From assembly GCA_964591715.1 (NCBI GenBank), contig CAZQDR010000004.1, forward strand, positions 375 to 64,374: DNA of 64,000 nucleotides, read 5' to 3'. The notes beneath the pieces are model-generated. The model was not told the origin of the DNA, did no database searches, and saw only the letters and a list, made by a program, of their open reading frames with translations. Each line of letters begins with the position of its first letter. Positions within the stretch are counted from its first letter, which is position 1. The translations under genes and the position numbers were made by a program. This document shows positions 1 through 64,000 of the stretch, one piece after another. Source of the DNA: an uncultured Candidatus Saccharibacteria bacterium. GTDB lineage: Bacteria > Patescibacteriota > Minisyncoccia > Phycocordibacterales > JACOZG01.

Positions 1-1559
1 AGTCGACCAAGCTTGATGACATGCGGATTGTCATCGATCTCAAAAACGGCGCTTTCCCCCAAAAGATTTTAAACGCGCTTTATAAAAATACCGAGCTGGA
101 GACGATGTTCCACTACAACATGCTGGCGCTAGTGGACGGCGTGCCCAAACTGTTGTCGCTGAAGGGGATTATTGAGGAGTTTATCAGTCACCGCCAAGTG
201 ATTGTGACTCGTCGCGCCAAGTTTGAACTAGCTAAAGCGGAGGATCGCGAGCATATCTTACTGGGTTTGAAGAAGGCGATCGATATTATTGATCAAATCA
301 TCAGCACGATTCGTAAGTCGGCCGACACCGAGGAGGCGCACAAAAATTTGATGAGTAAGTTTAAGTTTACTGATCGTCAATCAACCGCCATTTTGGAAAT
401 GCGTCTGCAAAAGCTGGCTGGTCTCGAAATCAAAAAAGTCATGGACGAATTGGCCGAGAAACAGCAGCTAATTAAAGAACTAAAAGCGCTCTTGGCTGAC
501 TCGAAGAAGGTCTTGAAGGTGGTCCGCGATGAGTTTGAGGAAATCAAAAACAAATATGGCCGCGATCGCCGCACTAAGGTAATCAAATCCGGTGCCAAAG
601 AAATAAATACCGAAGATTTAATCCCCGAGAAGGAGAGTATGTTGGTGGTGACCGCTGGCGGCTATGTTAAGCGCACCGACCCGACCGAATATCGCTCCCA
701 GCGTCGTGGCGGTGTGGGGGTGGTTGATTTAAATATTAAAGAAGAGGATTTTGTGACTATTTTCCTCTCGGCCAATACGCACAATGACTTGTTGTTCTTT
801 ACTAACAAGGGTAAGGCCTATCAAATTAAAATGTATGATGTGCCGGAGGGTAAGCGGGCAACGCGCGGCAAATCTATTATGAACTTCTTGCCGCTCTCGG
901 ATGAGGAGAATGTGACCTCAGTGCTCGCTGTGCCCAAGGAGGTCAAAGGCAAAGCCGCAGCGCTAATGATGGTAACGCGTCAGGGTGTGGCCAAGAAGGT
1001 GGCGATTGGCAGCTTTGCCGATGTTCGCCGCTCGGGCATTATTGCCATCAAGCTTGGCGCTGGTGACGCCTTGCTCTCGGCCCAGCTGGTGGAGAAGGGT
1101 GATGATTTGATTATTGCCTCCAAACTTGGTCAATCAATCCGCTTTAAAGAGTCGGACATTCGCGAGATGGGTCGCGGTGCCGCTGGCGTGCGAGCCATGA
1201 AGTTGGCCAAGGCGGACGAGGTAATGGGCGCGAGCGTCATTAAGCCCGCCAACAAAGTTAGTACCTATTTAATTATGACCGAACACGGTTACGGCAAGAT
1301 GACCAAACTTTCTGAATACAAAACGCAAAAGCGTGGCGGCTCTGGTATTAAGACCGCTAAAATCACATCCAAGACCGGCAAATTAATTGACGGCAAAGTT
1401 ATCTATGAAGACGAATCAGAGATTGTAGCCATGTCTAAGATGGGACAAGTGATTCGCACTAAACTCGACGAGATCCCGGCGCTCGGTCGCCAAACTCAAG
1501 GCGTGCGCATTATGCGGTTGCGTGACGGTGATTCGCTCGCTTCGTTAACATTTCTATAA
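1..1559 (+). CDS. gyrA: DNA gyrase subunit A, C-terminal portion (5' end outside window)
   Basis: The frame is open from the window start. The translation matches the GyrA C-terminal beta-pinwheel region, with repeated G-rich blade motifs such as 'QRRGGVGV', 'ATRGKSIM', 'MGRGAAGVRAM' and 'TQKRGGSGI'. Confidence 0.85.
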   Translation, partial: STKLDDMRIVIDLKNGAFPQKILNALYKNTELETMFHYNMLALVDGVPKLLSLKGIIEEFISHRQVIVTRRAKFELAKAEDREHILLGLKKAIDIIDQIISTIRKSADTEEAHKNLMSKFKFTDRQSTAILEMRLQKLAGLEIKKVMDELAEKQQLIKELKALLADSKKVLKVVRDEFEEIKNKYGRDRRTKVIKSGAKEINTEDLIPEKESMLVVTAGGYVKRTDPTEYRSQRRGGVGVVDLNIKEEDFVTIFLSANTHNDLLFFTNKGKAYQIKMYDVPEGKRATRGKSIMNFLPLSDEENVTSVLAVPKEVKGKAAALMMVTRQGVAKKVAIGSFADVRRSGIIAIKLGAGDALLSAQLVEKGDDLIIASKLGQSIRFKESDIREMGRGAAGVRAMKLAKADEVMGASVIKPANKVSTYLIMTEHGYGKMTKLSEYKTQKRGGSGIKTAKITSKTGKLIDGKVIYEDESEIVAMSKMGQVIRTKLDEIPALGRQTQGVRIMRLRDGDSLASLTFL

Positions 1560-1591
1560 ACATTGCTTTAGAGGTGTAGTATACTTAAAGC

Positions 1592-2098
1592 ATGTTTGCT
1601 GATCCGGAAAAAATAGTTCCGTACCTAGGTTTAGTTGATGGCACATGCGTGGCGGACTTTGGTGCCGGCAGCGGTCATTACTCGTTAGCGATGGCCAAGC
1701 AGGTTGGTGATCGCGGCAAAATTTACGCGATTGATGTGCAGAAGGAACTTTTGGATCGTTTGGCTACGGAGGCGCGTCGAGAGCGACTGCGTAATATTCA
1801 TATCGTCTGGGGCAATATCGAGAAGACGGGTGGCTCCAAGTTGGCTGACGCGGTGGTTGACTGTGTGCTGATTGCCAATGTCTTGCTTTTGACGAACGCT
1901 AAGTACTCAGTGGCACTTGAGGCCAAGCGCTTGCTCCGCCCTGGCGGCAAGGTGGCGGTGATTGATTGGGTTAACGCCCCGGCCGGCGGGTTGACCCCCG
2001 ACGAGGCCAAGCAAATTTTCGCGCAAGCCGGTTTTACCTTTTTAAACGACTTTCCGGCCGGGGCGCAACATTTCGGTCTTTTGTTTCAAAAAAGCTAA
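1592..2098 (+). CDS. Class I SAM-dependent methyltransferase
   Basis: Glycine-rich SAM-binding motif 'VADFGAGSGHYSL', an acidic residue at the end of beta2 ('AIDVQ') and 'LRPGGKVAVIDW', typical of the Rossmann-fold MTase core. Confidence 0.6.
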   Translation: MFADPEKIVPYLGLVDGTCVADFGAGSGHYSLAMAKQVGDRGKIYAIDVQKELLDRLATEARRERLRNIHIVWGNIEKTGGSKLADAVVDCVLIANVLLLTNAKYSVALEAKRLLRPGGKVAVIDWVNAPAGGLTPDEAKQIFAQAGFTFLNDFPAGAQHFGLLFQKS

Positions 2099-2120
2099 TG
2101 GGTTACAATAAACGTATTAT

Positions 2121-3413
2121 ATGAGCACGTTCCAACTTACTCTCATTGGCGTTTTTATTTTTGCGCTAATCGTCGGAGTCTTGGTTTTTGCGGGCATCTT
2201 ACCTGGCTTCCGCGCGCCCGCTGGCGGTACGGGTGGATTAGTCACCTTGTGGGGGACGCTTCCCCAGAACGCGGCCGACTTGGCCCTTAGTCAATTTAAA
2301 AAGGATCATGAGGGGGAGTTTACACTTAACTACGTGGCCAAGGATGCCCGTTCGTTTGAGAGTGAGTTTGTAGAGGCTCTCGCTTCAGGCAATGGACCAG
2401 ATTTGGTGCTGATGCCAAACGAATTAGTAAACAAGCACACTAACAAGCTACGCCTTATTCCGTTTAGCTCCTACAGCGCCACCGACTTCCAGAATAATTT
2501 TATTGACCAAGGACGGTTGTACCTTACGAGTGAGGGCGCTTGGGCCTTGCCGGCGTTGGTTGACCCGCTGGTGATGTATGTTAACCGCGATTTGTTGATT
2601 AGCGCCCGCATTCCTCAGGTGCCTAAGACTTGGACGGAACTCCAGACAGCGGTTAAGAGTTTGTCGGTAGCCGATAATCAAAGCACGCTCAGTCAGTCGG
2701 CGATTGCTCTGGGAACTTTCAAAAATATTACTCACGCTAAAGATATTTTAAGTTTATTAATAATGCAGGCCGGTAACCCAATTGTGACCACCGGTAATAA
2801 TGGTTACGAATCAACCCTTAAAGACTCCTTGGGAAATGTTAAATCACCAGCCGAGGAAGCGCTCGACTTTTTTGGTCGCTTTGTTGATCCAACTAGCGCT
2901 GTCTACTCCTGGAACAGTGCTCAGCCCGAGGCACGGAGCGCCTTCACTCGCGGCACACTGGCCTTTTATCTCGGCTATGCCAGCGAGTTGTCCCGCTTAA
3001 AGCAGCAAAACCCGCAGTTAAATATTGATGTTGCCTTAGTGCCCCAACTGCCGGGTCGCCGCCAACTAACAATGGGTCAGCTCTCGGGTATCTCGTTGGT
3101 TAAAACTTCGCGTAATAGCGCCACCGCCTTCCAAGTGATGGCGCTCCTGACTAGTCGGAGCGCGGCCGAGGCTTTGGCTACCGTGGCCGAGTTGCCCCCC
3201 GCCCGCCGCGATCTCTTGAGACCGGTCGCCAGCGATGCCGTTAAAACCGTCTTTAACGAAGCGGCCATTCTTGCGGCGGGCTGGCCCGATCCCGACCCAC
3301 TGGCGACCGAGGCCATCTTTCGTACCATGGTTGAGGCAATCCAGGTGCGGGGAGTGATCCCAAGCGTGGCGATAATCGAGGCTGATATCCAATTAGATTT
3401 ATTGTTTAGATGA
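2121..3413 (+). CDS. Secreted/membrane-anchored solute-binding-protein-like protein (SBP family 1-like)
   Basis: N-terminal TM/signal helix and a ~400 aa soluble domain whose length and composition fit extracellular solute-binding proteins. The assignment is tentative. Confidence 0.4.
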   Translation: MSTFQLTLIGVFIFALIVGVLVFAGILPGFRAPAGGTGGLVTLWGTLPQNAADLALSQFKKDHEGEFTLNYVAKDARSFESEFVEALASGNGPDLVLMPNELVNKHTNKLRLIPFSSYSATDFQNNFIDQGRLYLTSEGAWALPALVDPLVMYVNRDLLISARIPQVPKTWTELQTAVKSLSVADNQSTLSQSAIALGTFKNITHAKDILSLLIMQAGNPIVTTGNNGYESTLKDSLGNVKSPAEEALDFFGRFVDPTSAVYSWNSAQPEARSAFTRGTLAFYLGYASELSRLKQQNPQLNIDVALVPQLPGRRQLTMGQLSGISLVKTSRNSATAFQVMALLTSRSAAEALATVAELPPARRDLLRPVASDAVKTVFNEAAILAAGWPDPDPLATEAIFRTMVEAIQVRGVIPSVAIIEADIQLDLLFR

Positions 3414-3784
3414 AAAAACTTCGCTTCATTTTGATATTTGTGGTCATGTTTGGTGTTAGCTTGGCACCAGCCTCGGCTGCCGGCCTGGTGCCCGATTGCG
3501 ACTTCTTTGGCTGTGATTTGAGTTACGTGCTGGGTCCAGGTGGATTGGTTGATCGCTTGTTGCAGTGGATGGTTCTCATCTCGGTTCCCTTAACCTCACT
3601 GGTTATCGCTTATTCAGGTATTGAGATGGTGCTATCAGCCGATAATCCAGGCAAGCGGGAGAGTGCCAAGAAAATGCTCAAGACGGCGGCTTGGGGTTTA
3701 GTGCTGGTGTTGGCGTCTTATGTTATCGTTAAGACGATTCTCGACTTCTTCGTTGTATCTCCTTATAATCCTGGGTTAAAATAA
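3410..3784 (+). CDS. Small secreted two-TM protein, VirB2/TrbC-like (T4SS-pilin-like) paralog 1
   Basis: Signal peptide (MKKLRFILIFVVMFGVSLAPASA) followed by two hydrophobic helices separated by the charged loop 'SADNPGKRESAKK'. First of five tandem paralogs. Confidence 0.5.
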   Translation: MKKLRFILIFVVMFGVSLAPASAAGLVPDCDFFGCDLSYVLGPGGLVDRLLQWMVLISVPLTSLVIAYSGIEMVLSADNPGKRESAKKMLKTAAWGLVLVLASYVIVKTILDFFVVSPYNPGLK

Positions 3785-3788
3785 ATAT

Positions 3789-4142
3789 ATGAATTTTATT
3801 AACACTGTTCTTGCGCAACAATCAGGATCAAATCCTCCCGGCGGCGGTCAGGGAGGTTCTAACCCACCAGCTGGATCCGGCATTGGCAATCCGCTTGGCT
3901 CGATTGATACAATCCAAAAGTTAATTATCAAAATTTTAGATCTGGTAGTACAGATTGGCTTACCCGTTATCGTGCTCATGATCATGTATGCCGGTTTTAA
4001 ATACGTCATTGCTCGGGGCGACCCGGGTAAAATCAAAGAGGCCCATCAGGCTTTGCTTTGGACCGTCATCGGTGCCGCAGTTGTTTTGGGTGCCAGTGTC
4101 ATCTCTTACGCCATCCAAAGTACCGTCACCAGCTTAAAATAA
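3789..4142 (+). CDS. VirB2/TrbC-like small membrane protein paralog 2
   Basis: Gly/Pro-rich N-terminal region followed by a two-helix C-terminal module, with a 'RGDPGKIKEAHQALLWTVIGAAVVLGA' loop homologous to paralog 1. Confidence 0.5.
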   Translation: MNFINTVLAQQSGSNPPGGGQGGSNPPAGSGIGNPLGSIDTIQKLIIKILDLVVQIGLPVIVLMIMYAGFKYVIARGDPGKIKEAHQALLWTVIGAAVVLGASVISYAIQSTVTSLK

Positions 4143-4145
4143 AAT

Positions 4146-4595
4146 ATGAATAAATACATTATTATTGCAGTCTTGTTGGTAAACTTCTTTCTCTTACCGC
4201 TAACTTATGCCGCTGGTCCTACTGGTGGACCAGAGGCTCCGGCCGGCACCCCCGCGGCCACTAATTACGGTCAGGTGACCACTAGTTCGGCGGGCAGTTG
4301 CGGCAATATTAAAGATTTTGCCAGTTTTGTTAACTGTATCCGCGACGGAATTATTCAGCCACTTATCTACTTATTGTTCGCCCTGGCTATTGTCTACTTT
4401 TTGTATGGGGTGTTACAATATATCAGGAAAGGTGGTGACGAGGATAGTCAACGCGAGGCTCGCAGTATGATGATCTTCGGCATTATTGCCATTGCAGTAA
4501 TGGTGTCGGTGTGGGGCTTGGTTAACTTTTTAACCAACAGTTTTAAGTTAGACAATGCGTCGCCCATTGTTCCCAAAATTAGTTTATTAAAATAA
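4146..4595 (+). CDS. VirB2/TrbC-like small membrane protein paralog 3
   Basis: Signal peptide, variable region, then the conserved C-terminal module 'LYGVLQYIRKGGDEDSQREARSMMIFGIIAIAVMVSVWGLVNFL'. Confidence 0.5.
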   Translation: MNKYIIIAVLLVNFFLLPLTYAAGPTGGPEAPAGTPAATNYGQVTTSSAGSCGNIKDFASFVNCIRDGIIQPLIYLLFALAIVYFLYGVLQYIRKGGDEDSQREARSMMIFGIIAIAVMVSVWGLVNFLTNSFKLDNASPIVPKISLLK

Positions 4596-4604
4596 GTAGT
4601 TTAT

Positions 4605-4979
4605 ATGATTAAAACAATTAAAAGAGTTGTGCCAGTTACGCTAAGTTTTTTACCTCTCTTGGCTGCCGCTCAGCAGGTGACCAATTTTAGTGATGTTGAT
4701 AGTTCCTTCCAGTCCATAATTGATATTATTAACGTTTACATTATCCCGATTTTGGTTGGTATTGCGGTAGTTTACTTTATGTTGGGAGTGTTGAAGTATG
4801 TTCGAGCCGGGGGTGATGAGACTGCTCGAACGGAAGGACGACACATGATGATCTTCGGCATTATTGCCATTGCGGTTATGGTCTCAATCTGGGGCTTAGT
4901 TAACTTCTTGCGAAATTCCTTTGGTTTGTCTGGGGACCAGACATTACAGGGCGGATTGCCTCAAGTGCCAAGACAATAA
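4605..4979 (+). CDS. VirB2/TrbC-like small membrane protein paralog 4
   Basis: Signal peptide plus the C-terminal module 'MLGVLKYVRAGGDETARTEGRHMMIFGIIAIAVMVSIWGLVNFL', near-identical to paralog 3 at the nucleotide level. Confidence 0.5.
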   Translation: MIKTIKRVVPVTLSFLPLLAAAQQVTNFSDVDSSFQSIIDIINVYIIPILVGIAVVYFMLGVLKYVRAGGDETARTEGRHMMIFGIIAIAVMVSIWGLVNFLRNSFGLSGDQTLQGGLPQVPRQ

Positions 4980-4989
4980 ACTTACCTCT

Positions 4990-5268
4990 GTGTTTAAGTT
5001 TTTTACTGTTGCTGAAGCCGCAACCTCGATTCCACTGCTCGACAAGATTAAAACGAACATTCTTGATCCGTTGGTGTTGTTGATGTTTGCGGTGGCGCTA
5101 CTCGTCTTTCTCTTCGGTGTCTTCCAGATGGTGAGAGGTCAGGGGAGTGGTGAGGCCCGCGAAACGGGTGGACGGCACATTTTGTGGGGAACAGTCGGCA
5201 TGGCGATTATGGTCTCGGTCTACGGCATTCTCCATGTAGTCTGTAACACCTTCAATATCTGCAGCTAG
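4990..5268 (+). CDS. Truncated paralog 5 of the same family (no signal peptide; start uncertain, GTG at 4990 or ATG at 5083)
   Basis: Carries only the conserved C-terminal two-helix module 'LFGVFQMVRGQGSGEARETGGRHILWGTVGMAIMVSVYGIL'. The track ORF at 4921 overlaps the end of paralog 4. Confidence 0.3.
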   Translation: MFKFFTVAEAATSIPLLDKIKTNILDPLVLLMFAVALLVFLFGVFQMVRGQGSGEARETGGRHILWGTVGMAIMVSVYGILHVVCNTFNICS

Positions 5269-5333
5269 AGTAAAAATTGAGCAAAAAAAAGAGGCGAGTA
5301 CCGATTGGTACGCGCCTTTTGGGTTGGGGGCGA

Positions 5334-6050
5334 CTAGCGATGGTCTCGCCAGTACGCCGCTATTCGTTCCTGACTCCAGGGAGTCCAGGTAACAGTTACT
5401 GTCGCCGGTTTCGTTTCAATTTCGTTAGTCCGAAACCGGCAGGGCCCGACGTCCGCGACTGGCGCTACGCCAATGTTGGAACGGTTCTTCGGCCAGATCG
5501 TGTACATCTGACCGCTGGGCGTGATCTTGTCGACCGCGCCCGTGACCTGAATGTCCCAGTCACAGGCTGGTGGGATCTCGATCGCTTCGGTCGAGAATTC
5601 TCCCAGCGGCGCCACCAAGGTTCGCTTTTGCTCGGCGCTACCACTAGTGGTTACTGTCGCTCGGGCAATCGTCGGCGCCGTCAGCCAATCCCGCAGTGTG
5701 GGATAGCTGAACAAGAATAGACCGACAATGACCAGGCCCCAAATGTTCCGTTGAATGGTGGCTGAGCCATACTTGGCAACAACCAAGATGATTATGGCTA
5801 CGGCCAGAAACATCAGGACGGTTGTGCTGGGGAGCCACGAGTGATAGGTCGTCCAGCCACCCAGACTTAGACTGGGTTTGCCAAACGGCCAGAGCCAAAT
5901 TGCCAGCGCAATCACCACCACCGAGGCCGCGATTCCGCCACCCCACTTCATTGCCCGACGATTGACTCCCGCCTTCGACAGGATGCCTAGGAAAACGACT
6001 AGCCCTAAGACTCCCAACAAAGCCGCAATTACCTGAAGTAGCTCACTCAT
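5334..6050 (-). CDS. Hypothetical polytopic membrane protein
   Basis: 238 aa with several N-terminal TM helices and a C-terminal soluble domain. No recognisable family. Confidence 0.45.
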   Translation of the reverse strand: MSELLQVIAALLGVLGLVVFLGILSKAGVNRRAMKWGGGIAASVVVIALAIWLWPFGKPSLSLGGWTTYHSWLPSTTVLMFLAVAIIILVVAKYGSATIQRNIWGLVIVGLFLFSYPTLRDWLTAPTIARATVTTSGSAEQKRTLVAPLGEFSTEAIEIPPACDWDIQVTGAVDKITPSGQMYTIWPKNRSNIGVAPVADVGPCRFRTNEIETKPATVTVTWTPWSQERIAAYWRDHR

Positions 6051-6100
6051 TAATATCCCCTTATTCTTGAACGTGATTTAAAGTCCAGGTTAACGCTACT

Positions 6101-6135
6101 TGACAGTATAGCATATAATATGCTATTGTCAATAC
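6101..6135. promoter_or_regulatory. 35-bp imperfect palindrome (TTGACAGTATAGCATAT/ATATGCTATTGTCAA) overlapping -35/-10-like hexamers in the divergent intergenic region. A third half-site TTGACAGCATA lies at 6165-6175.
   Basis: Read directly from the sequence. Inverted repeat with a TTGACAGyATA half-site present three times between the divergently oriented genes 5334-6050 (-) and 6183-7373 (+). Confidence 0.4.
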
Positions 6136-6182
6136 CAGCAACGTTAACTGTGTCTATTGGCCTTTGACAGCATACAAGGAGC

Positions 6183-7373
6183 ATGAAAATGCTAAGCGGA
6201 ATCGCGTTGATCGTTCTGGCCTTTGGTTTGTTGGTGGTTGGTCTGTATTACGCGGCCAAACTTAAGACCCACGTCACGAATGTGCGGACGGGGAGAATGG
6301 AGCTAGTGGTTGCAGGAGAAACGCTCGTAAAAGTGCTGAGCAATCTGCCAGGGCACCACGCCAAAAGACAGACCGATGGTACCTGGAAGATCGTCCCCAA
6401 TATTGTAGATGGGGAAGGGAATGTGATTGAGGATGGTCATAGAGCCGGACCCTTAGGTTATCTGGAGCGAAAGTGGGGTATTTACTGGGTTAGCTTGTGG
6501 TACCCCTTGCGTCAGGTTCTGAAGTTCAATCTTCCCTTTGCCGACCGCTTGGTCAGCGAATCGAAGTTGAATGCAGACTACAAAGTCAAAGATCGGATTG
6601 AGCACGTAGTTTCAAAACCAGTTGAAGACTTGCTGTGGCAATTTCCTCACCCGGTGTTTGTGCCAGAAGTAGAGTTGGGGGAGGACGGAGCCAAGGCTGA
6701 TTTTGTGGTCAATGCAATCTTGCAGATTGAGGATCCGGGACAAGCGGTGCTTGTCCATGACGCAAAGTTCTTCCTGACCATTAACCAGGTTATCCAGGGG
6801 GTGGTGGGAGACTTTGGCACCAAGCTCACTTACCAGAAGTTGCGTGCGACCCGCAAAGGGTTGGGTAAAAACAACCAACCGTCGACGGATCCCACTCTCG
6901 CCAGTATTGCTCAGCTAGCGATCGAAGCAAACGATCAGCCATCACCTGACGATGAATCACGGAGCGTACGCGAAGTAACTGGCGTTAAGATCATTAACGC
7001 TTGGGTGGTTGACTTCAATCTGACGGGCGCTAGTCTGGAACTCCAAAATGCCGCACAGCAAATGGAGATCCAGAAAAATCTGGCAGCGGCGGCGAAAGAG
7101 CGCGGCAAAGGTGCGGCGGATGAAATTAATGCCAAGGCAAAAGCCGAAGCAGATCGAATCGATATCATTGCCGAAGCCATGAGAAAAAATGGCGCCAGCG
7201 GTGATGCTATCGCAGCGGTGATTGGGACCATTCTTCGCACTGAAAACATCGGTAAGATGACTGGTCTCAGTACCTACATGGAAGGTGGAGGAACGGGGAT
7301 GGTGGCGGTTACGTCAACACCTCGGACGACTCCGCCTCCGGTCGTACCTCCGGCCCCGCCCAGCAATCCTTGA
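6183..7373 (+). CDS. SPFH/band-7-like (flotillin/HflK-like) membrane protein
   Basis: N-terminal TM helix and a C-terminal Ala/Glu/Lys-rich coiled coil 'AAAAKERGKGAADEINAKAKAEADRIDIIAEA', typical of SPFH C-termini. The family call is moderate. Confidence 0.45.
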   Translation: MKMLSGIALIVLAFGLLVVGLYYAAKLKTHVTNVRTGRMELVVAGETLVKVLSNLPGHHAKRQTDGTWKIVPNIVDGEGNVIEDGHRAGPLGYLERKWGIYWVSLWYPLRQVLKFNLPFADRLVSESKLNADYKVKDRIEHVVSKPVEDLLWQFPHPVFVPEVELGEDGAKADFVVNAILQIEDPGQAVLVHDAKFFLTINQVIQGVVGDFGTKLTYQKLRATRKGLGKNNQPSTDPTLASIAQLAIEANDQPSPDDESRSVREVTGVKIINAWVVDFNLTGASLELQNAAQQMEIQKNLAAAAKERGKGAADEINAKAKAEADRIDIIAEAMRKNGASGDAIAAVIGTILRTENIGKMTGLSTYMEGGGTGMVAVTSTPRTTPPPVVPPAPPSNP

Positions 7374-7407
7374 AGTGTTTACGGCCTTCGAGCCACTAAA
7401 CACCCAG

Positions 7408-7438
7408 CCAGCGGAAGCGATTCCGCTGGTTTTTTTTG
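7408..7438 (+). terminator. Rho-independent terminator
   Basis: Perfect 9-bp stem CCAGCGGAA/TTCCGCTGG with GCGA loop followed by T8. Confidence 0.7.
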
Positions 7439-7452
7439 TGCCTAAATTACTA

Positions 7453-7481
7453 TTGACAAATAGTCAAAAGACTGTATTATA
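7453..7481 (+). promoter_or_regulatory. Sigma70-like promoter (TTGACA, 17 bp, TGtATTATA extended -10)
   Basis: Consensus -35 TTGACA at 7453-7458 and extended -10 TGTATTAT at 7473-7480, about 60 bp upstream of the 7539 start. Confidence 0.5.
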
Positions 7482-7538
7482 AACTACGGACTGAACCTAC
7501 TAACTCCTATAAACTTAAAGTAGAAAGGGGGCCAAATC

Positions 7539-8864
7539 ATGGCCAAAAAGAAAACCGTTGCCTACACAAAGAAAGTAACGATCAGTAGTGTCCCGCCGGC
7601 GAAGCGTAAGGCGGTGGGTGCAACTCGAAAGCGGGTCACAAAAACCGCTCCCGTGGCGGCGCCGACAAGCCATACCATCTCCACTACGGTGGCTGGTGGC
7701 AAGGGTGGTCGGATCGAGCCGACGGGAACTTGGCAGCTGGAAGCTGGCAAGAACCAGACGGTGAAGTTCATCCCCGAGCCCGAGCATCGCATCAAGAAGG
7801 TGCTGGTGGACGGCTTTGACCGCGGACCAATCCCAGCGTTCGACATTACGAACGCGCAGGCGAACGCCGTGATCGAGGTGGAGTTTGAAGCGGTCGTTCC
7901 GCCAACTCCGCCGCCGCCTCCGGTCGTGAATCACACGATCACCATCAAGGCTTCAACTGGGGGGACGGTTCTGCCCGACAGTCCGATCACTGTTCCTCAC
8001 GGAGGAAAGCAGCAAATCCGGGTCAAGCCGGAACCTGGCTATCGCCCCAAGTCTCTGATCGTTGATGGCAAGGATATGGGACTGCAAACCGTATTTATGC
8101 TCAGTAACGTCAGGGGCGACCAAGAGGTCGAGGCGATCTTCGAGCCGATCCCGGCGCCGAAGAAGAAGTTCACCTGGGCCTGGCTGCCGTCGTTTCGGAC
8201 CATCGTCGGTCTGGCGGCGCTGCTGATCATCGCCTTAGTGCTGTGGCATTACCGCGGCGCGATCAAGAGCTGGTGGACTGCCACCAAACCGTCGATCAAT
8301 CAATTGGTTGATGGCGGTGAGAGCAAGGGCGACGATGTCCAGAAGCCTGATTCATCCGGCAAGGTGGACAAGGTAAGCGGGGATAAACCGCTCCCGCCAG
8401 CTGCCGCGCCGCTCCTGCCCGTTTTTATCAAGGCTGATGGGCCGGGCTTTACGGCTGATGCTCGGGTGACGGCGGCTGAGGGAGTGGTCGTAAACATCCA
8501 CTCAACACAGCCACCACCAGAACTGAAGGTGGAACGGGTGGAGGTCGTCAAAACCGAAACTCCAACCCCAACGGTTCAGGAGGTCGTGTTGCCCCTACCG
8601 CCAGGCGCCAACATCATCAACAGTGGCGTCCTGCGGAAGAGTATCCGCGTCAGGACGATCACCGGTTACGACCGTTACTGTGGCGCTGGTAGCTCGATCG
8701 CGGTGTTTGAGAAAGGTCCCAGCGGCTGGTTCAAAGCTATCTGCCAGCCCAAGGGTGGTCGACCTCGTTACGGCGAACTCGAAGCCAAGGAGGAGGACTA
8801 CTTCTGGATCTGCCGGCAGCAGTTCCAAGACGCCGTTGGCGGCGTCATCAATTTGAGCCAATAA
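7539..8864 (+). CDS. Hypothetical membrane protein with basic N-terminal tail, two tandem Ig-like/InlB-B-repeat-like modules, one TM helix and a Pro-rich C-terminal domain
   Basis: RBS AAAGGGGG before the ATG. Internal repeat 'TTVAGGKGGRIEPTGTWQ..KKVLVDGFD' // 'ITIKASTGGTVLPDSPITV..KSLIVDGKD'. TM segment 'IVGLAALLIIALVLW'. Confidence 0.5.
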   Translation: MAKKKTVAYTKKVTISSVPPAKRKAVGATRKRVTKTAPVAAPTSHTISTTVAGGKGGRIEPTGTWQLEAGKNQTVKFIPEPEHRIKKVLVDGFDRGPIPAFDITNAQANAVIEVEFEAVVPPTPPPPPVVNHTITIKASTGGTVLPDSPITVPHGGKQQIRVKPEPGYRPKSLIVDGKDMGLQTVFMLSNVRGDQEVEAIFEPIPAPKKKFTWAWLPSFRTIVGLAALLIIALVLWHYRGAIKSWWTATKPSINQLVDGGESKGDDVQKPDSSGKVDKVSGDKPLPPAAAPLLPVFIKADGPGFTADARVTAAEGVVVNIHSTQPPPELKVERVEVVKTETPTPTVQEVVLPLPPGANIINSGVLRKSIRVRTITGYDRYCGAGSSIAVFEKGPSGWFKAICQPKGGRPRYGELEAKEEDYFWICRQQFQDAVGGVINLSQ

Positions 8865-8877
8865 AAAGTTGGTTCGC

Positions 8878-8910
8878 GGGCGCAAGACAGATGTCTTGCG
8901 CCCTTTTTTT
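8878..8910 (+). terminator. Rho-independent terminator
   Basis: Perfect 11-bp stem GGGCGCAAGAC/GTCTTGCGCCC with AGAT loop followed by T7. Confidence 0.75.
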
Positions 8911-8919
8911 GTGAAATTG

Positions 8920-9001
8920 TGGGCGGGAGAGGACTTGAACCTCCACGGATTACTCCACTAGCTCCTAAGGCTAGCGCGTCTGCCAATTTCGCCACCCGCC
9001 C
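8920..9001 (-). tRNA. tRNA-Leu (anticodon TAG)
   Basis: Reverse complement folds as a class II tRNA: acceptor GGGCGGG/CCCGCCC, anticodon stem CTAGC/GCTAG with loop CTTAGGA, long variable arm, T-loop GGTTCAAGTCC. Confidence 0.85.
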
Positions 9002-9048
9002 ATTAGTGGCTTTACGATAACATGTTTTTGGCATAAACTACTAGCATT

Positions 9049-9121
9049 CCGTCCATAGCTCAGTTGGTAGAGCAGTTGCCTCTTAAGCAAACGGTCGGGG
9101 GTTCGAATCCCTCTGGACGGA
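9049..9121 (+). tRNA. tRNA-Lys (anticodon CTT)
   Basis: Acceptor CCGTCCA/TGGACGG, D-arm AGCTCAGTTGGTAGAGC, anticodon loop CTCTTAA, T-loop GGTTCGAATCC. Confidence 0.85.
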
Positions 9122-9133
9122 CTTGACGGATAT

Positions 9134-9215
9134 GCCTGGGTGGTGGAATTGGTATACACGCACGACTTAAAATCGTGTCCCGTCAGGGATGCGGGTTCGA
9201 TTCCCGCCCCAGGCA
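9134..9215 (+). tRNA. tRNA-Leu (anticodon TAA)
   Basis: Acceptor GCCTGGG/CCCAGGC, anticodon stem CACGA/TCGTG with loop CTTAAAA, long variable arm, T-loop GGTTCGATTCC. Confidence 0.85.
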
Positions 9216-9231
9216 CAGCAAAATAAAAAAT

Positions 9232-9303
9232 GGCGCCGTAGCCAAGTGGTAAGGCAAGGGTCTGCAAAACTCTTATACGCGGGTTCGATTCCCACCGGCG
9301 CCT
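9232..9303 (+). tRNA. tRNA-Cys (anticodon GCA); a 3' CCA is encoded at 9304-9306
   Basis: Acceptor GGCGCCG/CGGCGCC, anticodon stem AGGGT/ACTCT with loop CTGCAAA, T-loop GGTTCGATTCC. Confidence 0.85.
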
Positions 9304-9307
9304 CCAA

Positions 9308-9592
9308 CTAGTTTTGGCGTTCTAAGGCAAAGTCGAGATGGGGGACACGCTTAATCCGTAAGTGTTTTTGAATGTAGTCTTTAAGTTCAGTCCGGCGCCG
9401 TTTGGCGAAGTTGAGGGCAGCCTCGGCTTGATGATCGGGTAAAACGCCGATAATAATAATCGCCTGGTGGCCTTTGGCGAGGAGTTTAACATCAAGGACG
9501 GTGATAAGCGACAATCCGTTACCCTCGTGGTTTAAATATTCGGCCGCCAGCCGCTTTAATTGCGAAATTACTTTTTCGTCACGCACCGACAT
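9308..9592 (-). CDS. rbfA: Ribosome-binding factor A
   Basis: 94 aa KH-like protein immediately downstream of infB on the same strand, the conserved infB-rbfA arrangement. Sequence is consistent with RbfA ('ITVLDVKLLAK..'). Confidence 0.65.
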   Translation of the reverse strand: MSVRDEKVISQLKRLAAEYLNHEGNGLSLITVLDVKLLAKGHQAIIIIGVLPDHQAEAALNFAKRRRTELKDYIQKHLRIKRVPHLDFALERQN

Positions 9593-9594
9593 AA

Positions 9595-11094
9595 TTATTT
9601 CGTGGTTACTTCGATTACTTCCAAATAGTCACCGGCGGCGATGCTGACTTTCGACTCTACCATGGCGCCGAACTGGTGATCTTGCAAGACTTCTTTAGCG
9701 GCCAATTTTTGTTCCTGCAATTCAACTAATTTACCGCGGCCAATCTCGGCTTCGCGACGAATAATTTTAAAAGGTTTGTTGGGTTGGATCAGACCAGTGG
9801 TGACCACGCCACCCAAAACTTGTTTGCCCTTGCTCTCACCAAAAAGTTTAAGGACCTTGGCGCGACCAATCGTTTCTTCGGTTTCAATTTTGGGCGTGCG
9901 CTTGGTAATCTCTTCAGCCAGCCACTCCGAGAGTTTATAAATAATATCAAAGGTTTGCACCGGGATATGCAGCTTCTCCGCCAAGTCGGTGGCGGCGCGA
10001 TCCACGCGAACATTAAAGCCCAAGACGATTGAGTTGGGGGAGCCGCTGGCGAGTTTAATGTCATTTTCGGTCACGGCGCCTACTAAGACGGCTAAAATTT
10101 TGAGCTGGACGCGGGGACTGGCCAACTTGTTTAGTTCGCGTTCCACGGCTTCGGCTGAGCCAACGACGTCGGCTTTAATCAAGAGCGGCACCTCGATCAT
10201 ATTTTCACCAATCGGTGAGCTCTGAGCGCGGGCAGCTTTTGCCACCTTCGAGCGCTGTTCAAGTTCTGCAGCTTGCTCGGCCGATTTCTTATCGCTAAAA
10301 GTGCTAAAGCTAGCGCCCACGGGGGGTAATTCGCTAAAGCCGATCACTTGGGCCGGAGCGGAAAAAGTTAACTCTTTGGCGGCCTGGCCGAGGAAGTCGC
10401 GCAAAATTTTAACCTTGCTTAAAACGCCATCCACGACAATCCAGTCGCTCGGGTGGAGCGAACCATTTTTTATAATTAAAGTAGCGGAGATGCCGATCTT
10501 GGGGTCGAGATTGGCTTCCAAAATAAAACCGCTGGCTGGCATGGTTGGTCCACCTTGGAGCGTTTGCAGTTCGGCGACCAACAGCAAGAGATCAAGCAGT
10601 TCAGGTACACCATCGCCGGTTTTGGCCGAGATCTCGGCGGCGGGAATTTGGCCACCGTAACCCTCGATTAAAATTTCATTCTCGGCCAATTCTTGTTTAG
10701 TGCGCTCAATGTTGGCGTTCGGCTTATCAATTTTATTGATCGCGACAATGAAGGGGATCTTGGATTGTAAAATCGCTTTGTAAGCTTCGAGCGTTTGAGG
10801 TTTAACACCATCCTCAGCCGAGACGACTAAAATGGCAATATCAGCAATGCGGGCTCCGCGCTCCCGAATAGCGGTAAAAGCCTCGTGGCCAGGAGTGTCG
10901 AGAAAAGTGATCCGCTCTTTGCCGTGCAAAACCTCATAGGCGCTAACGGCTTGAGTAATACCGCCAGCCTCGCGGGCGACGATATTAGTTTTGCGGATGT
11001 AATCAAGCAGGGTCGATTTACCGTGGTCGATATGACCCATTACCACCACGACGGGCGGGCGCACGATTGTTTTGTTGTTTTGGGTGGTGGGCAT
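9595..11094 (-). CDS. infB: Translation initiation factor IF-2 (short form, G domain at N-terminus)
   Basis: GTPase motifs '[15 protein letters not shown]', 'DTPGHEAF' and 'NKID', followed by the IF-2 domains II-IV ('[11 protein letters not shown]', 'VLGFNVR'). Confidence 0.9.
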
Positions 11095-11115
11095 AATAGG
11101 TAGTCATAAGCACGG

Positions 11116-11568
11116 TTACTTGGCGAGAGACTCTCTCTCCTCGGCCGTTAACTCGTATTCGGAAGTGTACTTAACAATCGGCTTGGCGTAAACCCCGACT
11201 TTGTCGCGGGCATACAAGGTGGAGAGGACGGCACCGTTGCCATGTTCATCGAGGAGGGCGGTGGCAAAACTTTGATTGCCGCCCTGGCCCTCGCCGTGAA
11301 AAGGGTTAAACCGGATCGTCTTAACATGCTGAACGCTGTGCTGGAGACGCTCCTCCATGCTGATCAGGTGCTGTTTAATCTCCTCATTGATCCGATCGGT
11401 CTCGTTGACCTGCTTGCCGAGCTGACTGATCACTTCCTCAAGGCTCATGGCTGACTTGCCACGGAGGAATCGCTTCAGTCTTAACTCCAAACTAATGACC
11501 CAGACAAGAAAAACCACGAGCGCTAAGACTAAAAGCCCGAACACGAGTGTCGTTTGATCGAGGACCAT
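11116..11568 (-). CDS. Hypothetical membrane-anchored coiled-coil protein (possibly DUF4446-like)
   Basis: N-terminal TM helix and a 150 aa coiled-coil region. Only a weak family impression. Confidence 0.4.
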   Translation of the reverse strand: MVLDQTTLVFGLLVLALVVFLVWVISLELRLKRFLRGKSAMSLEEVISQLGKQVNETDRINEEIKQHLISMEERLQHSVQHVKTIRFNPFHGEGQGGNQSFATALLDEHGNGAVLSTLYARDKVGVYAKPIVKYTSEYELTAEERESLAK

Positions 11569-11599
11569 TGCCCTGCTATTATAGCCCGAAAGCTCTAAA

Positions 11600-12733
11600 A
11601 TGGCAAAAATAGCCCGAATTTACTTGGATACCGCCGCCGCCACGCCTCTTGATGGGCGGGTTAAGCGCGCCATGCTGTCGTACTTGGGCAGTCACTTTGG
11701 CAACCCTTCTAGTCTCCATGCCGAGGGCGTGGCGGCAGCGCGGGCGGTGCAAACCGCCCGGCAGCGAGCGGCCGCGGTGCTCGGTGTCCAGCCGGATGAA
11801 ATTATTTTTACCAGCGGCGGGACCGAGAGCAATAACTTGGCGCTGACCGCGGCCGCGGGTGGCGAAATAATCATCTCCGCAATCGAGCACGCTTCGGTTG
11901 TGGCGGCCGCCCCCGCTGCGATAGTGGTCCCCGTCGATGCTCGCGGGGTAATTGATTTGAAAAAGTTTAAATCCAGTCTCACGCCGCAAGCAAAGTTGGT
12001 TAGCGTGATTTATGCCAACAATGAGATTGGCACCATTCAACCCCTGGCGGAGATTGCCAAAATAATTCGCGCCCACCGCAAAATCCATCAGACCGCTTTT
12101 CCTTATCTCCACACCGACGCTTGTCAGGCCACGCGCTTCCTTGAACTTTTCGTACCGCGCTTGGGTGTGGACTTGCTAACCTTAAACGCCGCCAAAATTT
12201 ATGGACCAAAAGGGGTGGGACTGCTCTATGTTAAGCGTGGCGTTAAACTGTTGCCCTTGCAGCAAGGCGGCGGTCAAGAGGCCGGTCGACGCGCCGGCAC
12301 CGAGAACGTCGCCGGTATTATTGGTCTTGCCACGGCGCTTGAGTTGGCCGCCGCCTCGCGCCAGACCGAAGCGAAGCGTCTCGATCCTTTGCGAAATTAT
12401 TTTATTACCGAGCTGCAAAAAATTCCGGGTCTAAAAATTAACGGGACTGGACCCAATCAGTTGCCACATTTAGTGAACGTGACGGTTCCAGGCATCTTGG
12501 CTGAACAGATGGTGATCGAACTTGATGCGCGGGGCATTGCTCTATCCACTGGTTCGGCTTGTGCCATCGCCAGTCACGACGAGTCGTATGTTATAATGGC
12601 GCTAGGTCGGAGTAAAAAAGAAGCGGAACAGTCAGTGCGCTTCAGTTTCGATCGTACTACCACAAGGACGGAACTAAAGTACGTGCTAAAGATGATCAAA
12701 GAGGTGATTAAAAAATATCAAACTATAATCTAA
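11600..12733 (+). CDS. Cysteine desulfurase (class V aminotransferase, NifS/IscS family)
   Basis: 'IIFTSGGTESNNLAL', 'HTDACQA', the PLP-lysine region 'NAAKIYGPKGVGLLYV' and the active-site Cys loop 'STGSACA'. Confidence 0.85.
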   Translation: MAKIARIYLDTAAATPLDGRVKRAMLSYLGSHFGNPSSLHAEGVAAARAVQTARQRAAAVLGVQPDEIIFTSGGTESNNLALTAAAGGEIIISAIEHASVVAAAPAAIVVPVDARGVIDLKKFKSSLTPQAKLVSVIYANNEIGTIQPLAEIAKIIRAHRKIHQTAFPYLHTDACQATRFLELFVPRLGVDLLTLNAAKIYGPKGVGLLYVKRGVKLLPLQQGGGQEAGRRAGTENVAGIIGLATALELAAASRQTEAKRLDPLRNYFITELQKIPGLKINGTGPNQLPHLVNVTVPGILAEQMVIELDARGIALSTGSACAIASHDESYVIMALGRSKKEAEQSVRFSFDRTTTRTELKYVLKMIKEVIKKYQTII

Positions 12734-12739
12734 CACCCC

Positions 12740-13348
12740 ATGCACGAACTACCTTCACTGCCCTACAAATATAGTGACTTGGAACCGCACTTTGATGAGG
12801 AGACAATGCGCTTGCATCACACCAAGCATCACCAGACTTATATTGATAAGCTAAACGCCGCGCTCGAGCCTTATCCAGACCTGGCCGCGAAAGACATTTT
12901 CGTTTTGATGAAGGATTTAAGCGCCGTCCCAGAGGGTATCCGTAACGCTGTCCGCAATCATGGTGGGGGTCATTTAAATCATCTGTTGTGGTGGGAGTGG
13001 CTTTCACCAACACCGACCGAGCCAGGTGAGCAAACAATTGGTGCGCTGGATCAGGCATTTGGCAGTGTGGACGGTTTTAAAAAGCAGTTCACCGAGGCGG
13101 CTCTCGCCCGCTTTGGCTCGGGCTGGACCTGGTTGGTGAAGACCGACGGGGGACTAAAGATTGAAAGTACCGCCAATCAAGATACGCCCGTGAGTGAGGG
13201 TAAGGCGGTCATCTTTGGCGTTGATGTTTGGGAGCACGCTTATTATTTAAAATATCAGAACCGGCGCGCTGACTATTTGGCCGCTCTTTGGTCAATAGTT
13301 AACTGGACAAAGTTTGAGCAAGCGCTTACGGCCTCGGTTGCGAAATGA
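12740..13348 (+). CDS. Fe/Mn superoxide dismutase
   Basis: 'LPYKYSDLEPHFDEETMRLHHTKHHQTYIDKLN', 'FGSGWTWL' and 'DVWEHAYYL' are hallmark SOD metal-ligand motifs. Confidence 0.9.
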   Translation: MHELPSLPYKYSDLEPHFDEETMRLHHTKHHQTYIDKLNAALEPYPDLAAKDIFVLMKDLSAVPEGIRNAVRNHGGGHLNHLLWWEWLSPTPTEPGEQTIGALDQAFGSVDGFKKQFTEAALARFGSGWTWLVKTDGGLKIESTANQDTPVSEGKAVIFGVDVWEHAYYLKYQNRRADYLAALWSIVNWTKFEQALTASVAK

Positions 13349-13376
13349 CCAATAATATTGTATTATTTAAAATTAA

Positions 13377-14207
13377 ATGGAAGAACTAAATAAGAACCAA
13401 ATAGTCTTGCTGGTGCTCCTGGTAAGCTTTGTTACCTCGATTGCCACGGGTATTGTGACTGTTACTTTGATGGACCAGGCGCCGCCAGGCTTAACTCAGA
13501 CGGTTAACCGCGTGGTTGAACATACTATTGAGCGCGTGGTGCCGGGCGAAGTGCGCACCACCACTGTTGTTAAGGAGGTACCAGTTTTAATTACCGAGGA
13601 ACAAATTATTTCTGACTTAGTCCAGAGCGCTTCGCCAGCGATTGTGGAGGTGACCTCTGTTGATGGCTCAAAAGTTTTGGGTAGTGCTTTTATTACTTCA
13701 ACCGCTGGCGAAATAGTCACCGCCGCCCACTTGCTTGGCCCCGGCCTCTCTAATGGCCAAAAGTTTGCGATTGTCTTAAGGCAAGGTCAAAAAATGGATG
13801 TGCAATTAATGAAATTCTCACCCGAAAGTGATATAGCTATCTTGCAGGCTGACGGAAGTAAGCTAGCGGAGATTGCCGCAGCGGCCAAGTCCGCTAACGC
13901 CACCTCAACCGCTAAAGCTTGGACGGCGCTTGAGCTCGCTGAAACGGAAAGCTTCCCTGGTCAGACTGTCGTGACTCTCGGATCATCAGTTGAGGGGCCG
14001 ATCAATGTTACCGGCGGTATCGTCTCATCGATTGTAACATCTGCCTCCTCTCCGGATATTGTATCTATTAAGACCAACGCGGTTAATGAGATCAGTTTGG
14101 GTGGACCTGTACTTAACACCAAAGGCAAAGTTATTGGTGTAAGTACCACAAACGGGTCAGCGGTTGCGACGAGGTCAATTAAGGATTTACTAGCCACTAA
14201 TCCCTAA
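13377..14207 (+). CDS. Membrane-anchored trypsin-like (S1/HtrA-like) protease-domain protein, with atypical catalytic-Ser motif
   Basis: N-terminal TM helix. His motif 'IVTAAHLL', Asp motif 'DIAILQAD', and 'EISLGGPV' where GNSGGP is expected, so Ser is displaced by one position. Confidence 0.5.
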   Translation: MEELNKNQIVLLVLLVSFVTSIATGIVTVTLMDQAPPGLTQTVNRVVEHTIERVVPGEVRTTTVVKEVPVLITEEQIISDLVQSASPAIVEVTSVDGSKVLGSAFITSTAGEIVTAAHLLGPGLSNGQKFAIVLRQGQKMDVQLMKFSPESDIAILQADGSKLAEIAAAAKSANATSTAKAWTALELAETESFPGQTVVTLGSSVEGPINVTGGIVSSIVTSASSPDIVSIKTNAVNEISLGGPVLNTKGKVIGVSTTNGSAVATRSIKDLLATNP

Positions 14208-14218
14208 CCAAAAAATTT

Positions 14219-16912
14219 ATGCCTCCGCCATTCTCAAACTTTACTTCCAAGGCCAAAGAAGTGATTCGCAAAACTCATGAGTTGGCTATTGAACGCGGCC
14301 AAAATCAAGTTGGGCCGGTTCACCTTTTGGCGGCGCTGTTGTTGCAGGATGAGAGCGTTTTCGTTTCTATCCTCGACAAAATCGAGATTGATACGATTAT
14401 GCTGACGGATTTTGTGATTGAAAATCTGGATGGTGGCGAGCCAGCGACCGTTGTCTCCGCTTCGTACCAAATTTATTTAACACCCGAGCTGGTGCGGGTT
14501 TTTGATACCTCCGCCAAGATTGCCACTAACATGAGCGATGAGTTTGTTTCGACCGAGCACTTACTTTTGGCGCTTTTAGAAACACCAAATCAGGCGCACG
14601 AGATCTTGCAGCGTTTCCGGGTTAACAAAGATCGGGTTTTGAAGGTGATCCAGGATTTACGCGAGAACAAAGATCGGGAAGTCGAGCAGCCCAAAAAAAT
14701 GAAATCAATCGAAAAATTTACCAAAAACCTAACTGATCTAGCCCGGCAAGACAAACTTGATCCGGTGATTGGCCGCGAGGAGGAAGTTCAGCGCATTATG
14801 GAAATATTGTCTCGCCGCACAAAGAACAATCCGATTTTGATTGGTGAGGCTGGTGTTGGTAAGACGGCGATTGCTGAAGGTCTAGCGATTAAAATTGCCC
14901 GTGGCGATGTACCCGAGTCATTGCGTGACAAAGAGTTGGTGTCTTTGGATCTGGGCCTTTTGGTTGCCGGCACTAAATATCGCGGTGAGTTTGAGGAGCG
15001 CCTGAAGAATGTCTTAAAAGAGATTGAGAAGGCGGACAATAAAATAATTGTCTTTATTGATGAGATCCACACGATTGTGGGCGCGGGCGCGGCCGAAGGG
15101 GCGATTGATGCTTCAAATATGTTAAAGCCGGCCTTGGCCCGCGGGGAGTTGCGAGCGATTGGTGCCACCACGATTAAGGAGTATCAAAAACATATTGAAC
15201 GGGATCAGGCGCTGACACGACGCTTCCAGCCTGTGTACGTGGAGGAGCCAAGTATTGATGATGCGGTGACCATTTTACGTGGCTTAAAGCCAAAGTACGA
15301 GGCTCATCATGGTATTCATATTACTGACGCGGCCATTGTAGCGGCGGTGACGCTCTCGAGCCGCTATATAACCGACCGATTTTTACCAGACAAAGCCATC
15401 GATTTAATTGATGAGGCTTCATCGGCTTTGCGTTTGCAATTGGAGAACAAGCCTCAGTCGCTGGAAACGGCGGATACGGCCATTATGAAACTGGAAGTTG
15501 AGAAAGAAGCCCTGAAGCGTGAGGTAGCTGGTAATGATGATAAGAAGGCCAAAGCCCGAATTAAAATTATTGACCGGGAGGTGGGTGAGTTGCGCGAGGA
15601 AGTCAGTGAGCTCGAGTTAAAGTGGAAAAATGAGAAGCAAGTTATTGGCGAGCTGAAGACTTTGAAGCGCGATCTTGACCAGTTACGACTGGAGGCAGAT
15701 CACGCGGAAATGCGCGCCGATCTCTCTCGGGCTGCCGAAATTCGCTATGGCAAAATTCCCGAAGTGGAGAAACAGTTAAAGGCTCGCGAAGCTCGCCTTA
15801 AGAAGCTCCAAACTTCGCGGCGGATTTTGAAAGAGGAGATTACCGAAGAGGATATCGCCAGTGTCGTGGCGCGCTGGACGCATATCCCAGTGATGAAGAT
15901 GCTGGAGAGCGAGTCAACAAAGTTATCGCAAATCGATGACGCTTTGCGCTCACGGGTGCGTGGTCAGGATGAAGCGATTCAAAAGATTGCCGAGGCCGTA
16001 AAGCGCTCCCGTGCTGGTGTAGGCGATCCCGACCGACCGATTGGCTCCTTCATGCTCTTAGGCCCAACGGGCGTGGGTAAAACGGAACTTGCTAAGGCGC
16101 TCGCTAATTTTATGTTTAATGATGAGAAGTCGCTCGTCCGTATCGATATGAGCGAATACATGGAGAAGTACTCCGTCTCTAAAATGATTGGGTCGCCGCC
16201 GGGTTATGTTGGTTATGAGGAGGGCGGCTCTCTCACCGAGACCGTGCGCCATCGACCATACTCGGTCCTACTCTTTGATGAAATTGAGAAGGCTCATCCG
16301 GAAGTCTTCAACATTCTCTTGCAGGTACTCGACAACGGTCGCTTAACAGACTCGAAGGGTCGGACCGTCAACTTCAAAAATACGATTATCTTGCTGACCT
16401 CCAACCTAGGTAGCGAGTTCATGACGCGCTTGCAGCGGATCGGCTTCTCGGCGCTGGGTAACACTGGCGACTTTGAGGACGTGAAGACGCGGATTATGGA
16501 AACGCTGAAAGGGCACTTCCGTCCGGAATTCTTGAATCGCTTGGATGATGTGATTATCTTTAATCCGCTTAAGCCAGAAGTGATTCGGGAGATTGTGGAT
16601 CTGCAATTAAATGTGGTGCGCGAGCGGCTCAAGAATAAAAATCTCGAACTGGAGGTGTCATTGGCTGTCGTGGAATACTTGGCCAAGGAGGGCTTTAGTG
16701 CTGAGTATGGCGTCCGCCCGCTCAAACGTTTGATTCAAAATAAAATTCTTAATTTGGTGGCGGAGTTTATTATTGCCCGAAAGGTGGAAAATGGTGGCGT
16801 CTTGGCTGTTGAGCTCAAGAATGGCTTACCCTCGATCGAGATTCGCCGGACCTTTAGAGGGTCAAAGCGCTCCATCCATCGTCCAGCTCCAGTGGGTTCA
16901 CCAGTCAAGTAA
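14219..16912 (+). CDS. clpB: ATP-dependent chaperone ClpB
   Basis: Clp N-domain repeats, NBD1 '[18 protein letters not shown]', long middle coiled-coil, NBD2 '[19 protein letters not shown]' and '[14 protein letters not shown]'. 897 aa. Confidence 0.95.
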
Positions 16913-16916
16913 ACAA

Positions 16917-16945
16917 TTGACGTCTTCATCTTGGTGCGGTAGATT
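16917..16945 (+). promoter_or_regulatory. Putative promoter (TTGACG, 17 bp, TAGATT)
   Basis: Hexamers with 17-bp spacing directly after the clpB stop, heading a GC-rich unit that ends at the 17315 terminator. Confidence 0.35.
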
Positions 16946-16980
16946 AATTTTAGCGCAGACCTTTCATAAGGTGCTAGAGG

Positions 16981-17292
16981 ATGTTGCAAGTAGGTTGTGA
17001 GGATCGTAGTATCGTGACCATAGGTTGGCTCGAGGCCGAATTTGAAGCGGCCGGACAAGTGGAGGGTCCAGGTTGGCTCGTCCTGATCAAGAATCTCAGG
17101 CGAAAGAGGGGAGACAGTTACTTCCTCTTTCAGCGGCTGGGAACCAGCAATGAGGTGCAAAACCTCAAGCAGGAATTAGCCACTTCTCCAAAGCTCAAGC
17201 TGCTAGCCGGCTTCGATCTTGCTGGCCAGAGCCTGACGGAGCAAGTGGCTCGTCTCGACTTTCACTTCCCCCTCGCTTGGGAAGCCGCCTGA
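16981..17292 (+). CDS. Hypothetical protein (103 aa) in a GC-rich segment; coding status uncertain
   Basis: RBS AGAGGA before the ATG. No recognisable family. The unit has a promoter and terminator, so a non-coding RNA is an alternative. Confidence 0.3.
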   Translation: MLQVGCEDRSIVTIGWLEAEFEAAGQVEGPGWLVLIKNLRRKRGDSYFLFQRLGTSNEVQNLKQELATSPKLKLLAGFDLAGQSLTEQVARLDFHFPLAWEAA

Positions 17293-17314
17293 CGCTCGCA
17301 CCCCGACGTTAGGC

Positions 17315-17344
17315 AAAAAGCACCGCCCCTGCGGTGCTTTTTTG
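17315..17344 (+). terminator. Rho-independent terminator
   Basis: AAAAAGCACCGC/GCGGTGCTTTTTT hairpin with CCCT loop and T-run. Confidence 0.7.
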
Positions 17345-17375
17345 ATACCATTCAAAATATAAATCCGGAAATTGG

Positions 17376-17459
17376 TGCGCCGGGTAGGATTCGAACCTAC
17401 GTAGCCCGAAGGGCGACAGATTTACAGTCTGTTGCGATTGACCACTCCGCCACCGACGC
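17376..17459 (-). tRNA. tRNA-Tyr (anticodon GTA); CCA encoded (17373-17375)
   Basis: Reverse complement: acceptor GCGTCGG/CCGGCGC (one G-U pair), anticodon stem ACAGA/TCTGT with loop CTGTAAA, long variable arm, T-loop GGTTCGAATCC. A TGcTATAAT extended -10 lies 7 nt upstream. Confidence 0.8.
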
Positions 17460-17503
17460 GCATAGGGGATTATAGCAAAGTTTGACAAAAAACCAATCTA
17501 AGG

Positions 17504-17532
17504 TTGACATTTAAACTCAACCATGGTAAGAT
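17504..17532 (+). promoter_or_regulatory. Putative promoter (TTGACA, 17 bp, TAAGAT)
   Basis: Consensus -35 with a TAnnnT -10, upstream of the 17602 gene. The track ORF 17523-17873 starts inside this -10 and is therefore discounted. Confidence 0.4.
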
Positions 17533-17601
17533 ATAAGCAGTTGGCTATCGTGGGGATAGCCTTGACCTGCGGGGGCAGGAAGATCTTAAAAAGGGGGAGT
17601 A

Positions 17602-18030
17602 ATGATGTACGAGTTGAAAGAAAGTCTGGAGCGTTGGTCGCGGATCACTCGTCCGGCGTCCGAGCTTCGCTTGGTGGTGAGATTTACTCACCACGAGCTG
17701 ATCAACAAGCTGGTCAGATTAGCGAGTTACGCCGACCAGGTGCAATTCCTGGGACGGTTTGTGCGGCTTTGGCGAGAGGGGCGAACGGAGGAGTTCGTGG
17801 CCCTGATTCCATGGCTGGATCGCAAACACACCCAGAGTTTTCTGGCCTGGGTGGGCAATCCGCTGGCGGTTGATCAATCCGCCAAGGGTAGCCTCGTGAC
17901 CTGTCGGTGTCGGGTTGTCCGGACCGAGATCCCGGCCGATATCCAAGCCGAGCTAGACGCCGAGGCTGCGTTCTACGGCATACTCTTCTGGTGTGCCGGA
18001 AGGACTACTGACATTCCTGTCTTGTGCTGA
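17602..18030 (+). CDS. Hypothetical protein (142 aa)
   Basis: Strong RBS GGGGGAG followed by ATGATG, with a terminator hairpin right after the stop. No recognisable family. Confidence 0.4.
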   Translation: MMYELKESLERWSRITRPASELRLVVRFTHHELINKLVRLASYADQVQFLGRFVRLWREGRTEEFVALIPWLDRKHTQSFLAWVGNPLAVDQSAKGSLVTCRCRVVRTEIPADIQAELDAEAAFYGILFWCAGRTTDIPVLC

Positions 18031-18036
18031 CCTACT

Positions 18037-18074
18037 GCAACCTTGTCGCTTTCGAGCGCGAGGTTGCTTTTTTT
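18037..18074 (+). terminator. Rho-independent terminator
   Basis: GCAACCT...AGGTTGC stem followed by T7. Confidence 0.6.
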
Positions 18075-18099
18075 GTCCAGCTCTAGTACACTATCGCCC

Positions 18100-18258
18100 A
18101 TGTCACAGGATCAATTGATCAAGCTGGCCTGCAGCACTTGTAAGCGCATCAATTATTGGAGCCGCAAGAACCGCAAGCTGGTTGAACGAAAAATCGAACT
18201 CAAGAAGTACTGCAAATGGTGTAAGAAGCACACCAAGCATAAGGAGATCAAAAAATAA
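18100..18258 (+). CDS. rpmG: 50S ribosomal protein L33
   Basis: 'MSQDQLIKLACSTCKRINYWSRKNRKLVERKIELKKYCKWCKKHTKHKEIK' matches the L33 zinc-ribbon pattern (CxxC...CxxC, 'ELKKYC', 'HT.H.E.K'). The track ORF begins earlier at 18043, but the terminator occupies that region. Confidence 0.8.
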   Translation: MSQDQLIKLACSTCKRINYWSRKNRKLVERKIELKKYCKWCKKHTKHKEIKK

Positions 18259-18308
18259 GCCGCTCGGCTTTAGCATTTCTTAATATACAGCAGGAAAGAT
18301 ACGACAGT

Positions 18309-18422
18309 ATGGATGCACTCAAAGGAATTTTAACTGTGGTTTTTTGGCTTTTTTTGGTGGCTATTGGCAAGCTGGGGGAAAGCGTATTTAAGCTCGTCAG
18401 TAGCAACAAAGACAGCAAATAG
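18309..18422 (+). CDS. Small hydrophobic protein (37 aa, one TM) between rpmG and tRNA-Trp, at the position SecE often occupies
   Basis: RBS AGGAAAG 8 nt before the ATG. Translation is 'MDALKGILTVVFWLFLVAIGKLGESVFKLVSSNKDSK'. It is below the track's size cut-off. Confidence 0.3.
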   Translation: MDALKGILTVVFWLFLVAIGKLGESVFKLVSSNKDSK

Positions 18423-18471
18423 ACTGCCCAAGCTTTTTATTTTGCCTCAAATCGGCTACTATAAAACTGCT

Positions 18472-18543
18472 GGGCCTATAGTTTCAATGGTAAAACATCG
18501 GTCTCCAAAACCGAGGTTGCAGGTTCGAGTCCTGCTGGGCCCG
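18472..18543 (+). tRNA. tRNA-Trp (anticodon CCA)
   Basis: Acceptor GGGCCTA/TGGGCCC, anticodon stem TCGGT/ACCGA with loop CTCCAAA, T-loop GGTTCGAGTCC. Confidence 0.85.
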
Positions 18544-18586
18544 CTCTAATATTCCCAAAAAAGTTATCTCTGATATACTGAACCGC

Positions 18587-19375
18587 ATGTCTCAAGAACA
18601 ACCAGCTTCCAACGAAGCCGAATTATCGGGTCGTGAACGTCGTCGTTTGCGCCGTGAGGCCATGCGTAGTGGCGAGAGTGTACCTGGCAGCTCAACTGGA
18701 TTTAAAACGGCCGGCATCTGGATTGCGGTTGTCGTTGTTCTTTTACTTATTGTTGGTGGGATCGTAGCGCTCGTAGCCGGCGGCAGTAAGCCGCCGGTGG
18801 ATATTGGGCTTGCGGTACCAGTGCATGCGGGCGATTGGACCACTGGCGCTTCGTTGGCTACGACAACGGCCACCACCACAACTATCTCGCTGGTGGAGTA
18901 TAGCGACTACCAGTGCCCTGCTTGTGCCTATTATCACCCGTGGGTAAAGCAGCTGCTCACTGATGTTCCTGAACTGGCTTTTACTTATCGACATTTCCCA
19001 CTCTCGCAGATCCACAAAAATGCTGAACCGGCCGCCCGCGCGGCCGAGGCAGCTGGCCGTCAGGGTCGTTATTGGGAGATGCATGATTTGCTTTTTGAAC
19101 ATCAGGCTGAATGGTCGGAGGAGACAGCGCCCAAGGCCGAGGCTATGTTTACGCAGTACGCTGAATCAGTTGGGGTTAATCTAATGGAATTTAAGAAGGA
19201 TATGTCTAGTGATTTTGTGAAGAACAAAGTCTCGAGCGACTTTCAGACCGGTGTTCAGTCGGCAGTCAATGCGACCCCCACCTTCTTCTTGAACGGAAAA
19301 TTTATCAATAATCCTCGCAGCTATAATGAATTTCTCGAGCTTGTTAAAGGCACCAGTACTGCTCCTCGGATTTAG
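18587..19375 (+). CDS. Membrane-anchored DsbA-family thiol:disulfide oxidoreductase
   Basis: N-terminal TM helix and a thioredoxin fold with the CxxC motif 'YQCPACAYYHPW'. 262 aa. Confidence 0.7.
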   Translation: MSQEQPASNEAELSGRERRRLRREAMRSGESVPGSSTGFKTAGIWIAVVVVLLLIVGGIVALVAGGSKPPVDIGLAVPVHAGDWTTGASLATTTATTTTISLVEYSDYQCPACAYYHPWVKQLLTDVPELAFTYRHFPLSQIHKNAEPAARAAEAAGRQGRYWEMHDLLFEHQAEWSEETAPKAEAMFTQYAESVGVNLMEFKKDMSSDFVKNKVSSDFQTGVQSAVNATPTFFLNGKFINNPRSYNEFLELVKGTSTAPRI

Positions 19376-19760
19376 TCTCATTGGTTTTGTTGACGCAACT
19401 TATCTAACGGTTAGCCATTTTACTGGTGCAAATTTGCCTTGCCGACTCTTTGATGGTTGTGACTTGGTAACGACTAGCACTTACTCTACAATTGGTCCGA
19501 TCCCGGTGGCCGTGCTCGGTGTCCTCTTTTACCTGAGTGTTTTTGTTTTGGCACTCGCTTATCTTTTGTATCAAAATCCCAGAATTCCCCAGCTGTTGCT
19601 AGTGATAGGCTCGCTGGGATTTTTGGCTACGCTTTACTTTGTGTCCTTACAGCTGTGGGTGATTAAGGCCATTTGCTTGTATTGCATGATCTCTGCGGTG
19701 CTATCCACTGCCATCTTTCTCACGACCCTGTATAATAAACGCAAAGCCCAAGCGGTATGA
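19326..19760 (+). CDS. Vitamin K epoxide reductase (VKOR) family protein (start uncertain, overlaps upstream gene)
   Basis: Four-TM protein with loop cysteines 'PCRLFDGCD' and the intramembrane CxxC motif 'CLYC', the VKOR signature. Confidence 0.65.
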   Translation: MNFSSLLKAPVLLLGFSLIGFVDATYLTVSHFTGANLPCRLFDGCDLVTTSTYSTIGPIPVAVLGVLFYLSVFVLALAYLLYQNPRIPQLLLVIGSLGFLATLYFVSLQLWVIKAICLYCMISAVLSTAIFLTTLYNKRKAQAV

Positions 19761-21079
19761 GAGAAGACAAAAAGAAAGTAATCATTGTTGGTGCCGGCTT
19801 CGGCGGTCTTGAGTTGGCGCTTGATCTGGCCCGCCAACGTCCCAAGAATCTCGAAATAATTTTAGTTAGCAGCAAGCCTCACTTTGAGTATTATCCGGCT
19901 TTGTACCGGGTAGTCGCTGGTCACTCTGCCTTGGAGACCTGTATTCCACTGGAGGAAATCTTTAAAGGTTTGCCGGTGACCTTGGTGGAAGATACAATCA
20001 ACGCGGTAGATCTGCAGGCTAAAATCCTGCAGGGAAAAAACGGCTATAAAAATAATTTTGATTATTTGGTATTAGCGCTGGGCAGTGAATCAGCTTATTT
20101 TAATATCCCTGGTCTAGCTGATCTGTCCTTCGGCCTTAAATCAACCTATGAGGCGCTGCAGCTGCGCAAGCACGTCGAGGCGATTGTGGCGATGTGTGCC
20201 AGTACCGAGCCAGCTAATCGCGCGATTTTGGGTCAGATTATTATTGTCGGCGGCGGTCCGGCGGGTGTGGAACTGGCTGGTGAGTTGGCCGTATACACGA
20301 GTCGTTTAAGTGCCGCTTATAAGCTCGACACCAATCCGATTACGATTGATCTCTTAGAGGCCGCGCCGCGCTTGGTAGCGATGCTCACCCCGGCTGTCTC
20401 GGAGCGAGTGCGTTTGCGTTTGCACCAGCTCGGCGTTAACATCTTTTTGAATCGCGCCTTATTGAAAGAGGAACTGGATGAGGTTTATTTAAAAGACATG
20501 CAAATGAAAGCGAAGACGGTGGTTTGGACGGCAGGCGTAAAGCCGAATAGCTTCTTCCAAAAAATTTCCGGTCTCACTTTTGATAAGCGGGGGCGAGTAG
20601 TTGTTAACGAGCGCTTACAGCCGCCAGGCTTTACCAATGTCTTTGTGATTGGTGACGGCGCGGCCACCCAATATTCCGGTCTGGCGCAAACGGCCATCGA
20701 TAACGCTAAGTTTGTGGCGCGCCTACTAACTCGCGGTGGCCGCGCCACGCCAATGTATGTCCCGAAGAAGCCCTCAACGGCTATTCCGGTTGGTCCGGGT
20801 TGGGCGGTCACGATTTGGGGCGGCCACACCTATTTTGGCCGCGTTGGTTGGTGGTTGCGCCGCGCGGCTGATCTGCGCTACTTTATGTCGATTTTACCGC
20901 TAGGCAAGGCAATTAAAGCCTACAAGTATGGCTCGACGATTACCAAGTTTTGCCCCATTTGCGTGCCTCCGAAGGAGTCAGCCACAGTAGCTCCCGGTCC
21001 CGTCGCCACCAAGTCAACTGACGCTTCGCATACTGAAGTACCGCCAGCTCCAACTGCACCGCCAGCTCCCGCGCCGTAA
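19757..21079 (+). CDS. Type II NADH:quinone oxidoreductase (NDH-2) family flavoprotein
   Basis: Two dinucleotide-binding motifs, 'KVIIVGAGFGGLELA' and 'IIIVGGGPAGVELAGEL', with NDH-2-like spacing. The C-terminal ~45 aa are low-complexity and overlap miaA convergently. Confidence 0.7.
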   Translation: MREDKKKVIIVGAGFGGLELALDLARQRPKNLEIILVSSKPHFEYYPALYRVVAGHSALETCIPLEEIFKGLPVTLVEDTINAVDLQAKILQGKNGYKNNFDYLVLALGSESAYFNIPGLADLSFGLKSTYEALQLRKHVEAIVAMCASTEPANRAILGQIIIVGGGPAGVELAGELAVYTSRLSAAYKLDTNPITIDLLEAAPRLVAMLTPAVSERVRLRLHQLGVNIFLNRALLKEELDEVYLKDMQMKAKTVVWTAGVKPNSFFQKISGLTFDKRGRVVVNERLQPPGFTNVFVIGDGAATQYSGLAQTAIDNAKFVARLLTRGGRATPMYVPKKPSTAIPVGPGWAVTIWGGHTYFGRVGWWLRRAADLRYFMSILPLGKAIKAYKYGSTITKFCPICVPPKESATVAPGPVATKSTDASHTEVPPAPTAPPAPAP

Positions 21080-21824
21080 TTTTGCCTTGCAAATAAAGCG
21101 CCGCATATTTATACTCTAGCCCCAACGCTTCTAGACGCCGCCAGGACAGACCCTGACGGTTTAATTTTTTAGTTTCCTTAACTAGTCCCTGCTTTAATTG
21201 CTGGCGTGTACGCTTAATAATCTTCTGGCGCAGGACTTCTGGATCATGACCAAGGCCAATTTTAATAAATTGATAAGGCGGGGGATTAGTTACCACTTGG
21301 GGAACGTGGCCGAGAGCCGTGGCAATTTCAATCGCGCGGATTAAGCGTCGGGGATTATTTTGATCAATTTTTTTGGCTCGCTCGGGGTCAAGTTTTTTTA
21401 AAATTTCCAATAGTTCCGGCGCGCTTTTTTGGTTGAGCTCAGTCCGCAGTTTATTATTTGGCGGCACGGCGGGTAAGGCCACCCCAGTGACCACAGCGTC
21501 AACATAAAATCCGGTGCCGCCAACCATAATCGGCAGCTTGCCGCGTTTTAAAATTTCTTTAATTTTTTGGAGGGCCAGTTTTTGGTAGCGACTAACCGAG
21601 AATTGCCGCTTGGGGTCGGCGACATCTAAAAGGTGGTGAGGAATTCCGGCCATCTCCTTTTTCGTTACTTTGCCGGAGCCGATATCCAGGCCGCGATAAA
21701 CCTGCCGTGAGTCGGCCGAAATTATTTCGCCACCCAGCTTTTTAGCCAGCTTAACCGCGAGGGCAGATTTACCGCTGGCGGTCGGTCCGACGATGACTAA
21801 GACTTTGGGTTTATTTTCCACCAC
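20940..21824 (-). CDS. miaA: tRNA dimethylallyltransferase
   Basis: P-loop 'IVGPTASGKSALAV', 'DSRQVYRGLDIGSGK' and C-terminal 'YAKRQLTWWRRD', all MiaA hallmarks. Confidence 0.9.
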   Translation of the reverse strand: MVENKPKVLVIVGPTASGKSALAVKLAKKLGGEIISADSRQVYRGLDIGSGKVTKKEMAGIPHHLLDVADPKRQFSVSRYQKLALQKIKEILKRGKLPIMVGGTGFYVDAVVTGVALPAVPPNNKLRTELNQKSAPELLEILKKLDPERAKKIDQNNPRRLIRAIEIATALGHVPQVVTNPPPYQFIKIGLGHDPEVLRQKIIKRTRQQLKQGLVKETKKLNRQGLSWRRLEALGLEYKYAALYLQGKITARELAVQLELAVLQYAKRQLTWWRRDRELLWLTPSEARKWGKTW

Positions 21825-21909
21825 CTTAACTTAGCTTATTTTAAGAAAAAGAAAAAGCCCACCGTTTATGGCAGTGGGCGATAGTAAGACACTGTTTGGG
21901 GATGACAAC

Positions 21910-22134
21910 CTAGGAAAGTTTCTTAAGTTTCCTGAGTTGTTTCCTCCGTTGGAGGCGATAGTCTTTAATGATCTTTTCTACTGTATCGCCAGTTTTCGCA
22001 TCCAGGGTTATGCCGTGGAATCCGGTCCTGACAAATTCGTAGCCCTGTTTTTCGATCAGGGCCATCATTCCCTCAGCAACTTCCCGAATATTTTTTGCGA
22101 TTTCGGTTTGGTCTGATCGAGCACTAACATTCAT
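21910..22134 (-). CDS. Hypothetical small protein (74 aa)
   Basis: ORF followed on the minus strand by a hairpin and T-run (21857-21880). No recognisable family. Confidence 0.35.
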   Translation of the reverse strand: MNVSARSDQTEIAKNIREVAEGMMALIEKQGYEFVRTGFHGITLDAKTGDTVEKIIKDYRLQRRKQLRKLKKLS

Positions 22135-22160
22135 CGCTTTTGCTCCTACGACCAGGTGGC

Positions 22161-22787
22161 CTACGAATTCAAGTCAATACACTCGACCGGAGCAATCCCA
22201 AGGCTCGCTGGGTCAGCGTCATGCCCATCCTCAACAATTACCCAGCTTTTTCCACGCCATTTTATGAGGCGACCGACAGTAGGGTCTTCTTCAGACAACT
22301 CATCCGTTATTGGCAATACACCTTCTTTTCGGTCCCCATCGCTGATCCTATCAGGAAAGTAATAAAAAATTTGATAGGGGATGTCGAATTTCTCCAGGGC
22401 TCCAAACGTGATGAGCAGATCTTTGCCGCTACTTTCTCTTGCGCCATACTCACCGGCAGATTGGGACCCGGTGTGTTGAAGGATCGACCAAGGTATTGGC
22501 CCGCGCACCTCAGTCTCAGAGAAACATTCGGAAAAAGCGGCAATGATTCTCTGTGTCGATTCATTCTTATTGGCCAGATCGAGAGTGGCGACCACCATCA
22601 TCATCAGGCGATCCTTCTTGCCCAGCTCACAGATTGCGGGCCAGTTCTTGAATTTAGGCCAGCCTTTTTTCTCAAACACGAGCTTTTGCAGGTTGGCGCA
22701 AACACTCTCGAGATGTCTTTTTTCCTCCAGAACGAGTGTCCATAGGGAGATCCACAGCTTCACGATTCGTTCGTAGTCACTACTCAT
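22161..22787 (-). CDS. Hypothetical protein (208 aa)
   Basis: RBS AGGAG 6 nt before the ATG on the minus strand. The competing plus-strand ORFs lack an RBS. No recognisable family. Confidence 0.45.
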   Translation of the reverse strand: MSSDYERIVKLWISLWTLVLEEKRHLESVCANLQKLVFEKKGWPKFKNWPAICELGKKDRLMMMVVATLDLANKNESTQRIIAAFSECFSETEVRGPIPWSILQHTGSQSAGEYGARESSGKDLLITFGALEKFDIPYQIFYYFPDRISDGDRKEGVLPITDELSEEDPTVGRLIKWRGKSWVIVEDGHDADPASLGIAPVECIDLNS

Positions 22788-22909
22788 GACTAACTCCTAA
22801 ACAGTTGCCAAAGACCAGGCACCCACTGCTTATGGGTGGCGATCTTCAACAAGAAGATCACATTTTTAGGCTACAATACTAAATATAAAAGGTCAAGTTT
22901 AAAGTCTGG

Positions 22910-22981
22910 TGTCCCCGACAGGAATCGAACCTGTATCTCCAGCTTCGGAGGCCGGTGTTCTATCCATTAGACTACGGGGAC
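22910..22981 (-). tRNA. tRNA-Arg (anticodon CCG); CCA encoded (22907-22909)
   Basis: Reverse complement: acceptor GTCCCCG/CGGGGAC, anticodon stem CCGGC/GCTGG with loop CTCCGAA, T-loop GGTTCGATTCC. Confidence 0.85.
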
Positions 22982-22982
22982 A

Positions 22983-23006
22983 GGTGTGCCCATCCTAGCA
23001 GAAATT
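22983..23006. repeat. 24-bp direct repeat, copy 1 (AGGTGTGCCCATCCTAGCAGAAAT)
   Basis: Matches 23362-23385 at 22/24 positions. Lies between the 5' end of tRNA-Arg and the stop of gene 23021-23326. Confidence 0.6.
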
Positions 23007-23020
23007 GGGCGAAATAAAAA

Positions 23021-23326
23021 TTAGGCCGCTTTGCGAAGTGAGTCTTCAATCTGGGCAGCCGCGGCCGTGGTTTTGGCTAGTTCTGCCTGCAATTGCTCAA
23101 TGTTCTTTTGAAGAGCTGCCTCGTGATCTTCCAAACTTTTTTGGAGCTTCTCGATTTGGGTCTGGAGAGCGGTGGTTGAAGATTCTATTTTGGCGATCTC
23201 TTGTTGTTTGCGCTCGATTTCTTGTGACTTGGTAGCTAACTCTTTATTTTTGCTTTCCAACTCCTTTTTCTCACCATTAATTTGGCGTTTTAGGCTTTCA
23301 ATACTAGCGGGTGAAATAGGGCTCAT
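23021..23326 (-). CDS. Hypothetical coiled-coil protein (101 aa)
   Basis: Heptad-rich Glu/Lys/Gln sequence ('KELESKNKELATKSQEIERKQQEIAKIES'). Flanked by the 24-bp direct repeats. Confidence 0.4.
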   Translation of the reverse strand: MSPISPASIESLKRQINGEKKELESKNKELATKSQEIERKQQEIAKIESSTTALQTQIEKLQKSLEDHEAALQKNIEQLQAELAKTTAAAAQIEDSLRKAA

Positions 23327-23361
23327 GAAATATGGGGGTGGTTAATTTTTATAAAGTTGTA

Positions 23362-23385
23362 GGTATGCCTATCCTAGCAGAAATC
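23362..23385. repeat. 24-bp direct repeat, copy 2 (AGGTATGCCTATCCTAGCAGAAAT)
   Basis: Second copy, upstream of tRNA-Leu(CAA) and just beyond the start of gene 23021-23326. Confidence 0.6.
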
Positions 23386-23412
23386 TTTGATTTAGGGTAT
23401 ATTAATTGCCAA

Positions 23413-23494
23413 GCCGAAGTGGCGGAATTGGCAGACGCGCACGACTCAAAATCGTGTTCCTTCGGGAGTGTGGGTTCGATTCCCACCTTCGGCA
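23413..23494 (+). tRNA. tRNA-Leu (anticodon CAA)
   Basis: Acceptor GCCGAAG/CTTCGGC, anticodon stem CACGA/TCGTG with loop CTCAAAA, long variable arm, T-loop GGTTCGATTCC. Confidence 0.85.
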
Positions 23495-23552
23495 CAGATT
23501 GGCTAAGGCCAAGTTCGTTCTTTAATTTAGGGTACCCAAAAAGGAGAATCCG

Positions 23553-23978
23553 ATGGAGATAGATTTGAGCTTTCTGTGGGTTCTCGATGATCTGCGCGCT
23601 AAGTTCATGTGGGGATTACGGGCGGTCATTGGGGACAAAATAACGATAGAGCAGTACCGTATTTTAAACATTATTGCCAAGGAGGGAAGAAATGACCTAA
23701 CCTGTGTCGCTATTCGCAAACAGCTGCCGGGTTTTCCTGATCTTACTCGGACAATCGACTGCTTGGTAAAAAAGGGATTGGTTACTCGTCAACGGTCTGA
23801 TGCTGATCGTCGGATGGTCTTGATTAGCCTGACAGGAGAGGGCCGGGCCATCTTCGAGATGGTTGATCAGAGGATCAAGCAGTTATTCGCTATGGGCTTT
23901 AAGGGAAAGGACCTGGATGACTTAAAAAAACTCGTGACGCTTGCCCGGAAGCTAGTCTATCGCTGCAGACCTCACTAG
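23553..23978 (+). CDS. MarR-family transcriptional regulator
   Basis: RBS AAAGGAG. Winged-HTH region 'ITIEQYRILNIIAKEG..LTCVAIRKQLPGFPDLTRTIDCLVKKGLVTRQRSDADRRMVLISLTGEG'. Confidence 0.7.
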   Translation: MEIDLSFLWVLDDLRAKFMWGLRAVIGDKITIEQYRILNIIAKEGRNDLTCVAIRKQLPGFPDLTRTIDCLVKKGLVTRQRSDADRRMVLISLTGEGRAIFEMVDQRIKQLFAMGFKGKDLDDLKKLVTLARKLVYRCRPH

Positions 23979-24043
23979 AGGCTGGGCCCGAGACTTATTT
24001 TTCGGGCCTTTCTTTTGTGCTAAATATGTTAGAATGGTTGTAA

Positions 24044-24985
24044 ATGGCAAACGAGCAGTACAGCAATACGATTTTTTGGATTGAAGTGGATCGGATTCGC
24101 CCTAACCCCTTCCAACCCCGGCATGAATTTGACGAGGATAAGCTTCGGGCCTTGGCTGATTCGATTCGTCAGTACGGTGTGCTCCAGCCGCTGGTGGTGA
24201 CTCGGCAAGAAGTTTTTGATGAGGATGGCAACATGCAGGTTGAATATGAGTTGATTGCCGGTGAGCGCCGTTGGCGAGCCTCCAAGTTAGCGGGCATCTT
24301 CCAGGTGCCGGCGATCATTAAGCAAGGCGAGGAGTCAGACAAACTTAAGTTGGAGATGGCGATTATCGAGAACCTCCAGCGCGAAGATTTAAATCCCGTG
24401 GATCGGGCGCGCGCCTTTAGTCAGTTGGTGGCCGAGTTTGGTCTCAAACATGTGGATGTCGCCAAGCGCGTTGGTAAAAGTCGCGAATATGTTTCTAACT
24501 CTCTGCGCATTCTGGCCTTACCGGAGGTGATGATTCAGGCCTTGGTAGAGCGCAAAATTACCGAGGGTCACACTCGACCTCTGTTGATGTTGGGTGAGCG
24601 CCCAGAGCAGCAGATGACCTTCTTCCAAGAAATGCTGACTAAAAAGATGAGCGTGCGTGAGGCCGAATCAATTGCTCGCCGCATTGCTTACGACAAAGTC
24701 CGCAAAAAGGAATATTTTGTGCCGCCCGAGATTGTGGAACTTGAGCACCAGCTCTCCGAGACACTGGGGACGCGGGTTAAGGTGGAGCGTGGTAGCGCCG
24801 GAGGTAAGGTCACGATCGACTTTTTTACCAACGACGACCTCGAGCAGATTTTGCAATTATTGGCCAAGCAAAAAGATGACAGCCCGGATCCTCTGATTGA
24901 GCAGCAAAATTTGGAGACGGAGTCGGCGATTGACGATTCAACCGAGGACGACGAGATCTACAACGTCCAAAACTTTTCCTTATAA
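24044..24985 (+). CDS. parB: ParB/Spo0J-family partition protein
   Basis: ParB N-terminal box 'LQPLVV' and 'YELIAGERRWRASKLAG', HTH 'HVDVAKRVGKSREYVSNSLRIL', and C-terminal dimerisation region. No parA in the window. Confidence 0.8.
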   Translation: MANEQYSNTIFWIEVDRIRPNPFQPRHEFDEDKLRALADSIRQYGVLQPLVVTRQEVFDEDGNMQVEYELIAGERRWRASKLAGIFQVPAIIKQGEESDKLKLEMAIIENLQREDLNPVDRARAFSQLVAEFGLKHVDVAKRVGKSREYVSNSLRILALPEVMIQALVERKITEGHTRPLLMLGERPEQQMTFFQEMLTKKMSVREAESIARRIAYDKVRKKEYFVPPEIVELEHQLSETLGTRVKVERGSAGGKVTIDFFTNDDLEQILQLLAKQKDDSPDPLIEQQNLETESAIDDSTEDDEIYNVQNFSL

Positions 24986-24999
24986 AAATCTCGAGCCGC

Positions 25000-27192
25000 T
25001 TACTTTTTAAGCTCGGCTAGTTTGTGTGGATTGTGGTTGGGGCAGAGTTTATTTGAACAGCGTTCGGGGATTGTTTTTGTTCCTTCCATCATCAAAGAGC
25101 TGCACATGGGGCAGATTTTACCAGTCGGTTTAGACTTAACAATATTTTTGCACTTCGGATAATTTGAACAGCCGTAGAAGATACCGTAGCGGCCGCGCTT
25201 TTCCACCATGGTGCCTGTTTTGCACAGCGGACAACTAACGCCCGTATCACCCAAACCACCCTTACCACCACTCTCATCTTTTTTAATATGTTTACACTTT
25301 GGATAGTTGGAGCAGGCAATAAATTTACCGAAGCGGCCTTCGCGCTCCATTAGTTGGTGGCCACACTCGGGACACTTTTCCTCTAAAAGTTTTGGTCCTT
25401 CCAATTCCTTACCATCAATCGTTCGGGCGCCCGTACACTCGGGGAACTTGGCACAACTCAAGAAGCGGCCCGATTTGCCCAGTTTAATAATCATCGGACC
25501 CCCACAAACTGGACATTTAATACCTTTGGGACCATCACCCAAGTTAGTGATTTTAGGAATCTTCTTTTTGGAGGCAATGGCTTTGGTGAAAGGACCGTAA
25601 AATTCGCTTAAAGTTTTTACATATTTTTTGGTCCCGTCCGCAATCTCATCCAGCTCATCTTCCATAATGCGGGTAAAGTCGTCGCTGATATAAGTGGCAA
25701 AGTGCTCCTCGAGAAAGCCCGAAACAACTTCGCCGGTGTCGGTGGGTTTTAAACTGCGGCCCTCTTTCTCAACGTAGCCGCGATCAAGAATCGTTTTAAT
25801 AGTGGGGGCGTAAGTTGAAGGTCGGCCAATGCCGCGCTTCTCGAGCTCTTTAACCAAACCAGCTTCCGAGTAGCGCGGTGGCGGCTGCGTTTCCTTGCCG
25901 GTCGAGGTAATCTCCTTCAACTCCAACGGATCGCCAGTCGAGACTTTTGGTAAAACATTTTCCTCGCCGCGGGCGGCCGGGTCAGCTTTGAGCCAACCGT
26001 CAAAAAGCACAACCGAACCATTGGCATGGAAGTCGGGGATATCCTTATTAGCCGCCGCAATAATCTTTGTCTTAAGCAGTCGGGCATCAGCCATTTGGCT
26101 GGAGACCGTGCGCGCCCAGATTAATTGATAGAGCTTTTGCTCCTGCGGCGTTTGGCCAGCCGAGAGTACATCGGCATGGGTCGGTCGAATAGCCTCGTGC
26201 GCCTCCTGAGCGTTCTTGGATTTAGTTGCAAAGACTTGGCGGTGATGATAATTAGCGCCGAATTTTTTGGCTACCACTTGCTCAATTTCTCCCAGCGCCA
26301 TCGTGCTGAGATTTAAACTATCGGTACGCATATAGGTAATATGACCGGACTCGTACAATTTTTGGGCCAAGCGCATTGTTACCGAGGGTGAGTAACCCAG
26401 GCGGGAGGAGGCGTATTGTTGCAGGGTGGAAGTGGTAAAGGGAGGGCGAGCACGACGATTCATCTCACTTTGTTTAATGTCGGCAACTTGCCACTCACTA
26501 ACTTTGGCCTCACGGACAATCTTGTCGGCTTCCGCTTCGGTCTTTGGCTCAATCGCGCAATTAAAGGGGATTTCGGTGCCACTAGCGGTTTTGAAGCTGG
26601 CCTCAATGACCCAGTATTGCTCAGGGATAAAGGCGCGGATTTCCCGTTCGCGCTCGACTAAAATGCGCAACGCTGGCGACTGAACACGGCCCGCCGAGAG
26701 ACCATAGCGAAGCTTTTGCCAAATTAAACCCGAGAGATCATAACCGAAGAGGCGATCCAGCACGCGCCGCGCCTCTTGCGCCGTCTTTAAGTTGTCGTCG
26801 ATGGACCGCGGATGCTTCATTGCCTCTTGTACAGCGTGCTTGGTGATCTCGTGGAAGACAATTCGCTTGGGGTGCTTTAAACCGATGGCCTCTTTTAAAT
26901 GCCAAGCAATCGCCTCACCTTCGCGGTCGGGGTCAGTCGCGAGTAAGACCTCACTCGCTTTTTTAGCAAGGGCTTTTAAATCACTCACCACCTTTTCTTT
27001 ACCCTTTGAGATTTCGTAATGCGGCACAAAGCCTGCCTTAATATCAATGGCATTTTTGTTGGACTTGGGTAAGTCGCGGATGTGACCGACGCTCGCGCGG
27101 ACGGTGTACTCATTGTCGAGGTATTTGGAAATCGTTTTCGCTTTGGCCGGTGACTCAACAATCAATAACTTTTTTCCGGTTGCGTTACTCAT
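25000..27192 (-). CDS. topA: DNA topoisomerase I with C-terminal zinc-ribbon repeats
   Basis: Toprim 'LLIVESPAKAKTISKYL', the active-site Tyr region 'GHITYMRTDS', and multiple CxxC...CxxC zinc ribbons in the C-terminal third. Confidence 0.95.
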   Translation of the reverse strand: MSNATGKKLLIVESPAKAKTISKYLDNEYTVRASVGHIRDLPKSNKNAIDIKAGFVPHYEISKGKEKVVSDLKALAKKASEVLLATDPDREGEAIAWHLKEAIGLKHPKRIVFHEITKHAVQEAMKHPRSIDDNLKTAQEARRVLDRLFGYDLSGLIWQKLRYGLSAGRVQSPALRILVEREREIRAFIPEQYWVIEASFKTASGTEIPFNCAIEPKTEAEADKIVREAKVSEWQVADIKQSEMNRRARPPFTTSTLQQYASSRLGYSPSVTMRLAQKLYESGHITYMRTDSLNLSTMALGEIEQVVAKKFGANYHHRQVFATKSKNAQEAHEAIRPTHADVLSAGQTPQEQKLYQLIWARTVSSQMADARLLKTKIIAAANKDIPDFHANGSVVLFDGWLKADPAARGEENVLPKVSTGDPLELKEITSTGKETQPPPRYSEAGLVKELEKRGIGRPSTYAPTIKTILDRGYVEKEGRSLKPTDTGEVVSGFLEEHFATYISDDFTRIMEDELDEIADGTKKYVKTLSEFYGPFTKAIASKKKIPKITNLGDGPKGIKCPVCGGPMIIKLGKSGRFLSCAKFPECTGARTIDGKELEGPKLLEEKCPECGHQLMEREGRFGKFIACSNYPKCKHIKKDESGGKGGLGDTGVSCPLCKTGTMVEKRGRYGIFYGCSNYPKCKNIVKSKPTGKICPMCSSLMMEGTKTIPERCSNKLCPNHNPHKLAELKK

Positions 27193-27310
27193 TGCCGTAC
27201 ATTAGTACTATGGATTGATTTTTTTTGCAAACACAGCACCAAAAATTTTTAATTTTAAAAAGAAAAAAGCCCCGCGGGTGGCGGAGCGTTGGGGTGTGTG
27301 AGGGCTTGAA

Positions 27311-27502
27311 TTAAATACGCCAAACCAACTGCTGAGGTTCGAAGAAGCAAAGTTCACCAGTTGAGCGGCGGGCATTGACGGTGGCGCCTCGATCTTGCCG
27401 TTCCTCTTTCAGCTTGGAATATCGGGTGGAGTTTTTTGCTTCCCCCGACCTAAAGCCTTCACCTGGATCTAAGTGCTTAAAATAGACCCTGACTTTTTTC
27501 AT
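27311..27502 (-). CDS. Hypothetical small protein (63 aa from the second Met)
   Basis: RBS GGAGGAG precedes the internal Met (MKKVRVYF..). The track ORF starts 11 codons earlier. Confidence 0.35.
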   Translation of the reverse strand: MKKVRVYFKHLDPGEGFRSGEAKNSTRYSKLKEERQDRGATVNARRSTGELCFFEPQQLVWRI

Positions 27503-27809
27503 TGTTTTCTCCTCCAGCTTTGGGCCAGTTATCACACTTCGGAAGTAGCCAGTTTACATGTTCAGTAATTATGTGATACCAAAACCATTGGCCACAATGT
27601 GGACAGTGGATGGTAACGGCACCGATCTTGTTGCTGGTGTATAGGGGTTGCTTATTTGCGGGCAGGTCACGATTGGCGGTGTAGCCTACGCAGTAGCGGG
27701 CGTGTTCGGGTTCATTTCGGCCACACCGGCATTGCCAGTCTGAGGCGTAATAAGCCCCCTTAATACCTTGTCCCCAAGACACCAGTCTCGCGGCTTCTTC
27801 GTCGGTCAT
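27477..27809 (-). CDS. Hypothetical Cys/His-rich (zinc-binding-like) protein, 110 aa
   Basis: RBS AAGGAGGG before the ATG. Motifs 'CRCGRNEPEHARYC' and 'HCPHCG'. Confidence 0.45.
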   Translation of the reverse strand: MTDEEAARLVSWGQGIKGAYYASDWQCRCGRNEPEHARYCVGYTANRDLPANKQPLYTSNKIGAVTIHCPHCGQWFWYHIITEHVNWLLPKCDNWPKAGGENNEKSQGLF

Positions 27810-27840
27810 GACAAGTCCCTCCTTTCTGCTCTAATTTCTA

Positions 27841-28704
27841 TCACACCAGCCGGATCTCGCCTAGAGTCTCTTTAATGATGCCTTTTATCTCCATAATTCC
27901 GAGCAGGGAATTGGCTTCGCTGATTGGTAGGCCAAGCTCGCGGAGCAAATCATCGCGGGTTAACGGTTCGATTTGCAAAATCTCTACTACCTTTCTTTCT
28001 GGCTCGGTTAGGTCGGCTAGATTTAATTTTAGCTGATCAGTGTCGCGCCGTTCAAAGCCGAGAGCTTCTAAAATATCATCGCCGCTCGTGACGGGCGTAG
28101 CGCCTTGGCGGATTAAACGATTGGTGCCAAGGGAGCCACAGGAGAAGATCGAACCAGGAACAGCCAAGACGTCGCGATTGTAATCGGTTGCCATTCGGGC
28201 GGTAATCAAGGTGCCCGACTTCTCTCCCGCTTCTATTATAAGAATCGCTTTGGCGAGGCCGGCCATTAACCGGTTGCGGCGAGGGAAGGTGTGGACCCCC
28301 GCTGGATACTCGGGCTCAAACTCGGAGACAAGGGCGCCGCCGGCCGCGACGATTTCGTCCGCGAGCCGGCGGTTGGAGTGCGGATGCAGGACCTTGCGGT
28401 TTAGTCCGGAGCCGGGGAAGGCGATGGTCTTAAGACGATTTTGAATCGCCGCTTTGTGGGCGATAGTATCAATACCCAGGGCGAGACCCGAGACAATTAC
28501 AATGGGCTGGCCCGCCAGCTCGGCAATTAACTTCTCGCAGACCTCGCGGCCATAATTGGAGTACTTGCGCGAACCTACCACTGTTAAATAGACAAATTCC
28601 GGTTCCGGCAAGCTGCCTTCAAGATAAAGTTCGGCGGGCGGTTGGGGGATTTCGAGCAACGGGGCGGGGATTTTGTCGCCGGTTAGTTTGACCAACGGGC
28701 TCAT
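27841..28704 (-). CDS. dprA: DNA processing protein DprA (SMF family)
   Basis: Rossmann-like 'VVGSRKYSNYGREVCEKLIAELAGQPIVIVSGLALGIDTIAHKAA' and a C-terminal winged helix. The conserved dprA-topA adjacency is present. Confidence 0.85.
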   Translation of the reverse strand: MSPLVKLTGDKIPAPLLEIPQPPAELYLEGSLPEPEFVYLTVVGSRKYSNYGREVCEKLIAELAGQPIVIVSGLALGIDTIAHKAAIQNRLKTIAFPGSGLNRKVLHPHSNRRLADEIVAAGGALVSEFEPEYPAGVHTFPRRNRLMAGLAKAILIIEAGEKSGTLITARMATDYNRDVLAVPGSIFSCGSLGTNRLIRQGATPVTSGDDILEALGFERRDTDQLKLNLADLTEPERKVVEILQIEPLTRDDLLRELGLPISEANSLLGIMEIKGIIKETLGEIRLV

Positions 28705-28760
28705 CCTTACAGTTTAACATTTCCTTTTTCTTTTGGCCAAAACTCTGCTATTGTAGTGGC

Positions 28761-30029
28761 ATGTTAGACATCAAATTTATCCGGGAGAATCCGGATTTGA
28801 TTACGGAGGCCGCTCGCAAAAAGCACCTCACTTTCTCGGTGCAGGATTTGCTAATTTTAGATGAGAAGCGCCTCAAACTCTTAAACGAAGTGGAGCGAAT
28901 GCGCGCCGAGCAAAATACGGTGAGTGAGGAAATGCCCGCCGCCGATAATCATCGTCGCGGCATTTTAATTGAGAGTATGCGCACACTCAAAGCCGCGCTC
29001 CAGGATCGCGAGGCGGAATTAAACGGCGTGCTTAAAGATTGGCAAAAGTTAATGGTTCAGGTGCCAAACGTGCCGGATGTTTCTGTGCCGGAGGGAGCCA
29101 GTGATGCCGAGAATTTAGAAGTGCGCACTTGGGGCGAACCCACCCTGTTCGATTTTACCCCCAAAAACCATGTGGAATTAATGCAGGCGCTCGACCTAGC
29201 GGACTTTGAGCGGGGTACCAAGGTCGCTGGCTTTCGCGGTTATATATTAAAGAATGACGGCGCGGCACTACAGTTTGCTTTGTGGCAATTTACGATCCAG
29301 CATTTCTTGAAGCAGGGTTATCAACTGCTCTCGGTGCCGTCGCTCGTTAAGCGTGAAGCTTTTTTGGGTACTGGTTATTTGCCGCAAGGTGAGGAGGATT
29401 TGTATAAAACCCAGGATGGTGATTATTTGGCCGGCACTGCTGAAGTGGCCACCATGGCCTATCACATGGGTGAGACTTTTGCCGAAGCTGATCTACCAAA
29501 AAAATATTTGGCTTTCTCCCCCTGCTTCCGTCGCGAGGCGGGCAGTCACGGCAAGGATACTAAGGGCTTAATCCGCGTCCACGAGTTTTTCAAATTAGAG
29601 CAGGTCGTTTTGTGCCCAGCCGATCACGAACTGTCGGTTAAATATCACGAGGAGATGACGCGCTTGTCGGAGGAATTATTACAAGCACTTAAATTGCCCT
29701 ATCACGTCGTGGCCAATTGCGGCGGCGATCTGGGTTTGGGTCAGGTTAAAAAGTATGATCTCGAGGCCTGGGTACCATCCGAGAATGCTTATCGCGAGAC
29801 TCACTCGGCTTCCTACTTCCACGACTTCCAGACTCGCCGTTTAAATATTCGTTACAAAGATAGCGAAGGCAAATTGCGCTTTGCGCACTCGCTTAACAAC
29901 ACCGCGCTGGCTACCCCGCGCGTCATTGTTCCCCTAATTGAGAATTATCAACAGGCCGATGGCAGCATTCTTGTTCCGGAAGTCCTCCAACCATATCTGG
30001 GAAAAGAAAAAATTACCCATGCGGCATGA
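28761..30029 (+). CDS. serS: Seryl-tRNA synthetase
   Basis: N-terminal coiled-coil arm and class II motifs 'FRREAGS' and 'GLIRVHEF'. 422 aa, ending with TGA. Confidence 0.95.
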   Translation: MLDIKFIRENPDLITEAARKKHLTFSVQDLLILDEKRLKLLNEVERMRAEQNTVSEEMPAADNHRRGILIESMRTLKAALQDREAELNGVLKDWQKLMVQVPNVPDVSVPEGASDAENLEVRTWGEPTLFDFTPKNHVELMQALDLADFERGTKVAGFRGYILKNDGAALQFALWQFTIQHFLKQGYQLLSVPSLVKREAFLGTGYLPQGEEDLYKTQDGDYLAGTAEVATMAYHMGETFAEADLPKKYLAFSPCFRREAGSHGKDTKGLIRVHEFFKLEQVVLCPADHELSVKYHEEMTRLSEELLQALKLPYHVVANCGGDLGLGQVKKYDLEAWVPSENAYRETHSASYFHDFQTRRLNIRYKDSEGKLRFAHSLNNTALATPRVIVPLIENYQQADGSILVPEVLQPYLGKEKITHAA

Positions 30030-30876
30030 TGATCTGCTCCGCAACTCTCGTCAGCTAAAACAGCGTCGGATCTTCCGGCAATGGCTCTGGTTTGCTAGTA
30101 GTCTCACGGCCTTTTTGGTCATTGTTATCATTATGGCCAACACTAGCCGCTTCGCGATAGGTGAGATCAAGATTAGTGGTGCGCAAACAATTAGAGAGCA
30201 AGATATTGAGACGACGATTAACAGCGTGCTGGATGGACGTTACGGCGGGATATTTCCTCGACGCAATGTTTGGCTCTTCCCGAAGGCGGATGTAGTGGCG
30301 GCGCTAAGAGCCCAGTATCCTAATCTAGCGGCGGTGTCAGTAGCACTGTCAGATAAAACGACGTTAGTGGCCAAGGTGGCCGAGCGAGCTGGCACTGTCC
30401 GCTGGTGTCGCGATGAGACCGAAGTGACCTGCTATTTTGCTGACCAAAATGGATACATCTTTTCCGAATCACCAGAGTTTAGCCGGGGAATATTTTTAAG
30501 TATTGTAAGTGATTTACCAACTGACCCCATTGATCTGGCGCCACTTGAGACCGCCGACTTTAAAATACTGGTCTCATTGCGAGAGGCGATGGCTCGGGCT
30601 TTGTCGTCGAGTAGTCAGTCGCCGGTAAACATCTTTCAAATTCAGCATGAGGAGGGGCGAGACTACGCGCTCATTGCCGAGAGTTCTTCGCCCGAGCGGC
30701 GTTATCGTGTGCGCATTTCGCTTGATCAAGACCTTGATCAAGCAGCCAATAATGCCGCCGCGGCTTTGGCGGCTCCGGCGCTTCAGTCAGAACTAGCAAA
30801 AAAGGAGACCAAGCTCGATTATCTGGATCTTCGATTTGCGCCAAAGATTTTCTATAAATTCCAGCCCGGTATATAA
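30019..30876 (+). CDS. FtsQ/DivIB-like cell-division protein (POTRA domain); start taken at the Met overlapping the serS stop
   Basis: Basic cytoplasmic tail, TM helix 'LTAFLVIVIIMA', then POTRA-like 'IGEIKISGAQTIREQDIETTIN...RNVWLFPKADVVAALRAQYPNLAAVSV'. Confidence 0.55.
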   Translation: MRHDDLLRNSRQLKQRRIFRQWLWFASSLTAFLVIVIIMANTSRFAIGEIKISGAQTIREQDIETTINSVLDGRYGGIFPRRNVWLFPKADVVAALRAQYPNLAAVSVALSDKTTLVAKVAERAGTVRWCRDETEVTCYFADQNGYIFSESPEFSRGIFLSIVSDLPTDPIDLAPLETADFKILVSLREAMARALSSSSQSPVNIFQIQHEEGRDYALIAESSSPERRYRVRISLDQDLDQAANNAAAALAAPALQSELAKKETKLDYLDLRFAPKIFYKFQPGI

Positions 30877-30883
30877 TAAATGA

Positions 30884-31273
30884 ATGCAGTTTGGAACTTT
30901 GCCGTTTCAATATCTCGGTTGGCACTATACGCTCGCCCTTAAAGATTATGCCGTTAATGCCGGCAATATTCTCCGCTTTATTTATCACTTCTTTTCTCTG
31001 CCGACATTAATCAAGACGTTTTTTGCGCCGTGGCGTCGACTGGGCGAGCAGTATCGCAAGGTCTTTGATCCCGGTGCCTGGTTTGAGACCTTTATTTTAA
31101 ACGCGCTGATGCGGTTGCTCGGAATGTTTTTTCGTCTCTGGTTAATTTTAACCGGTCTGGCGGTACTGGCGGTGGCTAGCGTCGCCGCAGTTGTTATCTT
31201 TATATTTTGGTTGATCTTGCCGCTGGCGGTCGCGATCATCTTTCTCGGCGGACTTAACTTGCTCTGGTCATGA
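30884..31273 (+). CDS. Hypothetical membrane protein (129 aa)
   Basis: Two or three hydrophobic helices. No recognisable family. Confidence 0.4.
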   Translation: MQFGTLPFQYLGWHYTLALKDYAVNAGNILRFIYHFFSLPTLIKTFFAPWRRLGEQYRKVFDPGAWFETFILNALMRLLGMFFRLWLILTGLAVLAVASVAAVVIFIFWLILPLAVAIIFLGGLNLLWS

Positions 31274-33675
31274 ACGCCTATGCTAAAATTATTCGCTCCA
31301 GTCGACTCTACCCGGTATTAATTTTGGAGGAGTTAATCTCCAGCGCTGCCCGAAACATCTTGTTGAAAGTAGGCACGCTCGCCATTTTGTTGGTCCTCGG
31401 TGTCTCGTTGCCCAACGGGATTGCTCCGCAAGTTTCTGGATTGTTGCTAATGTTAATTGCGATTCTTTTGATCTTGGCGGCGATCGAGCTTTTCTTCCGC
31501 TCTTATTATTACGAAAGTATTATTACTAATGAGTACACCGATCAGGATATTTTTACTTTTACGGTGGGCCGGATCCTAAGGAATATTCATCACGACAAAA
31601 TCTTAAAGGCCTATCTATACTCACCAACCGGTCGGCAGGTCACGCGACGTCTGGGTCTAGATCGAAATGCCGTTGACGCTTTTTTGGCCAGTCATGCCGC
31701 CTTACCGACCGAGCCGCTCCACTTTGCGGCGGGAGAGGTTTTGACTCTGCGCCAGCTCACTACCTGGTTACTGACAGCTTACCCGGCGTGGCAAGAGTGG
31801 CTACTCACCTTTGACTTGCAGACCGATGACGTTTTGGCCGTCGTTGATTGGGTGGTCAGGGATATTGAGACGGCGGCGCGACGGCGCCGCTGGTGGTCGG
31901 CCGAGCGCCTAGAGCGCGTAGCGCCGATTGCTCAAGACTGGTCCTACGGTGAGACCTTTGGCCTAATGCGTTACAGTAAGGATTTAACCGCTACCGCTAC
32001 GCCAGAAGCGCCCCAGGCGACCATCAGCCAGGAGGTCCAGGCGCTCGAAACCGTTTTAGCTCGTGTTCATGAGGCCAATGCTCTCTTGGTGGGGGCGACG
32101 GCCGAGAATCTTGATTCGGTCTTATGGCGGTTTGCTCGGACGCTTAAAGCTGGTGCCACTTTACCAGCCTTACAAAACAAGCGCTTAATTGTCTTGCACG
32201 TAGCGGACTTTTTAGCCGCCTCCAGTGACCGACAAAATTTAGAACAAGGTCTCAGTAAGTTGCTGGCCGAAGCCGCCGCCGCTGGTAACGTTATTTTGGC
32301 GATTGATAATTTTCCTAACTTACTCCAGGCGGGAGAGGCACTCCAAGCTGACGTGGTCGCCTTACTCGAACCTTATTTAAATAGCGGGACCTTGCAACTG
32401 GTAGCGCTCTCGGAGACCGAAGTCTTTCATCGCGCGCTTGAACCACGAGCCGGTTTGATGACCCGCTTCGAGAAGATCGACGTTAACGAGGGCAATGATG
32501 AGCGGATTATTACCGAGCTAGAAGACTTGGCCGAAGAATTGGAGCGCACTAATCCGGTTGTCATTACTTATCCCGCCCTCCGGATGATTTACACCAATGC
32601 CGAGCAATACTTTCAAACGGATTCTTTAACTGATAAGGCAACTGACTTGTTGATTGAGGCGGTACCATGGGCGCTCGGTCATGGTAAAAGTGTGATTGAT
32701 CGGTCAGTCGTCGAGGCGCTCACCAAAGACAAGACCAGTATTCCGGTCGGTGCCATTGACGCTGGCGAAAAGCAGAAGTTGCTTGGGTTGGAGGCGGCCC
32801 TGCATGCTCGGGTCATTGGCCAAGCGACAGCACTCAAGGCCGTGGCCAATGCCATGCGTCGTGGTCGTACCGGTATCCGTAATCCAAAGCGACCCATGGG
32901 CTCGTTCCTGTTTTTGGGTCCAACTGGTGTTGGTAAGACTGAAACAGCGAAGGCGCTCGCCGCCGTCTTCTTTGGCCGTGAGGATGCGCTCTTGCGTCTG
33001 GATATGTCAGAGTATCAGTCGAGCGATGCTTTGGCTCGATTAATCGGCTCGTTTGGGAGTGGTCAGCCTGGTGTGTTGGCAAATCTCTTGCGTCAAAATC
33101 CTTACGGGGTGCTGTTGCTGGATGAATTTGAAAAGACCAATCGCGAAGTACTGAATTTGTTTTTGCAGATTTTAGATGAGGGTTTCTTTTCAGATATGAA
33201 TGGTAAGCGGGTTAATGCCCGTAATATTATTTTTATTGCCACCTCCAATGCGGGCGCCGAGCTCCTGTGGCAGATGGTCAAGTCGGGCCGTGACCCCGTC
33301 GCGGCCAAGGATGAATTAGTGAACAATTTGGTCAGCCAAGGGATTTATAAGCCGGAACTTTTGAACCGCTTCGACGATGTGATTATCTTCCACCCCTTGT
33401 CCGAGACGGATTTGCTCCAGGTGGCTCGACTGCAATTGGAACGTCTAGCCACGCGCCTCAAAAAACAAGGTATAATGGTCAGCGTTACCGATGAGCTGGT
33501 GGCGACCGTGGTGGCGCAAGGCAGTAACGCGGTATTTGGGGCTCGGCCGATGCAGCGCTTTATTCAAGACGAAGTCGAACAGCGCCTGGCCGAGGCGATG
33601 ATTAAAGGTGAGGTGGGCAGTGGTAGTTATGTTAGCTTCGACGGCGACCTTACGCTGCACGCCAGCAAAAAATAA
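31270..33675 (+). CDS. Membrane-anchored Hsp100/Clp-family AAA+ protein with degenerate NBD1 and intact NBD2
   Basis: N-terminal TM helices. The NBD1-like region aligns to ClpB but Walker A is replaced by 'LLVGATAENLDS' and Walker B by 'ILAIDNF'. NBD2 is intact: '[19 protein letters not shown]', 'VLLLDEFEKTNREV', 'IFIATSN' and 'GARPMQRFI'. Confidence 0.7.
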   Translation: MNAYAKIIRSSRLYPVLILEELISSAARNILLKVGTLAILLVLGVSLPNGIAPQVSGLLLMLIAILLILAAIELFFRSYYYESIITNEYTDQDIFTFTVGRILRNIHHDKILKAYLYSPTGRQVTRRLGLDRNAVDAFLASHAALPTEPLHFAAGEVLTLRQLTTWLLTAYPAWQEWLLTFDLQTDDVLAVVDWVVRDIETAARRRRWWSAERLERVAPIAQDWSYGETFGLMRYSKDLTATATPEAPQATISQEVQALETVLARVHEANALLVGATAENLDSVLWRFARTLKAGATLPALQNKRLIVLHVADFLAASSDRQNLEQGLSKLLAEAAAAGNVILAIDNFPNLLQAGEALQADVVALLEPYLNSGTLQLVALSETEVFHRALEPRAGLMTRFEKIDVNEGNDERIITELEDLAEELERTNPVVITYPALRMIYTNAEQYFQTDSLTDKATDLLIEAVPWALGHGKSVIDRSVVEALTKDKTSIPVGAIDAGEKQKLLGLEAALHARVIGQATALKAVANAMRRGRTGIRNPKRPMGSFLFLGPTGVGKTETAKALAAVFFGREDALLRLDMSEYQSSDALARLIGSFGSGQPGVLANLLRQNPYGVLLLDEFEKTNREVLNLFLQILDEGFFSDMNGKRVNARNIIFIATSNAGAELLWQMVKSGRDPVAAKDELVNNLVSQGIYKPELLNRFDDVIIFHPLSETDLLQVARLQLERLATRLKKQGIMVSVTDELVATVVAQGSNAVFGARPMQRFIQDEVEQRLAEAMIKGEVGSGSYVSFDGDLTLHASKK

Positions 33676-33678
33676 TTT

Positions 33679-34749
33679 ATGCCAAGCAAGTGGTCCTATC
33701 TATGGTCTGTCAGTCTCGCCCTGCTTACGGGTGGTGTTATGGCGTTTGGCTTTTCGTTTGCGACTAATCAGGTGGGAGAGCAATTAGCGCTGGATTTTAT
33801 GGCACGACAGCAGCTTGCCTCACCCGCCATGATTCAAGTTGTGGAGGCGCCAGCCGAGTTGCCGGTGGTTGTGGCCGCGGCCACCGAGCCAGTGTCGCCC
33901 ACCCTCACGCTAACTTTTGTAGGCGACATTATGTTGGATCGTGGGGTGCTTTATAGCGCCAAGAAGAACGGCCAGGGTAATTTTGATTGGTTATTTGAAG
34001 ATATTCCCGAACTGGCCCAAGCTGACATTTTGTACGGCAATTTGGAGGGACCACTCTCGGATCAAGGTCGCGATCTCGGCAATCTCTACTCCTTTCGGAT
34101 GGATCCAGCGGCACTACCGGCTCTTGAGGCGGCCAGCTTTGATGTTTTGCAAATTGCTAATAATCACATCGGCGACTGGGGTCGCGAGGCGATGGTGGAT
34201 ACCATCAGTCGCTTAAGTCAGGCGGGGATTGTCTCGGTTGGTGGTGGAGAAAATAAGGCCGAGGTCTCAGCGGTTAAGATTGTAGAACGACAGGGAATTA
34301 AAATTGGTTTTCTGGCGGCCACTGACGTTGGTCCTAATTGGTTAGCGGCTAGCGACTTGCCTGGCATCCAGCTCGCGTCTGATCCCGCTTGGCCGGAGAT
34401 AATTAGTGAAGCGTCAAAGCAGGTAGATATTTTGGTTGTTGGTTATCATTTTGGTAATGAGTATCAACCTGATCCCAGTGCCCGTCAACGAGAGTTGTCT
34501 CGTTTAGCTATCGATCATGGCGCCAAACTGGTGATCGGATCACATCCACATGTTGTTGAGCCGATTGAAGAGTATGGAGGTGGGGTGATTGCCTACAGTC
34601 TGGGTAATTTTATATTTGATCAAGCCTTCTCGCCCGAAACGATGTCTGGCCTGGCTTTAACGGTGACCTTTGAGGGTCGAGAGCTCCGCTCGGTAGTGAA
34701 GCGGCAAGTTCTCATTGATAAGCAATTTCGGCCGCGTTTAGTTCCCTAA
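33679..34749 (+). CDS. CapA/PgsA-family metallophosphatase-like protein (poly-gamma-glutamate capsule synthesis family)
   Basis: N-terminal TM helix. Motifs 'LTFVGDIMLDRGV', 'NLEGPLSD', 'ANNHIGDWG' and 'GYHFGNEY'. Confidence 0.65.
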   Translation: MPSKWSYLWSVSLALLTGGVMAFGFSFATNQVGEQLALDFMARQQLASPAMIQVVEAPAELPVVVAAATEPVSPTLTLTFVGDIMLDRGVLYSAKKNGQGNFDWLFEDIPELAQADILYGNLEGPLSDQGRDLGNLYSFRMDPAALPALEAASFDVLQIANNHIGDWGREAMVDTISRLSQAGIVSVGGGENKAEVSAVKIVERQGIKIGFLAATDVGPNWLAASDLPGIQLASDPAWPEIISEASKQVDILVVGYHFGNEYQPDPSARQRELSRLAIDHGAKLVIGSHPHVVEPIEEYGGGVIAYSLGNFIFDQAFSPETMSGLALTVTFEGRELRSVVKRQVLIDKQFRPRLVP

Positions 34750-34750
34750 T

Positions 34751-35944
34751 ATGAAGCGCTCGGCCTATCCCTTGATCCTCGTGGCGGCGTTCGCCATTTT
34801 ATTATTTATGGCCAGTGGCGTACCGGGAAGTTCGCCTAGTGAGTTATTGAGTTTGGTCTTTCCTGAGACAATTACCCCCGAGGCTTTAAAGAGCGCGTAT
34901 GCGGGGCGACGACTGCGCGTATTACTTGTCCCTGGACATGACCACGAATATGGCGGTACGGCTTATGGCAAGATAACTGAAGAGCAGTTGAATGTTGAGA
35001 TGGCTCGGGCGCTTTATGACGTTTTAAAGACAGATCCTCACTACGAGGTTACTACTACCCGTGATTTAACCACAAGGGAATATATTCCCGAACTCCAGCG
35101 TTACTTGATCGATAATCGCGAAAAAATAATTAAACGCACTAGTGAACTTAAAACCGCTTTTTACGATTTTGTTGATCGGGGCGAGCTGACTTTGCAAGAG
35201 GGGATGAATCATAAAGTGGCAGCGACCGAAGTCGCGATCCGACTCTATGGCATTAATGCCTGGGCGAATGAGCAGAAGATTGATTTGGCGTTACATATCC
35301 ACTTCAACGATTATGGTGGACGACGGAGAGGGGTAGTCGGACCATATAATGGCTTTGCCATTTATGTACCAGAGGGTCAGTATGCCAATGCTCGAGCTAG
35401 TAAAGAGTTGGGGCTTGCCATTTCGAACGCCTTGCAACAACGCTTGCCGCTAAGCGATTTCCCTCAAGAGAGTTCGCCGGTGACCGAAGACCAAAGTTTA
35501 ATTGCAATTGGCGCTTATGGTTCCCGTGAGGGTGGAGCAATGCTTTTGGAGTATGGTTATATTTACGAATCACAGTGGCAGAGTAAAGCGGTACGTGATT
35601 TGATGCTACCGGAGTTGGCATTAAAGACGGCGGAGGGGATGAAGCGCTATTTTGAACCAACAGCTGGAGCCTTGGCCTCTAAAATCTTGCCCGCGACCAT
35701 TAGCGCTGATTTGAAAAAGTCAGTCACGCCGCTACCAGATGTCCTGCGACTTCAAACTGCCCTGCAACGTGAGGGTTTGTATCCACCCGCGGGAGAGACC
35801 TTGGCCAGCTGTCCACTCTCGGCCGTGTTTGGTCCTTGCACAGCCTTGGCCGTGACAGCCTTCCAGAAAAAATATAGTATCCCTAGTACCGGCCAGGTAG
35901 ATTCAGCGACGCGAGCTCAGTTGAACTCCCTAGTCAGCAGCTAA
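34751..35944 (+). CDS. N-acetylmuramoyl-L-alanine amidase (Amidase_3-like) with C-terminal peptidoglycan-binding domain
   Basis: Signal/TM helix. Amidase_3-like metal site 'VLLVPGHDHEYGG...EEQLNVEMA' and 'HIHFNDYGG'. C-terminal PG-binding fold 'LQTALQREGLY...AVTAFQKKYSIPSTGQVDSATRAQL'. Confidence 0.6.
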   Translation: MKRSAYPLILVAAFAILLFMASGVPGSSPSELLSLVFPETITPEALKSAYAGRRLRVLLVPGHDHEYGGTAYGKITEEQLNVEMARALYDVLKTDPHYEVTTTRDLTTREYIPELQRYLIDNREKIIKRTSELKTAFYDFVDRGELTLQEGMNHKVAATEVAIRLYGINAWANEQKIDLALHIHFNDYGGRRRGVVGPYNGFAIYVPEGQYANARASKELGLAISNALQQRLPLSDFPQESSPVTEDQSLIAIGAYGSREGGAMLLEYGYIYESQWQSKAVRDLMLPELALKTAEGMKRYFEPTAGALASKILPATISADLKKSVTPLPDVLRLQTALQREGLYPPAGETLASCPLSAVFGPCTALAVTAFQKKYSIPSTGQVDSATRAQLNSLVSS

Positions 35945-36909
35945 TGGTTAATAATTTTTGGACTAAATTAAAGAAGCCGATTTTGGTTTTGGCGCCGATG
36001 GCTGATGTCACCGACGCCGCTTTTCGGCGCGTTATTGCTAAGTATGGCAAACCGGCAGTAACCTGGACCGAGTTTGTCTCGGCTGACGGTCTTTGTCATC
36101 CCGAAGGCCGCAAGCGCTTACTGAACGATCTTTTATATACCGCAGCCGAACGGCCGATTGTGGCGCAACTCTTCTCGGCCAATCCGGCCAAAATGCGCGA
36201 GGCGGCGGCGCTAGTACAGTCGCTTGGCGTTGATGGTTTGGATATTAATATTGGTTGTCCCGATAAAACGATTGAGAAGCAGGGAGCGGGTGCGGCCCTC
36301 ATTAAAAACCCAAAACTGGCGCGCGAGGTTTTGCGTGCGGCCAAGGAAGGCGCGCCCCATTTACCCGTCTCGGTGAAGACGCGGGTCGGTTACAACAAAG
36401 ACGAACTAGACCGTTGGCTCCCCGAACTCTTGGCGGAAAATCCAGCCGTGGTCACTATTCATGCGCGGACACGAAAAGAAATGTCTAAAGTGCCAGCTCG
36501 CTGGTCGGATGTGGCTCGGGCAGTAAAAATTCGTGATGATTTAAAAAGTGAGACTTTAATTTTTGGTAACGGCGATGCCCTTAACTTGGCGGATGCGTCC
36601 GACAAGGCCAAGGCCAGCGGTGCCGATGGTGTGATGTTGGGTCGAGCCATTTTTGGTAATCCCTGGCTCTTTAGTGGGGGAGGTAAACCCGCCGTGGCCG
36701 AGCAACTTGAGGTGTTAGTTGAGCACACCAAACTGTTTGCTGAACTTTTAGGCGAGCATAAAAGCTTTGCCGTGATGAAAAAGCACTACAAGGCCTATGT
36801 GGCCGGTTGGGATGGGGCGCACGAGTTGCGCGCTAAGTTAATGGAAGTTAATACGGCCGTCGAAGTGGAGCAAATTATTACCGAGTACTTAAAAAATGGC
36901 TCTATATAG
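35944..36909 (+). CDS. tRNA-dihydrouridine synthase
   Basis: 'LAPMADVTDAAFRRV', 'IDINIGCPDK' and 'VKTRVG' are Dus-family TIM-barrel motifs. Confidence 0.85.
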   Translation: MVNNFWTKLKKPILVLAPMADVTDAAFRRVIAKYGKPAVTWTEFVSADGLCHPEGRKRLLNDLLYTAAERPIVAQLFSANPAKMREAAALVQSLGVDGLDINIGCPDKTIEKQGAGAALIKNPKLAREVLRAAKEGAPHLPVSVKTRVGYNKDELDRWLPELLAENPAVVTIHARTRKEMSKVPARWSDVARAVKIRDDLKSETLIFGNGDALNLADASDKAKASGADGVMLGRAIFGNPWLFSGGGKPAVAEQLEVLVEHTKLFAELLGEHKSFAVMKKHYKAYVAGWDGAHELRAKLMEVNTAVEVEQIITEYLKNGSI

Positions 36910-36949
36910 CCATGGTTAGCCTTCCTTAATCACAACACCTTTAAAAGTA

Positions 36950-36978
36950 TTGACAAGCTGGACGGGGTTTGGTAGTTT
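36950..36978 (+). promoter_or_regulatory. Putative promoter (TTGACA, 17 bp, TAGTTT)
   Basis: Consensus -35 at 36950-36955, about 40 bp after the dus stop. Confidence 0.4.
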
Positions 36979-36984
36979 ATTGGA

Positions 36985-37331
36985 GGAACAGTGGAGTTGT
37001 CTTGGGTCCAGGAACACCACCTGGCGCCCACTTGCCAGCTAGTAGGCTGGAGAAAGGTAAGGATCCCATGATCCGTAACCGTAGCCCTGATCAGAGTTCC
37101 TTTCAGAACAGTATTCTCAATTGCCAATGCAGCATGATCGTCGCGGCCAGCGCCAGCTGATCGTCGGCGGCCCGGCGGCCCTGGAGACGTCACACCAGGT
37201 GACTATCACCGGAGAGGTCTCCAGGGCCCGGGTCCAGGATTGGGAAAGAAGCCAGGACGGGAAAAGCATCGGGGAAAGAAGAAGCAGGACTTTTGTCCGA
37301 TGGGGCACACGCAGCGTGTGCCCTTTTTTTA
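36985..37331 (+). ncRNA. Candidate structured non-coding RNA (~350 nt, GC-rich) ending in a strong terminator immediately upstream of dnaX; SRP RNA (ffs) is suspected from synteny only
   Basis: Promoter at 36950 and terminator GGGCACAC/GTGTGCCC+T7 at 37302-37331. ~58 % GC against a ~49 % backbone. Only short, implausible ORFs, with no RBS and running through the terminator. The motif GGGAAAGAAGCCAGGAC / GGGGAAAGAAGAAGCAGGAC loosely resembles the SRP helix-8 'GGAAGGAAGCAGCC' motif. The ffs-dnaX adjacency is common in bacteria. Confidence 0.35.
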
Positions 37332-37357
37332 TGCCCAAAATAAGATAGAATAGAGCC

Positions 37358-38392
37358 ATGTCCGAGCTTGCTCTCTATCGTAAATACCGCCCTGCCAAAT
37401 TTAGCGAGGTGGTTGGCCAAGATCACGTGATTAGCGTACTTGAAGGAGCGCTCGAGCAGGGTAATGTCTCGCACGCTTATCTTTTTGCTGGTTCTCGCGG
37501 CACGGGTAAAACCAGTGTGGCTCGCATTTTTGCTAAAGTCTTGGGGACCTCACCGAGTGACTTGTACGAAATCGATGCCGCCTCCAGTCGCGGTATTGAT
37601 GAGATCCGCGAACTGCGCGAGGCGGTGCGCACCTTGCCGTTTGAATCAAAATATAAAGTTTACATTATTGATGAGGTGCACATGTTAACCAAGGAGGCTT
37701 TTAATGCTTTGTTAAAAACCTTGGAGGAGCCGCCTGCCCATGTCATTTTTATTTTAGCGACCACCGAGACACACAAGTTGCCCGAGACGATTGTGTCGCG
37801 CTGTCAGGCTTTTACCTTCCGCAAGCCGACCCTGGATGAATTAAAAAAGGTGGTGAGTAAGGTGGCCAAGGCCGAAGGGTTTAGCATTGAACCACTCGCC
37901 GCGGAGCTGGTCGCCTTGCTGGGTGACGGCTCGTATCGCGATACTTTGGGAGCCCTCCAAAAGGCGATGAGCGCCTCCAGTGATAATAAGATTGTTAGCA
38001 AAGAGATTGAGCAGGTTATGGGCGCGCCGAGTAGCCGCTTAGTCTCTGATTTTATTCTGGCGCTTTTGGAGAAAAAGCTGGAGGGTGGGTTGGCGGTAAC
38101 GCGAGAGCTGGTAGCTGGTAATCAGGATTTAAAGTTGTTTTTAAAATTAGTGTTGCGGGATTTTCGTCTAGCGATGCTGGCCAAATTTGCCCCGGCCGTG
38201 GCTAAACCCATGCTGGTACCCCTGGGTGAGGAGGCTGAGAAGAGACTGCAAACCGTGGCGGCGCATGCAAATGCCAAAGACTTGCCACTTATTTTGCGGG
38301 AACTCCTGGCGGTTTACGATCACCTTGGCCGCTCCTATGTGCCCGAGTTACCACTCGAGCTGGCCTTGATCAAACTTAGCGCGGCGGTATAA
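37358..38392 (+). CDS. dnaX: DNA polymerase III subunit gamma/tau (short form, domains I-III)
   Basis: 'LFAGSRGTGKTSVARIFAKVL' (Walker A), 'YIIDEVHML' (Walker B), 'ILATTE' and 'SRCQAF' (sensor motifs). 344 aa. Confidence 0.9.
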   Translation: MSELALYRKYRPAKFSEVVGQDHVISVLEGALEQGNVSHAYLFAGSRGTGKTSVARIFAKVLGTSPSDLYEIDAASSRGIDEIRELREAVRTLPFESKYKVYIIDEVHMLTKEAFNALLKTLEEPPAHVIFILATTETHKLPETIVSRCQAFTFRKPTLDELKKVVSKVAKAEGFSIEPLAAELVALLGDGSYRDTLGALQKAMSASSDNKIVSKEIEQVMGAPSSRLVSDFILALLEKKLEGGLAVTRELVAGNQDLKLFLKLVLRDFRLAMLAKFAPAVAKPMLVPLGEEAEKRLQTVAAHANAKDLPLILRELLAVYDHLGRSYVPELPLELALIKLSAAV

Positions 38393-38418
38393 TCTATTTT
38401 AGAAAGGAGGTGATATTT

Positions 38419-38490
38419 GTGATCACCAAAATTGCAGGGCTCATAACCCTGGCGACTATCGCAATGTTTAGCCTTGTTGGCTGCATTTAA
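38419..38490 (+). pseudogene. 23-codon ORF encoding only a lipoprotein signal peptide (MITKIAGLITLATIAMFSLVGC-I-stop); likely remnant or frameshifted lipoprotein gene
   Basis: Strong RBS AAAGGAGGTG 6 nt before the GTG. Canonical lipobox L-V-G-C, then a stop one codon later. Confidence 0.3.
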
Positions 38491-38636
38491 AGTCGCAGTG
38501 AGTGGAAGACTGTTCGGTTGATTATTCGACTTGGGGCGAGGGCCATATCCCTATCATCAGCTCAAGCCAAGTCATAAAAACCGGCCATTCATACCGCCCC
38601 GATCAACTGATCGGGGCGTTCTTATTGTTCTTAGTT

Positions 38637-39575
38637 TTATTGACTATAGACGAGCGTGGCGCGGATTTGATCGAACAATTTAAGCAGGGCTGGCTGATCA
38701 AATTTGGTAATCGTCCCAGCAGGGTAGTTCTCAAAGACGCTGTAGTGGACCAAGTAGCGAACGGCTAAGCAGGGATTAGTGTCGGGGAAAGCGTAAACGG
38801 TCTCCTCATAGCGATTACCAGCGCCGGCATTGCTGGAGCTGGCGACCGAATAATTTTGACCGGCTAGGGTTTCGATCACCGTTGGATGATTACCATCTAA
38901 AAATAGACTGGCGGAACAGCTGGCCGAAGCGGGCAGGGACTCAAGACTTAAGTAACTGTCGGCGCTCAAGTTAGTGCCGGTGGCCATGGTCTCGGGAATG
39001 GTGAATTTAACGCCAGCGATTTTGAGCGTGGGTGACGCTTGGTAGATATAGGACTCATCCACTTTAAAACTGTCGGGGTAACCCGCCGAACTTGAGGCGA
39101 CTAAGCTTGGGAAGCGAAGAGTGACACCGAGCGAACTGTTAGCGTAAATTTGAGAGAGATTGTCACTGGCGGCATTAGGTGAGACGGCGACGCAGCCAAT
39201 GTAACTCTTCTCGGTATTATTCTCCAGGACCAAGGCGCCATTACCCTTGCTCCAAAAGACGAAGGCCTCATCGGTAGTGGCGTAACGGGCGCCATCGGCG
39301 GAAATGGTTTGGGCCAGGGTGAGATTACGGCCGTCACTTAGGTTAAGCTCAACGTGACCACCGGAAACTGGGGGTTGGTCGCCAACGGCCAGAGTTGAGG
39401 ATCCCGCAAAATAGCTGGCGGTTAAAGTTTTACCAGCGTCACAAGCGTATTGGACGGTGATTAGGGGTTTGTCATTGGTTGCTACTGGTTCTGTAAAAAG
39501 GGGACGATAAGGACTAAACCAACCAATTAGCAGCACGACGACCACCAGCCCTAAAAGCAAGATAAATTTTTTCAT
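38637..39575 (-). CDS. Hypothetical secreted/membrane-anchored Ser/Thr/Asn-rich protein (312 aa)
   Basis: N-terminal hydrophobic helix 'MKKFILLLGLVVVVLLIGW', a low-complexity extracytoplasmic domain and many N-x-S/T sites. A hairpin follows the stop. Confidence 0.5.
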   Translation of the reverse strand: MKKFILLLGLVVVVLLIGWFSPYRPLFTEPVATNDKPLITVQYACDAGKTLTASYFAGSSTLAVGDQPPVSGGHVELNLSDGRNLTLAQTISADGARYATTDEAFVFWSKGNGALVLENNTEKSYIGCVAVSPNAASDNLSQIYANSSLGVTLRFPSLVASSSAGYPDSFKVDESYIYQASPTLKIAGVKFTIPETMATGTNLSADSYLSLESLPASASCSASLFLDGNHPTVIETLAGQNYSVASSSNAGAGNRYEETVYAFPDTNPCLAVRYLVHYSVFENYPAGTITKFDQPALLKLFDQIRATLVYSQ

Positions 39576-39588
39576 ATTTGATTTTGTT

Positions 39589-40002
39589 TTAATTTAAGAC
39601 TTTAACTGAATCGGTCACGGAGAGGATGCCCTTAATGGGGTAAATGCGCCAGTGGGTCGTGCTCAACATTTCCGTAGGCGTCAAAATACCTTTAACACTC
39701 AGACGGTCGCCCGTTTTGAAATTGGGTACCCCCTGGGAAACTAAATTGAAGTCGAGGGCATAATAATCACCGTTGTCGGTTTGGAGCCCTAAGGCGCACT
39801 CTAAGGTTTGGGGGCCGCTGGTGTCGCGATGCGGTAAGCACAAATAAGTACCAGTTAAGGTCGTGGGAGTTCGCACAATATCGCGCGGCTCGGGTTTGAC
39901 CGGCTGATTTTGCGCCGACCAGACCATTAGCCCAGCCAGAGCCAGAGCAATCACAATCAGAATAAATTCTCGTCGGTGGCGTTTGGATTGAAAAAAGCTC
40001 AT
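39589..40002 (-). CDS. Hypothetical membrane-anchored protein (137 aa)
   Basis: N-terminal TM helix. No recognisable family. Confidence 0.4.
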   Translation of the reverse strand: MSFFQSKRHRREFILIVIALALAGLMVWSAQNQPVKPEPRDIVRTPTTLTGTYLCLPHRDTSGPQTLECALGLQTDNGDYYALDFNLVSQGVPNFKTGDRLSVKGILTPTEMLSTTHWRIYPIKGILSVTDSVKVLN

Positions 40003-40004
40003 AG

Positions 40005-40256
40005 TTATTGATTATTTTCTTTACCCCACTGCCAGCGAGGGGCCTCACCTTTTTTGTAAGCCAGACGAATAAACATCCCAGTTAGAATAGCTACCGGGAG
40101 AATAAAGGTGAAGGCAATGTCTTGTGGGGTGGCTTTGTTATCGAGAGTAAAGGAAAAGGTGATTAATAAAAGCACGTAGATTGCCGTGGCTAACCAGCCC
40201 TGCCAAGTGACCGGCGTCCAGCCCCAACCATAAGTTTTGCGCTTAAACCAAATCAT
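40005..40256 (-). CDS. Hypothetical small two-TM membrane protein (83 aa)
   Basis: Two hydrophobic helices with Trp-rich termini. Confidence 0.4.
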   Translation of the reverse strand: MIWFKRKTYGWGWTPVTWQGWLATAIYVLLLITFSFTLDNKATPQDIAFTFILPVAILTGMFIRLAYKKGEAPRWQWGKENNQ

Positions 40257-40265
40257 GGATAAGGA

Positions 40266-40721
40266 TTAGTTTTTACTCTCGGCGAGCGCCTTCAAATCTT
40301 GCAAGGCCTTAGGCCACATTTGACTGAACATTTCCTTGTGTTCGTCGGCAACATCAATGTCCACAACCAATTCGGTGCCGCCCGCCACTTCGTTGAAAGT
40401 GTAGTTCTCGTGCGCGGGTGTCCAGGCTTTAACCTTATCACTGGTGGTATCAATCACACCGTTTTCAATCATGCCCAGGTGTTCGATCGAGACAAACTCT
40501 GGGGGTCGGCTCTCTTTGATGCGACTATACATTCCGCCCTCCTTACCTTCAGCATCGGTACCAATGAATTTGATCTCGGCGCCCTCCTCCCAACTGCCTT
40601 CGTAACGGGAGCTGGGATCAAAAGCGTTCGTCCACTGCCGATAAGTCTCCTGATCAAGCATGGTGTGCCATACCTTCTCTCGGGGAGCGTCGATTTGAAT
40701 CGTAAATGTTATTTTTTGCAT
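40266..40721 (-). CDS. SRPBCC-superfamily protein (AHSA1/polyketide-cyclase-like)
   Basis: 'IQIDAPREKVWHTMLDQETYRQWT' and the overall ~150 aa pattern are typical of the Activator-of-Hsp90-ATPase-homolog-like SRPBCC fold. Confidence 0.6.
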   Translation of the reverse strand: MQKITFTIQIDAPREKVWHTMLDQETYRQWTNAFDPSSRYEGSWEEGAEIKFIGTDAEGKEGGMYSRIKESRPPEFVSIEHLGMIENGVIDTTSDKVKAWTPAHENYTFNEVAGGTELVVDIDVADEHKEMFSQMWPKALQDLKALAESKN

Positions 40722-40769
40722 CCCGCCATTATACCAAACTTAGATTAAAAACCAGTGAGGCTAAAGTTG

Positions 40770-40840
40770 TTGCCGGACTTGGATTCGAACCAAGATACTC
40801 GCCTCCAAAGGGCGATGTCCTACCATTAGACGATCCGGCA
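40770..40840 (-). tRNA. tRNA-Gln (anticodon TTG)
   Basis: Reverse complement: acceptor TGCCGGA/TCCGGCA (U1-A72, as in bacterial tRNA-Gln), anticodon stem TCGCC/GGCGA with loop CTTTGGA, T-loop GGTTCGAATCC. Confidence 0.85.
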
Positions 40841-40983
40841 ATTATCTGACAATGGTCACTTTATACCATGTTTGGCCCGCTTTAGTCTATTCGTTCTCTA
40901 ATCCTTTGACTAAGGTAAATAATTGTGGTAGTTCTTGAGTTGGGTTCGAAAATAATCATTAGATCCTTTCAGAAAGGGACAAC

Positions 40984-41415
40984 ATGACGCGAATTTCTAT
41001 TACGGTACAGTCCAGGCACGGATCCCACCAGTTTGAGGCGGAGATCCACGAACACGCGAATCTGGCCGACTTCCACCTTGACCCGGAAACTTTTTACCGC
41101 GAGTGGGGGAGCAAGGTGCCGGAATTGCCTCATCACGAAATTGAGATTGTCGTACCTGGCAGTGATTTCTTCTCGACGCGGGTGCTGCACATGCATCGAT
41201 CTCGCAAAAGCGAAGCACTGTTCGTTTGCTTCCCTCACCGCATCGCCACAATCGAAGCGGCTGGCCGAATTTTCCGGACCTGGTGTCTGGGTTCGGTGGC
41301 GACCATCGTGGAGGATGTTGATCTCAACACTCTTTACGCGGAGTGTGGCGTTCGCCTGGAAGTGGTCGTCGGTGAGCGCTATGGGATTATGATCCAACAC
41401 TTCGCCGTGGCGTAG
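40984..41415 (+). CDS. Hypothetical protein (143 aa) in GC-rich segment
   Basis: ORF with a weak RBS. The opposite-strand ORF looks non-protein-like. No recognisable family. Confidence 0.3.
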   Translation: MTRISITVQSRHGSHQFEAEIHEHANLADFHLDPETFYREWGSKVPELPHHEIEIVVPGSDFFSTRVLHMHRSRKSEALFVCFPHRIATIEAAGRIFRTWCLGSVATIVEDVDLNTLYAECGVRLEVVVGERYGIMIQHFAVA

Positions 41416-41604
41416 ACTGGAGTAAACCTATCGATAATTTGTTTGGCTTGTGACGTTGTCACGGGCTTTTTTCTTGTCCAAAATTCCCCTGAGCAGCCTA
41501 TAGAAGTTTAAATAAGTCAGTCTTGACGAACTGATTCATAAGTACTAGTTTTTGAGTAGTACTTAGTGTCAATGTTTAGTCCTTTAACTGTTAAGGGGGC
41601 CAAA

Positions 41605-42252
41605 ATGCTAGTAATTTCCCGATGCTTGAACGCGGGCATCAGAATCGGGGAAGACACCGAAGTTAAGGTGCTGCGACTGGGAACTCGCCGGGTGACGCTT
41701 GGGGTGGAGTGTCCCCCTGGGATACCAGTTTTCCGCAGCGAAGTAGCGCCGGAAATGTCGTCACCAGAGTCGCAAGCCCCGCCGCTAGACATCCGGGTTT
41801 TGATTGTTGAGGACATCCCCGTGCACGGACTTTTGATCGAGCGAAGCTTGTGCAAAAAGGGAGTCAGCCAGATTGAGAAGGTGACAAGCGCTGAAGATGC
41901 GATCAGGCTTCTGGAATCAATTCAGCAGAAGGAGCTGACACGGCCCGATTTGGTTTTGCTTGACCTTGGTTTACCGGGCGTGTCCGGCCTTGAGGTGCTC
42001 AAGAAGATCAGATCAGCGTTCGGTTGGGAAATCGCGGTGGTGGTTCTGACCTGCAGTAACCTCGCCGAGGATTACCGCCAGGCTATGGCGGCGGGTGCCA
42101 ACGCTTTCGTCTCCAAGGGCGAGAGTTACGAAGCTTTTAGACAGCAGCTTTTGTCGATCATCAACTTTTGGGGTAAGGTGGCCTATCGCTTTCGGTATGG
42201 CTTGGGCTCGGCGCGCGCCGAGCCTTTTTTGATCAGTGCGGAGCGCTGGTAA
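41605..42252 (+). CDS. CsrA-like RNA-binding domain fused to a response-regulator receiver (REC) domain
   Basis: RBS AAGGGGG before ATG 41605. The N-terminus 'MLVISRCLNAGIRIGEDTEVKVLRLGTRRVTLGVECPPGIPVFRSEV' aligns with CsrA 'MLILTRRVGE..IGDD..V.VL...G.QVRIGI.APK.V.V.REEI'. The C-terminus is a REC domain with the phospho-acceptor region 'LVLLDLGLPGVSG', T/S 'VVVLTCS' and K 'AFVSKG'. Confidence 0.6.
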   Translation: MLVISRCLNAGIRIGEDTEVKVLRLGTRRVTLGVECPPGIPVFRSEVAPEMSSPESQAPPLDIRVLIVEDIPVHGLLIERSLCKKGVSQIEKVTSAEDAIRLLESIQQKELTRPDLVLLDLGLPGVSGLEVLKKIRSAFGWEIAVVVLTCSNLAEDYRQAMAAGANAFVSKGESYEAFRQQLLSIINFWGKVAYRFRYGLGSARAEPFLISAERW

Positions 42253-42273
42253 ATTTGGTAAAATATTAGTCAT

Positions 42274-43185
42274 ATGCAAATCGCAATCTTTGGTTTAGGA
42301 CGTATGGGTGGGCAGATTGCCCGCCGGCTGAAGCATAATAATTTTAACGTGGTGGCCTGGAACCGTAGCCCAGAGCCGGTGGCGGCGTTTAAACAATTTG
42401 GCGGCTGGGCTTCCGGTGATTTGGCGGCCGTCGTGGGTGAGCTTAAGGAGAGCTCGCGAATTTTTTGGGTCATGTTGCCTCAAGGTTTGGTGGATGATTT
42501 TATTCTCGGTCCCGATCAACTCGGACCCCATTTAAAGGCGGGCGACATTGTGATTGACGGCGGTAATTCATTTTATAAAGACAGCCAACGTCGCGGCCAA
42601 GAATTAAAAAAGAAGGGGATTCACTTTTTTGACTGCGGGACATCTGGTGGTGTTTGGGGTGAGGCGAACGGTTTTGCTCTGATGGTTGGCGGACCGAAGG
42701 ACGAGTGGCCCAAGATCGAACCATTCATAAAGGCGCTGTCCGCCGGCGATAATTATGCCTGGGTCGGCGAGAGTGGTGCTGGTCACTTTGTTAAAATGGT
42801 CCACAACGGTATTGAGTACGGCATGATGGAGGCGATTGCGGAGGGTTACGCTGTCTTGGAGGCCAGCCCATTTAAATTAAATCTAAAGGATGTGACGCGG
42901 GTTTATCAGCAAGGTTCGGTTATCCGGAGTTGGCTGGTTGATCTCTGTCGCAATATTTTTGAGAGCGAGGATGTAGTCGCGACTAGTGGCAAAATTGATG
43001 CCACGGGCGAGGGGGAGTGGACGGTTAACGCTGGCCGTGAGTTTGGTGTTGATGTGCGGGTAATTGCCGACGCCCTGGAGGTGCGTCGTGAGTCAGCGGA
43101 GGCGAAAAACCAAACTAAATTTTCCAATAAAATCGTCGCGCTGTTGCGCAAACAATTTGGCGGTCATGCGATTCATAAGGAGTAA
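42274..43185 (+). CDS. gnd: 6-phosphogluconate dehydrogenase (decarboxylating), short ~300 aa form
   Basis: NAD(P) fingerprint 'MQIAIFGLGRMGGQIARRL', 'FDCGTSGGVWGEANG', and the substrate loop 'AGHFVKMVHNGIEYGMMEAIAEGY'. Confidence 0.8.
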   Translation: MQIAIFGLGRMGGQIARRLKHNNFNVVAWNRSPEPVAAFKQFGGWASGDLAAVVGELKESSRIFWVMLPQGLVDDFILGPDQLGPHLKAGDIVIDGGNSFYKDSQRRGQELKKKGIHFFDCGTSGGVWGEANGFALMVGGPKDEWPKIEPFIKALSAGDNYAWVGESGAGHFVKMVHNGIEYGMMEAIAEGYAVLEASPFKLNLKDVTRVYQQGSVIRSWLVDLCRNIFESEDVVATSGKIDATGEGEWTVNAGREFGVDVRVIADALEVRRESAEAKNQTKFSNKIVALLRKQFGGHAIHKE

Positions 43186-43831
43186 CGATCCCAGCTTGGG
43201 TGAGGCCGCGCTCGCTCACCGTCTCAAAATGTCTCTGGCCGCGGGCGAGCACGTTTTATGGCTGGTCTCTGGCGGCTCCAACATTGCCACTTCGGTAGCG
43301 GTTATGGCGGAGCTACAGCGGGATTTGCCGGCGGCGCTACCGCGCCTAACGGTCATGCTCACGGATGAGCGTTTTGGTCCCGTGGGACACGCTGACTCCA
43401 ATTGGCAACAACTAATCGAGACTGGTTTTAATTTTGAGAAAGTTTTAGCGATTCCGGTCTTGCTAGGCTCACCGCTTGAGGTTACGGTCGAGAAGTATGC
43501 CGAAGAAGTTGCCAAAAATTTTTCGGCTGCGGATGTGGTTATTGCCCAGTTTGGTATTGGGGCCGATGGTCATATTGGCGGTGTCTTACCGCATTCTCCT
43601 GCAACCGAAAGTTCAGCTTTAGTGGCCGGTTATGAGGCGGGCCCCTTTACTAGGATTACGCTGACGCCGGTTGCGCTTGGTCGAGTTGATATTGCCTTTG
43701 CCTTAGCGTTTGGCGAAAGCAAAAAAGTGGCTTTAGCTAATTTACAAAATCACGACGCGTCGCTTACCGCCGAGCCCTGCCAAATTTTAAAACAACTACC
43801 CGAGGCTTATCTTTTTACGGATCAGTCTTAA
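43166..43831 (+). CDS. pgl: 6-phosphogluconolactonase / glucosamine-6-phosphate isomerase family protein (start uncertain)
   Basis: 'HVLWLVSGGSNIAT' and 'LTVMLTDERFGPVGHADSNW' match the Pgl/NagB-fold signature (SGGS...DER). Confidence 0.6.
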   Translation: MRFIRSNDPSLGEAALAHRLKMSLAAGEHVLWLVSGGSNIATSVAVMAELQRDLPAALPRLTVMLTDERFGPVGHADSNWQQLIETGFNFEKVLAIPVLLGSPLEVTVEKYAEEVAKNFSAADVVIAQFGIGADGHIGGVLPHSPATESSALVAGYEAGPFTRITLTPVALGRVDIAFALAFGESKKVALANLQNHDASLTAEPCQILKQLPEAYLFTDQS

Positions 43832-43932
43832 TCAAAACTTAATGTCGCGCCAGCTTATAATGAGGTAGACCTATTGTTCTTTTGTGTGCTCTTTCACAAC
43901 TTAACTAGTTATCTGGGCCAAGGAGGAAACCC

Positions 43933-45219
43933 ATGCCCCTACCACCGCTGTTTACCGGCATTGAGAGTACTCGAATTTGTGGATCATCGGCTGGTGCAGA
44001 GCCCGTCGATGTCATGGATCTGACTGGGCATACCAAATGCTATCAGGAGGATTTGTCTCTGGTTAGAGCGTCGCATATTAGCTTAATTCGCTGTCCGATT
44101 CGTTGGCACGAGATTGAGCGCTGTCGGGGCACTTTTGACTGGACCTTTACCGATGGCTATCTCAAGTGTCTACGGGATCTGGGGATTGAGCCGATCGTTG
44201 ATCTGCTCCACCACACCAGTTTTCCCGACTGGCTTGGTGACGGCTTTCGCGATCAAAGTTTCGTCTCATCATTCGTCGGCTTCTACCGAGCATTCCAGGA
44301 GCGCTATCCTTGGGTACGCAAGTACACGCCCATCAATGAGCCGTTCGTGACCGCCTTTTTCTGTGGCTACACGGGGGACTGGTATCCTCACGGTGAAAGC
44401 CAAGAGGATTTTGTTCAGATTCTGCGGAATTTTGCGGAGGCCTACTGCCTCATTGCGTCGCTGGTGAAAGCGGCTGGCGGTGAGATTGTCCACGTTGATA
44501 GCTGTGAGCATCATCTGGCGGTCGATGGCCAATCAGAGAGATTTGTTGCCGAGCGCAATGAACTTAGGTTCATTTTTGCGGACCTGGTGCTGGGACGACT
44601 TTTGCCCGGGGATTTCAATTACGAGTACCTGGCCGAAGTTCTCCCGGTGGAACAATTGGCTTGGTTTCAAAACCATGCCGCGACCATTGATGTTTTTGGT
44701 CTCGACTTCTATGCTCACAGCCAGATCTGCTGGGCCAAGGGTGGGACTAAACGGGTCGCCCTGACCGAACCGTGGGGCTTTGCGCGAATTGCTACGGGCT
44801 ACTACGAGCGTTACGGCTTGCCGTTAATGCTGTCCGAGACGAATATTCGGGATCCGCATACGGACACCCAAGCAGTTCGCCTGATTTGGTTGCGCCATAT
44901 GCTGGAGGAGTGCGAGCGGCTGACCATTAAGGGCATTCCTTTGCGGGGGTTTTGTTGGTTTCCCTGGATCGATACGGTGGGCTGGAGTGGTTTGGTGACC
45001 GAGGTGACAGATGTGGTTGACCCACAGGGTATCATTAGCTTGAGTCGCCGGTCTACTGGCGAGCTTGAGCTGCAGCGGCACACTACGACGCTAACGGAAC
45101 TTTTTGGCCGCTTAGCTCGAGGAGAACTCCAATCCTCGAGAGACATTCCGGTGCCAAACTTAAACCTGGCGGATTACGGAGACGCAGCGCCGTACGCTTG
45201 CCGGATGGCCCACTGGTAA
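43933..45219 (+). CDS. Glycoside hydrolase family 1-like protein
   Basis: 'IRWHEIE..GTFDW..DGYLKCLRDLGIEPIVDLLHHTSFPDWL' parallels the GH1 'RFSISWSRI..G..N..GL.FY..LID.L...GI.P.VTL.HWDLPQ.L'. Acid/base motif 'INEP' and nucleophile region 'LMLSETN'. Confidence 0.55.
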   Translation: MPLPPLFTGIESTRICGSSAGAEPVDVMDLTGHTKCYQEDLSLVRASHISLIRCPIRWHEIERCRGTFDWTFTDGYLKCLRDLGIEPIVDLLHHTSFPDWLGDGFRDQSFVSSFVGFYRAFQERYPWVRKYTPINEPFVTAFFCGYTGDWYPHGESQEDFVQILRNFAEAYCLIASLVKAAGGEIVHVDSCEHHLAVDGQSERFVAERNELRFIFADLVLGRLLPGDFNYEYLAEVLPVEQLAWFQNHAATIDVFGLDFYAHSQICWAKGGTKRVALTEPWGFARIATGYYERYGLPLMLSETNIRDPHTDTQAVRLIWLRHMLEECERLTIKGIPLRGFCWFPWIDTVGWSGLVTEVTDVVDPQGIISLSRRSTGELELQRHTTTLTELFGRLARGELQSSRDIPVPNLNLADYGDAAPYACRMAHW

Positions 45220-45291
45220 CTAAGGAGAGAGAAATGAAACGAGACAAACCCCAGCACGACGCCGGGGTTTTATTTTGTTACACTAAAAGTA

Positions 45292-46383
45292 ATGAAGCAG
45301 GCGTGGCAGCAGCTTAAAAGTTTGTATTGGCGTTACGAGCGGCATCTCTCATCAGTCTCTCTTTTAGCCGGTTTCGTTTTTGATGCGGTGGCCTTGAAAC
45401 GTGTCGATTTGTTTATTGAAAATTTTTGGATTATCGTTCACTTGTTAATGGCGGCCGTCGGTATTATTTTGCTAAATCTTTACGAGAACCGTCGTCCTGG
45501 TACTTGGCGGACCAGCGTCGTTCACTTTTGGCTGGTAATTCTGATTCAGTTCGCCTTTGGTGGGTTGTTCTCCACCTTTCTCGTCTTCTACTTCCGCAGT
45601 GCAACCTTGGCGGTTAGCTGGCCTTTCTTGGCGCTCTTGGCTGGCTGTTTGATCGCCAACGAATTATTTAAGGAGCACTATATCCGGCTGGTCTATCAGG
45701 TTTTTATTTTCTTTCTTTCGCTATTTTCTTTTGCCATTTATTTTGTGCCCGTGGTTCTGCACAAAATTGGACCGGCGATCTTCGTTTTGAGCGGCTTATT
45801 TAGTCTACTGGGTTTGGCTTTATTTTTGTGGCTACTTTCAGTTATTGCTAAAGAGCGTTTTAAAAAGAGTCGGCGTTTGTTGTGGTTTAGTTTGGGTGGC
45901 GTTTATCTTTTGGTTAATCTGCTTTATTTTACTAATCTAATTCCGCCGCTCCCACTAGCCTTGAAGGATGCCGGCGTTTATCACTCGCTTGAGCGTAGTC
46001 GGGCGGGGGATTACATTGTGGAAGCCGAGCCCAGCGACTGGCGTAATTACTTTAAACTAAATCAGCCATTTACGACGACTGGGCCGGGGACGGTTTACGC
46101 CTTTAGTGCCATTTTTTCACCGACTAAATTGGATATTTCGATTGTTCACGATTGGCAGCATTTCAATGAGACGACCCGTAGCTGGCAAACCATCAGCCGG
46201 GTAACTTTGCCGATTGTGGGCGGCCGCGAGGAGGGTTATCGAACGTACTCCACTTATAACCAGCTTAGCGCCGGCCACTGGCGAATTAACGTGACGACTG
46301 GTCGGGGCCAGGTGCTTGGACGAATCCGCCTCTTGGTCACGAAAGCGCCCACTTTGCCGGCGCTGGTTCGCGAGACTCACTAG
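45292..46383 (+). CDS. Hypothetical polytopic membrane protein with C-terminal soluble domain (363 aa)
   Basis: Six or more hydrophobic helices followed by a ~140 aa domain. No recognisable family. Confidence 0.5.
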   Translation: MKQAWQQLKSLYWRYERHLSSVSLLAGFVFDAVALKRVDLFIENFWIIVHLLMAAVGIILLNLYENRRPGTWRTSVVHFWLVILIQFAFGGLFSTFLVFYFRSATLAVSWPFLALLAGCLIANELFKEHYIRLVYQVFIFFLSLFSFAIYFVPVVLHKIGPAIFVLSGLFSLLGLALFLWLLSVIAKERFKKSRRLLWFSLGGVYLLVNLLYFTNLIPPLPLALKDAGVYHSLERSRAGDYIVEAEPSDWRNYFKLNQPFTTTGPGTVYAFSAIFSPTKLDISIVHDWQHFNETTRSWQTISRVTLPIVGGREEGYRTYSTYNQLSAGHWRINVTTGRGQVLGRIRLLVTKAPTLPALVRETH

Positions 46384-46482
46384 CGAGGCTAATTGACAAA
46401 AACAGCCATAAATGCTAGCCTGTTGGGGTAAGTTTCCTCTCGTGTTTTTAATTAATCGGGGCGCCTTACATCATCAATTCTA

Positions 46483-47661
46483 ATGTTTAAACGATATCCG
46501 CCCCGTGGGCGTTCATTTAGTGCTTCGCGTTCTCGACCTAGCCGCTCCGGTGGCCGGAGTCAGCATATTGACGTGTCCAAATTTATAAATAAAGCCGTCG
46601 TTACTGAAACGGCGCCTTTCGTGCCTCAACACTCTTTTGCCGACTTTGCGATTGACGAACGACTGAAGAAAAATATTATTACCCAACGCTATACTCAGCC
46701 AACGCCAATTCAGGACAAGGCGATCCCTCATGTCTTGCAGGGCGCTGATGTGGTGGGTATTGCTAACACGGGTACCGGAAAAACGGCCGCCTTTTTGGTG
46801 CCGCTTTTGCATAAGGTTTTAACCGATCAACAGCAAAATATTCTCGTCGTGGTGCCGACTCGTGAATTAGCCATCCAGATTAATCAGGAGCTAGTTAAGT
46901 TTAGTTATGGTCTTGGGATTTGGTCCGTCTGTGCCGTAGGTGGCGCGCCGATCGGCCGTCAGATTTACGACCTCCGTGGTCGCCACAACTTCGTGATTGG
47001 TACGCCGGGCCGACTTAAAGATTTAATTGAGCGCAAGTGTTTATCCTTAGCTCGCTTCAAGACGATCGTCTTAGATGAAGCTGATCGGATGCTCGATATG
47101 GGTTTTATTCAAGATATGCGCTTTTTGGTGGCGGGTATGCCACCCGAGCGCCAGACGCTCTTCTTTACCGCTACTATGTCCCACGATATCGAGCGCTTGA
47201 TTAAGGAGTTTCTTAAAAATCACGTCACGATCTCCGTTAAGACGGGCGATACCTCCAAGAACGTTGACCAAGACGTTGTGCGACTCATTCGCGGCGACGC
47301 TAAGATTGAGGTGCTTCACGAAATGTTAAACAAGCCTGAGTTCTTAAAGGTTTTAATTTTCGGCAAAACTAAGCACGGCGTTGAGCGTCTCTCTCAAACT
47401 CTAATTGATCGTGGTTTCAAAGCGGCTTCAATTCATGGTGACAAAAATCATTCGCATCGTCAGCGCGCACTTAAAGCGTTTAAAGACAGTGAAGCCAAGA
47501 TCTTAGTGGCTACCGACGTGGCAGCTCGCGGTTTAGATATCCCTGATGTTAGTCACGTCATTAACTATGATTTGCCTGCCACCTTCGACGATTACATCCA
47601 CCGCATCGGCCGAACGGGTCGCGGCAACAAGAAGGGTAAAGCTTTGACGTTTATTGACTAA
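46483..47661 (+). CDS. DEAD-box ATP-dependent RNA helicase
   Basis: Q-motif 'FADFAI...TQPTPIQ', motif I 'ANTGTGKTAAF', 'PTRELA', 'VLDEADRMLDMGF' (DEAD), 'FTAT' (SAT-like) and 'HRIGRTGRGNKKG'. Arg/Ser-rich N-terminal tail. Confidence 0.9.
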   Translation: MFKRYPPRGRSFSASRSRPSRSGGRSQHIDVSKFINKAVVTETAPFVPQHSFADFAIDERLKKNIITQRYTQPTPIQDKAIPHVLQGADVVGIANTGTGKTAAFLVPLLHKVLTDQQQNILVVVPTRELAIQINQELVKFSYGLGIWSVCAVGGAPIGRQIYDLRGRHNFVIGTPGRLKDLIERKCLSLARFKTIVLDEADRMLDMGFIQDMRFLVAGMPPERQTLFFTATMSHDIERLIKEFLKNHVTISVKTGDTSKNVDQDVVRLIRGDAKIEVLHEMLNKPEFLKVLIFGKTKHGVERLSQTLIDRGFKAASIHGDKNHSHRQRALKAFKDSEAKILVATDVAARGLDIPDVSHVINYDLPATFDDYIHRIGRTGRGNKKGKALTFID

Positions 47662-48312
47662 TCACAATCCTTCGTTAAAAATCTTTAAGTCGCGTTTAAA
47701 GATAAAACGCGCGAGATGGTAAATGGTAAAGGTGATGAAGAAGGCGGCGACGACATCAATTGAATAGTGGAGGTGGCCCATCAGTACCACTACACCAAAG
47801 AAAATAGCGGCGGCACTAAAGAAGATTAGGAGCCGCCGATTTTCGTGGAAAATCAAACCCAGCAGAAAGGGCTGACCAGTGTGACCGGAGAAGAATAAAT
47901 CACCGCCGAAGGTAAACTTTTCGATCAGCTGTGAGGTGTAATCAATCACGGTTCGGTCGGGGAAAGGTCCAATGTGAGTAAGGGTAATAAATAGTGAGCG
48001 GATCAAAATAAATAGTGCCAGCGAGTTTAGTACGAATGGTAGCCGCCGCGGCTCCGAGAAGCAAAGCCAAGCCGCAATTGCAAAAACGACGATTGGTCCG
48101 TAAACAAAGGGTAGGTCGACATTATAGACAGGGATGTTGTCGAGAATGACGTCAGTGACATAATTGCTCGCATGAGTGGTGGCAAAACTGCCGGCATAGA
48201 AGTTTACAATTAAACTGAAGAGGAAGAGCAGGGTGGCCATGGTGGTGGCCATGACAAAGCGACGATTCGAGAAGTAGCGACGATAACTTGGATTTAGGTT
48301 TTTATCCTGCAT
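47662..48312 (-). CDS. PAP2-like (phosphatidic-acid-phosphatase type 2 superfamily) integral membrane protein
   Basis: Polytopic. 'FFSGHTG' (PSGH-like) and 'HLHYSIDVVAA' (H-x3-D) resemble PAP2 motifs 2 and 3. Motif 1 is unclear. Confidence 0.45.
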   Translation of the reverse strand: MQDKNLNPSYRRYFSNRRFVMATTMATLLFLFSLIVNFYAGSFATTHASNYVTDVILDNIPVYNVDLPFVYGPIVVFAIAAWLCFSEPRRLPFVLNSLALFILIRSLFITLTHIGPFPDRTVIDYTSQLIEKFTFGGDLFFSGHTGQPFLLGLIFHENRRLLIFFSAAAIFFGVVVLMGHLHYSIDVVAAFFITFTIYHLARFIFKRDLKIFNEGL

Positions 48313-48318
48313 ATTGTG

Positions 48319-49038
48319 TTAGCGAATTTCCTTCCACTCCTTGCTGTATGATTTTTTAAATAAAGTAACCGAGAGGGAATTGATGGCCCAAATTGAGAGC
48401 AGTTTGGGCCAGCCAACACTGTGTGGTCGGCGGCCGGTGTGATAAACCGTTAAGTCCCGGATCACCCGTGTTTTACCGACCAGTGAAAGTCGGCGGAAGA
48501 ACTCAAAATCTTCCCCGGCTACATACTGATGGTTGTAGCCACCCAGTTGGCGGTACTTTTGGGTGCGCATCATTTGGAACTCGCCCGCCGCCATACCAAT
48601 CCCGCAGAAATTATTAAAAAAGAGCAGATAGTAACCAAAGCACCAAAATACCAATCGATCAAAAAAAGTTTCCATTTCTGGTAGTACGCGAATGAACGGA
48701 GCAATCGCCACCAACTTTTCGTCCGCCGCAAACAGCTTGAGCGCCTTCGCAAAAAACTCGTCCGGATTGGGGATGGTGACGTCGGCATCAAGAAAGAGCA
48801 AAAAGTCGCCTGTGGCCAGAGCGGCGCCGGCATTGCGACCGCCCGCAATGGTTTGTCGGGCGGAGTCATGATCAAGCGCAATCTTATTGGTATAGCGGCG
48901 GGCGATGGCAACGGTTTGGTCGGTGCTCTTGCCGTCGGAGACGATAATTTCGTGGGGGCCGGTATACTCGGCTAGATTTTTAAGCGTCTTCTCAATGATC
49001 TTCTCCTCATCAAGAGTTGGAATAATAATGGAAATCAT
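48319..49038 (-). CDS. Family 2 glycosyltransferase (DPM1/GtrB/ArnC-like)
   Basis: 'ISIIIPTLDEE', 'VSDGKSTDQT', 'LFLDADV' (DxD), about 240 aa with no TM helices. Confidence 0.8.
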   Translation of the reverse strand: MISIIIPTLDEEKIIEKTLKNLAEYTGPHEIIVSDGKSTDQTVAIARRYTNKIALDHDSARQTIAGGRNAGAALATGDFLLFLDADVTIPNPDEFFAKALKLFAADEKLVAIAPFIRVLPEMETFFDRLVFWCFGYYLLFFNNFCGIGMAAGEFQMMRTQKYRQLGGYNHQYVAGEDFEFFRRLSLVGKTRVIRDLTVYHTGRRPHSVGWPKLLSIWAINSLSVTLFKKSYSKEWKEIR

Positions 49039-49631
49039 GAAGTTAAAATTTTATTCTTAAAATAACGGGACAAGCCATAAGTGGCGGCTCCGACCAAGAC
49101 GATGACTGAGATAACGAAGACGATCTTTAAATCACCGCTGATACGAGTGTACACTTCACCAAAGAAGTAGCCAATAGCGAGTAGTCCCGAGACGAGGATA
49201 ACTTCGCCGAGGAAATTTAAGAGCATGTAGGTTCGGAAGGGGACGCGGGTGGCGCCAGCGGCAATCACCGTGGCCAAAGCCATCCCAAAACCAATTGTGA
49301 CTTTGGAGATAAAAAGAATCTTCGCCTCGTATCGACGGAAGAGCTCCTTCGCTACAACAAACTTCTCTGGTGTCAGACCAAAAAAGTGGCCATAGCGACG
49401 GATGAGCGGTTCTGCAAAATAATAGCCAACGAAGTACCAAAAAATATCCGCCAACAGATCACCAATCACGAGTGCTAGGAATAGTGGCACCAAGGCAAAG
49501 ATGCCGGTACGAAGCATGATACCGGAGGCGACCATAATAACGGGACCCTCAATGATTGCACCGGCGATTAGGAGCGGATAACGCCAAGCGCTAGCAAAGG
49601 TTAAAATGTAAGTGAGAAAAGGTGGCGGCAT
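49035..49631 (-). CDS. DedA/VTT-domain family membrane protein
   Basis: 'GAIIEGPVIMVASGIM', the re-entrant region 'FGLTPEKFVVAKELFRRYEAKILFISKVTIGFG' and the overall 198 aa topology are typical of DedA proteins. Confidence 0.7.
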   Translation of the reverse strand: MPPPFLTYILTFASAWRYPLLIAGAIIEGPVIMVASGIMLRTGIFALVPLFLALVIGDLLADIFWYFVGYYFAEPLIRRYGHFFGLTPEKFVVAKELFRRYEAKILFISKVTIGFGMALATVIAAGATRVPFRTYMLLNFLGEVILVSGLLAIGYFFGEVYTRISGDLKIVFVISVIVLVGAATYGLSRYFKNKILTS

Positions 49632-49637
49632 AAAAGT

Positions 49638-50357
49638 TTAGCTTCCGGAAGACTCATGATATGGTCGACCAAAGAAGGTTACCCAGAGATAATTAATAAC
49701 GTAGCGCCAAGTTAAACGCAGGACACCAAGTCGGTTGAAGCGACGGGCCGATGATTCGACGACCAGGTCATTTTGGAATAGCACCTTGCCTACCTTGGCC
49801 AGTTGTCGGGCGAGCTCAGTATCATCGCCGTGAAATACGAAACTGGTATCATAGCCCCCGATCTTCTCCAGAGCGCTGGCGCGCATTACCACATTGCCCC
49901 CAACCATCACCAAGCCGCGACGGAAGAGGTGGTAGTTGACCGTGCTTACCCAATTGTAAACTATCTTTTGCGATAGTGTCGTCCAAAAAGCAAACCAGCG
50001 GCCGCGATCGTAATAGTGGTAGGGTCCAGTCACGGCGACCACGTTTGGGTTGGCGAAATAGCGGCCGGCGCGCTTCAACCAGTCGGTTGGCGGTAGGCAA
50101 TCGGCATCCAGATTGGCAATTAGTTCGCCAGTGGCTGCTTGCCGACCGCACTCCCGGGCAAACTGCGTGCCCCGGCGCGACTCGTGCAAAAGTTTAACGG
50201 CGGGGAAGGCCGCCACCTTACCGGCCGTGTCATCCGTGCTGTTGTTATCGACCACTATTACCTCGTAGTCGGGAAAGTCGAGCCGGAAGACAGCCTCAAG
50301 CGTGGCAGTAATAAAATTAGACTCATTGTGGGCCGGGATAATTATGGAAACCTTCAT
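49638..50357 (-). CDS. Family 2 glycosyltransferase
   Basis: 'VSIIIPAHNE', 'VVDNNSTDDT', 'ANLDADC' (DxD). Confidence 0.8.
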   Translation of the reverse strand: MKVSIIIPAHNESNFITATLEAVFRLDFPDYEVIVVDNNSTDDTAGKVAAFPAVKLLHESRRGTQFARECGRQAATGELIANLDADCLPPTDWLKRAGRYFANPNVVAVTGPYHYYDRGRWFAFWTTLSQKIVYNWVSTVNYHLFRRGLVMVGGNVVMRASALEKIGGYDTSFVFHGDDTELARQLAKVGKVLFQNDLVVESSARRFNRLGVLRLTWRYVINYLWVTFFGRPYHESSGS

Positions 50358-50393
50358 ATAGCTATGTTGAGCTGGGTATAGTATACTAAAAAT

Positions 50394-50873
50394 ATGAATA
50401 ACAAAACATTAGTTTCCCTTATTGTAATTATTGTTATTATCATTGGCGCGGTGTGGTATTTTAACCGCCCAGCGCCAGTAGTCTCTGAACCAATTATCCC
50501 AACACCAAGCGAGATGGCGACCACCACCCTGCCTTTACCAACTGGCACTTCCACTGTAAGCACGAGCACCAGTTCGGTCCCGACTGCTACCACAACACCT
50601 AAGGTGTTAACGGTCACTGGTTCCAATTTTGCTTTCGCTCCCACTCAACTAACGGTCAAAAAGGGCGAGACCGTAACAATCAACTTCGAAAATACTGGCG
50701 GTTTGCATGACTGGAAGATTGATGAGTTTAATGCCGCCACTAAAAAGATTAACGGCGGCCAAACCGATTCTGTTACTTTCGTTGCTGACAAAGCTGGCTC
50801 GTTTGAGTATTACTGTTCGGTCGGAACGCATCGCCAAATGGGTATGCGTGGTACCCTTATCGTGACGCCGTAA
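50394..50873 (+). CDS. Membrane-anchored cupredoxin (type-1 blue-copper, plastocyanin/azurin-like) protein
   Basis: N-terminal TM helix, Thr/Ser/Pro linker, then a cupredoxin domain with the ligand pattern 'LHDW' ... 'YYCSVGTHRQMGM' (His, Cys, His, Met). Confidence 0.7.
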   Translation: MNNKTLVSLIVIIVIIIGAVWYFNRPAPVVSEPIIPTPSEMATTTLPLPTGTSTVSTSTSSVPTATTTPKVLTVTGSNFAFAPTQLTVKKGETVTINFENTGGLHDWKIDEFNAATKKINGGQTDSVTFVADKAGSFEYYCSVGTHRQMGMRGTLIVTP

Positions 50874-50888
50874 GTTTAATTTTTCAGA

Positions 50889-52175
50889 ATGTTTCGTCGC
50901 CCCGTTCTCTACGCTTTATTTTTTATCAACTTGGGAATTGTCGGCTTCATCTGGTGGAGCGGTTCCCACTCTCTTTTGGTCAACCAAAGCGGTGTCGCCA
51001 TTGCCTTCGGTCGCTTGGCGGGATTGCTGATGGAGTATTTTATTTTGGTCCAGCTCGTATTGATTGGTCGGATCAGACCAGTGGAGCGAGAGTTTGGTCA
51101 TGATAAATTAAATCGGGTTCATCGGACACTCGGATACAGTTTGGCGGCGGTTTTGCTCCTTCACCCATTTTTGTTGACGCTCGGTTACGCCTGGCAGAGT
51201 AATCGTTCGCTGATTGGTCAATTCTCAAATTTCCTCACTAGTTGGGATGATGTGGCTAAAGCGGCCGCCGCCCTAGTTATCTTTGTTGTTATTATCGGCA
51301 TTTCCGTGGCGATCGTTCGTCGCAAACTGCGATACGAGACTTGGTACTTTAGCCACCTGTCACTATACGTGGCAATTTTCTTGGCGTTTGATCATCAAAC
51401 CAAAACGGCCGACGTGAGTTTTGGTTGGCCGCTCTACTATTGGCTTGGCTTAAACTACTTGGTGTTTGGCCTGTTGCTTGCTTATCGCTTTCTCCGGCCA
51501 CTCTACCTCTTCAATCGTCATCGCTTTACTGTAGAGAAAGTGGTACCCGAGACACACGATGTTCAGTCCGTTTATATTCGCGGACGTAAACTCGAGCGCT
51601 ATCGGTTTGAGGCGGGGCAGTTTGTTAATGTTACCTTCCTGCGACGAGGGATGTGGTACACGCATCCATTCTCCTTTTCGGCGGCGCCCAACGGTAAGTA
51701 TCTCCGGCTGTCCATTAAGCGCAGCGGGGACTTTACCTCGCAGATTCAGAATATTAAGCCAGGCACTAAAGTGATTTTAGATGGTCCGCTCGGCCGCTTC
51801 ACCACGCGCGCGGCTACTCGCTCCAAGTTTTTGCTAATCGCTGGTGGTATCGGAATTACGCCGCTGCGTTCGTTAACCGAGGAACTAGCGGCAGCGAAGA
51901 AGGATTTTATATTATTGTTTGCGAATAAAACGGAAGCGGATGTGGTTTTTAAAACTGAACTGGAGCAATTGGCGCTGGGGGACCGCTGGCACAATCTATT
52001 CTCGAGTCAGGGTCAATATGTCGACGCCGCACAAATTAAAACTATCGCAGCAGATTTTATGGAGCGCGAAGTTTACTTATGCGGCCCGCCACCAATGTTG
52101 AAGGGGGTGCGAAAAGTACTCTTGGATCTTGGTTTGCCGGCGGAGCAGCTCCACTACGAAATCTTTGCTTACTAG
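50889..52175 (+). CDS. Ferric-reductase/NOX-family membrane flavocytochrome (6-TM heme domain + FAD + NAD(P)H domains)
   Basis: TM His pairs ('HRTLGY...LLLHPF', 'FSHLSLY...FDHQ'), FAD-binding 'HPFSFSA', NAD-binding 'LLIAGGIGITPLRS', and C-terminal 'CGPPPM'. Confidence 0.7.
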   Translation: MFRRPVLYALFFINLGIVGFIWWSGSHSLLVNQSGVAIAFGRLAGLLMEYFILVQLVLIGRIRPVEREFGHDKLNRVHRTLGYSLAAVLLLHPFLLTLGYAWQSNRSLIGQFSNFLTSWDDVAKAAAALVIFVVIIGISVAIVRRKLRYETWYFSHLSLYVAIFLAFDHQTKTADVSFGWPLYYWLGLNYLVFGLLLAYRFLRPLYLFNRHRFTVEKVVPETHDVQSVYIRGRKLERYRFEAGQFVNVTFLRRGMWYTHPFSFSAAPNGKYLRLSIKRSGDFTSQIQNIKPGTKVILDGPLGRFTTRAATRSKFLLIAGGIGITPLRSLTEELAAAKKDFILLFANKTEADVVFKTELEQLALGDRWHNLFSSQGQYVDAAQIKTIAADFMEREVYLCGPPPMLKGVRKVLLDLGLPAEQLHYEIFAY

Positions 52176-52238
52176 TTTGACAAGGTTGGGGATTGGCATA
52201 AAGTAAAACTAGTCACCCATTTTTGAAAGGGGGTTCTT

Positions 52239-52679
52239 TTGAAAACTAATCAAAGGCTGTGGCGCCTGCCACTAGAGGTCCCGCGCCAGGCAATGACTAG
52301 CCGCGAACGATTTTGGTATTCTCGCCCGCGCTTGCGCCGTTGGCTCAAGCACAATTGCTGGTTCTTGGTCTACGGTGTTCATGCCGTCTTCGCGGCCAGC
52401 GTATTTGCTTGGCTGATGCTTAGGGATGAATTTGTTCTGGCGTTCCTAGCCTTGACGATTCAAATGCTGGTTTATCTGGCAACGAGCTACATTATCGTCA
52501 ACTTGCTTGAGCCATTCTTTGAGGTCGGGGATTTTCGCTACTGTCCCAAGTGCGAGGCGGCGGTGCGACCCCACTTTAGCTCACCGTTCTTTGGGTGGCG
52601 TCGGCGAGTGAGTTGTCCCAACGAAGACTGTGGCCATGTCTTCCATTGCGAAAGCGCCAAATTATCAGCTGATCCGTAG
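52239..52679 (+). CDS. Hypothetical membrane protein with C-terminal zinc-ribbon (CPKC...CPNEDCGH)
   Basis: Two TM helices, then a Cys4-type ribbon. No recognisable family. Confidence 0.4.
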   Translation: MKTNQRLWRLPLEVPRQAMTSRERFWYSRPRLRRWLKHNCWFLVYGVHAVFAASVFAWLMLRDEFVLAFLALTIQMLVYLATSYIIVNLLEPFFEVGDFRYCPKCEAAVRPHFSSPFFGWRRRVSCPNEDCGHVFHCESAKLSADP

Positions 52680-52788
52680 TCACTTAAGGCCCTCCACTCG
52701 GAGGGTCTTTTCTATACTCAAAATTAGTGTTAGATTCTAAATGGCGTTTAAATAGTCGGATCTAACCTTCTATAAGTAGGAGCAACCA

Positions 52789-53262
52789 ATGCAGCCGTCT
52801 ATTGAGGCGATTCAGGATGTCTTCTTTTGTGGGATGAGGGAAGGCTGGGCTTTTGGTTATGAGCCGGCCCAGAAAGGGCCCGAGCAATTTTACCGGTATG
52901 TCACTGGCAGCTGGGAACTCATAGACGGTTATGAGGCTGGTTTACCAGACCACTACAGTGTTGGGCAAACCACTATCCGGTATTGCGGGGTTCCGGTGTG
53001 GGTGATGCATTATTTTGGTTATTACCATCCGGCGGTGATCGATTGCGTGAAGCTGGCTCTTCGAGATTGTTACGTACGAAATTTCTTTTGGGGTGGGCGT
53101 GGTCCAGCAAAGTTTACTCACCTAGGCCTCACCTATCTCAACCATGTGTCTTTGGCTGCTTTGGAATTCCAGCGATTCTCGGGACAAGAAGAGGTGCTTC
53201 ATCCTCACGGATTCCAGTTAGGCTTTCATTGCTACCACGGTGGCGTCCTTTTTGCTCATTGA
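52789..53262 (+). CDS. Hypothetical protein (157 aa)
   Basis: RBS AGGAG before the ATG, with the strong terminator 53276-53312 right after the stop. No recognisable family. Confidence 0.45.
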   Translation: MQPSIEAIQDVFFCGMREGWAFGYEPAQKGPEQFYRYVTGSWELIDGYEAGLPDHYSVGQTTIRYCGVPVWVMHYFGYYHPAVIDCVKLALRDCYVRNFFWGGRGPAKFTHLGLTYLNHVSLAALEFQRFSGQEEVLHPHGFQLGFHCYHGGVLFAH

Positions 53263-53275
53263 AGCGACGACAAAC

Positions 53276-53312
53276 TAAACCCCCGACTGCGCCCGCAGTC
53301 GGGGGTTATTTT
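53276..53312. terminator. Bidirectional rho-independent terminator
   Basis: CCCCCGACTGCG/CGCAGTCGGGGG stem (12 bp) with CCCG loop and T-rich tracts on both sides, between convergent genes. Confidence 0.75.
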
Positions 53313-53319
53313 TTAATAA

Positions 53320-53697
53320 TTAGTGAGCTAGACTGCCAATTTTGAAGTTGGCCAGGGCAGCCTCGGGCTGGGGTTGGCCACCGTGTTGATTAGTGAAGGC
53401 GCTGGAGCCATCAGTACCGCACAGGCCCAAGATGGCTTGACTGCCGCCTGGGTGATCACTAATCCAACTGGTCAGATCGTAAACTGAACCATTAACGGCG
53501 GCGTAGCAACTGGTGGCACTGTTATGCTTGGCGATTTCGGCCAAACTAATCTCGTCCGCAGCGACCGGCGTACTGGTTGCTATTGGTTCTGGGGTAGGGG
53601 TCACCGGAGCGGAAGTACCCTGATTGTAATTAAAGGCGACGGCACCAATAATAATCAAAACAATAACGATAATAGAAATAAGTAAGGTTTTATTCAT
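53320..53697 (-). CDS. Membrane-anchored cytochrome b5-like heme-binding domain protein
   Basis: TM helix 'LLISIIVIVLIIIGAVAF'. Cyt-b5-like 'ISLAEIAKHNSATSCYAAVNGSVYDLTSWISDHPGGSQAIL' carries the HPGG motif, with a second His in 'FTNQHGG'. Start taken at MNKTLL. Confidence 0.5.
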   Translation of the reverse strand: MNKTLLISIIVIVLIIIGAVAFNYNQGTSAPVTPTPEPIATSTPVAADEISLAEIAKHNSATSCYAAVNGSVYDLTSWISDHPGGSQAILGLCGTDGSSAFTNQHGGQPQPEAALANFKIGSLAH

Positions 53698-53704
53698 AAA
53701 TATT

Positions 53705-54121
53705 TTATTGGCGATTAAATGGTGCGGTTGATGAGGCGGGGCGGATTTGAATTGCTTGGGCGCTAACACTGCCGTCTTGGTTAGGGCTACCGGTGACGGA
53801 AATTTGTTGACCCACCTGCAAGTCGGTAACCGATCCCGCAGTCATTTTGGTGACAGCGGTAGAGGAACTGAAGAAGATAATTTTTGAACCAGCCTCACGC
53901 AGTTTGAGGGTAATACTTTGATTGTCGGCGCTCATAATTTCGCCAGCCGTTACGGCGCCTTGAGGCAGCCCCATTGTGGCGCGGTTAAAGTTGCGGTTGG
54001 CGTTTTGTCCGGCCAGTCCCGCGGCCGCGGGACTGGCGGCCGCTTTGCTGCCGCTATAGTAGCCGGCCAAACCGCCGACAGCTAGAGCAATAATAAGATA
54101 AGTGATGATTTGTTTGTTCAT
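53705..54121 (-). CDS. Hypothetical membrane-anchored protein (138 aa)
   Basis: N-terminal TM helix and an Ala/Ser/Gly-rich extracytoplasmic domain. Confidence 0.4.
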   Translation of the reverse strand: MNKQIITYLIIALAVGGLAGYYSGSKAAASPAAAGLAGQNANRNFNRATMGLPQGAVTAGEIMSADNQSITLKLREAGSKIIFFSSSTAVTKMTAGSVTDLQVGQQISVTGSPNQDGSVSAQAIQIRPASSTAPFNRQ

Positions 54122-54134
54122 GATGATAATTATT

Positions 54135-55346
54135 TTATTCGTAACGCAGGGCCTGGATCGGGTTTAGTCCCGCGGCGCGTCGCGCCGGGTAGTAACCAAA
54201 CAAGATCCCAATGGCCGCTGAGACACCGAAGGCCAACAGCACCGAACTTAGCGATACCTTAGTTTGGATAATACCGGTGCTGGTGACAATAAATGATATC
54301 AGCCAGCCCAAAAGTACGCCAATCAGTCCGCCGACAAAGGTGAGCATCACCGCCTCGATTAGGAACTGGAGATTAATATCGCGGCGCTTGGCCCCAATCG
54401 CTTTGCGCAAGCCGATCTCCTTGGTCCGCTCGGTGACAGTGGTGAGCATCATATTCATAATACCGATACCACCAACGACGAGCGAAATGCCAGCAATCGA
54501 GGCCAGAAAGAGCGTGAAGGTGTTTACCACTTGCGAGAGTGTGCCCAAGATATCTTGCTGGGAGATAATGGAAAAGTCAGCTTCGTCCACGCGGTGTTTC
54601 TCGAGCAGGGCATCAGTAATGACTTGCTGGACAGCGCTGATGTTATCTTTGTCGGTAACCGAGACTGAAATAGTTGATAGGTAGTCCACGCCACTTAAAA
54701 CTTTTTGCATTGTTGAGAGGGGGACGATTACCATATCGTCAGGACCAGAGAAGCCCGCCCCACCCTTGGACTCAAGAACGCCGACAACGCGGAAGATGCT
54801 GCCGTTAATGCGCAGACTTTTACCGATCGGGTCGTCCTCACCGAAGAGGTCCGTTGCGACTGTGGCACCGAGCACCGCCTCGCGGCCAATGTTTCTTAGC
54901 GAAGCGTCCGAAATAAATGAGCCGTTACTTAAATTTAAATTTCTTAGCGTTAGGTAGCTTGGGTTAACGCCGTTAACCGTGGTGTTGGTGTTGTTGCCGG
55001 TGCCGGCCGCGATCTGGAAGCGGCGTGAGAGTTCGGGCGAAATCAAAGAGACACCCTCAATGGCCTCAATCACTCCAACATCCTCGTTCAATAATGTTTG
55101 GGCCGAGCCGCGTCCAGAGGAGACAATGCCGCGGCCGGGTTGGACGACACCTGGCAGAATGGTCAGCAAATTGGAGCCCAAGCCCTCGATGCTCGACTGG
55201 ATTTGGGCCTTGGCCCCCTCGCCAATTGATACCATGGCAATAACTGAGCTGATACCAATAACGATACCGAGCATGGTTAAACCCGAACGGACTTTGTTGG
55301 CTGAGAGGGCGGTATAAGTCTCGTGGAAGATGTCGCGGATGGTCAT
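54135..55346 (-). CDS. ABC transporter permease, MacB/FtsX family
   Basis: N-terminal TM helix, large periplasmic MacB-type domain, and C-terminal FtsX four-helix bundle ('LRKAIGAKRRDI'). Confidence 0.85.
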   Translation of the reverse strand: MTIRDIFHETYTALSANKVRSGLTMLGIVIGISSVIAMVSIGEGAKAQIQSSIEGLGSNLLTILPGVVQPGRGIVSSGRGSAQTLLNEDVGVIEAIEGVSLISPELSRRFQIAAGTGNNTNTTVNGVNPSYLTLRNLNLSNGSFISDASLRNIGREAVLGATVATDLFGEDDPIGKSLRINGSIFRVVGVLESKGGAGFSGPDDMVIVPLSTMQKVLSGVDYLSTISVSVTDKDNISAVQQVITDALLEKHRVDEADFSIISQQDILGTLSQVVNTFTLFLASIAGISLVVGGIGIMNMMLTTVTERTKEIGLRKAIGAKRRDINLQFLIEAVMLTFVGGLIGVLLGWLISFIVTSTGIIQTKVSLSSVLLAFGVSAAIGILFGYYPARRAAGLNPIQALRYE

Positions 55347-56026
55347 AATTTTTTATCTTGAATAATTTCGCCGTCACGCAAATAAATAATTCGGCGGGCA
55401 TGCTGGGCAACGTCGAGCTCGTGAGTAATTAACACAATGGTTCGGCCAAGTTCCTCGTTAAGTTTTTTGAAAGTGTCCAAAACAATTTCGCCCGTTTTAG
55501 TATCGAGGTTGCCGGTTGGCTCATCCGCTAGGATTAGCGAAGGATTGTTAACTAAAGCGCGGGCGATAGCCACGCGCTGAATTTGACCACCCGAGAGCTG
55601 GTTGGAGCGATGGTAAAAGTGAGCCTCATCCAAGCCGGCGGCGGTCAGAGCCGCCTTGGCCCGCTTAACTCGCTCTACGTCGCTAACGCCCGCATAAACG
55701 AGCGGTAACATGGCGTTCCTTAGCACTGTGGTGCGGGGCAAGAGGTTGAAGGACTGAAAGACGAAACCAATTTTATCGCGGCGAATGTCGGCCAGTTCAT
55801 CGTCGCTTAAAGTCGAAACATCTTTGCCGTCTAAAAGATACGTTCCCGCGGTTGGCGTATCAAGAGCGCCTAAAATATGCATTAGCGTTGATTTGCCCGA
55901 GCCCGACGGTCCCATGATCGCCACAAACTCGCCGTCATCAATCGTAAAGCTCGCACCCTTGAGCGCCTGGAAGGGTAAGGTCCCGATGGAGTCGTAGGTT
56001 TTGCTGATATTGGTTACTTGGATCAT
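55343..56026 (-). CDS. ABC transporter ATP-binding protein (MacB/LolD-type)
   Basis: Walker A 'GPSGSGKSTLMHILG', signature 'LSGGQIQRVAIARAL', Walker B 'LILADEPTGNLD'. Start taken at the internal Met (MIQVTN) to avoid a 50-nt overlap with the adaptor gene. Confidence 0.9.
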   Translation of the reverse strand: MIQVTNISKTYDSIGTLPFQALKGASFTIDDGEFVAIMGPSGSGKSTLMHILGALDTPTAGTYLLDGKDVSTLSDDELADIRRDKIGFVFQSFNLLPRTTVLRNAMLPLVYAGVSDVERVKRAKAALTAAGLDEAHFYHRSNQLSGGQIQRVAIARALVNNPSLILADEPTGNLDTKTGEIVLDTFKKLNEELGRTIVLITHELDVAQHARRIIYLRDGEIIQDKKL

Positions 56027-56027
56027 T

Positions 56028-57677
56028 TTAACGAGTCGTTGCGCGAGGAGCGGCGGTGGTGCGGTTGTTACCACCAAAGAGGCTCGGGCTACTGGCGGGC
56101 GCTGCTGCTGCCGTCGCCGAGATAGTTCGCGAAACTACCTGATCGCCCTCGCTTAAGCCTGAAAGAATCTCGGTGTCCGAGTCGCTGGTGCTGCCCACTA
56201 CGACCACCTTCTCTGTTGGCACCATTGCGGAGCTCACACCAACTGTCCCAGCTGGGCCCTCAGGTAGTGGGGGATCAAAGACTAAAACATAGCGGGATTC
56301 GCCGCTGGACTTAACCGCGCCATTGGGCACGGTTAGAACATTTGATTTAACCTCAGTAATAATCGCCGCGGTAACACTCATACCCGGTTTGATCCGGACA
56401 TCATCAGTATCAAAAACTATTTTGACGTTGTAAGTCACGACCCCTTGGTCAACGGTGCCCACTTGGTCAACCTCGCTCACCTCGCCGCTAATCGTTAAGC
56501 CCTCGATCGCGTCAAAGGTGAGAGTGGCTTTGTTACCAACGCTTATTTTGGAGACATCCACCTCGTTGAGTGAGATGTCGGCAATTTTTTTAGCGCTCAC
56601 CACTGTCGCCACGACAGTACTGCCACTCACCGAGTCGGCGACCTTCACATTCATTTTGCCAACAATGCCCGCAAACGGCGCGCGGATAAAGTAATCATTA
56701 TAAGCTTGTTCTTTTTGACGGAGAGCAAGTTGCTGTGAGGCGATATCCAAGCTATCAGCACCCTCAACAAGATCAGACAAGGCATTTTTACTGTTGGTGA
56801 GAGAATTGATGGCGGAAATGATGCTGGAAGAGTTCTCGTTTATGGTGGTGGACCAGGTGTTCACATTGTTGCCCGCCGTGGTAGCGGCCGCAGGTTGGTA
56901 GGTAGGCTCATTGGTGGCCAAGAAGACGATGGCCGAACGGGCATCCTTTAAACTCTCGGCGTAGTATTGGGCTAACTGGGCAGTGTCGCTAAGAAAAGAC
57001 TCGATATTCTCGGCGGTGCTTGTCCGAGAGAGCGTACTGTATTTGATCAGGGAGGAGTTGTAAAACTTTTCCGCTCTGTCAAAGTTGCGAGCGGCGCGGT
57101 CGCGATAGTCGCGGGCCGTCACATTGCTCGAAAAGACGCCCCCGCCGTTATTGTTAAGGTAACCACTTGTTCCGTATAAGAGATCTTTTAGGCCGCTGTT
57201 AACGACCGGCAAATCTAAAAAGGTTCCGGTGATGGCGTTCCAGGCATCGTTATAACTTTTGTTGACTGAGTCGCGAGCGGCGACCAAATCCTTGGCGTCG
57301 GCTGGCTTAACCAACTTTTGGTAGGCGATCCGGGCTGTCTCTAAAGCAATCTCGGCGTCGCGCGCATCAATTTGAGCTAAGAGCTGGCCGGCGCCCACTG
57401 TTTGGCCGGTGGTAGCACCAATCGCCACCACGTCACCGGAGACCTTACTTTTAACATCAAGCTGGCTGGAGCCCGACACTTGTCCAGTGCCGGAGATGGA
57501 GCTGATCAGGTTGCCTCTCGTTGCGGTCGTTAAAACATACCGGGGTTGGCCGCTGGTGCTAGTGGCCGAGCGGATACTATAGTAGGCGATAGCCGCGATG
57601 ACTAAAACCAAAATACTGCTTAAAATCAGGTGGGCCCGAACCCAAGTCTTGGCACGATAAAAAAATGTAGTGTTCAT
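56028..57677 (-). CDS. Periplasmic adaptor (HlyD/MacA membrane-fusion family) protein
   Basis: N-terminal TM helix, biotin-lipoyl-like 'DVKSKVSGDVVAIGATTGQTVGAGQLLAQID', a long coiled-coil, and a C-terminal beta-barrel region. Confidence 0.7.
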   Translation of the reverse strand: MNTTFFYRAKTWVRAHLILSSILVLVIAAIAYYSIRSATSTSGQPRYVLTTATRGNLISSISGTGQVSGSSQLDVKSKVSGDVVAIGATTGQTVGAGQLLAQIDARDAEIALETARIAYQKLVKPADAKDLVAARDSVNKSYNDAWNAITGTFLDLPVVNSGLKDLLYGTSGYLNNNGGGVFSSNVTARDYRDRAARNFDRAEKFYNSSLIKYSTLSRTSTAENIESFLSDTAQLAQYYAESLKDARSAIVFLATNEPTYQPAAATTAGNNVNTWSTTINENSSSIISAINSLTNSKNALSDLVEGADSLDIASQQLALRQKEQAYNDYFIRAPFAGIVGKMNVKVADSVSGSTVVATVVSAKKIADISLNEVDVSKISVGNKATLTFDAIEGLTISGEVSEVDQVGTVDQGVVTYNVKIVFDTDDVRIKPGMSVTAAIITEVKSNVLTVPNGAVKSSGESRYVLVFDPPLPEGPAGTVGVSSAMVPTEKVVVVGSTSDSDTEILSGLSEGDQVVSRTISATAAAAPASSPSLFGGNNRTTAAPRATTR

Positions 57678-57782
57678 TGATTAGTAGTTTATCACTTTTA
57701 GAACAAAACTCCACCTGGTATATCTCTGAGGCTGTTTCGGTGTATAATATGAAGGTGAAGGTTCTATTACTATAAATAACTT

Positions 57783-57941
57783 ATGACTATGGACGAAGAG
57801 ACAATGCAGCAGGACAGCGTAGTTTGTCCTGAGTGCGGTAGCGACATGAAGAAGGATGGAGAAATGATGACTTGCGAGAAGTGTGGTCACACTATGCCAG
57901 CTGGCGAGGGCAGCAGCGAGGACAAGGAGGAGATGGTCTAA
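57783..57941 (+). CDS. Small zinc-ribbon protein (52 aa)
   Basis: 'CPECGSDMKK...CEKCGHTM' and an acidic tail. TATAAAT 7 nt upstream (possibly leaderless) and a strong terminator right after the stop. Below the track's size cut-off. Confidence 0.35.
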   Translation: MTMDEETMQQDSVVCPECGSDMKKDGEMMTCEKCGHTMPAGEGSSEDKEEMV

Positions 57942-57961
57942 GCCCGAACCGAACGCAACCA

Positions 57962-58004
57962 CAAAAAGGGTGCTATACTCAAGGAGTAGAGCACCCTTTT
58001 TAGT
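57962..58004 (+). terminator. Rho-independent terminator
   Basis: AAAAAGGGTGCTATACTC...GAGTAGAGCACCCTTTTT hairpin. Confidence 0.7.
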
Positions 58005-58017
58005 CTGCAAACTCATT

Positions 58018-58596
58018 ATGAATAATACTCCCATTACGGAATCAATAGTGCTCGGCGGCGGCTGCTTTTGGTGTACCGAAGCGGTGTTTAAAATGTTGCG
58101 CGGCGTTAAGTCGGTAATGCCGGGCTATGCGGGCGGTACCAATACCAAGTCGGGCCAGTCGCCAACCTATGAGGAAGTCTCAACGGGTAAGACGGGTCAC
58201 GCCGAGGCGGTTAAAATTGTTTACGATCCACTCCTAATTAAGCTTGAGGATTTACTGACTGTCTTTTTTGCCACTCACGATCCGACCACGCCCGACCGCC
58301 AGGGTAATGACATTGGTCCCCAGTATCGCTCAATTATTTTGTATAACACGTCCGAGCAGAGAGTGGCAGCTGAAATGTTTATTAAAGAATTAAATGCCAG
58401 TAGCGCGAGTGGGGCGCCGATTGTGACCGAGCTTAAGCCGCTTAAGAACTTTTATGAAGCCGAGGACTATCACCAGGATTATTACGCCAAGAACTCGCGG
58501 CAGATGTATTGTCAGGTGGTGATCAATCCCAAGCTTGAGAAAGTCCAGCAAAAGTTTGGCGCCCTACTTGATCGCCCCGAGGAGCACGTGCGCTAA
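58018..58596 (+). CDS. msrA: Peptide methionine sulfoxide reductase MsrA
   Basis: 'ESIVLGGGCFWCTEAVF' (the active-site GCFWC) and 'YHQDYY'. Start taken at MNNTPI after the terminator. The track ORF starts upstream. Confidence 0.9.
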   Translation: MNNTPITESIVLGGGCFWCTEAVFKMLRGVKSVMPGYAGGTNTKSGQSPTYEEVSTGKTGHAEAVKIVYDPLLIKLEDLLTVFFATHDPTTPDRQGNDIGPQYRSIILYNTSEQRVAAEMFIKELNASSASGAPIVTELKPLKNFYEAEDYHQDYYAKNSRQMYCQVVINPKLEKVQQKFGALLDRPEEHVR

Positions 58597-58607
58597 TTTA
58601 AATTGTC

Positions 58608-60185
58608 ATGAGTTTAGTCCGCGCGAAAAATATCTATAAAAGTTACAACGAGCATCCGGTGTTGGCGGATGTCAGTTTTAGTTTGGAGCCCGGGCAAAAA
58701 GTGGCCCTGGTTGGACCCAACGGCACGGGCAAGACCACGCTCTTAAAGATTATTGCGGGATTGGAGGAAATGGAGAAAGGATCGCTCCAGTTTGCCAAAA
58801 ACTTACGCATTGGCTACCTGGCCCAAGACACTAGCCTGGCCGGCCAAGAGACGGTAGCCGAGTATTTGCGCGGCCGCCAAGAGCGCGGCGAGCCGGATTA
58901 TCACTGGCAAGTGATGCTGGCCGGTTTTGGCCTTCTAGACGAGACCCACGGGCGGCCGCTGCAAGAGCTAAGCAGTGGTCAAAAAAGCAAAGTGGCCTTG
59001 GCGGGCATCTTGCTGCGCGGCGCCGACTTATTATTGCTCGACGAACCAACCAATAATTTGGATTTGCCGGCGCTGATTTGGCTGGAGGACTTTTTGCTTA
59101 AGTCGGAGGCGGCCGCACTGGTTGTCTCGCATGACCGCCGCTTCCTTGACCGGGTGGTGCGCAAAATTTTTGAACTCGACTGGGAAACGCGCGGGCTCAA
59201 AATCAGCGGCGGTAGTTACAGCGATTATTTAATGATGGAGGTTAAGCGGCTCAATCGTCGCAAAGAGGAGTATCGCCTGCAACAGGAGGAGATTGCGCGG
59301 CTTAAAAGTGCCGTGGTGGAGAAGCGCGAGGATGCCGAGGCGGGCGCGCGCTTTGTGGGTACCGACAACGATAAATTGATTCGCGGCTTCTTTCGTGATC
59401 GGGCCAAGGGTTCGGCGCGCACGGCAACCGTCATCAATCGTCGCATTAAACGGATTAAGCGGGTGGATGATCCGGAGGAGCGTGAGCCGCTGGTGTTGGA
59501 GGTAGCCGCGGATCGCGGCACGGGCGAACTAGATTTGGCGGCGCAAAAAGTGCTGGCCGGTTACCCCGATGGTTTTAAACTCGGACCGGTAACGCTCGAC
59601 ATCCGCTTTGGTACGCGCGTGGGTATTATGGGTTTAAATGGCTCGGGCAAATCAACACTTTTAAAAACGCTGACGGGGGAGCTCGCACCGCTGGCCGGTA
59701 ACGTGAGTGTGGGCTCGGGAGTGCGTTTTGGCAACATGATGCAAGAGCACGAGAGTTTAAATCGGGAGCAGACACCGCTCGAATTTTTGCAGGCGAAGAC
59801 GACGCTCCGAGTGCAAGATATTTTTAATTTGTTAGTAAAATTTAATTTTGACGAACCGCAGATCAAAGCCGCGATTGGTACCTTAAGTCCAGGTGGTCGG
59901 GCGCGATTGCTCCTGGCCCTCTTCTCAGCCCAAGGTGTTAACACGCTGGCGCTCGATGAGCCGACTAATCATTTGGATATTGATGCCCAAGCGGCGCTTG
60001 AGGCCATGCTCGCCAGTTATGAGGGGACAGTGCTTTTGGTCTCGCACGATCGCTACTTTATTGAGCAAGCCAAATTGGATTATGTTTACGTGCTCGAAGA
60101 TAACACTTTGCATAAAATTGGCGACTACGCCGAGTATGTAGCTAAGGCCGAGGAACGGGCCAAACGCCTGTTGCGCCTCCTGTAG
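58608..60185 (+). CDS. ABC-F family ATPase (two fused ABC domains, no TM segments)
   Basis: Two Walker A motifs ('GPNGTGKTTLL', 'GLNGSGKSTLL'), two signatures ('LSSGQKSKVALA', 'LSPGGRARLLLA'), and an inter-domain linker with a coiled-coil. Confidence 0.9.
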   Translation: MSLVRAKNIYKSYNEHPVLADVSFSLEPGQKVALVGPNGTGKTTLLKIIAGLEEMEKGSLQFAKNLRIGYLAQDTSLAGQETVAEYLRGRQERGEPDYHWQVMLAGFGLLDETHGRPLQELSSGQKSKVALAGILLRGADLLLLDEPTNNLDLPALIWLEDFLLKSEAAALVVSHDRRFLDRVVRKIFELDWETRGLKISGGSYSDYLMMEVKRLNRRKEEYRLQQEEIARLKSAVVEKREDAEAGARFVGTDNDKLIRGFFRDRAKGSARTATVINRRIKRIKRVDDPEEREPLVLEVAADRGTGELDLAAQKVLAGYPDGFKLGPVTLDIRFGTRVGIMGLNGSGKSTLLKTLTGELAPLAGNVSVGSGVRFGNMMQEHESLNREQTPLEFLQAKTTLRVQDIFNLLVKFNFDEPQIKAAIGTLSPGGRARLLLALFSAQGVNTLALDEPTNHLDIDAQAALEAMLASYEGTVLLVSHDRYFIEQAKLDYVYVLEDNTLHKIGDYAEYVAKAEERAKRLLRLL

Positions 60186-60255
60186 AGCTTTGTTAGAGTA
60201 AATACGGATAGTTGCTCGGACATCGATTCGCACTTACCACTGTGAAAGGGGCGGT

Positions 60256-60672
60256 ATGAGTGAAGTGATGCCAGATTTTTATACAGGAAAAGTTGGGTGG
60301 CGGAGTTGGTTGAAGCGACGTTACACCTGCGGCCATCGCGCCAGTCGGTCATTCGTGATCATCTTGCCTGGAGAGGATCGAAGATGCATCTCGCAGAGGC
60401 AGTTTTGTCCGGAGTGTTACCTGGCCGACCTGAAGAATCGGAGACCCCAAGCCCGCTGTGGCCGTTGTGGGGCCGAGATCTTGCCGGGCGATTCGGTGGC
60501 ACTTTGCTCGGCCAAGCTGCCGGGCTTGCGGCCGGATGTCACTATAGTGAACGGCGCTCATGCCTTGCTGTGTCTCAAAATGGAATGCTCATTCCCCGGA
60601 CACGCTGGTGGTTACTGGACACTGACTGGCTACCACCCGGTTTGCGAAACTATGGCTCTCGCTCAAGTTTGA
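60256..60672 (+). CDS. Hypothetical Cys-rich protein (138 aa) in GC-rich segment
   Basis: RBS AAAGGGG before the ATG, with a strong terminator at 60688-60722. No recognisable family. An overlapping alternative frame (60297-60737) also exists. Confidence 0.3.
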   Translation: MSEVMPDFYTGKVGWRSWLKRRYTCGHRASRSFVIILPGEDRRCISQRQFCPECYLADLKNRRPQARCGRCGAEILPGDSVALCSAKLPGLRPDVTIVNGAHALLCLKMECSFPGHAGGYWTLTGYHPVCETMALAQV

Positions 60673-60687
60673 GCCAAGCGGCTCACA

Positions 60688-60722
60688 GAAAAAGCCGCCT
60701 GCGTCGCAGGCGGCTTTATTTT
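60688..60722. terminator. Bidirectional rho-independent terminator
   Basis: AAAGCCGCCTGCG/CGCAGGCGGCTTT stem with T-run, between convergent genes. Confidence 0.75.
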
Positions 60723-60733
60723 TGGTCCAGTTT

Positions 60734-60925
60734 TTAGTCTGCGTCTTGCTCGATTTTGGGCGGGAAGGCGAAGACGAGTAAACTGATCGCACAGGCGATA
60801 AAGACCACGGTACCAAAGGTCGAGTGAGCCGGCCTCAATAGACAGCCCACAACATCGAAGTGGCCAAGCATCGTCACCGCAACGATAATGCCGGGCAACC
60901 ATCGCCACCGCACTGGCTTGTACAT
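60734..60925 (-). CDS. Hypothetical small membrane protein (63 aa from MYKPV)
   Basis: RBS AGAGGAGG before the internal ATG. Two hydrophobic segments. Confidence 0.35.
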   Translation of the reverse strand: MYKPVRWRWLPGIIVAVTMLGHFDVVGCLLRPAHSTFGTVVFIACAISLLVFAFPPKIEQDAD

Positions 60926-61054
60926 AGGCACCTCCTCTTTTTTAACGATACCACAAATCACGAGAGAGTCAATTGCCGGCCGCCCGCTTGCATTTTGGGC
61001 GGCCGGCTCTAGTATAAACGGCAGATTCCTCTAGCTATTTGAAAGGAGATAACG

Positions 61055-61870
61055 ATGGGACGAGTCTTTACGCCAACCGAGTTGGCGAAGCGTCAGTGGC
61101 CGCACCCGAGCGAGTTTACCCGGATCTTGAGCACGACAGACGGAGCACTCAAGGAGGCGCGGTCAATTGTTGCGACTTTGATCTTCGGTTCTCTGTGTTA
61201 CGAGGGTGATGATCTGCGGAGCGACATTGACTGGTTGGTGATTTACCACGACAAGAAGGCGCACGAGGCGCGAGAGCTGTTGACCACGTTGGCGCAAGCG
61301 GCGCGGGAGGCCTATGTTCCGCTTGATCTGCTTATCTTGAGTAAGCGCCAGGCGGAGAAGGGCGTGCACTCGATCGGCCCGCTCTTCCTCGGTCATCTGG
61401 CCAAGGTGGAAAAGAGCGGTGGTCACAAGGGCCAGCCGCTCCAGCTCATTAAGCCGACGGGGATTACGGCCTATCATGAGACCCAGCTGTACTTAGGTCA
61501 CAAGCTGGCAAGCTTGGAGAAGCAGTCAGTCAATCTCAATTGGGAGGATGAGAAAGCGCTGGTGACCTTGCTCCAAAAAGCGCTCGAGGCGCCGATCCAG
61601 GTGGCGCGCAAGGTGATGTCCACGCTGACGGGCGTCGAGCTTGGCGGTAAGAAAGAGGTGCTAAGCGAGTACAGCGCTCGCTTTGGTGATCAAACCAATC
61701 ACGCGTTGCGTGAGTTGGTAAATGCTGATCGGCATTATGACAATGAGTTAAAAGTCTTGCGTCGCGACTACTCTGACGAGAAGTATCGCCAGTTGCTGCG
61801 CGAGCTTTTGGACGAGGTGCCGCGCGTGCTCGACTTTCTCCAGCTCAATGCCAAAATCCTGGCGGGTTAA
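61055..61870 (+). CDS. Pol-beta-superfamily nucleotidyltransferase domain protein with C-terminal helical domain (ANT/Lnu-like architecture)
   Basis: Minimal NTase motif 'LIFGSLCYEGDDLRSDIDWLVIY' (GS..x..D.D), then ~190 aa of predicted helices. 271 aa. Confidence 0.55.
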   Translation: MGRVFTPTELAKRQWPHPSEFTRILSTTDGALKEARSIVATLIFGSLCYEGDDLRSDIDWLVIYHDKKAHEARELLTTLAQAAREAYVPLDLLILSKRQAEKGVHSIGPLFLGHLAKVEKSGGHKGQPLQLIKPTGITAYHETQLYLGHKLASLEKQSVNLNWEDEKALVTLLQKALEAPIQVARKVMSTLTGVELGGKKEVLSEYSARFGDQTNHALRELVNADRHYDNELKVLRRDYSDEKYRQLLRELLDEVPRVLDFLQLNAKILAG

Positions 61871-61881
61871 TTACTCGCCTC

Positions 61882-61905
61882 GGCCCTCCTCGGAGGGCCT
61901 TTTTC
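61882..61905 (+). terminator. Rho-independent terminator
   Basis: GGCCCTC/GAGGGCC stem with T5. Confidence 0.55.
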
Positions 61906-62183
61906 GTCTTTACAAAATCCGAGCTCGGGCGTACGCTTAAAGCAGACCTTGATCCATCTGGGCCCAAGCATGATAGGAGGTGAAAAAGTTCTTACTCCAA
62001 AAATTATTTGCGAGGACTGTTCACATCGCAGCCTCGCTTGCACTAAGAGGGATGTGGCGGAAGGTGGCCCAGCCGCCACTCCTACTTTTTAAGGAATCAC
62101 CCTTTGCCGTGTTGGCAATCAAACTTCAGTTGTGCGGGGAGGCTCAAGTTCCATCAAGCAAGCGCGTCCCTCCTCGCCAGCAG

Positions 62184-62214
62184 CCCCAGAGCAGTTCACG
62201 CTCTGGGGTTTTTT
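62184..62214 (+). terminator. Rho-independent terminator without an obvious upstream gene
   Basis: Perfect 9-bp stem CCCCAGAGC/GCTCTGGGG with T6. Confidence 0.6.
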
Positions 62215-62287
62215 ATAACTTCATTTAGCTTTTGCATAGTAATCACTTCGTTGGGTTGGCGTGTCTTCCGCGATGTGCCACCAACAG

Positions 62288-62314
62288 CCCGGGATATCGT
62301 GTCCCGGGTTTTTT
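62288..62314 (+). terminator. Rho-independent terminator without an obvious upstream gene
   Basis: CCCGGGA/TCCCGGG stem with T6. Confidence 0.55.
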
Positions 62315-62343
62315 ATAAAAAAACGGACCACAATTGTGGTCCG
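62315..62343 (-). terminator. Rho-independent terminator for the 62354-62674 gene
   Basis: Perfect 20-bp palindrome CGGACCACAATTGTGGTCCG, followed on the minus strand by T7. Confidence 0.65.
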
Positions 62344-62353
62344 GCCGAGGCGC

Positions 62354-62674
62354 TTAGCTGAGGTGATACTTGAGGATGTACAGTGAGCCCCAAAACAAGA
62401 CGAGGCCAATCACGACGGCCCAGCTACTGCCGGTTAAGAGGGAAAGGTTGTCGGCCACCTTGGCCTCCAAGGCCTCGAAGCGTCCAAAGTCAAAACCGGG
62501 GGGCGCGACGGGGCGCGTGTCGTACTGGTGGAGAGCGTACATGTTTTGTTGCTCCTGCTTGAGTTGAGACTTGCCGAGTCGCGCCAAAACCCAGATACAC
62601 GCGCCGATCATGACCGCGAGACCACTGCCAACCAGCACTGCCGTCACCACCCAGTAGAGCAAATCCTGCAGCAT
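62354..62674 (-). CDS. Hypothetical two-TM membrane protein (106 aa)
   Basis: Hydrophobic helices at both termini. Terminator immediately downstream. Confidence 0.45.
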   Translation of the reverse strand: MLQDLLYWVVTAVLVGSGLAVMIGACIWVLARLGKSQLKQEQQNMYALHQYDTRPVAPPGFDFGRFEALEAKVADNLSLLTGSSWAVVIGLVLFWGSLYILKYHLS

Positions 62675-62801
62675 GAGCTGTCCTCCCGCTTAGAGTCAAC
62701 GTGAAAGAAAGACCAGTTAAATTCGCTTATACAGTAGCACCGAGCAAATGAGTGGTCAATAAAAAAACACTGGGCCGAGACCAGTGCTTTTTAGGACCAT
62801 T

Positions 62802-63407
62802 TTACTTCTGATCCAAGAAGTTCTTTTTGTACTCCTGCCACAGCGGCAGCCACTCCTCGCGAAAGACGGCCATCATAATGTCATCAATGTAGCGACCGCA
62901 GCGAAAGTGTTGGGCCTTCTTGATGCCCTCCACTTTGTAGCCACACTTCTCCAAGCAACGCTTACTGCCCAGATTGTAGTCGTAGACGACCGAACCAATC
63001 TTGCGCAGATTGAGCGTGTTGAAGGCGTAGTCGAGCAACAACATCTTGGCCTCGGTGCCGTAGCCCTTGCCCCACAGATCCTTGCGGCCAATGATCGAGC
63101 CCGTGGCCGCCGTGCCGTGCTGGAAGCTCACATTGTGCAAGCCCATGACGCCAATGTACTCGTCGGTGTGGGCGAGCGTGAGAGCCAGGATAATGTCGCC
63201 ATCCTCGGGCCGGTTGATCTTCTTCAGATACTCCTCCTCGCGATCCAGTGTCATGGGGAACGAGATGGCAAGTCCAAGAGTGATCTCCGGGTCGTTGATC
63301 TGCTGCTGCATGGCGGGCAGGTAAGCCCGCTGGACAACCGAAAGATTGACACGCTTGCCGCGACGGAAGATAACCGCCGGCGGCGATTTTGCGGATTCGT
63401 TGTTCAT
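62802..63407 (-). CDS. GNAT-family N-acetyltransferase (RimJ/RimL-like)
   Basis: Acetyl-CoA-binding motif 'IIGRKDLWGKGYGTEAKMLLLDYAF' and 'LRKIGSVVYDYNLGSKRCLEKCGY'. About 60 % GC. Confidence 0.75.
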   Translation of the reverse strand: MNNESAKSPPAVIFRRGKRVNLSVVQRAYLPAMQQQINDPEITLGLAISFPMTLDREEEYLKKINRPEDGDIILALTLAHTDEYIGVMGLHNVSFQHGTAATGSIIGRKDLWGKGYGTEAKMLLLDYAFNTLNLRKIGSVVYDYNLGSKRCLEKCGYKVEGIKKAQHFRCGRYIDDIMMAVFREEWLPLWQEYKKNFLDQK

Positions 63408-63691
63408 ACCTTTTTCCTTGTGTTAGTGAGTAAAAGACCAATTGCTGAAACGAAAAAAACTCGGCTTCCGTTCAGCCGAGAGTTGTGGAGTGGGAGTAAT
63501 TTAGAATCTACAAATCACGGCTAAATATAAGCGCTGGGGCGTCGACGGAGGCGGACACGTAAAAAGCGCCGTCCTGCCAACGCGTAATATCCTGCGTATT
63601 TAGCTGGTGATTCATTTGTTGCATACGTATTTAGATTACTACAATAGATGAGAGTGGTCAACGATTAACGGACTCTGGTATAATATTGTTA

Positions 63692-64000
63692 ATGCCGGTC
63701 TCTTATCACGTTTATGTGTTTATTGATGCTTCAAATCTGTGGGAGGCCCAAAAATCGAAGGGCCACTTTCTCGATTATGCCAAAATTATTGAATATATTA
63801 GGAAAGAGTTTGCCGCCACTAGTTTAAAGTTGTTTTACTATACAGCTTATCCAAAAGATGGCACCAGAAGTTACAGCTTAGATGATCGACATAAATTTTA
63901 TACTTATCTCAAAAAGGGCTTAAACATTGCTGTTATAAAAAAGCCACTTAAACGCATTCATAAAGAGGGGGAAAGTGGTGAGGTAATTGAGGAAAAGGGT
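63692..64000 (+). CDS. NYN/LabA-like (PIN-fold) domain protein, 5' part (continues beyond window)
   Basis: 'YHVYVFIDASNLWEA' is the NYN N-terminal acidic motif. TGgTATAAT extended -10 lies 7 nt upstream (possibly leaderless). Low GC (~38 %). Confidence 0.45.
   Translation, partial: MPVSYHVYVFIDASNLWEAQKSKGHFLDYAKIIEYIRKEFAATSLKLFYYTAYPKDGTRSYSLDDRHKFYTYLKKGLNIAVIKKPLKRIHKEGESGEVIEEKG

Follow-up and report, generated by a model that had tools for sequence, protein, structure and literature searches.

The window analysed here, a stretch of 64,000 nucleotides, encodes on its forward strand a complete hybrid response regulator in which a CsrA-type domain is followed by a receiver (REC) domain. 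The features of the locus are as follows.

40984..41415, + strand: upstream orphan ORF of 143 aa, also present in the separately stored assembly L086; its membership of the transcription unit is uncertain
41445..41473, + strand: terminator-like hairpin closing the upstream ORF, from a sequence scan
41523..41551, + strand: promoter-like element TTGACG-N17-TAGTTT, some 50 nt ahead of the ATG, read in the sequence
41593..41599, + strand: Shine-Dalgarno sequence AAGGGGG, 5 nt ahead of the ATG, read in the sequence
41605..42252, + strand: complete gene for the CsrA-receiver hybrid response regulator, 215 aa plus stop, from the ORF list and both Pfam domains
41605..41754, + strand: CsrA/RsmA-type domain (PF02599), residues 1-50, strands beta1-beta5 without the C-terminal alpha-helix
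41755..41796, + strand: flexible linker rich in Pro, Ser and Glu, approximately residues 51-64, from AF2 pLDDT
41797..42195, + strand: receiver (PF00072), residues 65-197, of the Rcp1/phytochrome-response-regulator type, its long alpha5 closing with FW
42196..42249, + strand: non-conserved C-terminal tail, residues 198-215 (18 codons), reading across the gene's own terminator
42204..42231, + strand: intrinsic-terminator-like hairpin (42204-42225) and T-run, inside the 3' end of the ORF

We place the start at the ATG at 41605 because the relatives all share MLV/I..R at that point; the motif was found in 68 of 68 aligned relatives, either as the start or internally where the start had been mis-called. 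A GTG at 41566 was ruled out as the start, since the homologues begin at MLV. The good ribosome-binding site claimed in an earlier note on this DNA is indeed present as AAGGGGG, and the aligned position in the related loci L091 and L092 reads AAAGGAA. The promoter-like element recurs in the sister locus L091 as TTGACA-N17-TAGTTT at an identical distance. It was not called by a consensus promoter scan because its -10 hexamer is weak.

The terminator-like hairpin behind the upstream ORF sets the CsrA-REC gene apart as a separate transcription unit. The hairpin within the 3' end of the gene comprises nine pairs, seven of which are G-C, and the tail residues that read across it have no counterpart in any aligned relative and are disordered in the AF2 model (pLDDT <50). 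L086, a public assembly stored separately (Logan SRR12762304), is 100% identical to the window over 40807-42197, the junction on the tRNA-Gln side included. Exact look-ups of the CsrA-REC protein and its neighbour protein returned no record.

Domain composition of the CsrA-REC protein

The CsrA-like N-terminus proposed in the earlier note was recovered by PF02599 with 43.1 bits against a gathering score of 27 (E=4.2e-11), residues 1-50 corresponding to profile positions 1-50 of 53. When residues 1-62 alone were searched with phmmer, solved CsrA/RsmE chains were matched in a gapless register over residues 1-51, with 1t3o (7e-07) followed by 5dmb, 2jpp, 1vpz, 2bti and 1y00. The equivalog cut-offs of NCBIfam for CsrA (TIGR00202 / PRK01712) were missed, with 42.4 bits vs 70.1 and 36.9 vs 73, respectively. 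Where canonical CsrA has Y48 and the IYQRIQ helix, the fusion has linker.

CsrA is a homodimer with RNA faces formed by beta1 and beta5, in which L4 and R44 are critical, and R44 is surface-exposed and required for RNA binding but not for the fold (PMC7652899). The window protein retains L2, I4, R6, G33, P37, V42, R44 and E46, and the counts across the 69 family sequences are high: R6 is invariant, L2 and P37 occur in 68 each, R44 in 67 and E46 in 63, with I, L or V at position 4 in 67/69 and V or I at position 42 in 68/69. The RNA-face residues L2, I4, R6, V42, R44 and E46 are all present, but the peripheral basic residues are not: compared with four solved CsrA/RsmE sequences, R/K7, R/K31 and K38 are replaced by C, T and P in the window protein and the rest of its clade, and H43 of the canonical sequences is F in the window protein. 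We take R/K7, R/K31 and K38 to be RNA-backbone contacts in the RsmE-RNA structure. In the family's other clades, R or K often occupies these three positions, and new conserved basic residues are seen at R13, K21, R24 and R28/R29. On this sequence evidence, the affinity or specificity of the domain may depart from GGA recognition.

In the AF2 monomer model, the CsrA part was predicted with moderate confidence (pLDDT 52-78) and has three strands (residues 11-13, 19-25 and 30-35), the counterparts of the terminal beta1 and beta5 not being formed. Both features would be expected of a domain-swapped dimer modelled as a monomer, though they do not in themselves argue for one. The pLDDT falls below 50 at residues 48-56, and in the family the linker, measured from E46 to the acidic pair of receiver strand beta1, is rich in P, A and E and ranges from 7 to 54 residues with a median of 21.

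The remainder of the protein had been described as a canonical receiver, and the Pfam scan agrees (PF00072, 66.2 bits vs a gathering score of 30.2, E=3.6e-18, residues 65-180). The phospho-acceptor D120 lies in LVLLDLGLP, T149 in VVVLTCS and K171 in AFVSKG, and the acidic pair E69-D70 and the aromatic switch F168 are present as well. E69, D70, D120, S/T149, F/Y168, K171, F188 and W189 each occur in 66-68 of the 69 sequences (D120 in 67, K171 in 68 and F188-W189 in 67-68). The AF2 model of this domain has five strands and five helices at pLDDT 84-96, and Foldseek returned a probability of 1.00 against many receivers, the best being 6xvu (rmsd 1.5 A over 131 columns), then 1i3c, 1k68 and 1k66; 3kht and 8avv are also among the sequence or fold matches. 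Several family members carry the JGI annotation 'Rcp1', and the receiver belongs to the Rcp1/RcpA/bacteriophytochrome response regulator subtype.

Proposed function and the role of the CsrA domain

The best-supported reading of the sequence places an RNA-binding module under two-component control. The protein is, on balance, probably a hybrid response regulator with CsrA as its output, homodimeric and exerting phosphorylation-switched post-transcriptional control, where RNA binding and the switch are what we infer. The N-terminal domain would form an interdigitated homodimer, as in all solved CsrA proteins, each RNA site being composed of beta1 from one chain and beta5 from the other. It is proposed that this dimer architecture is the reason why the receiver must be C-terminal and why all members start exactly at M1-L2. 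A C-terminal receiver is the reverse of the usual order in response regulators.

The dimer would recognise GGA-type sites in mRNA leaders and thereby control translation or stability. Phosphorylation of D120 would alter the packing of the tethered receivers, either mutually (alpha4-beta5-alpha5) or onto the CsrA faces, and the altered packing may toggle RNA binding on or off, in a direction that is not given by the sequence. The tethered receiver would in that case do for CsrA what sRNA sponges or the FliW/CesT antagonists do for the ordinary protein, as an integral part of the molecule and under phosphorylation control.

A CsrA-like domain that does not bind RNA and serves merely for dimerisation, with the receiver providing the output through protein-protein interaction as in single-domain response regulators, would be an unlikely but coherent alternative. 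It would accommodate the replaced basic residues at positions 7, 31 and 38 in the window clade, the scores under the NCBIfam equivalog cut-offs and the fact that Rcp1-type receivers are normally stand-alone dimers, as in the PDB matches. The RNA side of the window is also in keeping with it. The GGA-rich leaders and sRNAs that the earlier note suggested looking for had no candidate in the 64 kb: the GGA motif is absent from the leader of the CsrA-REC gene itself, the window holds neither a Csr/Rsm sRNA (only nine tRNAs were found with Rfam) nor a GGA-rich sponge candidate, and the densest A.GGA and GGA stretches lie in or beside coding sequence, such as the MarR-like ORF at 23553-23978. Against a purely structural role, R44, a residue on which RNA binding depends but the fold does not (PMC7652899), is kept in 67/69 sequences; L2, the aliphatic residue at position 4 (67/69) and V/I42 are likewise retained, R or K is frequent at positions 7, 31 and 38 in other clades, and the conserved basic residues R13, K21, R24 and R28/R29 are new.

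Family, kinase neighbourhood and origin

The architecture had been thought uncharacterised, which holds insofar as a full-text literature search found no functional study of a REC-CsrA fusion; it had, however, already been catalogued and forms a conserved database family. Response regulators with a CsrA output appear beside those with ANTAR, as outputs that bind RNA, in Galperin (2006; J Bacteriol 188:4169), as quoted in PMC2222644. The words 'fused' and 'response regulator domain' are absent from the 2020 Csr review (PMC7652899). PMC12471899 enters the CsrA protein of E. coli as an 'orphan RR', which looks like a garbled echo of the response regulator catalogue and not like evidence.

The CsrA-REC family comprises about 34 clusters at 90% identity, and a profile search yielded about 38 full-length representatives (50% identity) among the best 150 matches. 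A scan of genome collections with the family alignment added at least three full-length loci (L006-L008); a corresponding metagenome scan gave no full-length locus among the matches listed. The named relatives are nearly all from Planctomycetota (Phycisphaerae and Planctomycetaceae MAGs), and CsrA-REC is a conserved and diverse family that is mainly planctomycetal so far.

No histidine kinase was found adjacent to the gene, in agreement with the earlier note, and the absence extends further: a histidine kinase, an Hpt protein, a second receiver, a second CsrA and FliW were all lacking among the other window ORFs scanned (at least 150 aa; 46 protein scans), and tblastn of the whole 64-kb window with the fusion protein found no second receiver or CsrA. 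Among the relatives, a histidine kinase adjoins the gene in L001-L003, L005, L006 and L175/L176, and a single-domain receiver in L001-L003, L087 and L175/L176, L087 having the receiver only. The absence of a kinase is hence a trait of the window copy and not of the family. The neighbouring receivers share the subtype of the fusion receiver at 38-43% identity, and the neighbouring kinases are of the PAS_4-HisKA-HATPase_c type with no PHY or GAF match on record. The receiver neighbour measures about 145 aa, the PAS kinase of L001 occupies 4935-6413, and the kinase of L006 is divergent.

The 143-aa orphan ORF lies upstream of the gene. It was rejected as a FliW-like or Hpt-like partner, having no Pfam or PDB match even at E<=10; it has no relative beside any CsrA-REC homologue, and its single-sequence AF2 model was uninformative (pLDDT 38.6).

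The host of the window is of a different lineage from most of the family, the window TopA matching Paceibacterota/Vogelbacteria at 70-83%, whereas the DnaB encoded with the relative in L001 matches Phycisphaerae at 72-74%. P0010 is the sister orthologue of the window protein (locus L091, 55% identity, DNA of similar GC), and the two form a subclade on DNA of about 51% GC beside a Planctomycetota clade, to which the window protein has 52% identity on average. The other relatives' loci that were checked have 61-66% GC, except L005 at 46%. The CsrA-REC gene itself has a GC of 0.559 against a window mean of 0.517 (z=1.55), the upstream ORF is similarly raised (0.556 against a window ORF mean of 0.517), and the segment made up of the two is bordered by tRNA-Gln. 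Sequence relationships suggest that the gene was probably acquired laterally by the CPR lineage from Planctomycetota. As the GC deviation is only mild, it is chiefly phylogeny and the taxonomy of the host that speak for transfer. There was no full-length match in plasmid and phage collections, and therefore no evidence of a mobile-element vehicle.

A laterally acquired gene might also have been cut off from its kinase, leaving a constitutively unphosphorylated CsrA fixed in one state, or a gene in decay. The lack of a kinase, Hpt protein or other receiver within the 64 kb, when relatives often have a kinase or receiver as neighbour, would be explained in this way, as would the raised GC that the gene has in common with the adjoining orphan ORF beside tRNA-Gln and the 18-aa tail that runs through the terminator. 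We nevertheless regard such stranding as improbable. The ORF is intact with every phosphorylation and RNA-face residue retained, the GC deviation is mild, and a kinase may be encoded outside the 64 kb of the genome covered. Moreover, in the sister locus of P0010 the gene is still there at 55% protein identity, together with its promoter-like element and a Shine-Dalgarno sequence, which implies long maintenance under selection. A chimeric joining of a Planctomycetota gene to a Patescibacteria contig during assembly or binning, to which the planctomycetal affiliation of nearly all named relatives and the slightly higher GC of the gene might point, is very improbable, given that L086 (possibly built from the same reads as the window contig) reproduces 40807-42197 at 100% with the tRNA-Gln-side junction, that a GC of 0.559 is within the host range and well below the 0.61-0.66 of Planctomycetota loci, that the nearest relative P0010 is likewise on DNA of 51% GC, and that mean identity to the Planctomycetota clade is only 52%.

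In the phosphorylation-switched reading, the copy in this Paceibacterota (CPR) genome would receive its phosphate from a kinase whose gene lies elsewhere or from small phospho-donors. A wider and more tentative proposal, possible but not the likeliest outcome, is that a CPR bacterium took from Planctomycetota, and kept, a self-contained phospho-switched CsrA, in which the receiver replaces sponges and FliW and the orphan protein turns a phospho-signal or the acetyl-phosphate level into global translational control.

Relation to known regulators and significance

The N-terminal part of the fusion shares with CsrA, RsmA and RsmE (1y00, 2jpp, 1t3o and 5dmb) the same gapless 50-residue beta1-beta5 core and its key residues, and it would be expected to dimerise in the same interdigitated way, with two RNA faces. 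In contrast to these proteins, the fusion has no C-terminal alpha-helix or tail and is covalently joined to a receiver, and has C, T, P and F at positions 7, 31, 38 and 43; neither an sRNA sponge nor FliW was seen in the window. With the CsrA-output response regulators of Galperin (2006), as these are quoted in PMC2222644, it has in common the pair of REC and CsrA in one polypeptide, a likeness of domain pair alone; the window copy comes from Patescibacteria, while the named relatives found are from Planctomycetota.

The ANTAR response regulators (AmiR, EutV and PdtaR) resemble the fusion in that a receiver governs an RNA-binding output. Their receiver is N-terminal. The ANTAR output is helical, binds paired hairpins and blocks terminator formation, so that fold and mechanism are unrelated; the output of the fusion is an N-terminal beta-sandwich CsrA domain, which most likely acts on translation or stability. 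For EutV, RNA binding is known to be governed by phosphorylation (PMC7602753).

The receiver of the fusion and those of Rcp1, RcpA, RcpB and the Deinococcus bacteriophytochrome response regulator (1i3c, 1k68, 1k66 and 6xvu) are of the same subtype, with 25-31% identity, rmsd values of 1.5-2.5 A and a long alpha5 with a terminal F-W motif in common. Those proteins are stand-alone receivers working with phytochrome kinases, whereas the fusion has a CsrA domain at its N-terminus and the kinases beside its relatives are PAS-HisKA-HATPase proteins that are not recognisable as phytochromes.

Among protein antagonists of CsrA, FliW binds its C-terminus and acts allosterically, and CesT is competitive (PMC7652899). 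By analogy, the fusion may share with them the concept that a protein domain instead of an sRNA modulates CsrA, and the C-terminal side on which FliW acts is where the receiver is attached. The modulator would here be tethered and phosphorylation-dependent, and it is unrelated to FliW and CesT in both sequence and fold.

The systems covered in PMC7652899 exert their control over CsrA by indirect means, through decoy sRNAs or partner proteins. If CsrA carried its own receiver, no shorter route could lead from a sensor kinase to translation, and RNA-binding response regulators would gain only their second structural class, ANTAR being the first. The Phycisphaerae offer natural kinase-regulator pairs in which this could be tested directly. 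If true, the proposal for the CPR bacterium would amount to a form of Csr control not yet described by experiment, and this in a lineage that has very few regulators. The presence of the gene in a CPR genome, where it was apparently acquired laterally and retained with no kinase beside it, bears on how genes are regulated in bacteria with minimal genomes.

Domains and transcription unit of the fusion gene

The CsrA-REC gene lies in the following setting.

40769-40840, minus strand: tRNA-Gln gene, abutting the two-gene segment 40984-42252
40984-41415, plus strand: 143-aa orphan ORF directly upstream of the fusion gene, with its own terminator
41445-41467, plus strand: terminator-like hairpin closing the upstream ORF (hairpin scan)
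41523-41551, plus strand: promoter-like TTGACG-N17-TAGTTT (read from sequence)
41593-41599, plus strand: Shine-Dalgarno sequence AAGGGGG
41605-42252, plus strand: CsrA-REC fusion ORF, 215 aa, ATG start
42204-42231, plus strand: strong intrinsic-terminator hairpin and T-run, within the final 18 codons of the fusion ORF
42274: start of the next gene, 6-phosphogluconate dehydrogenase, 22 nt past the CsrA-REC stop

The good ribosome-binding site claimed by the earlier note was found 5 nt before the ATG. The promoter-like element recurs as TTGACA-N17-TAGTTT (about 41-69) in the sister locus L091, which carries the nearest orthologue, P0010; the TTGAC(G/A)-N17-TAGTTT pattern lies at an equal distance from the start codon in both, and the nucleotide identity of the two genes is only about 65%. 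The 18-residue C-terminal tail of the window protein is missing from every relative aligned and disordered in the AF2 model, and is probably an incidental read-through of the terminator. No Pfam or PDB match was obtained for the 143-aa ORF, nor any relative in the fetched loci apart from the identical copy in L086, a separately stored public assembly; its opposite strand holds an equally long ORF, and plus-strand coding is putative.

The CsrA-like N-terminus first seen by eye was confirmed by hmmscan against Pfam, since residues 1-50 matched profile positions 1-50 of 53 in PF02599 with 43.1 bits (E=4.2e-11), above the gathering score of 27. Residues 1-62 alone matched the solved CsrA/RsmE chains 1t3o, 5dmb, 2jpp, 1vpz, 2bti and 1y00, in a gapless register over 1-51. 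Scores against the NCBIfam CsrA equivalog models fell below cut-off (42.4 vs 70.1; 36.9 vs 73), which fits a CsrA core without the C-terminal helix and tail; a Pro/Ser/Glu linker stands in place of the canonical Y48 and IYQRIQ helix. CsrA is an interdigitated homodimer in which beta1 and the partner chain's beta5 make up each of the two RNA faces; L4 and R44 are critical (PMC7652899). A residue-by-residue comparison with RsmE and with the CsrA of B. subtilis, P. aeruginosa and E. coli shows that the window protein keeps M1, L2, I4 (L4), R6, G15, G33, P37, V42, R44 and E46; the substitutions are R/K7 to C, R/K31 to T, K38 to P and H43 to F.

The receiver proved as canonical as had been claimed, with PF00072 matched over residues 65-180 at 66.2 bits (E=3.6e-18; gathering score 30.2) and the phosphorylation residues E69-D70, the phospho-acceptor D120, T149, F168 and K171. 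Its nearest solved relatives by sequence are 6xvu, 3kht, 8avv, 1k68, 1i3c and 1k66, and its best fold match is 6xvu (rmsd 1.5 Å over 131 columns), followed by Rcp1, RcpA and RcpB. These matches place it in the phytochrome-associated Rcp1 subtype, a likeness to those stand-alone receivers that concerns the receiver; its long alpha5 ends in F188-W189. The AF2 monomer model averages a pLDDT of 79.3, with 84-96 in the receiver, 52-78 in the CsrA part, and values below 50 in the linker and residues 198-215. Three strands (residues 11-13, 19-25 and 30-35) form in the CsrA part, and those at its two ends, equivalent to beta1 and beta5, do not; as a domain-swapped dimer cannot form in a monomer model, this result is neutral on the CsrA fold.

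Family conservation and two-component neighbours

A word-indexed search recovered 33 relatives in which the two Pfam domains occur together (P0001-P0031, P0033 and P0034), one identical to the window protein (P0001, 100%) and the others at 39-58%. They are almost all metagenomic and mostly 195-214 aa long (one of 229 aa has an over-extended start call), and their database labels differ ('CsrA', 'Rcp1', 'response regulator'). A family profile was also run against a set of 1.84 billion cluster representatives (50% identity). The best 150 hits, which were examined, comprised about 38 full-length members (196-231 aa), a 287-aa variant with a different C-terminal extension (P0278) and otherwise multi-receiver hybrids; the top score went to a 399-aa CsrA-REC-REC protein (P0241, locus L173 472-1671). 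The database search proposed in the earlier note thus recovered a conserved family.

Conservation of key positions among 69 aligned family members
Position: members keeping it
L2: 68/69
R6: 69/69
P37: 68/69
R44: 67/69
E46: 63/69
E69: 68/69
D70: 66/69
D120: 67/69
S/T149: 66/69
F/Y168: 68/69
K171: 68/69
F188 / W189: 67/69 / 68/69

Judged from this alignment, the RNA-binding and phosphorylation positions of both halves are under purifying selection across the family; linker length ranges between 7 and 54 residues. All members start with MLV/I..R, bar a few over-extended start calls; the beta1 RNA face would need a free N-terminus, which may explain, on structural grounds, why the output domain unusually comes first.

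Among the other window ORFs of at least 150 aa that were scanned, no histidine kinase, Hpt, second receiver, second CsrA or FliW domain was detected, in keeping with the claim that no kinase is adjacent, and tblastn of the window with the fusion protein gave no paralogue. Within these 64 kb the window copy stands as an orphan. The loci of several relatives have such neighbours:

L001-L003: PAS-HisKA-HATPase kinase and 148-aa receiver, upstream, same strand
L005: HisKA/HATPase fragments, directly upstream
L006: divergent PAS kinase, abutting the CsrA-REC gene
L087: 142-aa receiver, directly upstream
L175/L176: 147-aa receiver and kinase, convergent, downstream

No kinase or receiver neighbour was found in L004, L007, L008, L089 and L174. 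The neighbouring receivers of L001 and L087 align with the fusion receiver as the same FW-type subfamily (38-43% identity). A triad of PAS kinase, FW-type receiver of about 145 aa and CsrA-REC recurs in L001 (4935-8441), L002, L003 and L175/L176, with the receiver only in L087 and the kinase only in L006. Judging by these neighbourhoods, members of the family generally belong to two-component pathways, in many cases within such a triad, and the triad suggests either a branched pathway or a phosphate sink.

Host genome and possible lateral transfer

Besides one identical protein, the window TopA matches Paceibacterota, Vogelbacteria and 'Patescibacteria group' proteins at 70-83%; IF-2 (498 aa) and DnaX (344 aa) are both short, which seems to fit a reduced CPR genome. 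The CsrA-REC family is conserved and catalogued, and its named relatives are mostly Planctomycetota. P0033 is named 'Phycisphaerae bacterium', and the named loci among the matches listed are a Phycisphaerales MAG (L006), a Planctomycetaceae MAG (L008) and one 'Spirochaetia' MAG (L007). The DnaB beside the main-clade member P0008 (L001) has 72-74% identity to Phycisphaerae proteins. Neighbour joining groups the window protein with P0010 (55% identity) beside the Planctomycetota main clade. GC is 50.8% in the window, about 51% in the P0010 contigs and 61-66% in the main-clade loci checked, except L005 (46%). Taken together, relatives' taxonomy, GC, tree placement and the window TopA suggest transfer of the fusion gene from Planctomycetota to Patescibacteria, a direction that we infer, followed by retention.

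An assembly chimera, in which the gene would have been misjoined into a CPR contig, is unlikely: L086 is 100% identical over 40807-42197, although it may share reads with the window contig. Plasmid and phage collections gave no full-length CsrA-REC match. ORFs of the window average a GC of 0.517 (sd 0.027); the fusion gene reaches 0.559 (z=1.55), and the 143-aa ORF shows a like mild excess (0.556); with GC about 1.5 sd above the mean and the tRNA-Gln at its border, the segment could mark an integration site of laterally acquired DNA.

The window also holds a redox/oxidative-stress set notable for a Patescibacteria contig, namely Fe/Mn superoxide dismutase, methionine sulfoxide reductase, cupredoxin with an adjoining ferric-reductase-like flavoprotein, and DsbA-like thioredoxin (12740-13348; 57883-58596; 50394-52175; 18587-19372). 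There are two ClpB-type AAA+ genes (14219-16912 and 31270-33675); in the latter (801 aa) only the D2 (AAA_2) half and the ClpB_D2-small domain were matched, the N-terminal ~540 residues giving no Pfam match at E<=1e-5. Nine tRNA genes occur in the 64 kb (8919-9306; 17373-18544; 22907-23495; 40769-40840), four of them clustered at 8.9-9.3 kb.

Proposed mechanism and prior knowledge

A CsrA-type dimer would bear two receivers tethered C-terminally, and phosphorylation of D120 could re-pack them, against each other or onto the beta1/beta5 faces. Such re-packing would switch RNA binding and hence control mRNA translation or stability. FliW acts allosterically at the C-terminal side of B. subtilis CsrA (PMC7652899), the side where the receiver attaches in the fusion protein; by this analogy it is structurally plausible that the tethered receiver antagonises or activates CsrA according to its phosphorylation. 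C7, T31 and P38 leave GGA only a candidate recognition element, and either phospho-state may be the active one. The gene's own leader contains no GGA, GGA-cluster scans of the window point only to coding regions, and an Rfam scan of the window returned tRNAs and no other RNA family. A GGA-rich stretch at 23553-23978 (plus strand), considered as a sponge RNA, is accounted for by a 141-aa ORF, MarR-like by eye, between tRNA-Leu and parB.

The earlier reading, that CsrA is here placed under two-component phospho-control, appears essentially right, both domains and their key residues being retained. The claim that the architecture is uncharacterised stands, with a qualification: no functional study of CsrA-REC proteins was found in the full-text literature, but the family is conserved in databases, and the REC and CsrA combination has been catalogued for two decades, as quoted second-hand from Galperin 2006 (PMC2222644). 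The comprehensive 2020 Csr review makes no mention of fused or receiver-linked CsrA (PMC7652899). New in this analysis are the finding, in a CPR genome, of a divergent copy that has no kinase nearby, the assignment of the receiver to a subtype, a recurrent kinase/receiver neighbourhood, and residue-level evidence consistent with retention of both functions. Although CsrA-REC does not amount to a wholly new category of system, it is well suited to a first look at the mechanism by which phosphorylation could directly control a CsrA.

Follow-up and report, generated by a model that had tools for sequence, protein, structure and literature searches.

A NOX-type flavocytochrome with putative cupredoxin and cytochrome b5 electron carriers in a CPR bacterium

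Analysis of the window, the whole 64-kb stretch of DNA studied here, located three redox genes, which encode a membrane-tethered cupredoxin, a NOX-like flavocytochrome b and a membrane-tethered cytochrome b5-like protein (Table 1). The genes lie where a preliminary description had placed them, and all cofactor motifs are present and conserved. The domain identities, the conserved ligands, the fold, the conserved gene order and the occurrence of a NOX-b5 fusion were demonstrated. We lean towards the view that the NOX-type enzyme passes NAD(P)H electrons to the tethered extracytoplasmic carriers and acts as an electron sink, not as part of an energy-conserving chain. Related genomes point to cupredoxin and b5 as the acceptors used by the enzyme in nature. 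The enzyme is found here in a tiny bacterium supposed to be purely fermentative, a member of the Patescibacteria (CPR) of the Paceibacteria type.

Organization of the redox genes

Table 1. Features of the redox locus and of the adjoining pump operon (positions in the window)
Feature	Position	Strand	Characteristics and evidence
Sigma-70-like promoter match	50353-50382	+	TTCATA-18-TATAGT, just 5′ of the cupredoxin start codon; consensus scan 9/12
Membrane-tethered type-1 copper protein (cupredoxin), 159 aa	50394-50873	+	Predicted N-terminal anchor 5-23, Thr/Ser/Pro-rich linker ~25-70, cupredoxin domain ~71-159; invariant ligands; Pfam Cupredoxin_1 47 bits, Copper-bind 44 bits, both over cut-off
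NOX-like flavocytochrome b (long-form FRD protein), 428 aa	50889-52175	+	Six membrane helices; heme ligands His78/His156 (inner) and His92/His169 (outer); FAD lobe HPFS 259-262; NAD(P)H lobe GGIGITP 319-325, CGPPPM 398-403, Phe426; Pfam Ferric_reduct 60 bits, FAD_binding_8 38 bits, NAD_binding_1 49.5 bits; invariant residues, SpNOX match, AlphaFold2, Foldseek
ORF, 146 aa	52239-52679	+	Two predicted hydrophobic helices, C-terminal CxxC...CxxxC zinc-ribbon-like tail
Intrinsic-terminator-like hairpin	52686-52714 (hairpin 52686-52709)	+	10-bp stem, then UUUUCU
Lineage-specific insertion, ~600 bp	52712-53310	+	Carries ORF 52789-53262 (Pfam DUF5680 24.3 bits, slightly under cut-off 25); blastn against L082
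GC-rich hairpin, 13 bp	53278-53307	.	T-runs on both strands, between insertion and b5; terminator scan
Membrane-tethered cytochrome b5-like protein, 125 aa	53320-53697	-	N-terminal anchor 4-22, Pro/Thr linker, b5 domain with His82 (HPGG) and His105 (QHGG); Pfam Cyt-b5 66 bits (cut-off 23.7); solved b5 structures E 1e-11 to 1e-12; alignment
Anchored DUF5666-like protein, 138 aa	53705-54121	-	7 nt upstream of b5 gene; Pfam DUF5666 26.6 bits, just below cut-off 27
MacB-type ABC permease (MacB_PCD + FtsX)	54135-55346	-	NCBIfam MacB E 5e-74; Pfam of L082 orthologue
ABC ATPase of MacB-type pump	55343-56077	-	NCBIfam MacB, LolD and DarD ATPase models E ~1e-65 to 1e-70; overlaps permease start by 4 nt
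Membrane-fusion (periplasmic adaptor) protein	56028-57677	-	First gene of pump-DUF5666-b5 operon; NCBIfam RND_mfp 118.7 bits (cut-off 94.9); L082 orthologue: Pfam BSH_RND, Beta-barrel_YknX

Across 32 homologues (mean identity about 50%) the type-1 copper ligands of the cupredoxin, His105, Cys141, His146 and Met151, do not vary, in line with the earlier reading of a type-1 copper protein. Among solved structures the protein best matches the additional cupredoxin domain at the N terminus of the NirK enzymes 2dv6 and 6tfd (E ~1e-16). The flavocytochrome gene starts 15 nt behind the cupredoxin stop codon on the same strand and is followed by the 146-aa ORF, which has no match in Pfam or NCBIfam, is conserved in the nearest relative (L082/L083) only and is probably cotranscribed with the NOX gene. 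These three genes appear from the sequence to form one operon ending at the first hairpin, the sequence of which is kept in L082 (RNA fold -17.3 kcal/mol, z-score -5.6). The promoter match, which is weak evidence, only suggests where the cupredoxin-NOX unit may start.

The b5 gene is transcribed convergently with the cupredoxin and NOX genes, as described earlier. In the window it stands outside the NOX operon and closes a convergent MFP-ABC-MacB-DUF5666-b5 operon, so that of the single three-gene cluster originally described the cupredoxin-NOX pair stands as one operon and the b5 gene belongs to another. The ATG at 53697 was taken as the b5 start, since a longer, GTG-started ORF is not backed by the relative L082. 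In an alignment of 13 NOX-linked b5 proteins the His-Pro motif and the pair Cys64/Cys93 are invariant. The cysteine pair is missing from the aligned classical b5 and fits an oxidizing, extracytoplasmic location. In one of two alignments the second histidine, His105, is displaced from the canonical position by 1–2 residues. Between the two operons, blastn against L082, which is 81% identical, aligned 50002-52711 and 53311-58700 and skipped the insertion, which is not part of the redox system. The hairpin next to it is a putative bidirectional terminator (plus strand -27.3 kcal/mol, z -7.4; minus strand -27.2 kcal/mol, z -5.3). The 146-aa ORF, the insertion with its DUF5680-like ORF and the DUF5666-like gene had received no comment in the preliminary description.

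The NOX-type flavocytochrome

Both sequence and predicted structure identify the 428-aa product as a transmembrane NAD(P)H dehydrogenase of the NOX type. The residues His78, His92, His156, His169 and the HPFS motif are invariant in the alignment of 34 relatives, as are G320, G322, T324, P325 and C398-G399-P400. The heme histidines and HPF[ST] are also kept in 23 further, more distant relatives. The AlphaFold2 model (pLDDT 89.8) contains six long membrane helices and a dehydrogenase domain. A Foldseek search with this model returned SpNOX of Streptococcus pneumoniae (8qt6, TM 0.74/0.79) as the best hit, followed by DUOX1, NOX2 and NOX5. SpNOX, which also matches at the sequence level (E 1e-18), is the nearest solved relative by both sequence and fold. 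The domain assignments made beforehand hold for all three proteins, as does the earlier reasoning on topology: the Ferric_reduct, FAD_binding_8, Copper-bind and Cyt-b5 models suggested at that stage all matched, the NAD domain was matched by NAD_binding_1, and neither the four heme histidines nor the copper ligands, whose loss on alignment would have spoken against the assignment, are lost.

Gene order in related genomes and fusion proteins

The order cupredoxin–NOX, co-oriented and with gaps of 14–33 nt, is found in the window and its near relative L082, and again in three lineages beyond these, the NOX proteins of which share 62%, 51% and 48% identity with that of the window. Two more lineages (L002, L086) have a cupredoxin gene within 6 kb of NOX. 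In four other lineages (L169, L090/091, L092/093 and L094) an anchored b5 is encoded directly upstream of NOX in the same orientation. Of the 14 non-redundant CPR lineages whose flanks could be used, 10 have one or other carrier within 6 kb of NOX, and in the remaining four (L084, L088, L168 and L172) neither is found within 6–8 kb. In a rough NJ tree of NOX the cupredoxin-linked and b5-linked genes are interleaved, which implies repeated partner swaps. Beyond these lineages, DPANN archaea, Gammaproteobacteria and other CPR have distant NOX-like genes immediately followed by the gene of a signal- or anchor-bearing b5, and a signal-peptide rubrerythrin adjoins NOX relatives from MAGs designated as PVC bacteria.

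The layout of the pump operon recurs as well. The window, L171 and L086 share the order MFP-ABC-MacB-DUF5666-carrier, though L086 lacks a separately called ABC gene; the carrier is b5 in the window and cupredoxin in L086 and L171, where DUF5666-like genes occupy the slot between the MacB permease and the cupredoxin. Pump genes are also seen in the orders b5-NOX-sigma70-...-MFP-ABC-MacB (L169), cupredoxin-NOX-FtsX-ABC (P0039) and ABC-FtsX-sigma70-cupredoxin (L170).

In the metagenomic protein P0381 a NOX-like enzyme is joined to a b5 domain through an extra membrane helix and a Pro/Thr linker. Its NOX-like part shares 42% identity with the window NOX and its b5 domain 52% with the window b5, including QHGG and the cysteine pair. 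This architecture implies that the b5 and dehydrogenase domains lie on opposite sides of the membrane. P0381 is a single metagenomic protein prediction and could be an artefact of gene calling or assembly. An FMN_bind domain is fused to a NOX-like enzyme in the same manner in P0491.

We found no literature report of a cupredoxin-NOX operon or a NOX-b5 fusion. NOX-like genes with b5 neighbours in CPR are already reported in a preprint, in which 1427 of 7645 CPR genomes have a Ferric_reduct domain and 185 of those a b5 gene within 10 kb (10.1101/2021.11.17.468889), and studies of NirK have described cupredoxins in CPR (PMC5581439). The presence of the system in a lineage described as fermentative is less unexpected than first suggested.

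Proposed electron path and alternative explanations

We propose that NAD(P)H in the cytoplasm would donate a hydride to the FAD of NOX, from which single electrons would pass to the inner heme, then to the outer heme and so to the outer side of the membrane. The outer heme should be exposed because the extracytoplasmic loops are very short (TM1/2 ~2, TM3/4 ~15 and TM5/6 ~6 residues in the model); that of SpNOX is exposed and directly reduces protein acceptors (PMC11564096). The physiological acceptors would be small one-electron carrier domains that an N-terminal anchor, followed by a flexible Pro/Thr/Ser linker, attaches to the membrane of NOX: the blue-copper cupredoxin from the operon of NOX itself and, probably as an alternative, the bis-His b5 from the end of the pump operon. 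The copper-dependent and the heme-dependent carrier look interchangeable, similar to plastocyanin and cytochrome c6. The transfer to the carriers, its direction, the membrane side they face and the physiological role are what we infer here; the idea of transmembrane transfer to a copper or heme carrier, put forward in the preliminary description, is backed by the gene order, the NOX-b5 fusion and the SpNOX fold match. SpNOX is promiscuous in vitro, so that NOX could in principle do without a dedicated partner.

From the carriers, electrons may go on to a terminal acceptor outside the cytoplasm. This could be a nitrite reductase of the NirK type encoded in another part of the genome, O2 or peroxide-detoxifying proteins, or Fe(III) or Cu(II). 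The analysis turned up no terminal reductase: no NirK gene was found near the window cluster, and neither NirK nor multicopper oxidase genes within 6–8 kb at the Pfam-annotated related loci. Electrons would exit and protons remain inside, which is established for NOX2. The pathway would therefore dissipate the membrane potential instead of building it, and would be an electron sink or a supply for envelope redox reactions, not respiration. The earlier suggestion that a genome without a heme source would disprove the function does not hold, since SpNOX itself comes from a fermentative heme auxotroph.

A true NADPH oxidase would reduce O2 and produce superoxide or H2O2 for host attack or signalling, leaving the cupredoxin and b5 as bystanders or ROS-handling proteins. 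SpNOX does consume O2 in vitro (PMC5676040), the window encodes oxidant defence (Fe/Mn superoxide dismutase, 12740-13348; MsrA, 58018-58596), and MsrA or MsrB recur near NOX genes. However, His-119 of NOX2, four residues past the outer TM3 histidine, which marks ROS-generating NOX enzymes (PMC3591440), is replaced by Leu96 in the window protein, the family consensus being HPLLL. SpNOX has no recognizable O2-binding site, its candidate-site mutants retain activity (PMC11564096), and according to the authors the bacterial NOX homologues may have a physiological acceptor other than O2 (PMC11564096; PMC5676040). With O2 as acceptor, the conserved cupredoxin/b5 adjacency and the b5 fusion are left unexplained. 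Many CPR inhabit anoxic groundwater. We consider an oxidase role quite improbable. Assimilatory reduction of Fe(III) or Cu(II) outside the cell, serving uptake like that by yeast Fre1, with the cupredoxin in copper handling, is improbable. It would agree with the Nramp and MgtE-like transporter genes adjoining the NOX-like gene in L084/085 and L086/087 (plus a P-type ATPase in L084/085), with a weak partial match of the cupredoxin to the copper-resistance protein CopI (40 bits; cut-off 280) and with the proposal that MsrQ-like proteins with NAD-binding domains are assimilatory iron reductases (PMC8238504). Yet neither Nramp nor another metal transporter is encoded near the cluster or in the whole window, Fe(III) reduction by SpNOX is very slow (PMC11564096), and the invariant His-Cys-His-Met site is an electron-transfer copper centre. 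The replacement of the cupredoxin by a heme b5 in the same gene position is likewise what would be expected of an electron carrier, not of a copper chaperone.

The recurring pump genes raise the question whether the redox proteins are accessories of a MacB-type envelope-stress module, which in relatives stands under an ECF sigma factor. Their role would be tied to the exported substrate (for example a porphyrin, a metal or an antimicrobial), and the electrons would go to repair or detoxification in the envelope after the fashion of MsrPQ, a precedent for such a system (PMC5676040, PMC11564096); exported rubrerythrin adjoins NOX in L003 and L005. On the other hand, the family models that match the pump are generic, DUF5666 is without known function (single-sequence model pLDDT 46), and the window MsrA, lacking a signal sequence, is cytoplasmic. 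This role seems rather unlikely to us, although it is compatible with the carriers being the acceptors of NOX. That the three genes are chance neighbours without a joint function is disfavoured and highly unlikely. CPR genomes are small and densely packed, exported proteins share similar N-terminal anchors (the cupredoxin and b5 cross-match at E 1e-6 through the anchor alone), and four lineages have no carrier nearby; but the same co-oriented pairs, with gaps of 6–33 nt, recur in independent lineages at 48–62% NOX identity, and a protein uniting NOX and b5 exists.

Organization of the redox locus

The three redox genes reported in the preliminary description, which encode a cupredoxin, a NOX-like flavocytochrome and a cytochrome b5 (b5), are present in the window as described there. 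Their arrangement differs, however, from the single cluster assumed in that description. The locus is made up of two convergent transcription units, of which the plus-strand unit contains the cupredoxin and flavocytochrome genes and the minus-strand unit contains the b5 gene. The flavocytochrome gene starts 15 nt past the stop codon of the cupredoxin gene. The two units are separated by a 600-bp insertion, which is absent from the 81%-identical nearest relative, L082.

The named homologues of the topoisomerase I encoded in the window belong to Candidatus Vogelbacteria, Paceibacterota, Nomurabacteria and Buchananbacteria (70-74% identity), and those of the NOX-like protein and the cupredoxin are likewise from Patescibacteria. 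Elsewhere the window encodes nine tRNAs, housekeeping proteins and T4SS-pilin-like proteins, as is typical of small CPR genomes. Acquisition of the locus as a horizontally transferred island was considered and dismissed. The GC content of the 50-54 kb region equals that of the remaining window, so the redox genes do not form an obvious foreign island. Three small genes in succession match the T4SS pilin family PF18895, which is common in CPR genomes. A further gene of the window encodes an unusual fusion protein in which a CsrA domain (residues 14-63) precedes a receiver domain of the response-regulator type (residues 78-193).

Coordinates of features in the window and in related loci (L-numbers denote genomic loci of NOX relatives)
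Locus	Feature	Coordinates	Strand	Details
Window	Three T4SS pilin genes	3410-4979	+	PF18895
Window	Fe/Mn superoxide dismutase	12740-13348	+
Window	DsbA-like thioredoxin-fold protein	18587-19375	+
Window	VKOR	19326-19760	+
Window	Pyr_redox_2 flavoprotein	19757-21079	+	440 aa
Window	Topoisomerase I	25000-27192
Window	CsrA-receiver fusion	41566-42252	+
Window	Cupredoxin	50394-50873	+	159 aa; anchor 50394-50465
Window	NOX-like flavocytochrome	50889-52175	+	428 aa
Window	Hairpin ending the plus-strand unit (cupredoxin, NOX, 146-aa two-helix zinc-ribbon-like ORF)	52686-52709		followed by U-run; -17.3 kcal/mol
Window	Insertion between units	52712-53310		DUF5680-like ORF 52789-53262
Window	Strong bidirectional hairpin in the insertion	53278-53307
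Window	b5	53320-53697	-	125 aa; anchor 53629-53697
Window	Anchor of DUF5666-like protein	54053-54121
Window	Minus-strand unit: membrane-fusion protein, ABC ATPase, MacB-type permease, DUF5666-like protein, b5	53320-57677	-	overlaps or gaps of 7-13 nt
Window	Cytoplasmic MsrA	58018-58596	+
L086	MacB-type pump and DUF5666 operon, carrier last	8992-13220
L169	MacB-type pump and DUF5666 operon, carrier last	7551-14761
L171	MacB-type pump and DUF5666 operon, carrier last	2255-9006
L036	Exported b5 directly after distant NOX-like gene	4352-4876
L064	Exported b5 directly after distant NOX-like gene	1029-1469
L068	Exported b5 directly after distant NOX-like gene	970-1362
L070	Exported b5 directly after distant NOX-like gene	1443-1802
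L077	Exported b5 directly after distant NOX-like gene	6708-7070
L003	Rubrerythrin with cleavable-looking signal peptide	5047-5676	+	adjoining NOX 43-47% identical to that of the window (L003, L005)
L005	Rubrerythrin with cleavable-looking signal peptide	7429-8049	-
L084	Nramp and MgtE-like genes beside NOX	107-5336		also P-type cation ATPase
L086	Nramp and MgtE-like genes beside NOX	871-5242		also ABC transporter

The flavocytochrome and its candidate carriers

The domain assignments of the preliminary description were borne out by profile searches. The flavocytochrome matches Ferric_reduct (PF01794, 60.1 bits, cut-off 28) and FAD_binding_8 (PF08022, 38 bits, cut-off 22), and its NAD lobe matches NAD_binding_1 (PF00175, 49.5 bits, cut-off 22). 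The four heme histidines, His78, His92, His156 and His169, are invariant in 34 relatives, in which the motifs HPFS, GGIGITP and CGP are also invariant or nearly so. The histidines and the motif HPF[ST] are kept in 23 remoter relatives as well. Spaced by 14 (His78/His92) and 13 (His156/His169) residues, they align with His69, His83, His129 and His142 of SpNOX, the NADPH oxidase of Streptococcus pneumoniae. An AlphaFold2 model based on the 34 relatives (pLDDT 89.8) consists of six membrane helices (residues 4-31, 33-60, 71-104, 120-144, 149-172 and 179-211) and a two-lobed dehydrogenase domain. SpNOX is the best match to the protein both by sequence (E 1e-18) and by fold; in a full-length Foldseek search it ranked at the top (TM 0.74/0.79), followed by DUOX1, NOX2 and NOX5. 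The loops on the outer face of the model comprise only about 2, 15 and 6 residues, which should leave the outer heme (His92/His169) exposed, as in SpNOX (PMC11564096).

The flavocytochrome adds a member to a known family. At E <= 1e-30, a library of 1.84 billion proteins contains 2,658 representative clusters of this family. By its sequence, the flavocytochrome is a bacterial long-form protein with a ferric-reductase domain (FRD) as defined by Zhang 2013 (PMC3591440), with the Ferric_reduct, FAD and NAD domains in one chain and all four heme histidines, two in TM3 and two in TM5. The bacterial NOX definition of Hajjar 2017 (PMC5676040) is matched in part. The segment GIGITP (residues 320-325), with G320, G322, T324 and P325 invariant and I321 and I323 nearly so, conforms to it, as do the two bis-histidyl motifs at least 20 residues apart and the six membrane helices, where 3-7 are required. 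The FAD motif of that definition is H[PSA]F[TS][LIMV], and HPFSF of the window protein lies outside it by the Phe at the fifth position. Two relatives, P0039 and P0064, carry HPFSI, and most CPR members carry Phe at that position; the published filter would thus miss most of this CPR clade. The signature of ROS-generating NOX enzymes, a histidine four residues past the outer TM3 heme ligand (NOX2 His-119; PMC3591440), is replaced by Leu96 in the sequence P-F-L-L after His92, and the family consensus is HPLLL. A Thr-Gly dipeptide in TM4 (NOX2 Thr-178/Gly-179) also marks that group; its putative counterpart, placed by counting back from the TM5 histidine, reads K124-A125-A126 with A125 invariant and contains no Thr-Gly. 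The protein also differs from YedZ/MsrQ, which is defined by an FRD alone with the first heme histidine changed to Arg: the dehydrogenase domain is present and His78 is kept.

The cupredoxin scores above the cut-offs of both PF13473 (Cupredoxin_1, 47.2 bits) and PF00127 (Copper-bind, 44.4 bits). Across 32 homologues, whose mean identity is about 50%, the copper ligands His105, Cys141, His146 and Met151 are unchanged. Among solved structures, the protein comes closest to the additional N-terminal cupredoxin domains of the NirK nitrite reductases 2dv6 and 6tfd (E ~1e-16), and the ligands align with the ligand-bearing segment YYCS..HRQ.GM of 2dv6. The fold family and the His/Cys/His/Met ligand set predict a type-1 (blue) copper protein, and the N-terminal anchor and linker point to an extracytoplasmic orientation. 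Assignment to the copper-resistance cuproprotein CopI (NF051440) was rejected, as the match reaches 40.3 bits against a cut-off of 280 and covers the last 41 residues only.

The b5 protein matches the Cyt-b5 profile PF00173 with 66 bits (cut-off 23.7). His82-Pro83 of the HPGG motif and the residues Cys64 and Cys93 are invariant among 13 NOX-linked b5 proteins. The HPGG histidine aligns with that of solved b5 proteins and the second one less cleanly: His105, 23 residues after His82, occupies the ligand position of 4b8n but lies two residues early in comparison with 3ozz. The motif QHGG is kept in L082. At the positions of the two cysteines the aligned classical b5 has Thr and Ala. Cys64 and Cys93 are likely to form a disulfide, which may define a subfamily of exported b5 proteins and would fit an extracytoplasmic location. 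DsbA and VKOR are encoded in the window. The tyrosine-ligated, MAPR-like cytb5MY proteins described in CPR (10.1101/2021.11.17.468889) appear to be of a different type from the window protein, which retains HPGG together with a second histidine and matches classical b5 proteins best.

The cupredoxin, the b5 and the DUF5666 protein each begin with one N-terminal hydrophobic helix, which is followed by a Pro/Thr/Ser-rich linker. Their anchors are very alike (MN(N)KTL..IIVI..IIIGAV), and the cupredoxin and the b5 cross-match with an E value of 1e-6 through the anchor alone. A role of this likeness as a docking signal was set aside, since other exported proteins of the clade have the same anchor style. 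The shared anchor probably represents the generic signal-anchor style of the clade.

Candidate partners of the NOX-like enzyme across lineages

Among the homologues listed, those from the genome collection were mostly distant Actinobacteria and Chloroflexi, and those from metagenomes included about 12 full-length proteins, the others being FNR-only. Owing to this limited number of close relatives, the synteny statistics rest on 14 non-redundant CPR lineages with sufficient flanks, in which the NOX is 47-86% identical to that of the window. A cupredoxin gene lies directly upstream on the same strand, with gaps of 14-33 nt, in four lineages (the window with L082, and the loci of the NOX-like proteins P0003, P0039 and P0064), and within 6 kb in two more (L002 and L086). 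In another four lineages this place is taken by a gene for an anchored b5, directly upstream and on the same strand (L169 with a gap of 6 nt, L090/091, L092/093 and L094). Neither carrier is found nearby in L084, L088, L168 and L172. In a rough neighbor-joining tree the cupredoxin-linked and the b5-linked enzymes are interleaved, which implies that the NOX partner was swapped more than once.

Beyond this clade, distant NOX-like genes are immediately followed by genes for b5 proteins with a signal peptide or an anchor in Pacearchaeota, Woesearchaeota, three gammaproteobacterial MAGs, Buchananbacteria and Saccharibacteria. The loci L036, L064, L068, L070 and L077 show this order in DPANN archaea and gammaproteobacterial MAGs. 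The NOX-like gene of two MAGs with PVC labels (Victivallaceae and Kiritimatiellae) has a neighbor that encodes a rubrerythrin with a signal peptide, which suggests that peroxide is reduced with NAD(P)H outside the cytoplasm there. All of the partners seen are exported redox proteins.

The best 150 family representatives include one natural fusion of the enzyme with a carrier. The protein P0381 (603 aa) consists of a NOX-like enzyme (42% identical to the window NOX), an extra hydrophobic helix, a Pro/Thr linker and a b5 domain. This domain is 52% identical to the window b5 (E 4e-30) up to the C-terminus and has the QHGG motif and both cysteines in common with it. The extra helix would place the b5 opposite the dehydrogenase domain across the membrane. 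P0381 is a single predicted protein and may be an artefact of assembly or gene calling. In P0491 an FMN_bind domain is found at the position of the b5 of P0381. No cupredoxin-NOX fusion was found among the same 150 representatives. The N-terminal extensions of P0510, P0517, P0521 and P0507 contain no Pfam domain, and that of P0514 carries GtrA.

Proposed electron export and related systems

The core idea of the preliminary description, the transfer of NAD(P)H electrons across the membrane to a copper or heme carrier, is reasonable. We propose that electrons would pass from NAD(P)H to FAD, the inner heme and the outer heme, then to the tethered cupredoxin or b5 and finally to an extracytoplasmic acceptor. 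The flexible linkers (about 45 and 25 residues) may allow the carrier domains to move back and forth from the enzyme to the farther acceptor. In NOX2 the electron exits and the proton remains inside. By this analogy, the pathway would spend membrane potential instead of building it, and it is best seen as a putative electron sink or supply line for envelope redox chemistry.

Two studies of CPR bacteria found genes for cupredoxins and NirK and left the electron route to the cupredoxin without quinone or bc1 unexplained; NirK has been proposed as the recipient of electrons from CPR cupredoxins (PMC5581439, PMC12931201). The NOX-like enzyme would close this gap in electron supply. We consider it possible, with considerable doubt, that the physiological acceptors of the enzyme are the cupredoxin and the exported b5, either of which could stand in for the other, in a quinone- and bc1-free export chain from NAD(P)H through FAD and two hemes to the carrier. 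Such a chain would be the route by which the extracytoplasmic cupredoxin and NirK or other reductases of CPR bacteria are fed, and a regulated, non-energy-conserving sink for these nominally fermentative, host-attached ultrasmall bacteria. The conserved operon, the repeated replacement by b5 and the natural fusion name concrete candidate protein acceptors for bacterial NOX-like enzymes in vivo. If the proposal holds, part of the CPR radiation would not be purely fermentative in its redox balance and could dump reducing equivalents outside the cell. Genes for NirK or a multicopper oxidase were found neither in the window nor within 6-8 kb in the Pfam-annotated related loci; the link of the cupredoxin to NirK is neither supported nor excluded at the genome level. 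Genes for heme biosynthesis or uptake were not found in the 64-kb window. Heme auxotrophs are known to use heme proteins, and S. pneumoniae is itself not known to make heme. The lack of a heme source in the genome would thus be no argument against function.

SpNOX (8QQ7, 8QT6), from a likewise fermentative host, shares with the window protein the six membrane helices, two b hemes, FAD and NAD(P)H, the spacing of the heme histidines and the short outer loops. The two proteins are only about 22-23% identical, and the FAD motif of SpNOX is HPFSI instead of HPFSF. The CPR enzyme is adjoined by a conserved cupredoxin or b5 gene, whereas no dedicated partner of SpNOX is mentioned in the SpNOX literature searched. 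The knockout of SpNOX had no identifiable phenotype (PMC5676040), and the authors of its structure noted that its real acceptor may be other than O2 (PMC5676040, PMC11564096). The catalytic core and, by the proposal, the vectorial, electrogenic export of electrons are also common to yeast Fre1, NOX2, NOX5 and DUOX. Regulatory domains and subunits are absent from the window protein, its outer loops are very short, and a leucine stands in place of NOX2 His-119.

In the MsrQ/MsrP (YedZ/YedY) system of E. coli, as proposed for the window enzyme, a membrane FRD heme protein passes electrons from inside the cell to a soluble periplasmic redox protein. MsrQ, however, has no dehydrogenase domain, receives electrons from quinol or the flavin reductase Fre, has Arg in place of the first heme histidine (PMC3591440) and serves a molybdoenzyme instead of a cupredoxin or b5. 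The MsrQ-like flavinylated systems of Actinobacteria (PMC8238504) are similar in that a PF01794 protein, often with C-terminal PF00175, delivers electrons of cytosolic NAD(P)H to an extracytosolic carrier, and P0491 with its FMN_bind domain matches their layout. Their carrier is an ApbE-flavinylated FMN-binding protein, where the window has a copper or a heme protein, and the window cluster contains neither an ApbE gene nor an FMN_bind gene. Cupredoxin donors of NirK include pseudoazurin, azurin and the fused N-terminal cupredoxin of Hyphomicrobium and Thermus NirK (2DV6, 6TFD). The window cupredoxin is most similar to these fused electron-donating domains but is free-standing and membrane-tethered.

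Clusters of 'pFre' and b5 genes in the same lineage and with the same Ferric_reduct family were reported in a 2021 preprint (10.1101/2021.11.17.468889). Ferric_reduct was found there in 1427 of 7645 CPR genomes, with a b5 gene within 10 kb in 185 of the 1427, and a CPR-specific membrane complex of unknown function was proposed. The preprint focuses on cytb5MY and two-component regulators, whereas the window b5 is probably of the HPGG bis-His type; cupredoxins, NOX enzymes and fusions are not mentioned. It regards the co-localisation of the two genes as confined to CPR. This is not borne out, as NOX-like genes of DPANN archaea and Gammaproteobacteria also have a b5 gene after them. We found no description of a cupredoxin-NOX operon in the full-text CPR/Patescibacteria literature, the coverage of which was incomplete. 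The enzyme family itself is known; what appears to set this case apart is that the enzyme is paired with a cupredoxin in a conserved way, that an exported b5 can take the place of the cupredoxin, and that one relative is fused to a b5.

Other neighbors of the NOX-like genes hint at more specific roles. The presence of Nramp and MgtE-like genes beside NOX, together with further transporters, hints at a role in metal reduction in the lineages of L084 and L086. The operon of a MacB-type pump, a DUF5666 protein and a last carrier gene (b5 or cupredoxin) recurs in L086, L169, L170, L171 and the P0039 locus, often behind an ECF sigma/anti-sigma pair, and this link between pump and carrier may reflect a role in envelope stress. 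The DUF5666 protein gave no match below E 0.2 in a sequence search of the PDB, its single-sequence AlphaFold2 model was unusable (pLDDT 46), and the literature searched offered no useful information on this family. A DUF2231 membrane protein is encoded after the cupredoxin in L171. The window also encodes a superoxide dismutase and a cytoplasmic MsrA, and genes for cytoplasmic MsrA or MsrB recur in three related loci (L082, L084 and that of P0039), at a distance of 3-5 kb from NOX. In an apparent operon of overlapping genes, the DsbA-like protein and VKOR are followed by a flavoprotein of the NDH-2 or CoA-disulfide-reductase type. VKOR normally depends on quinone, whose synthesis is not expected in CPR bacteria; the flavoprotein may therefore recycle the acceptor or take its place.
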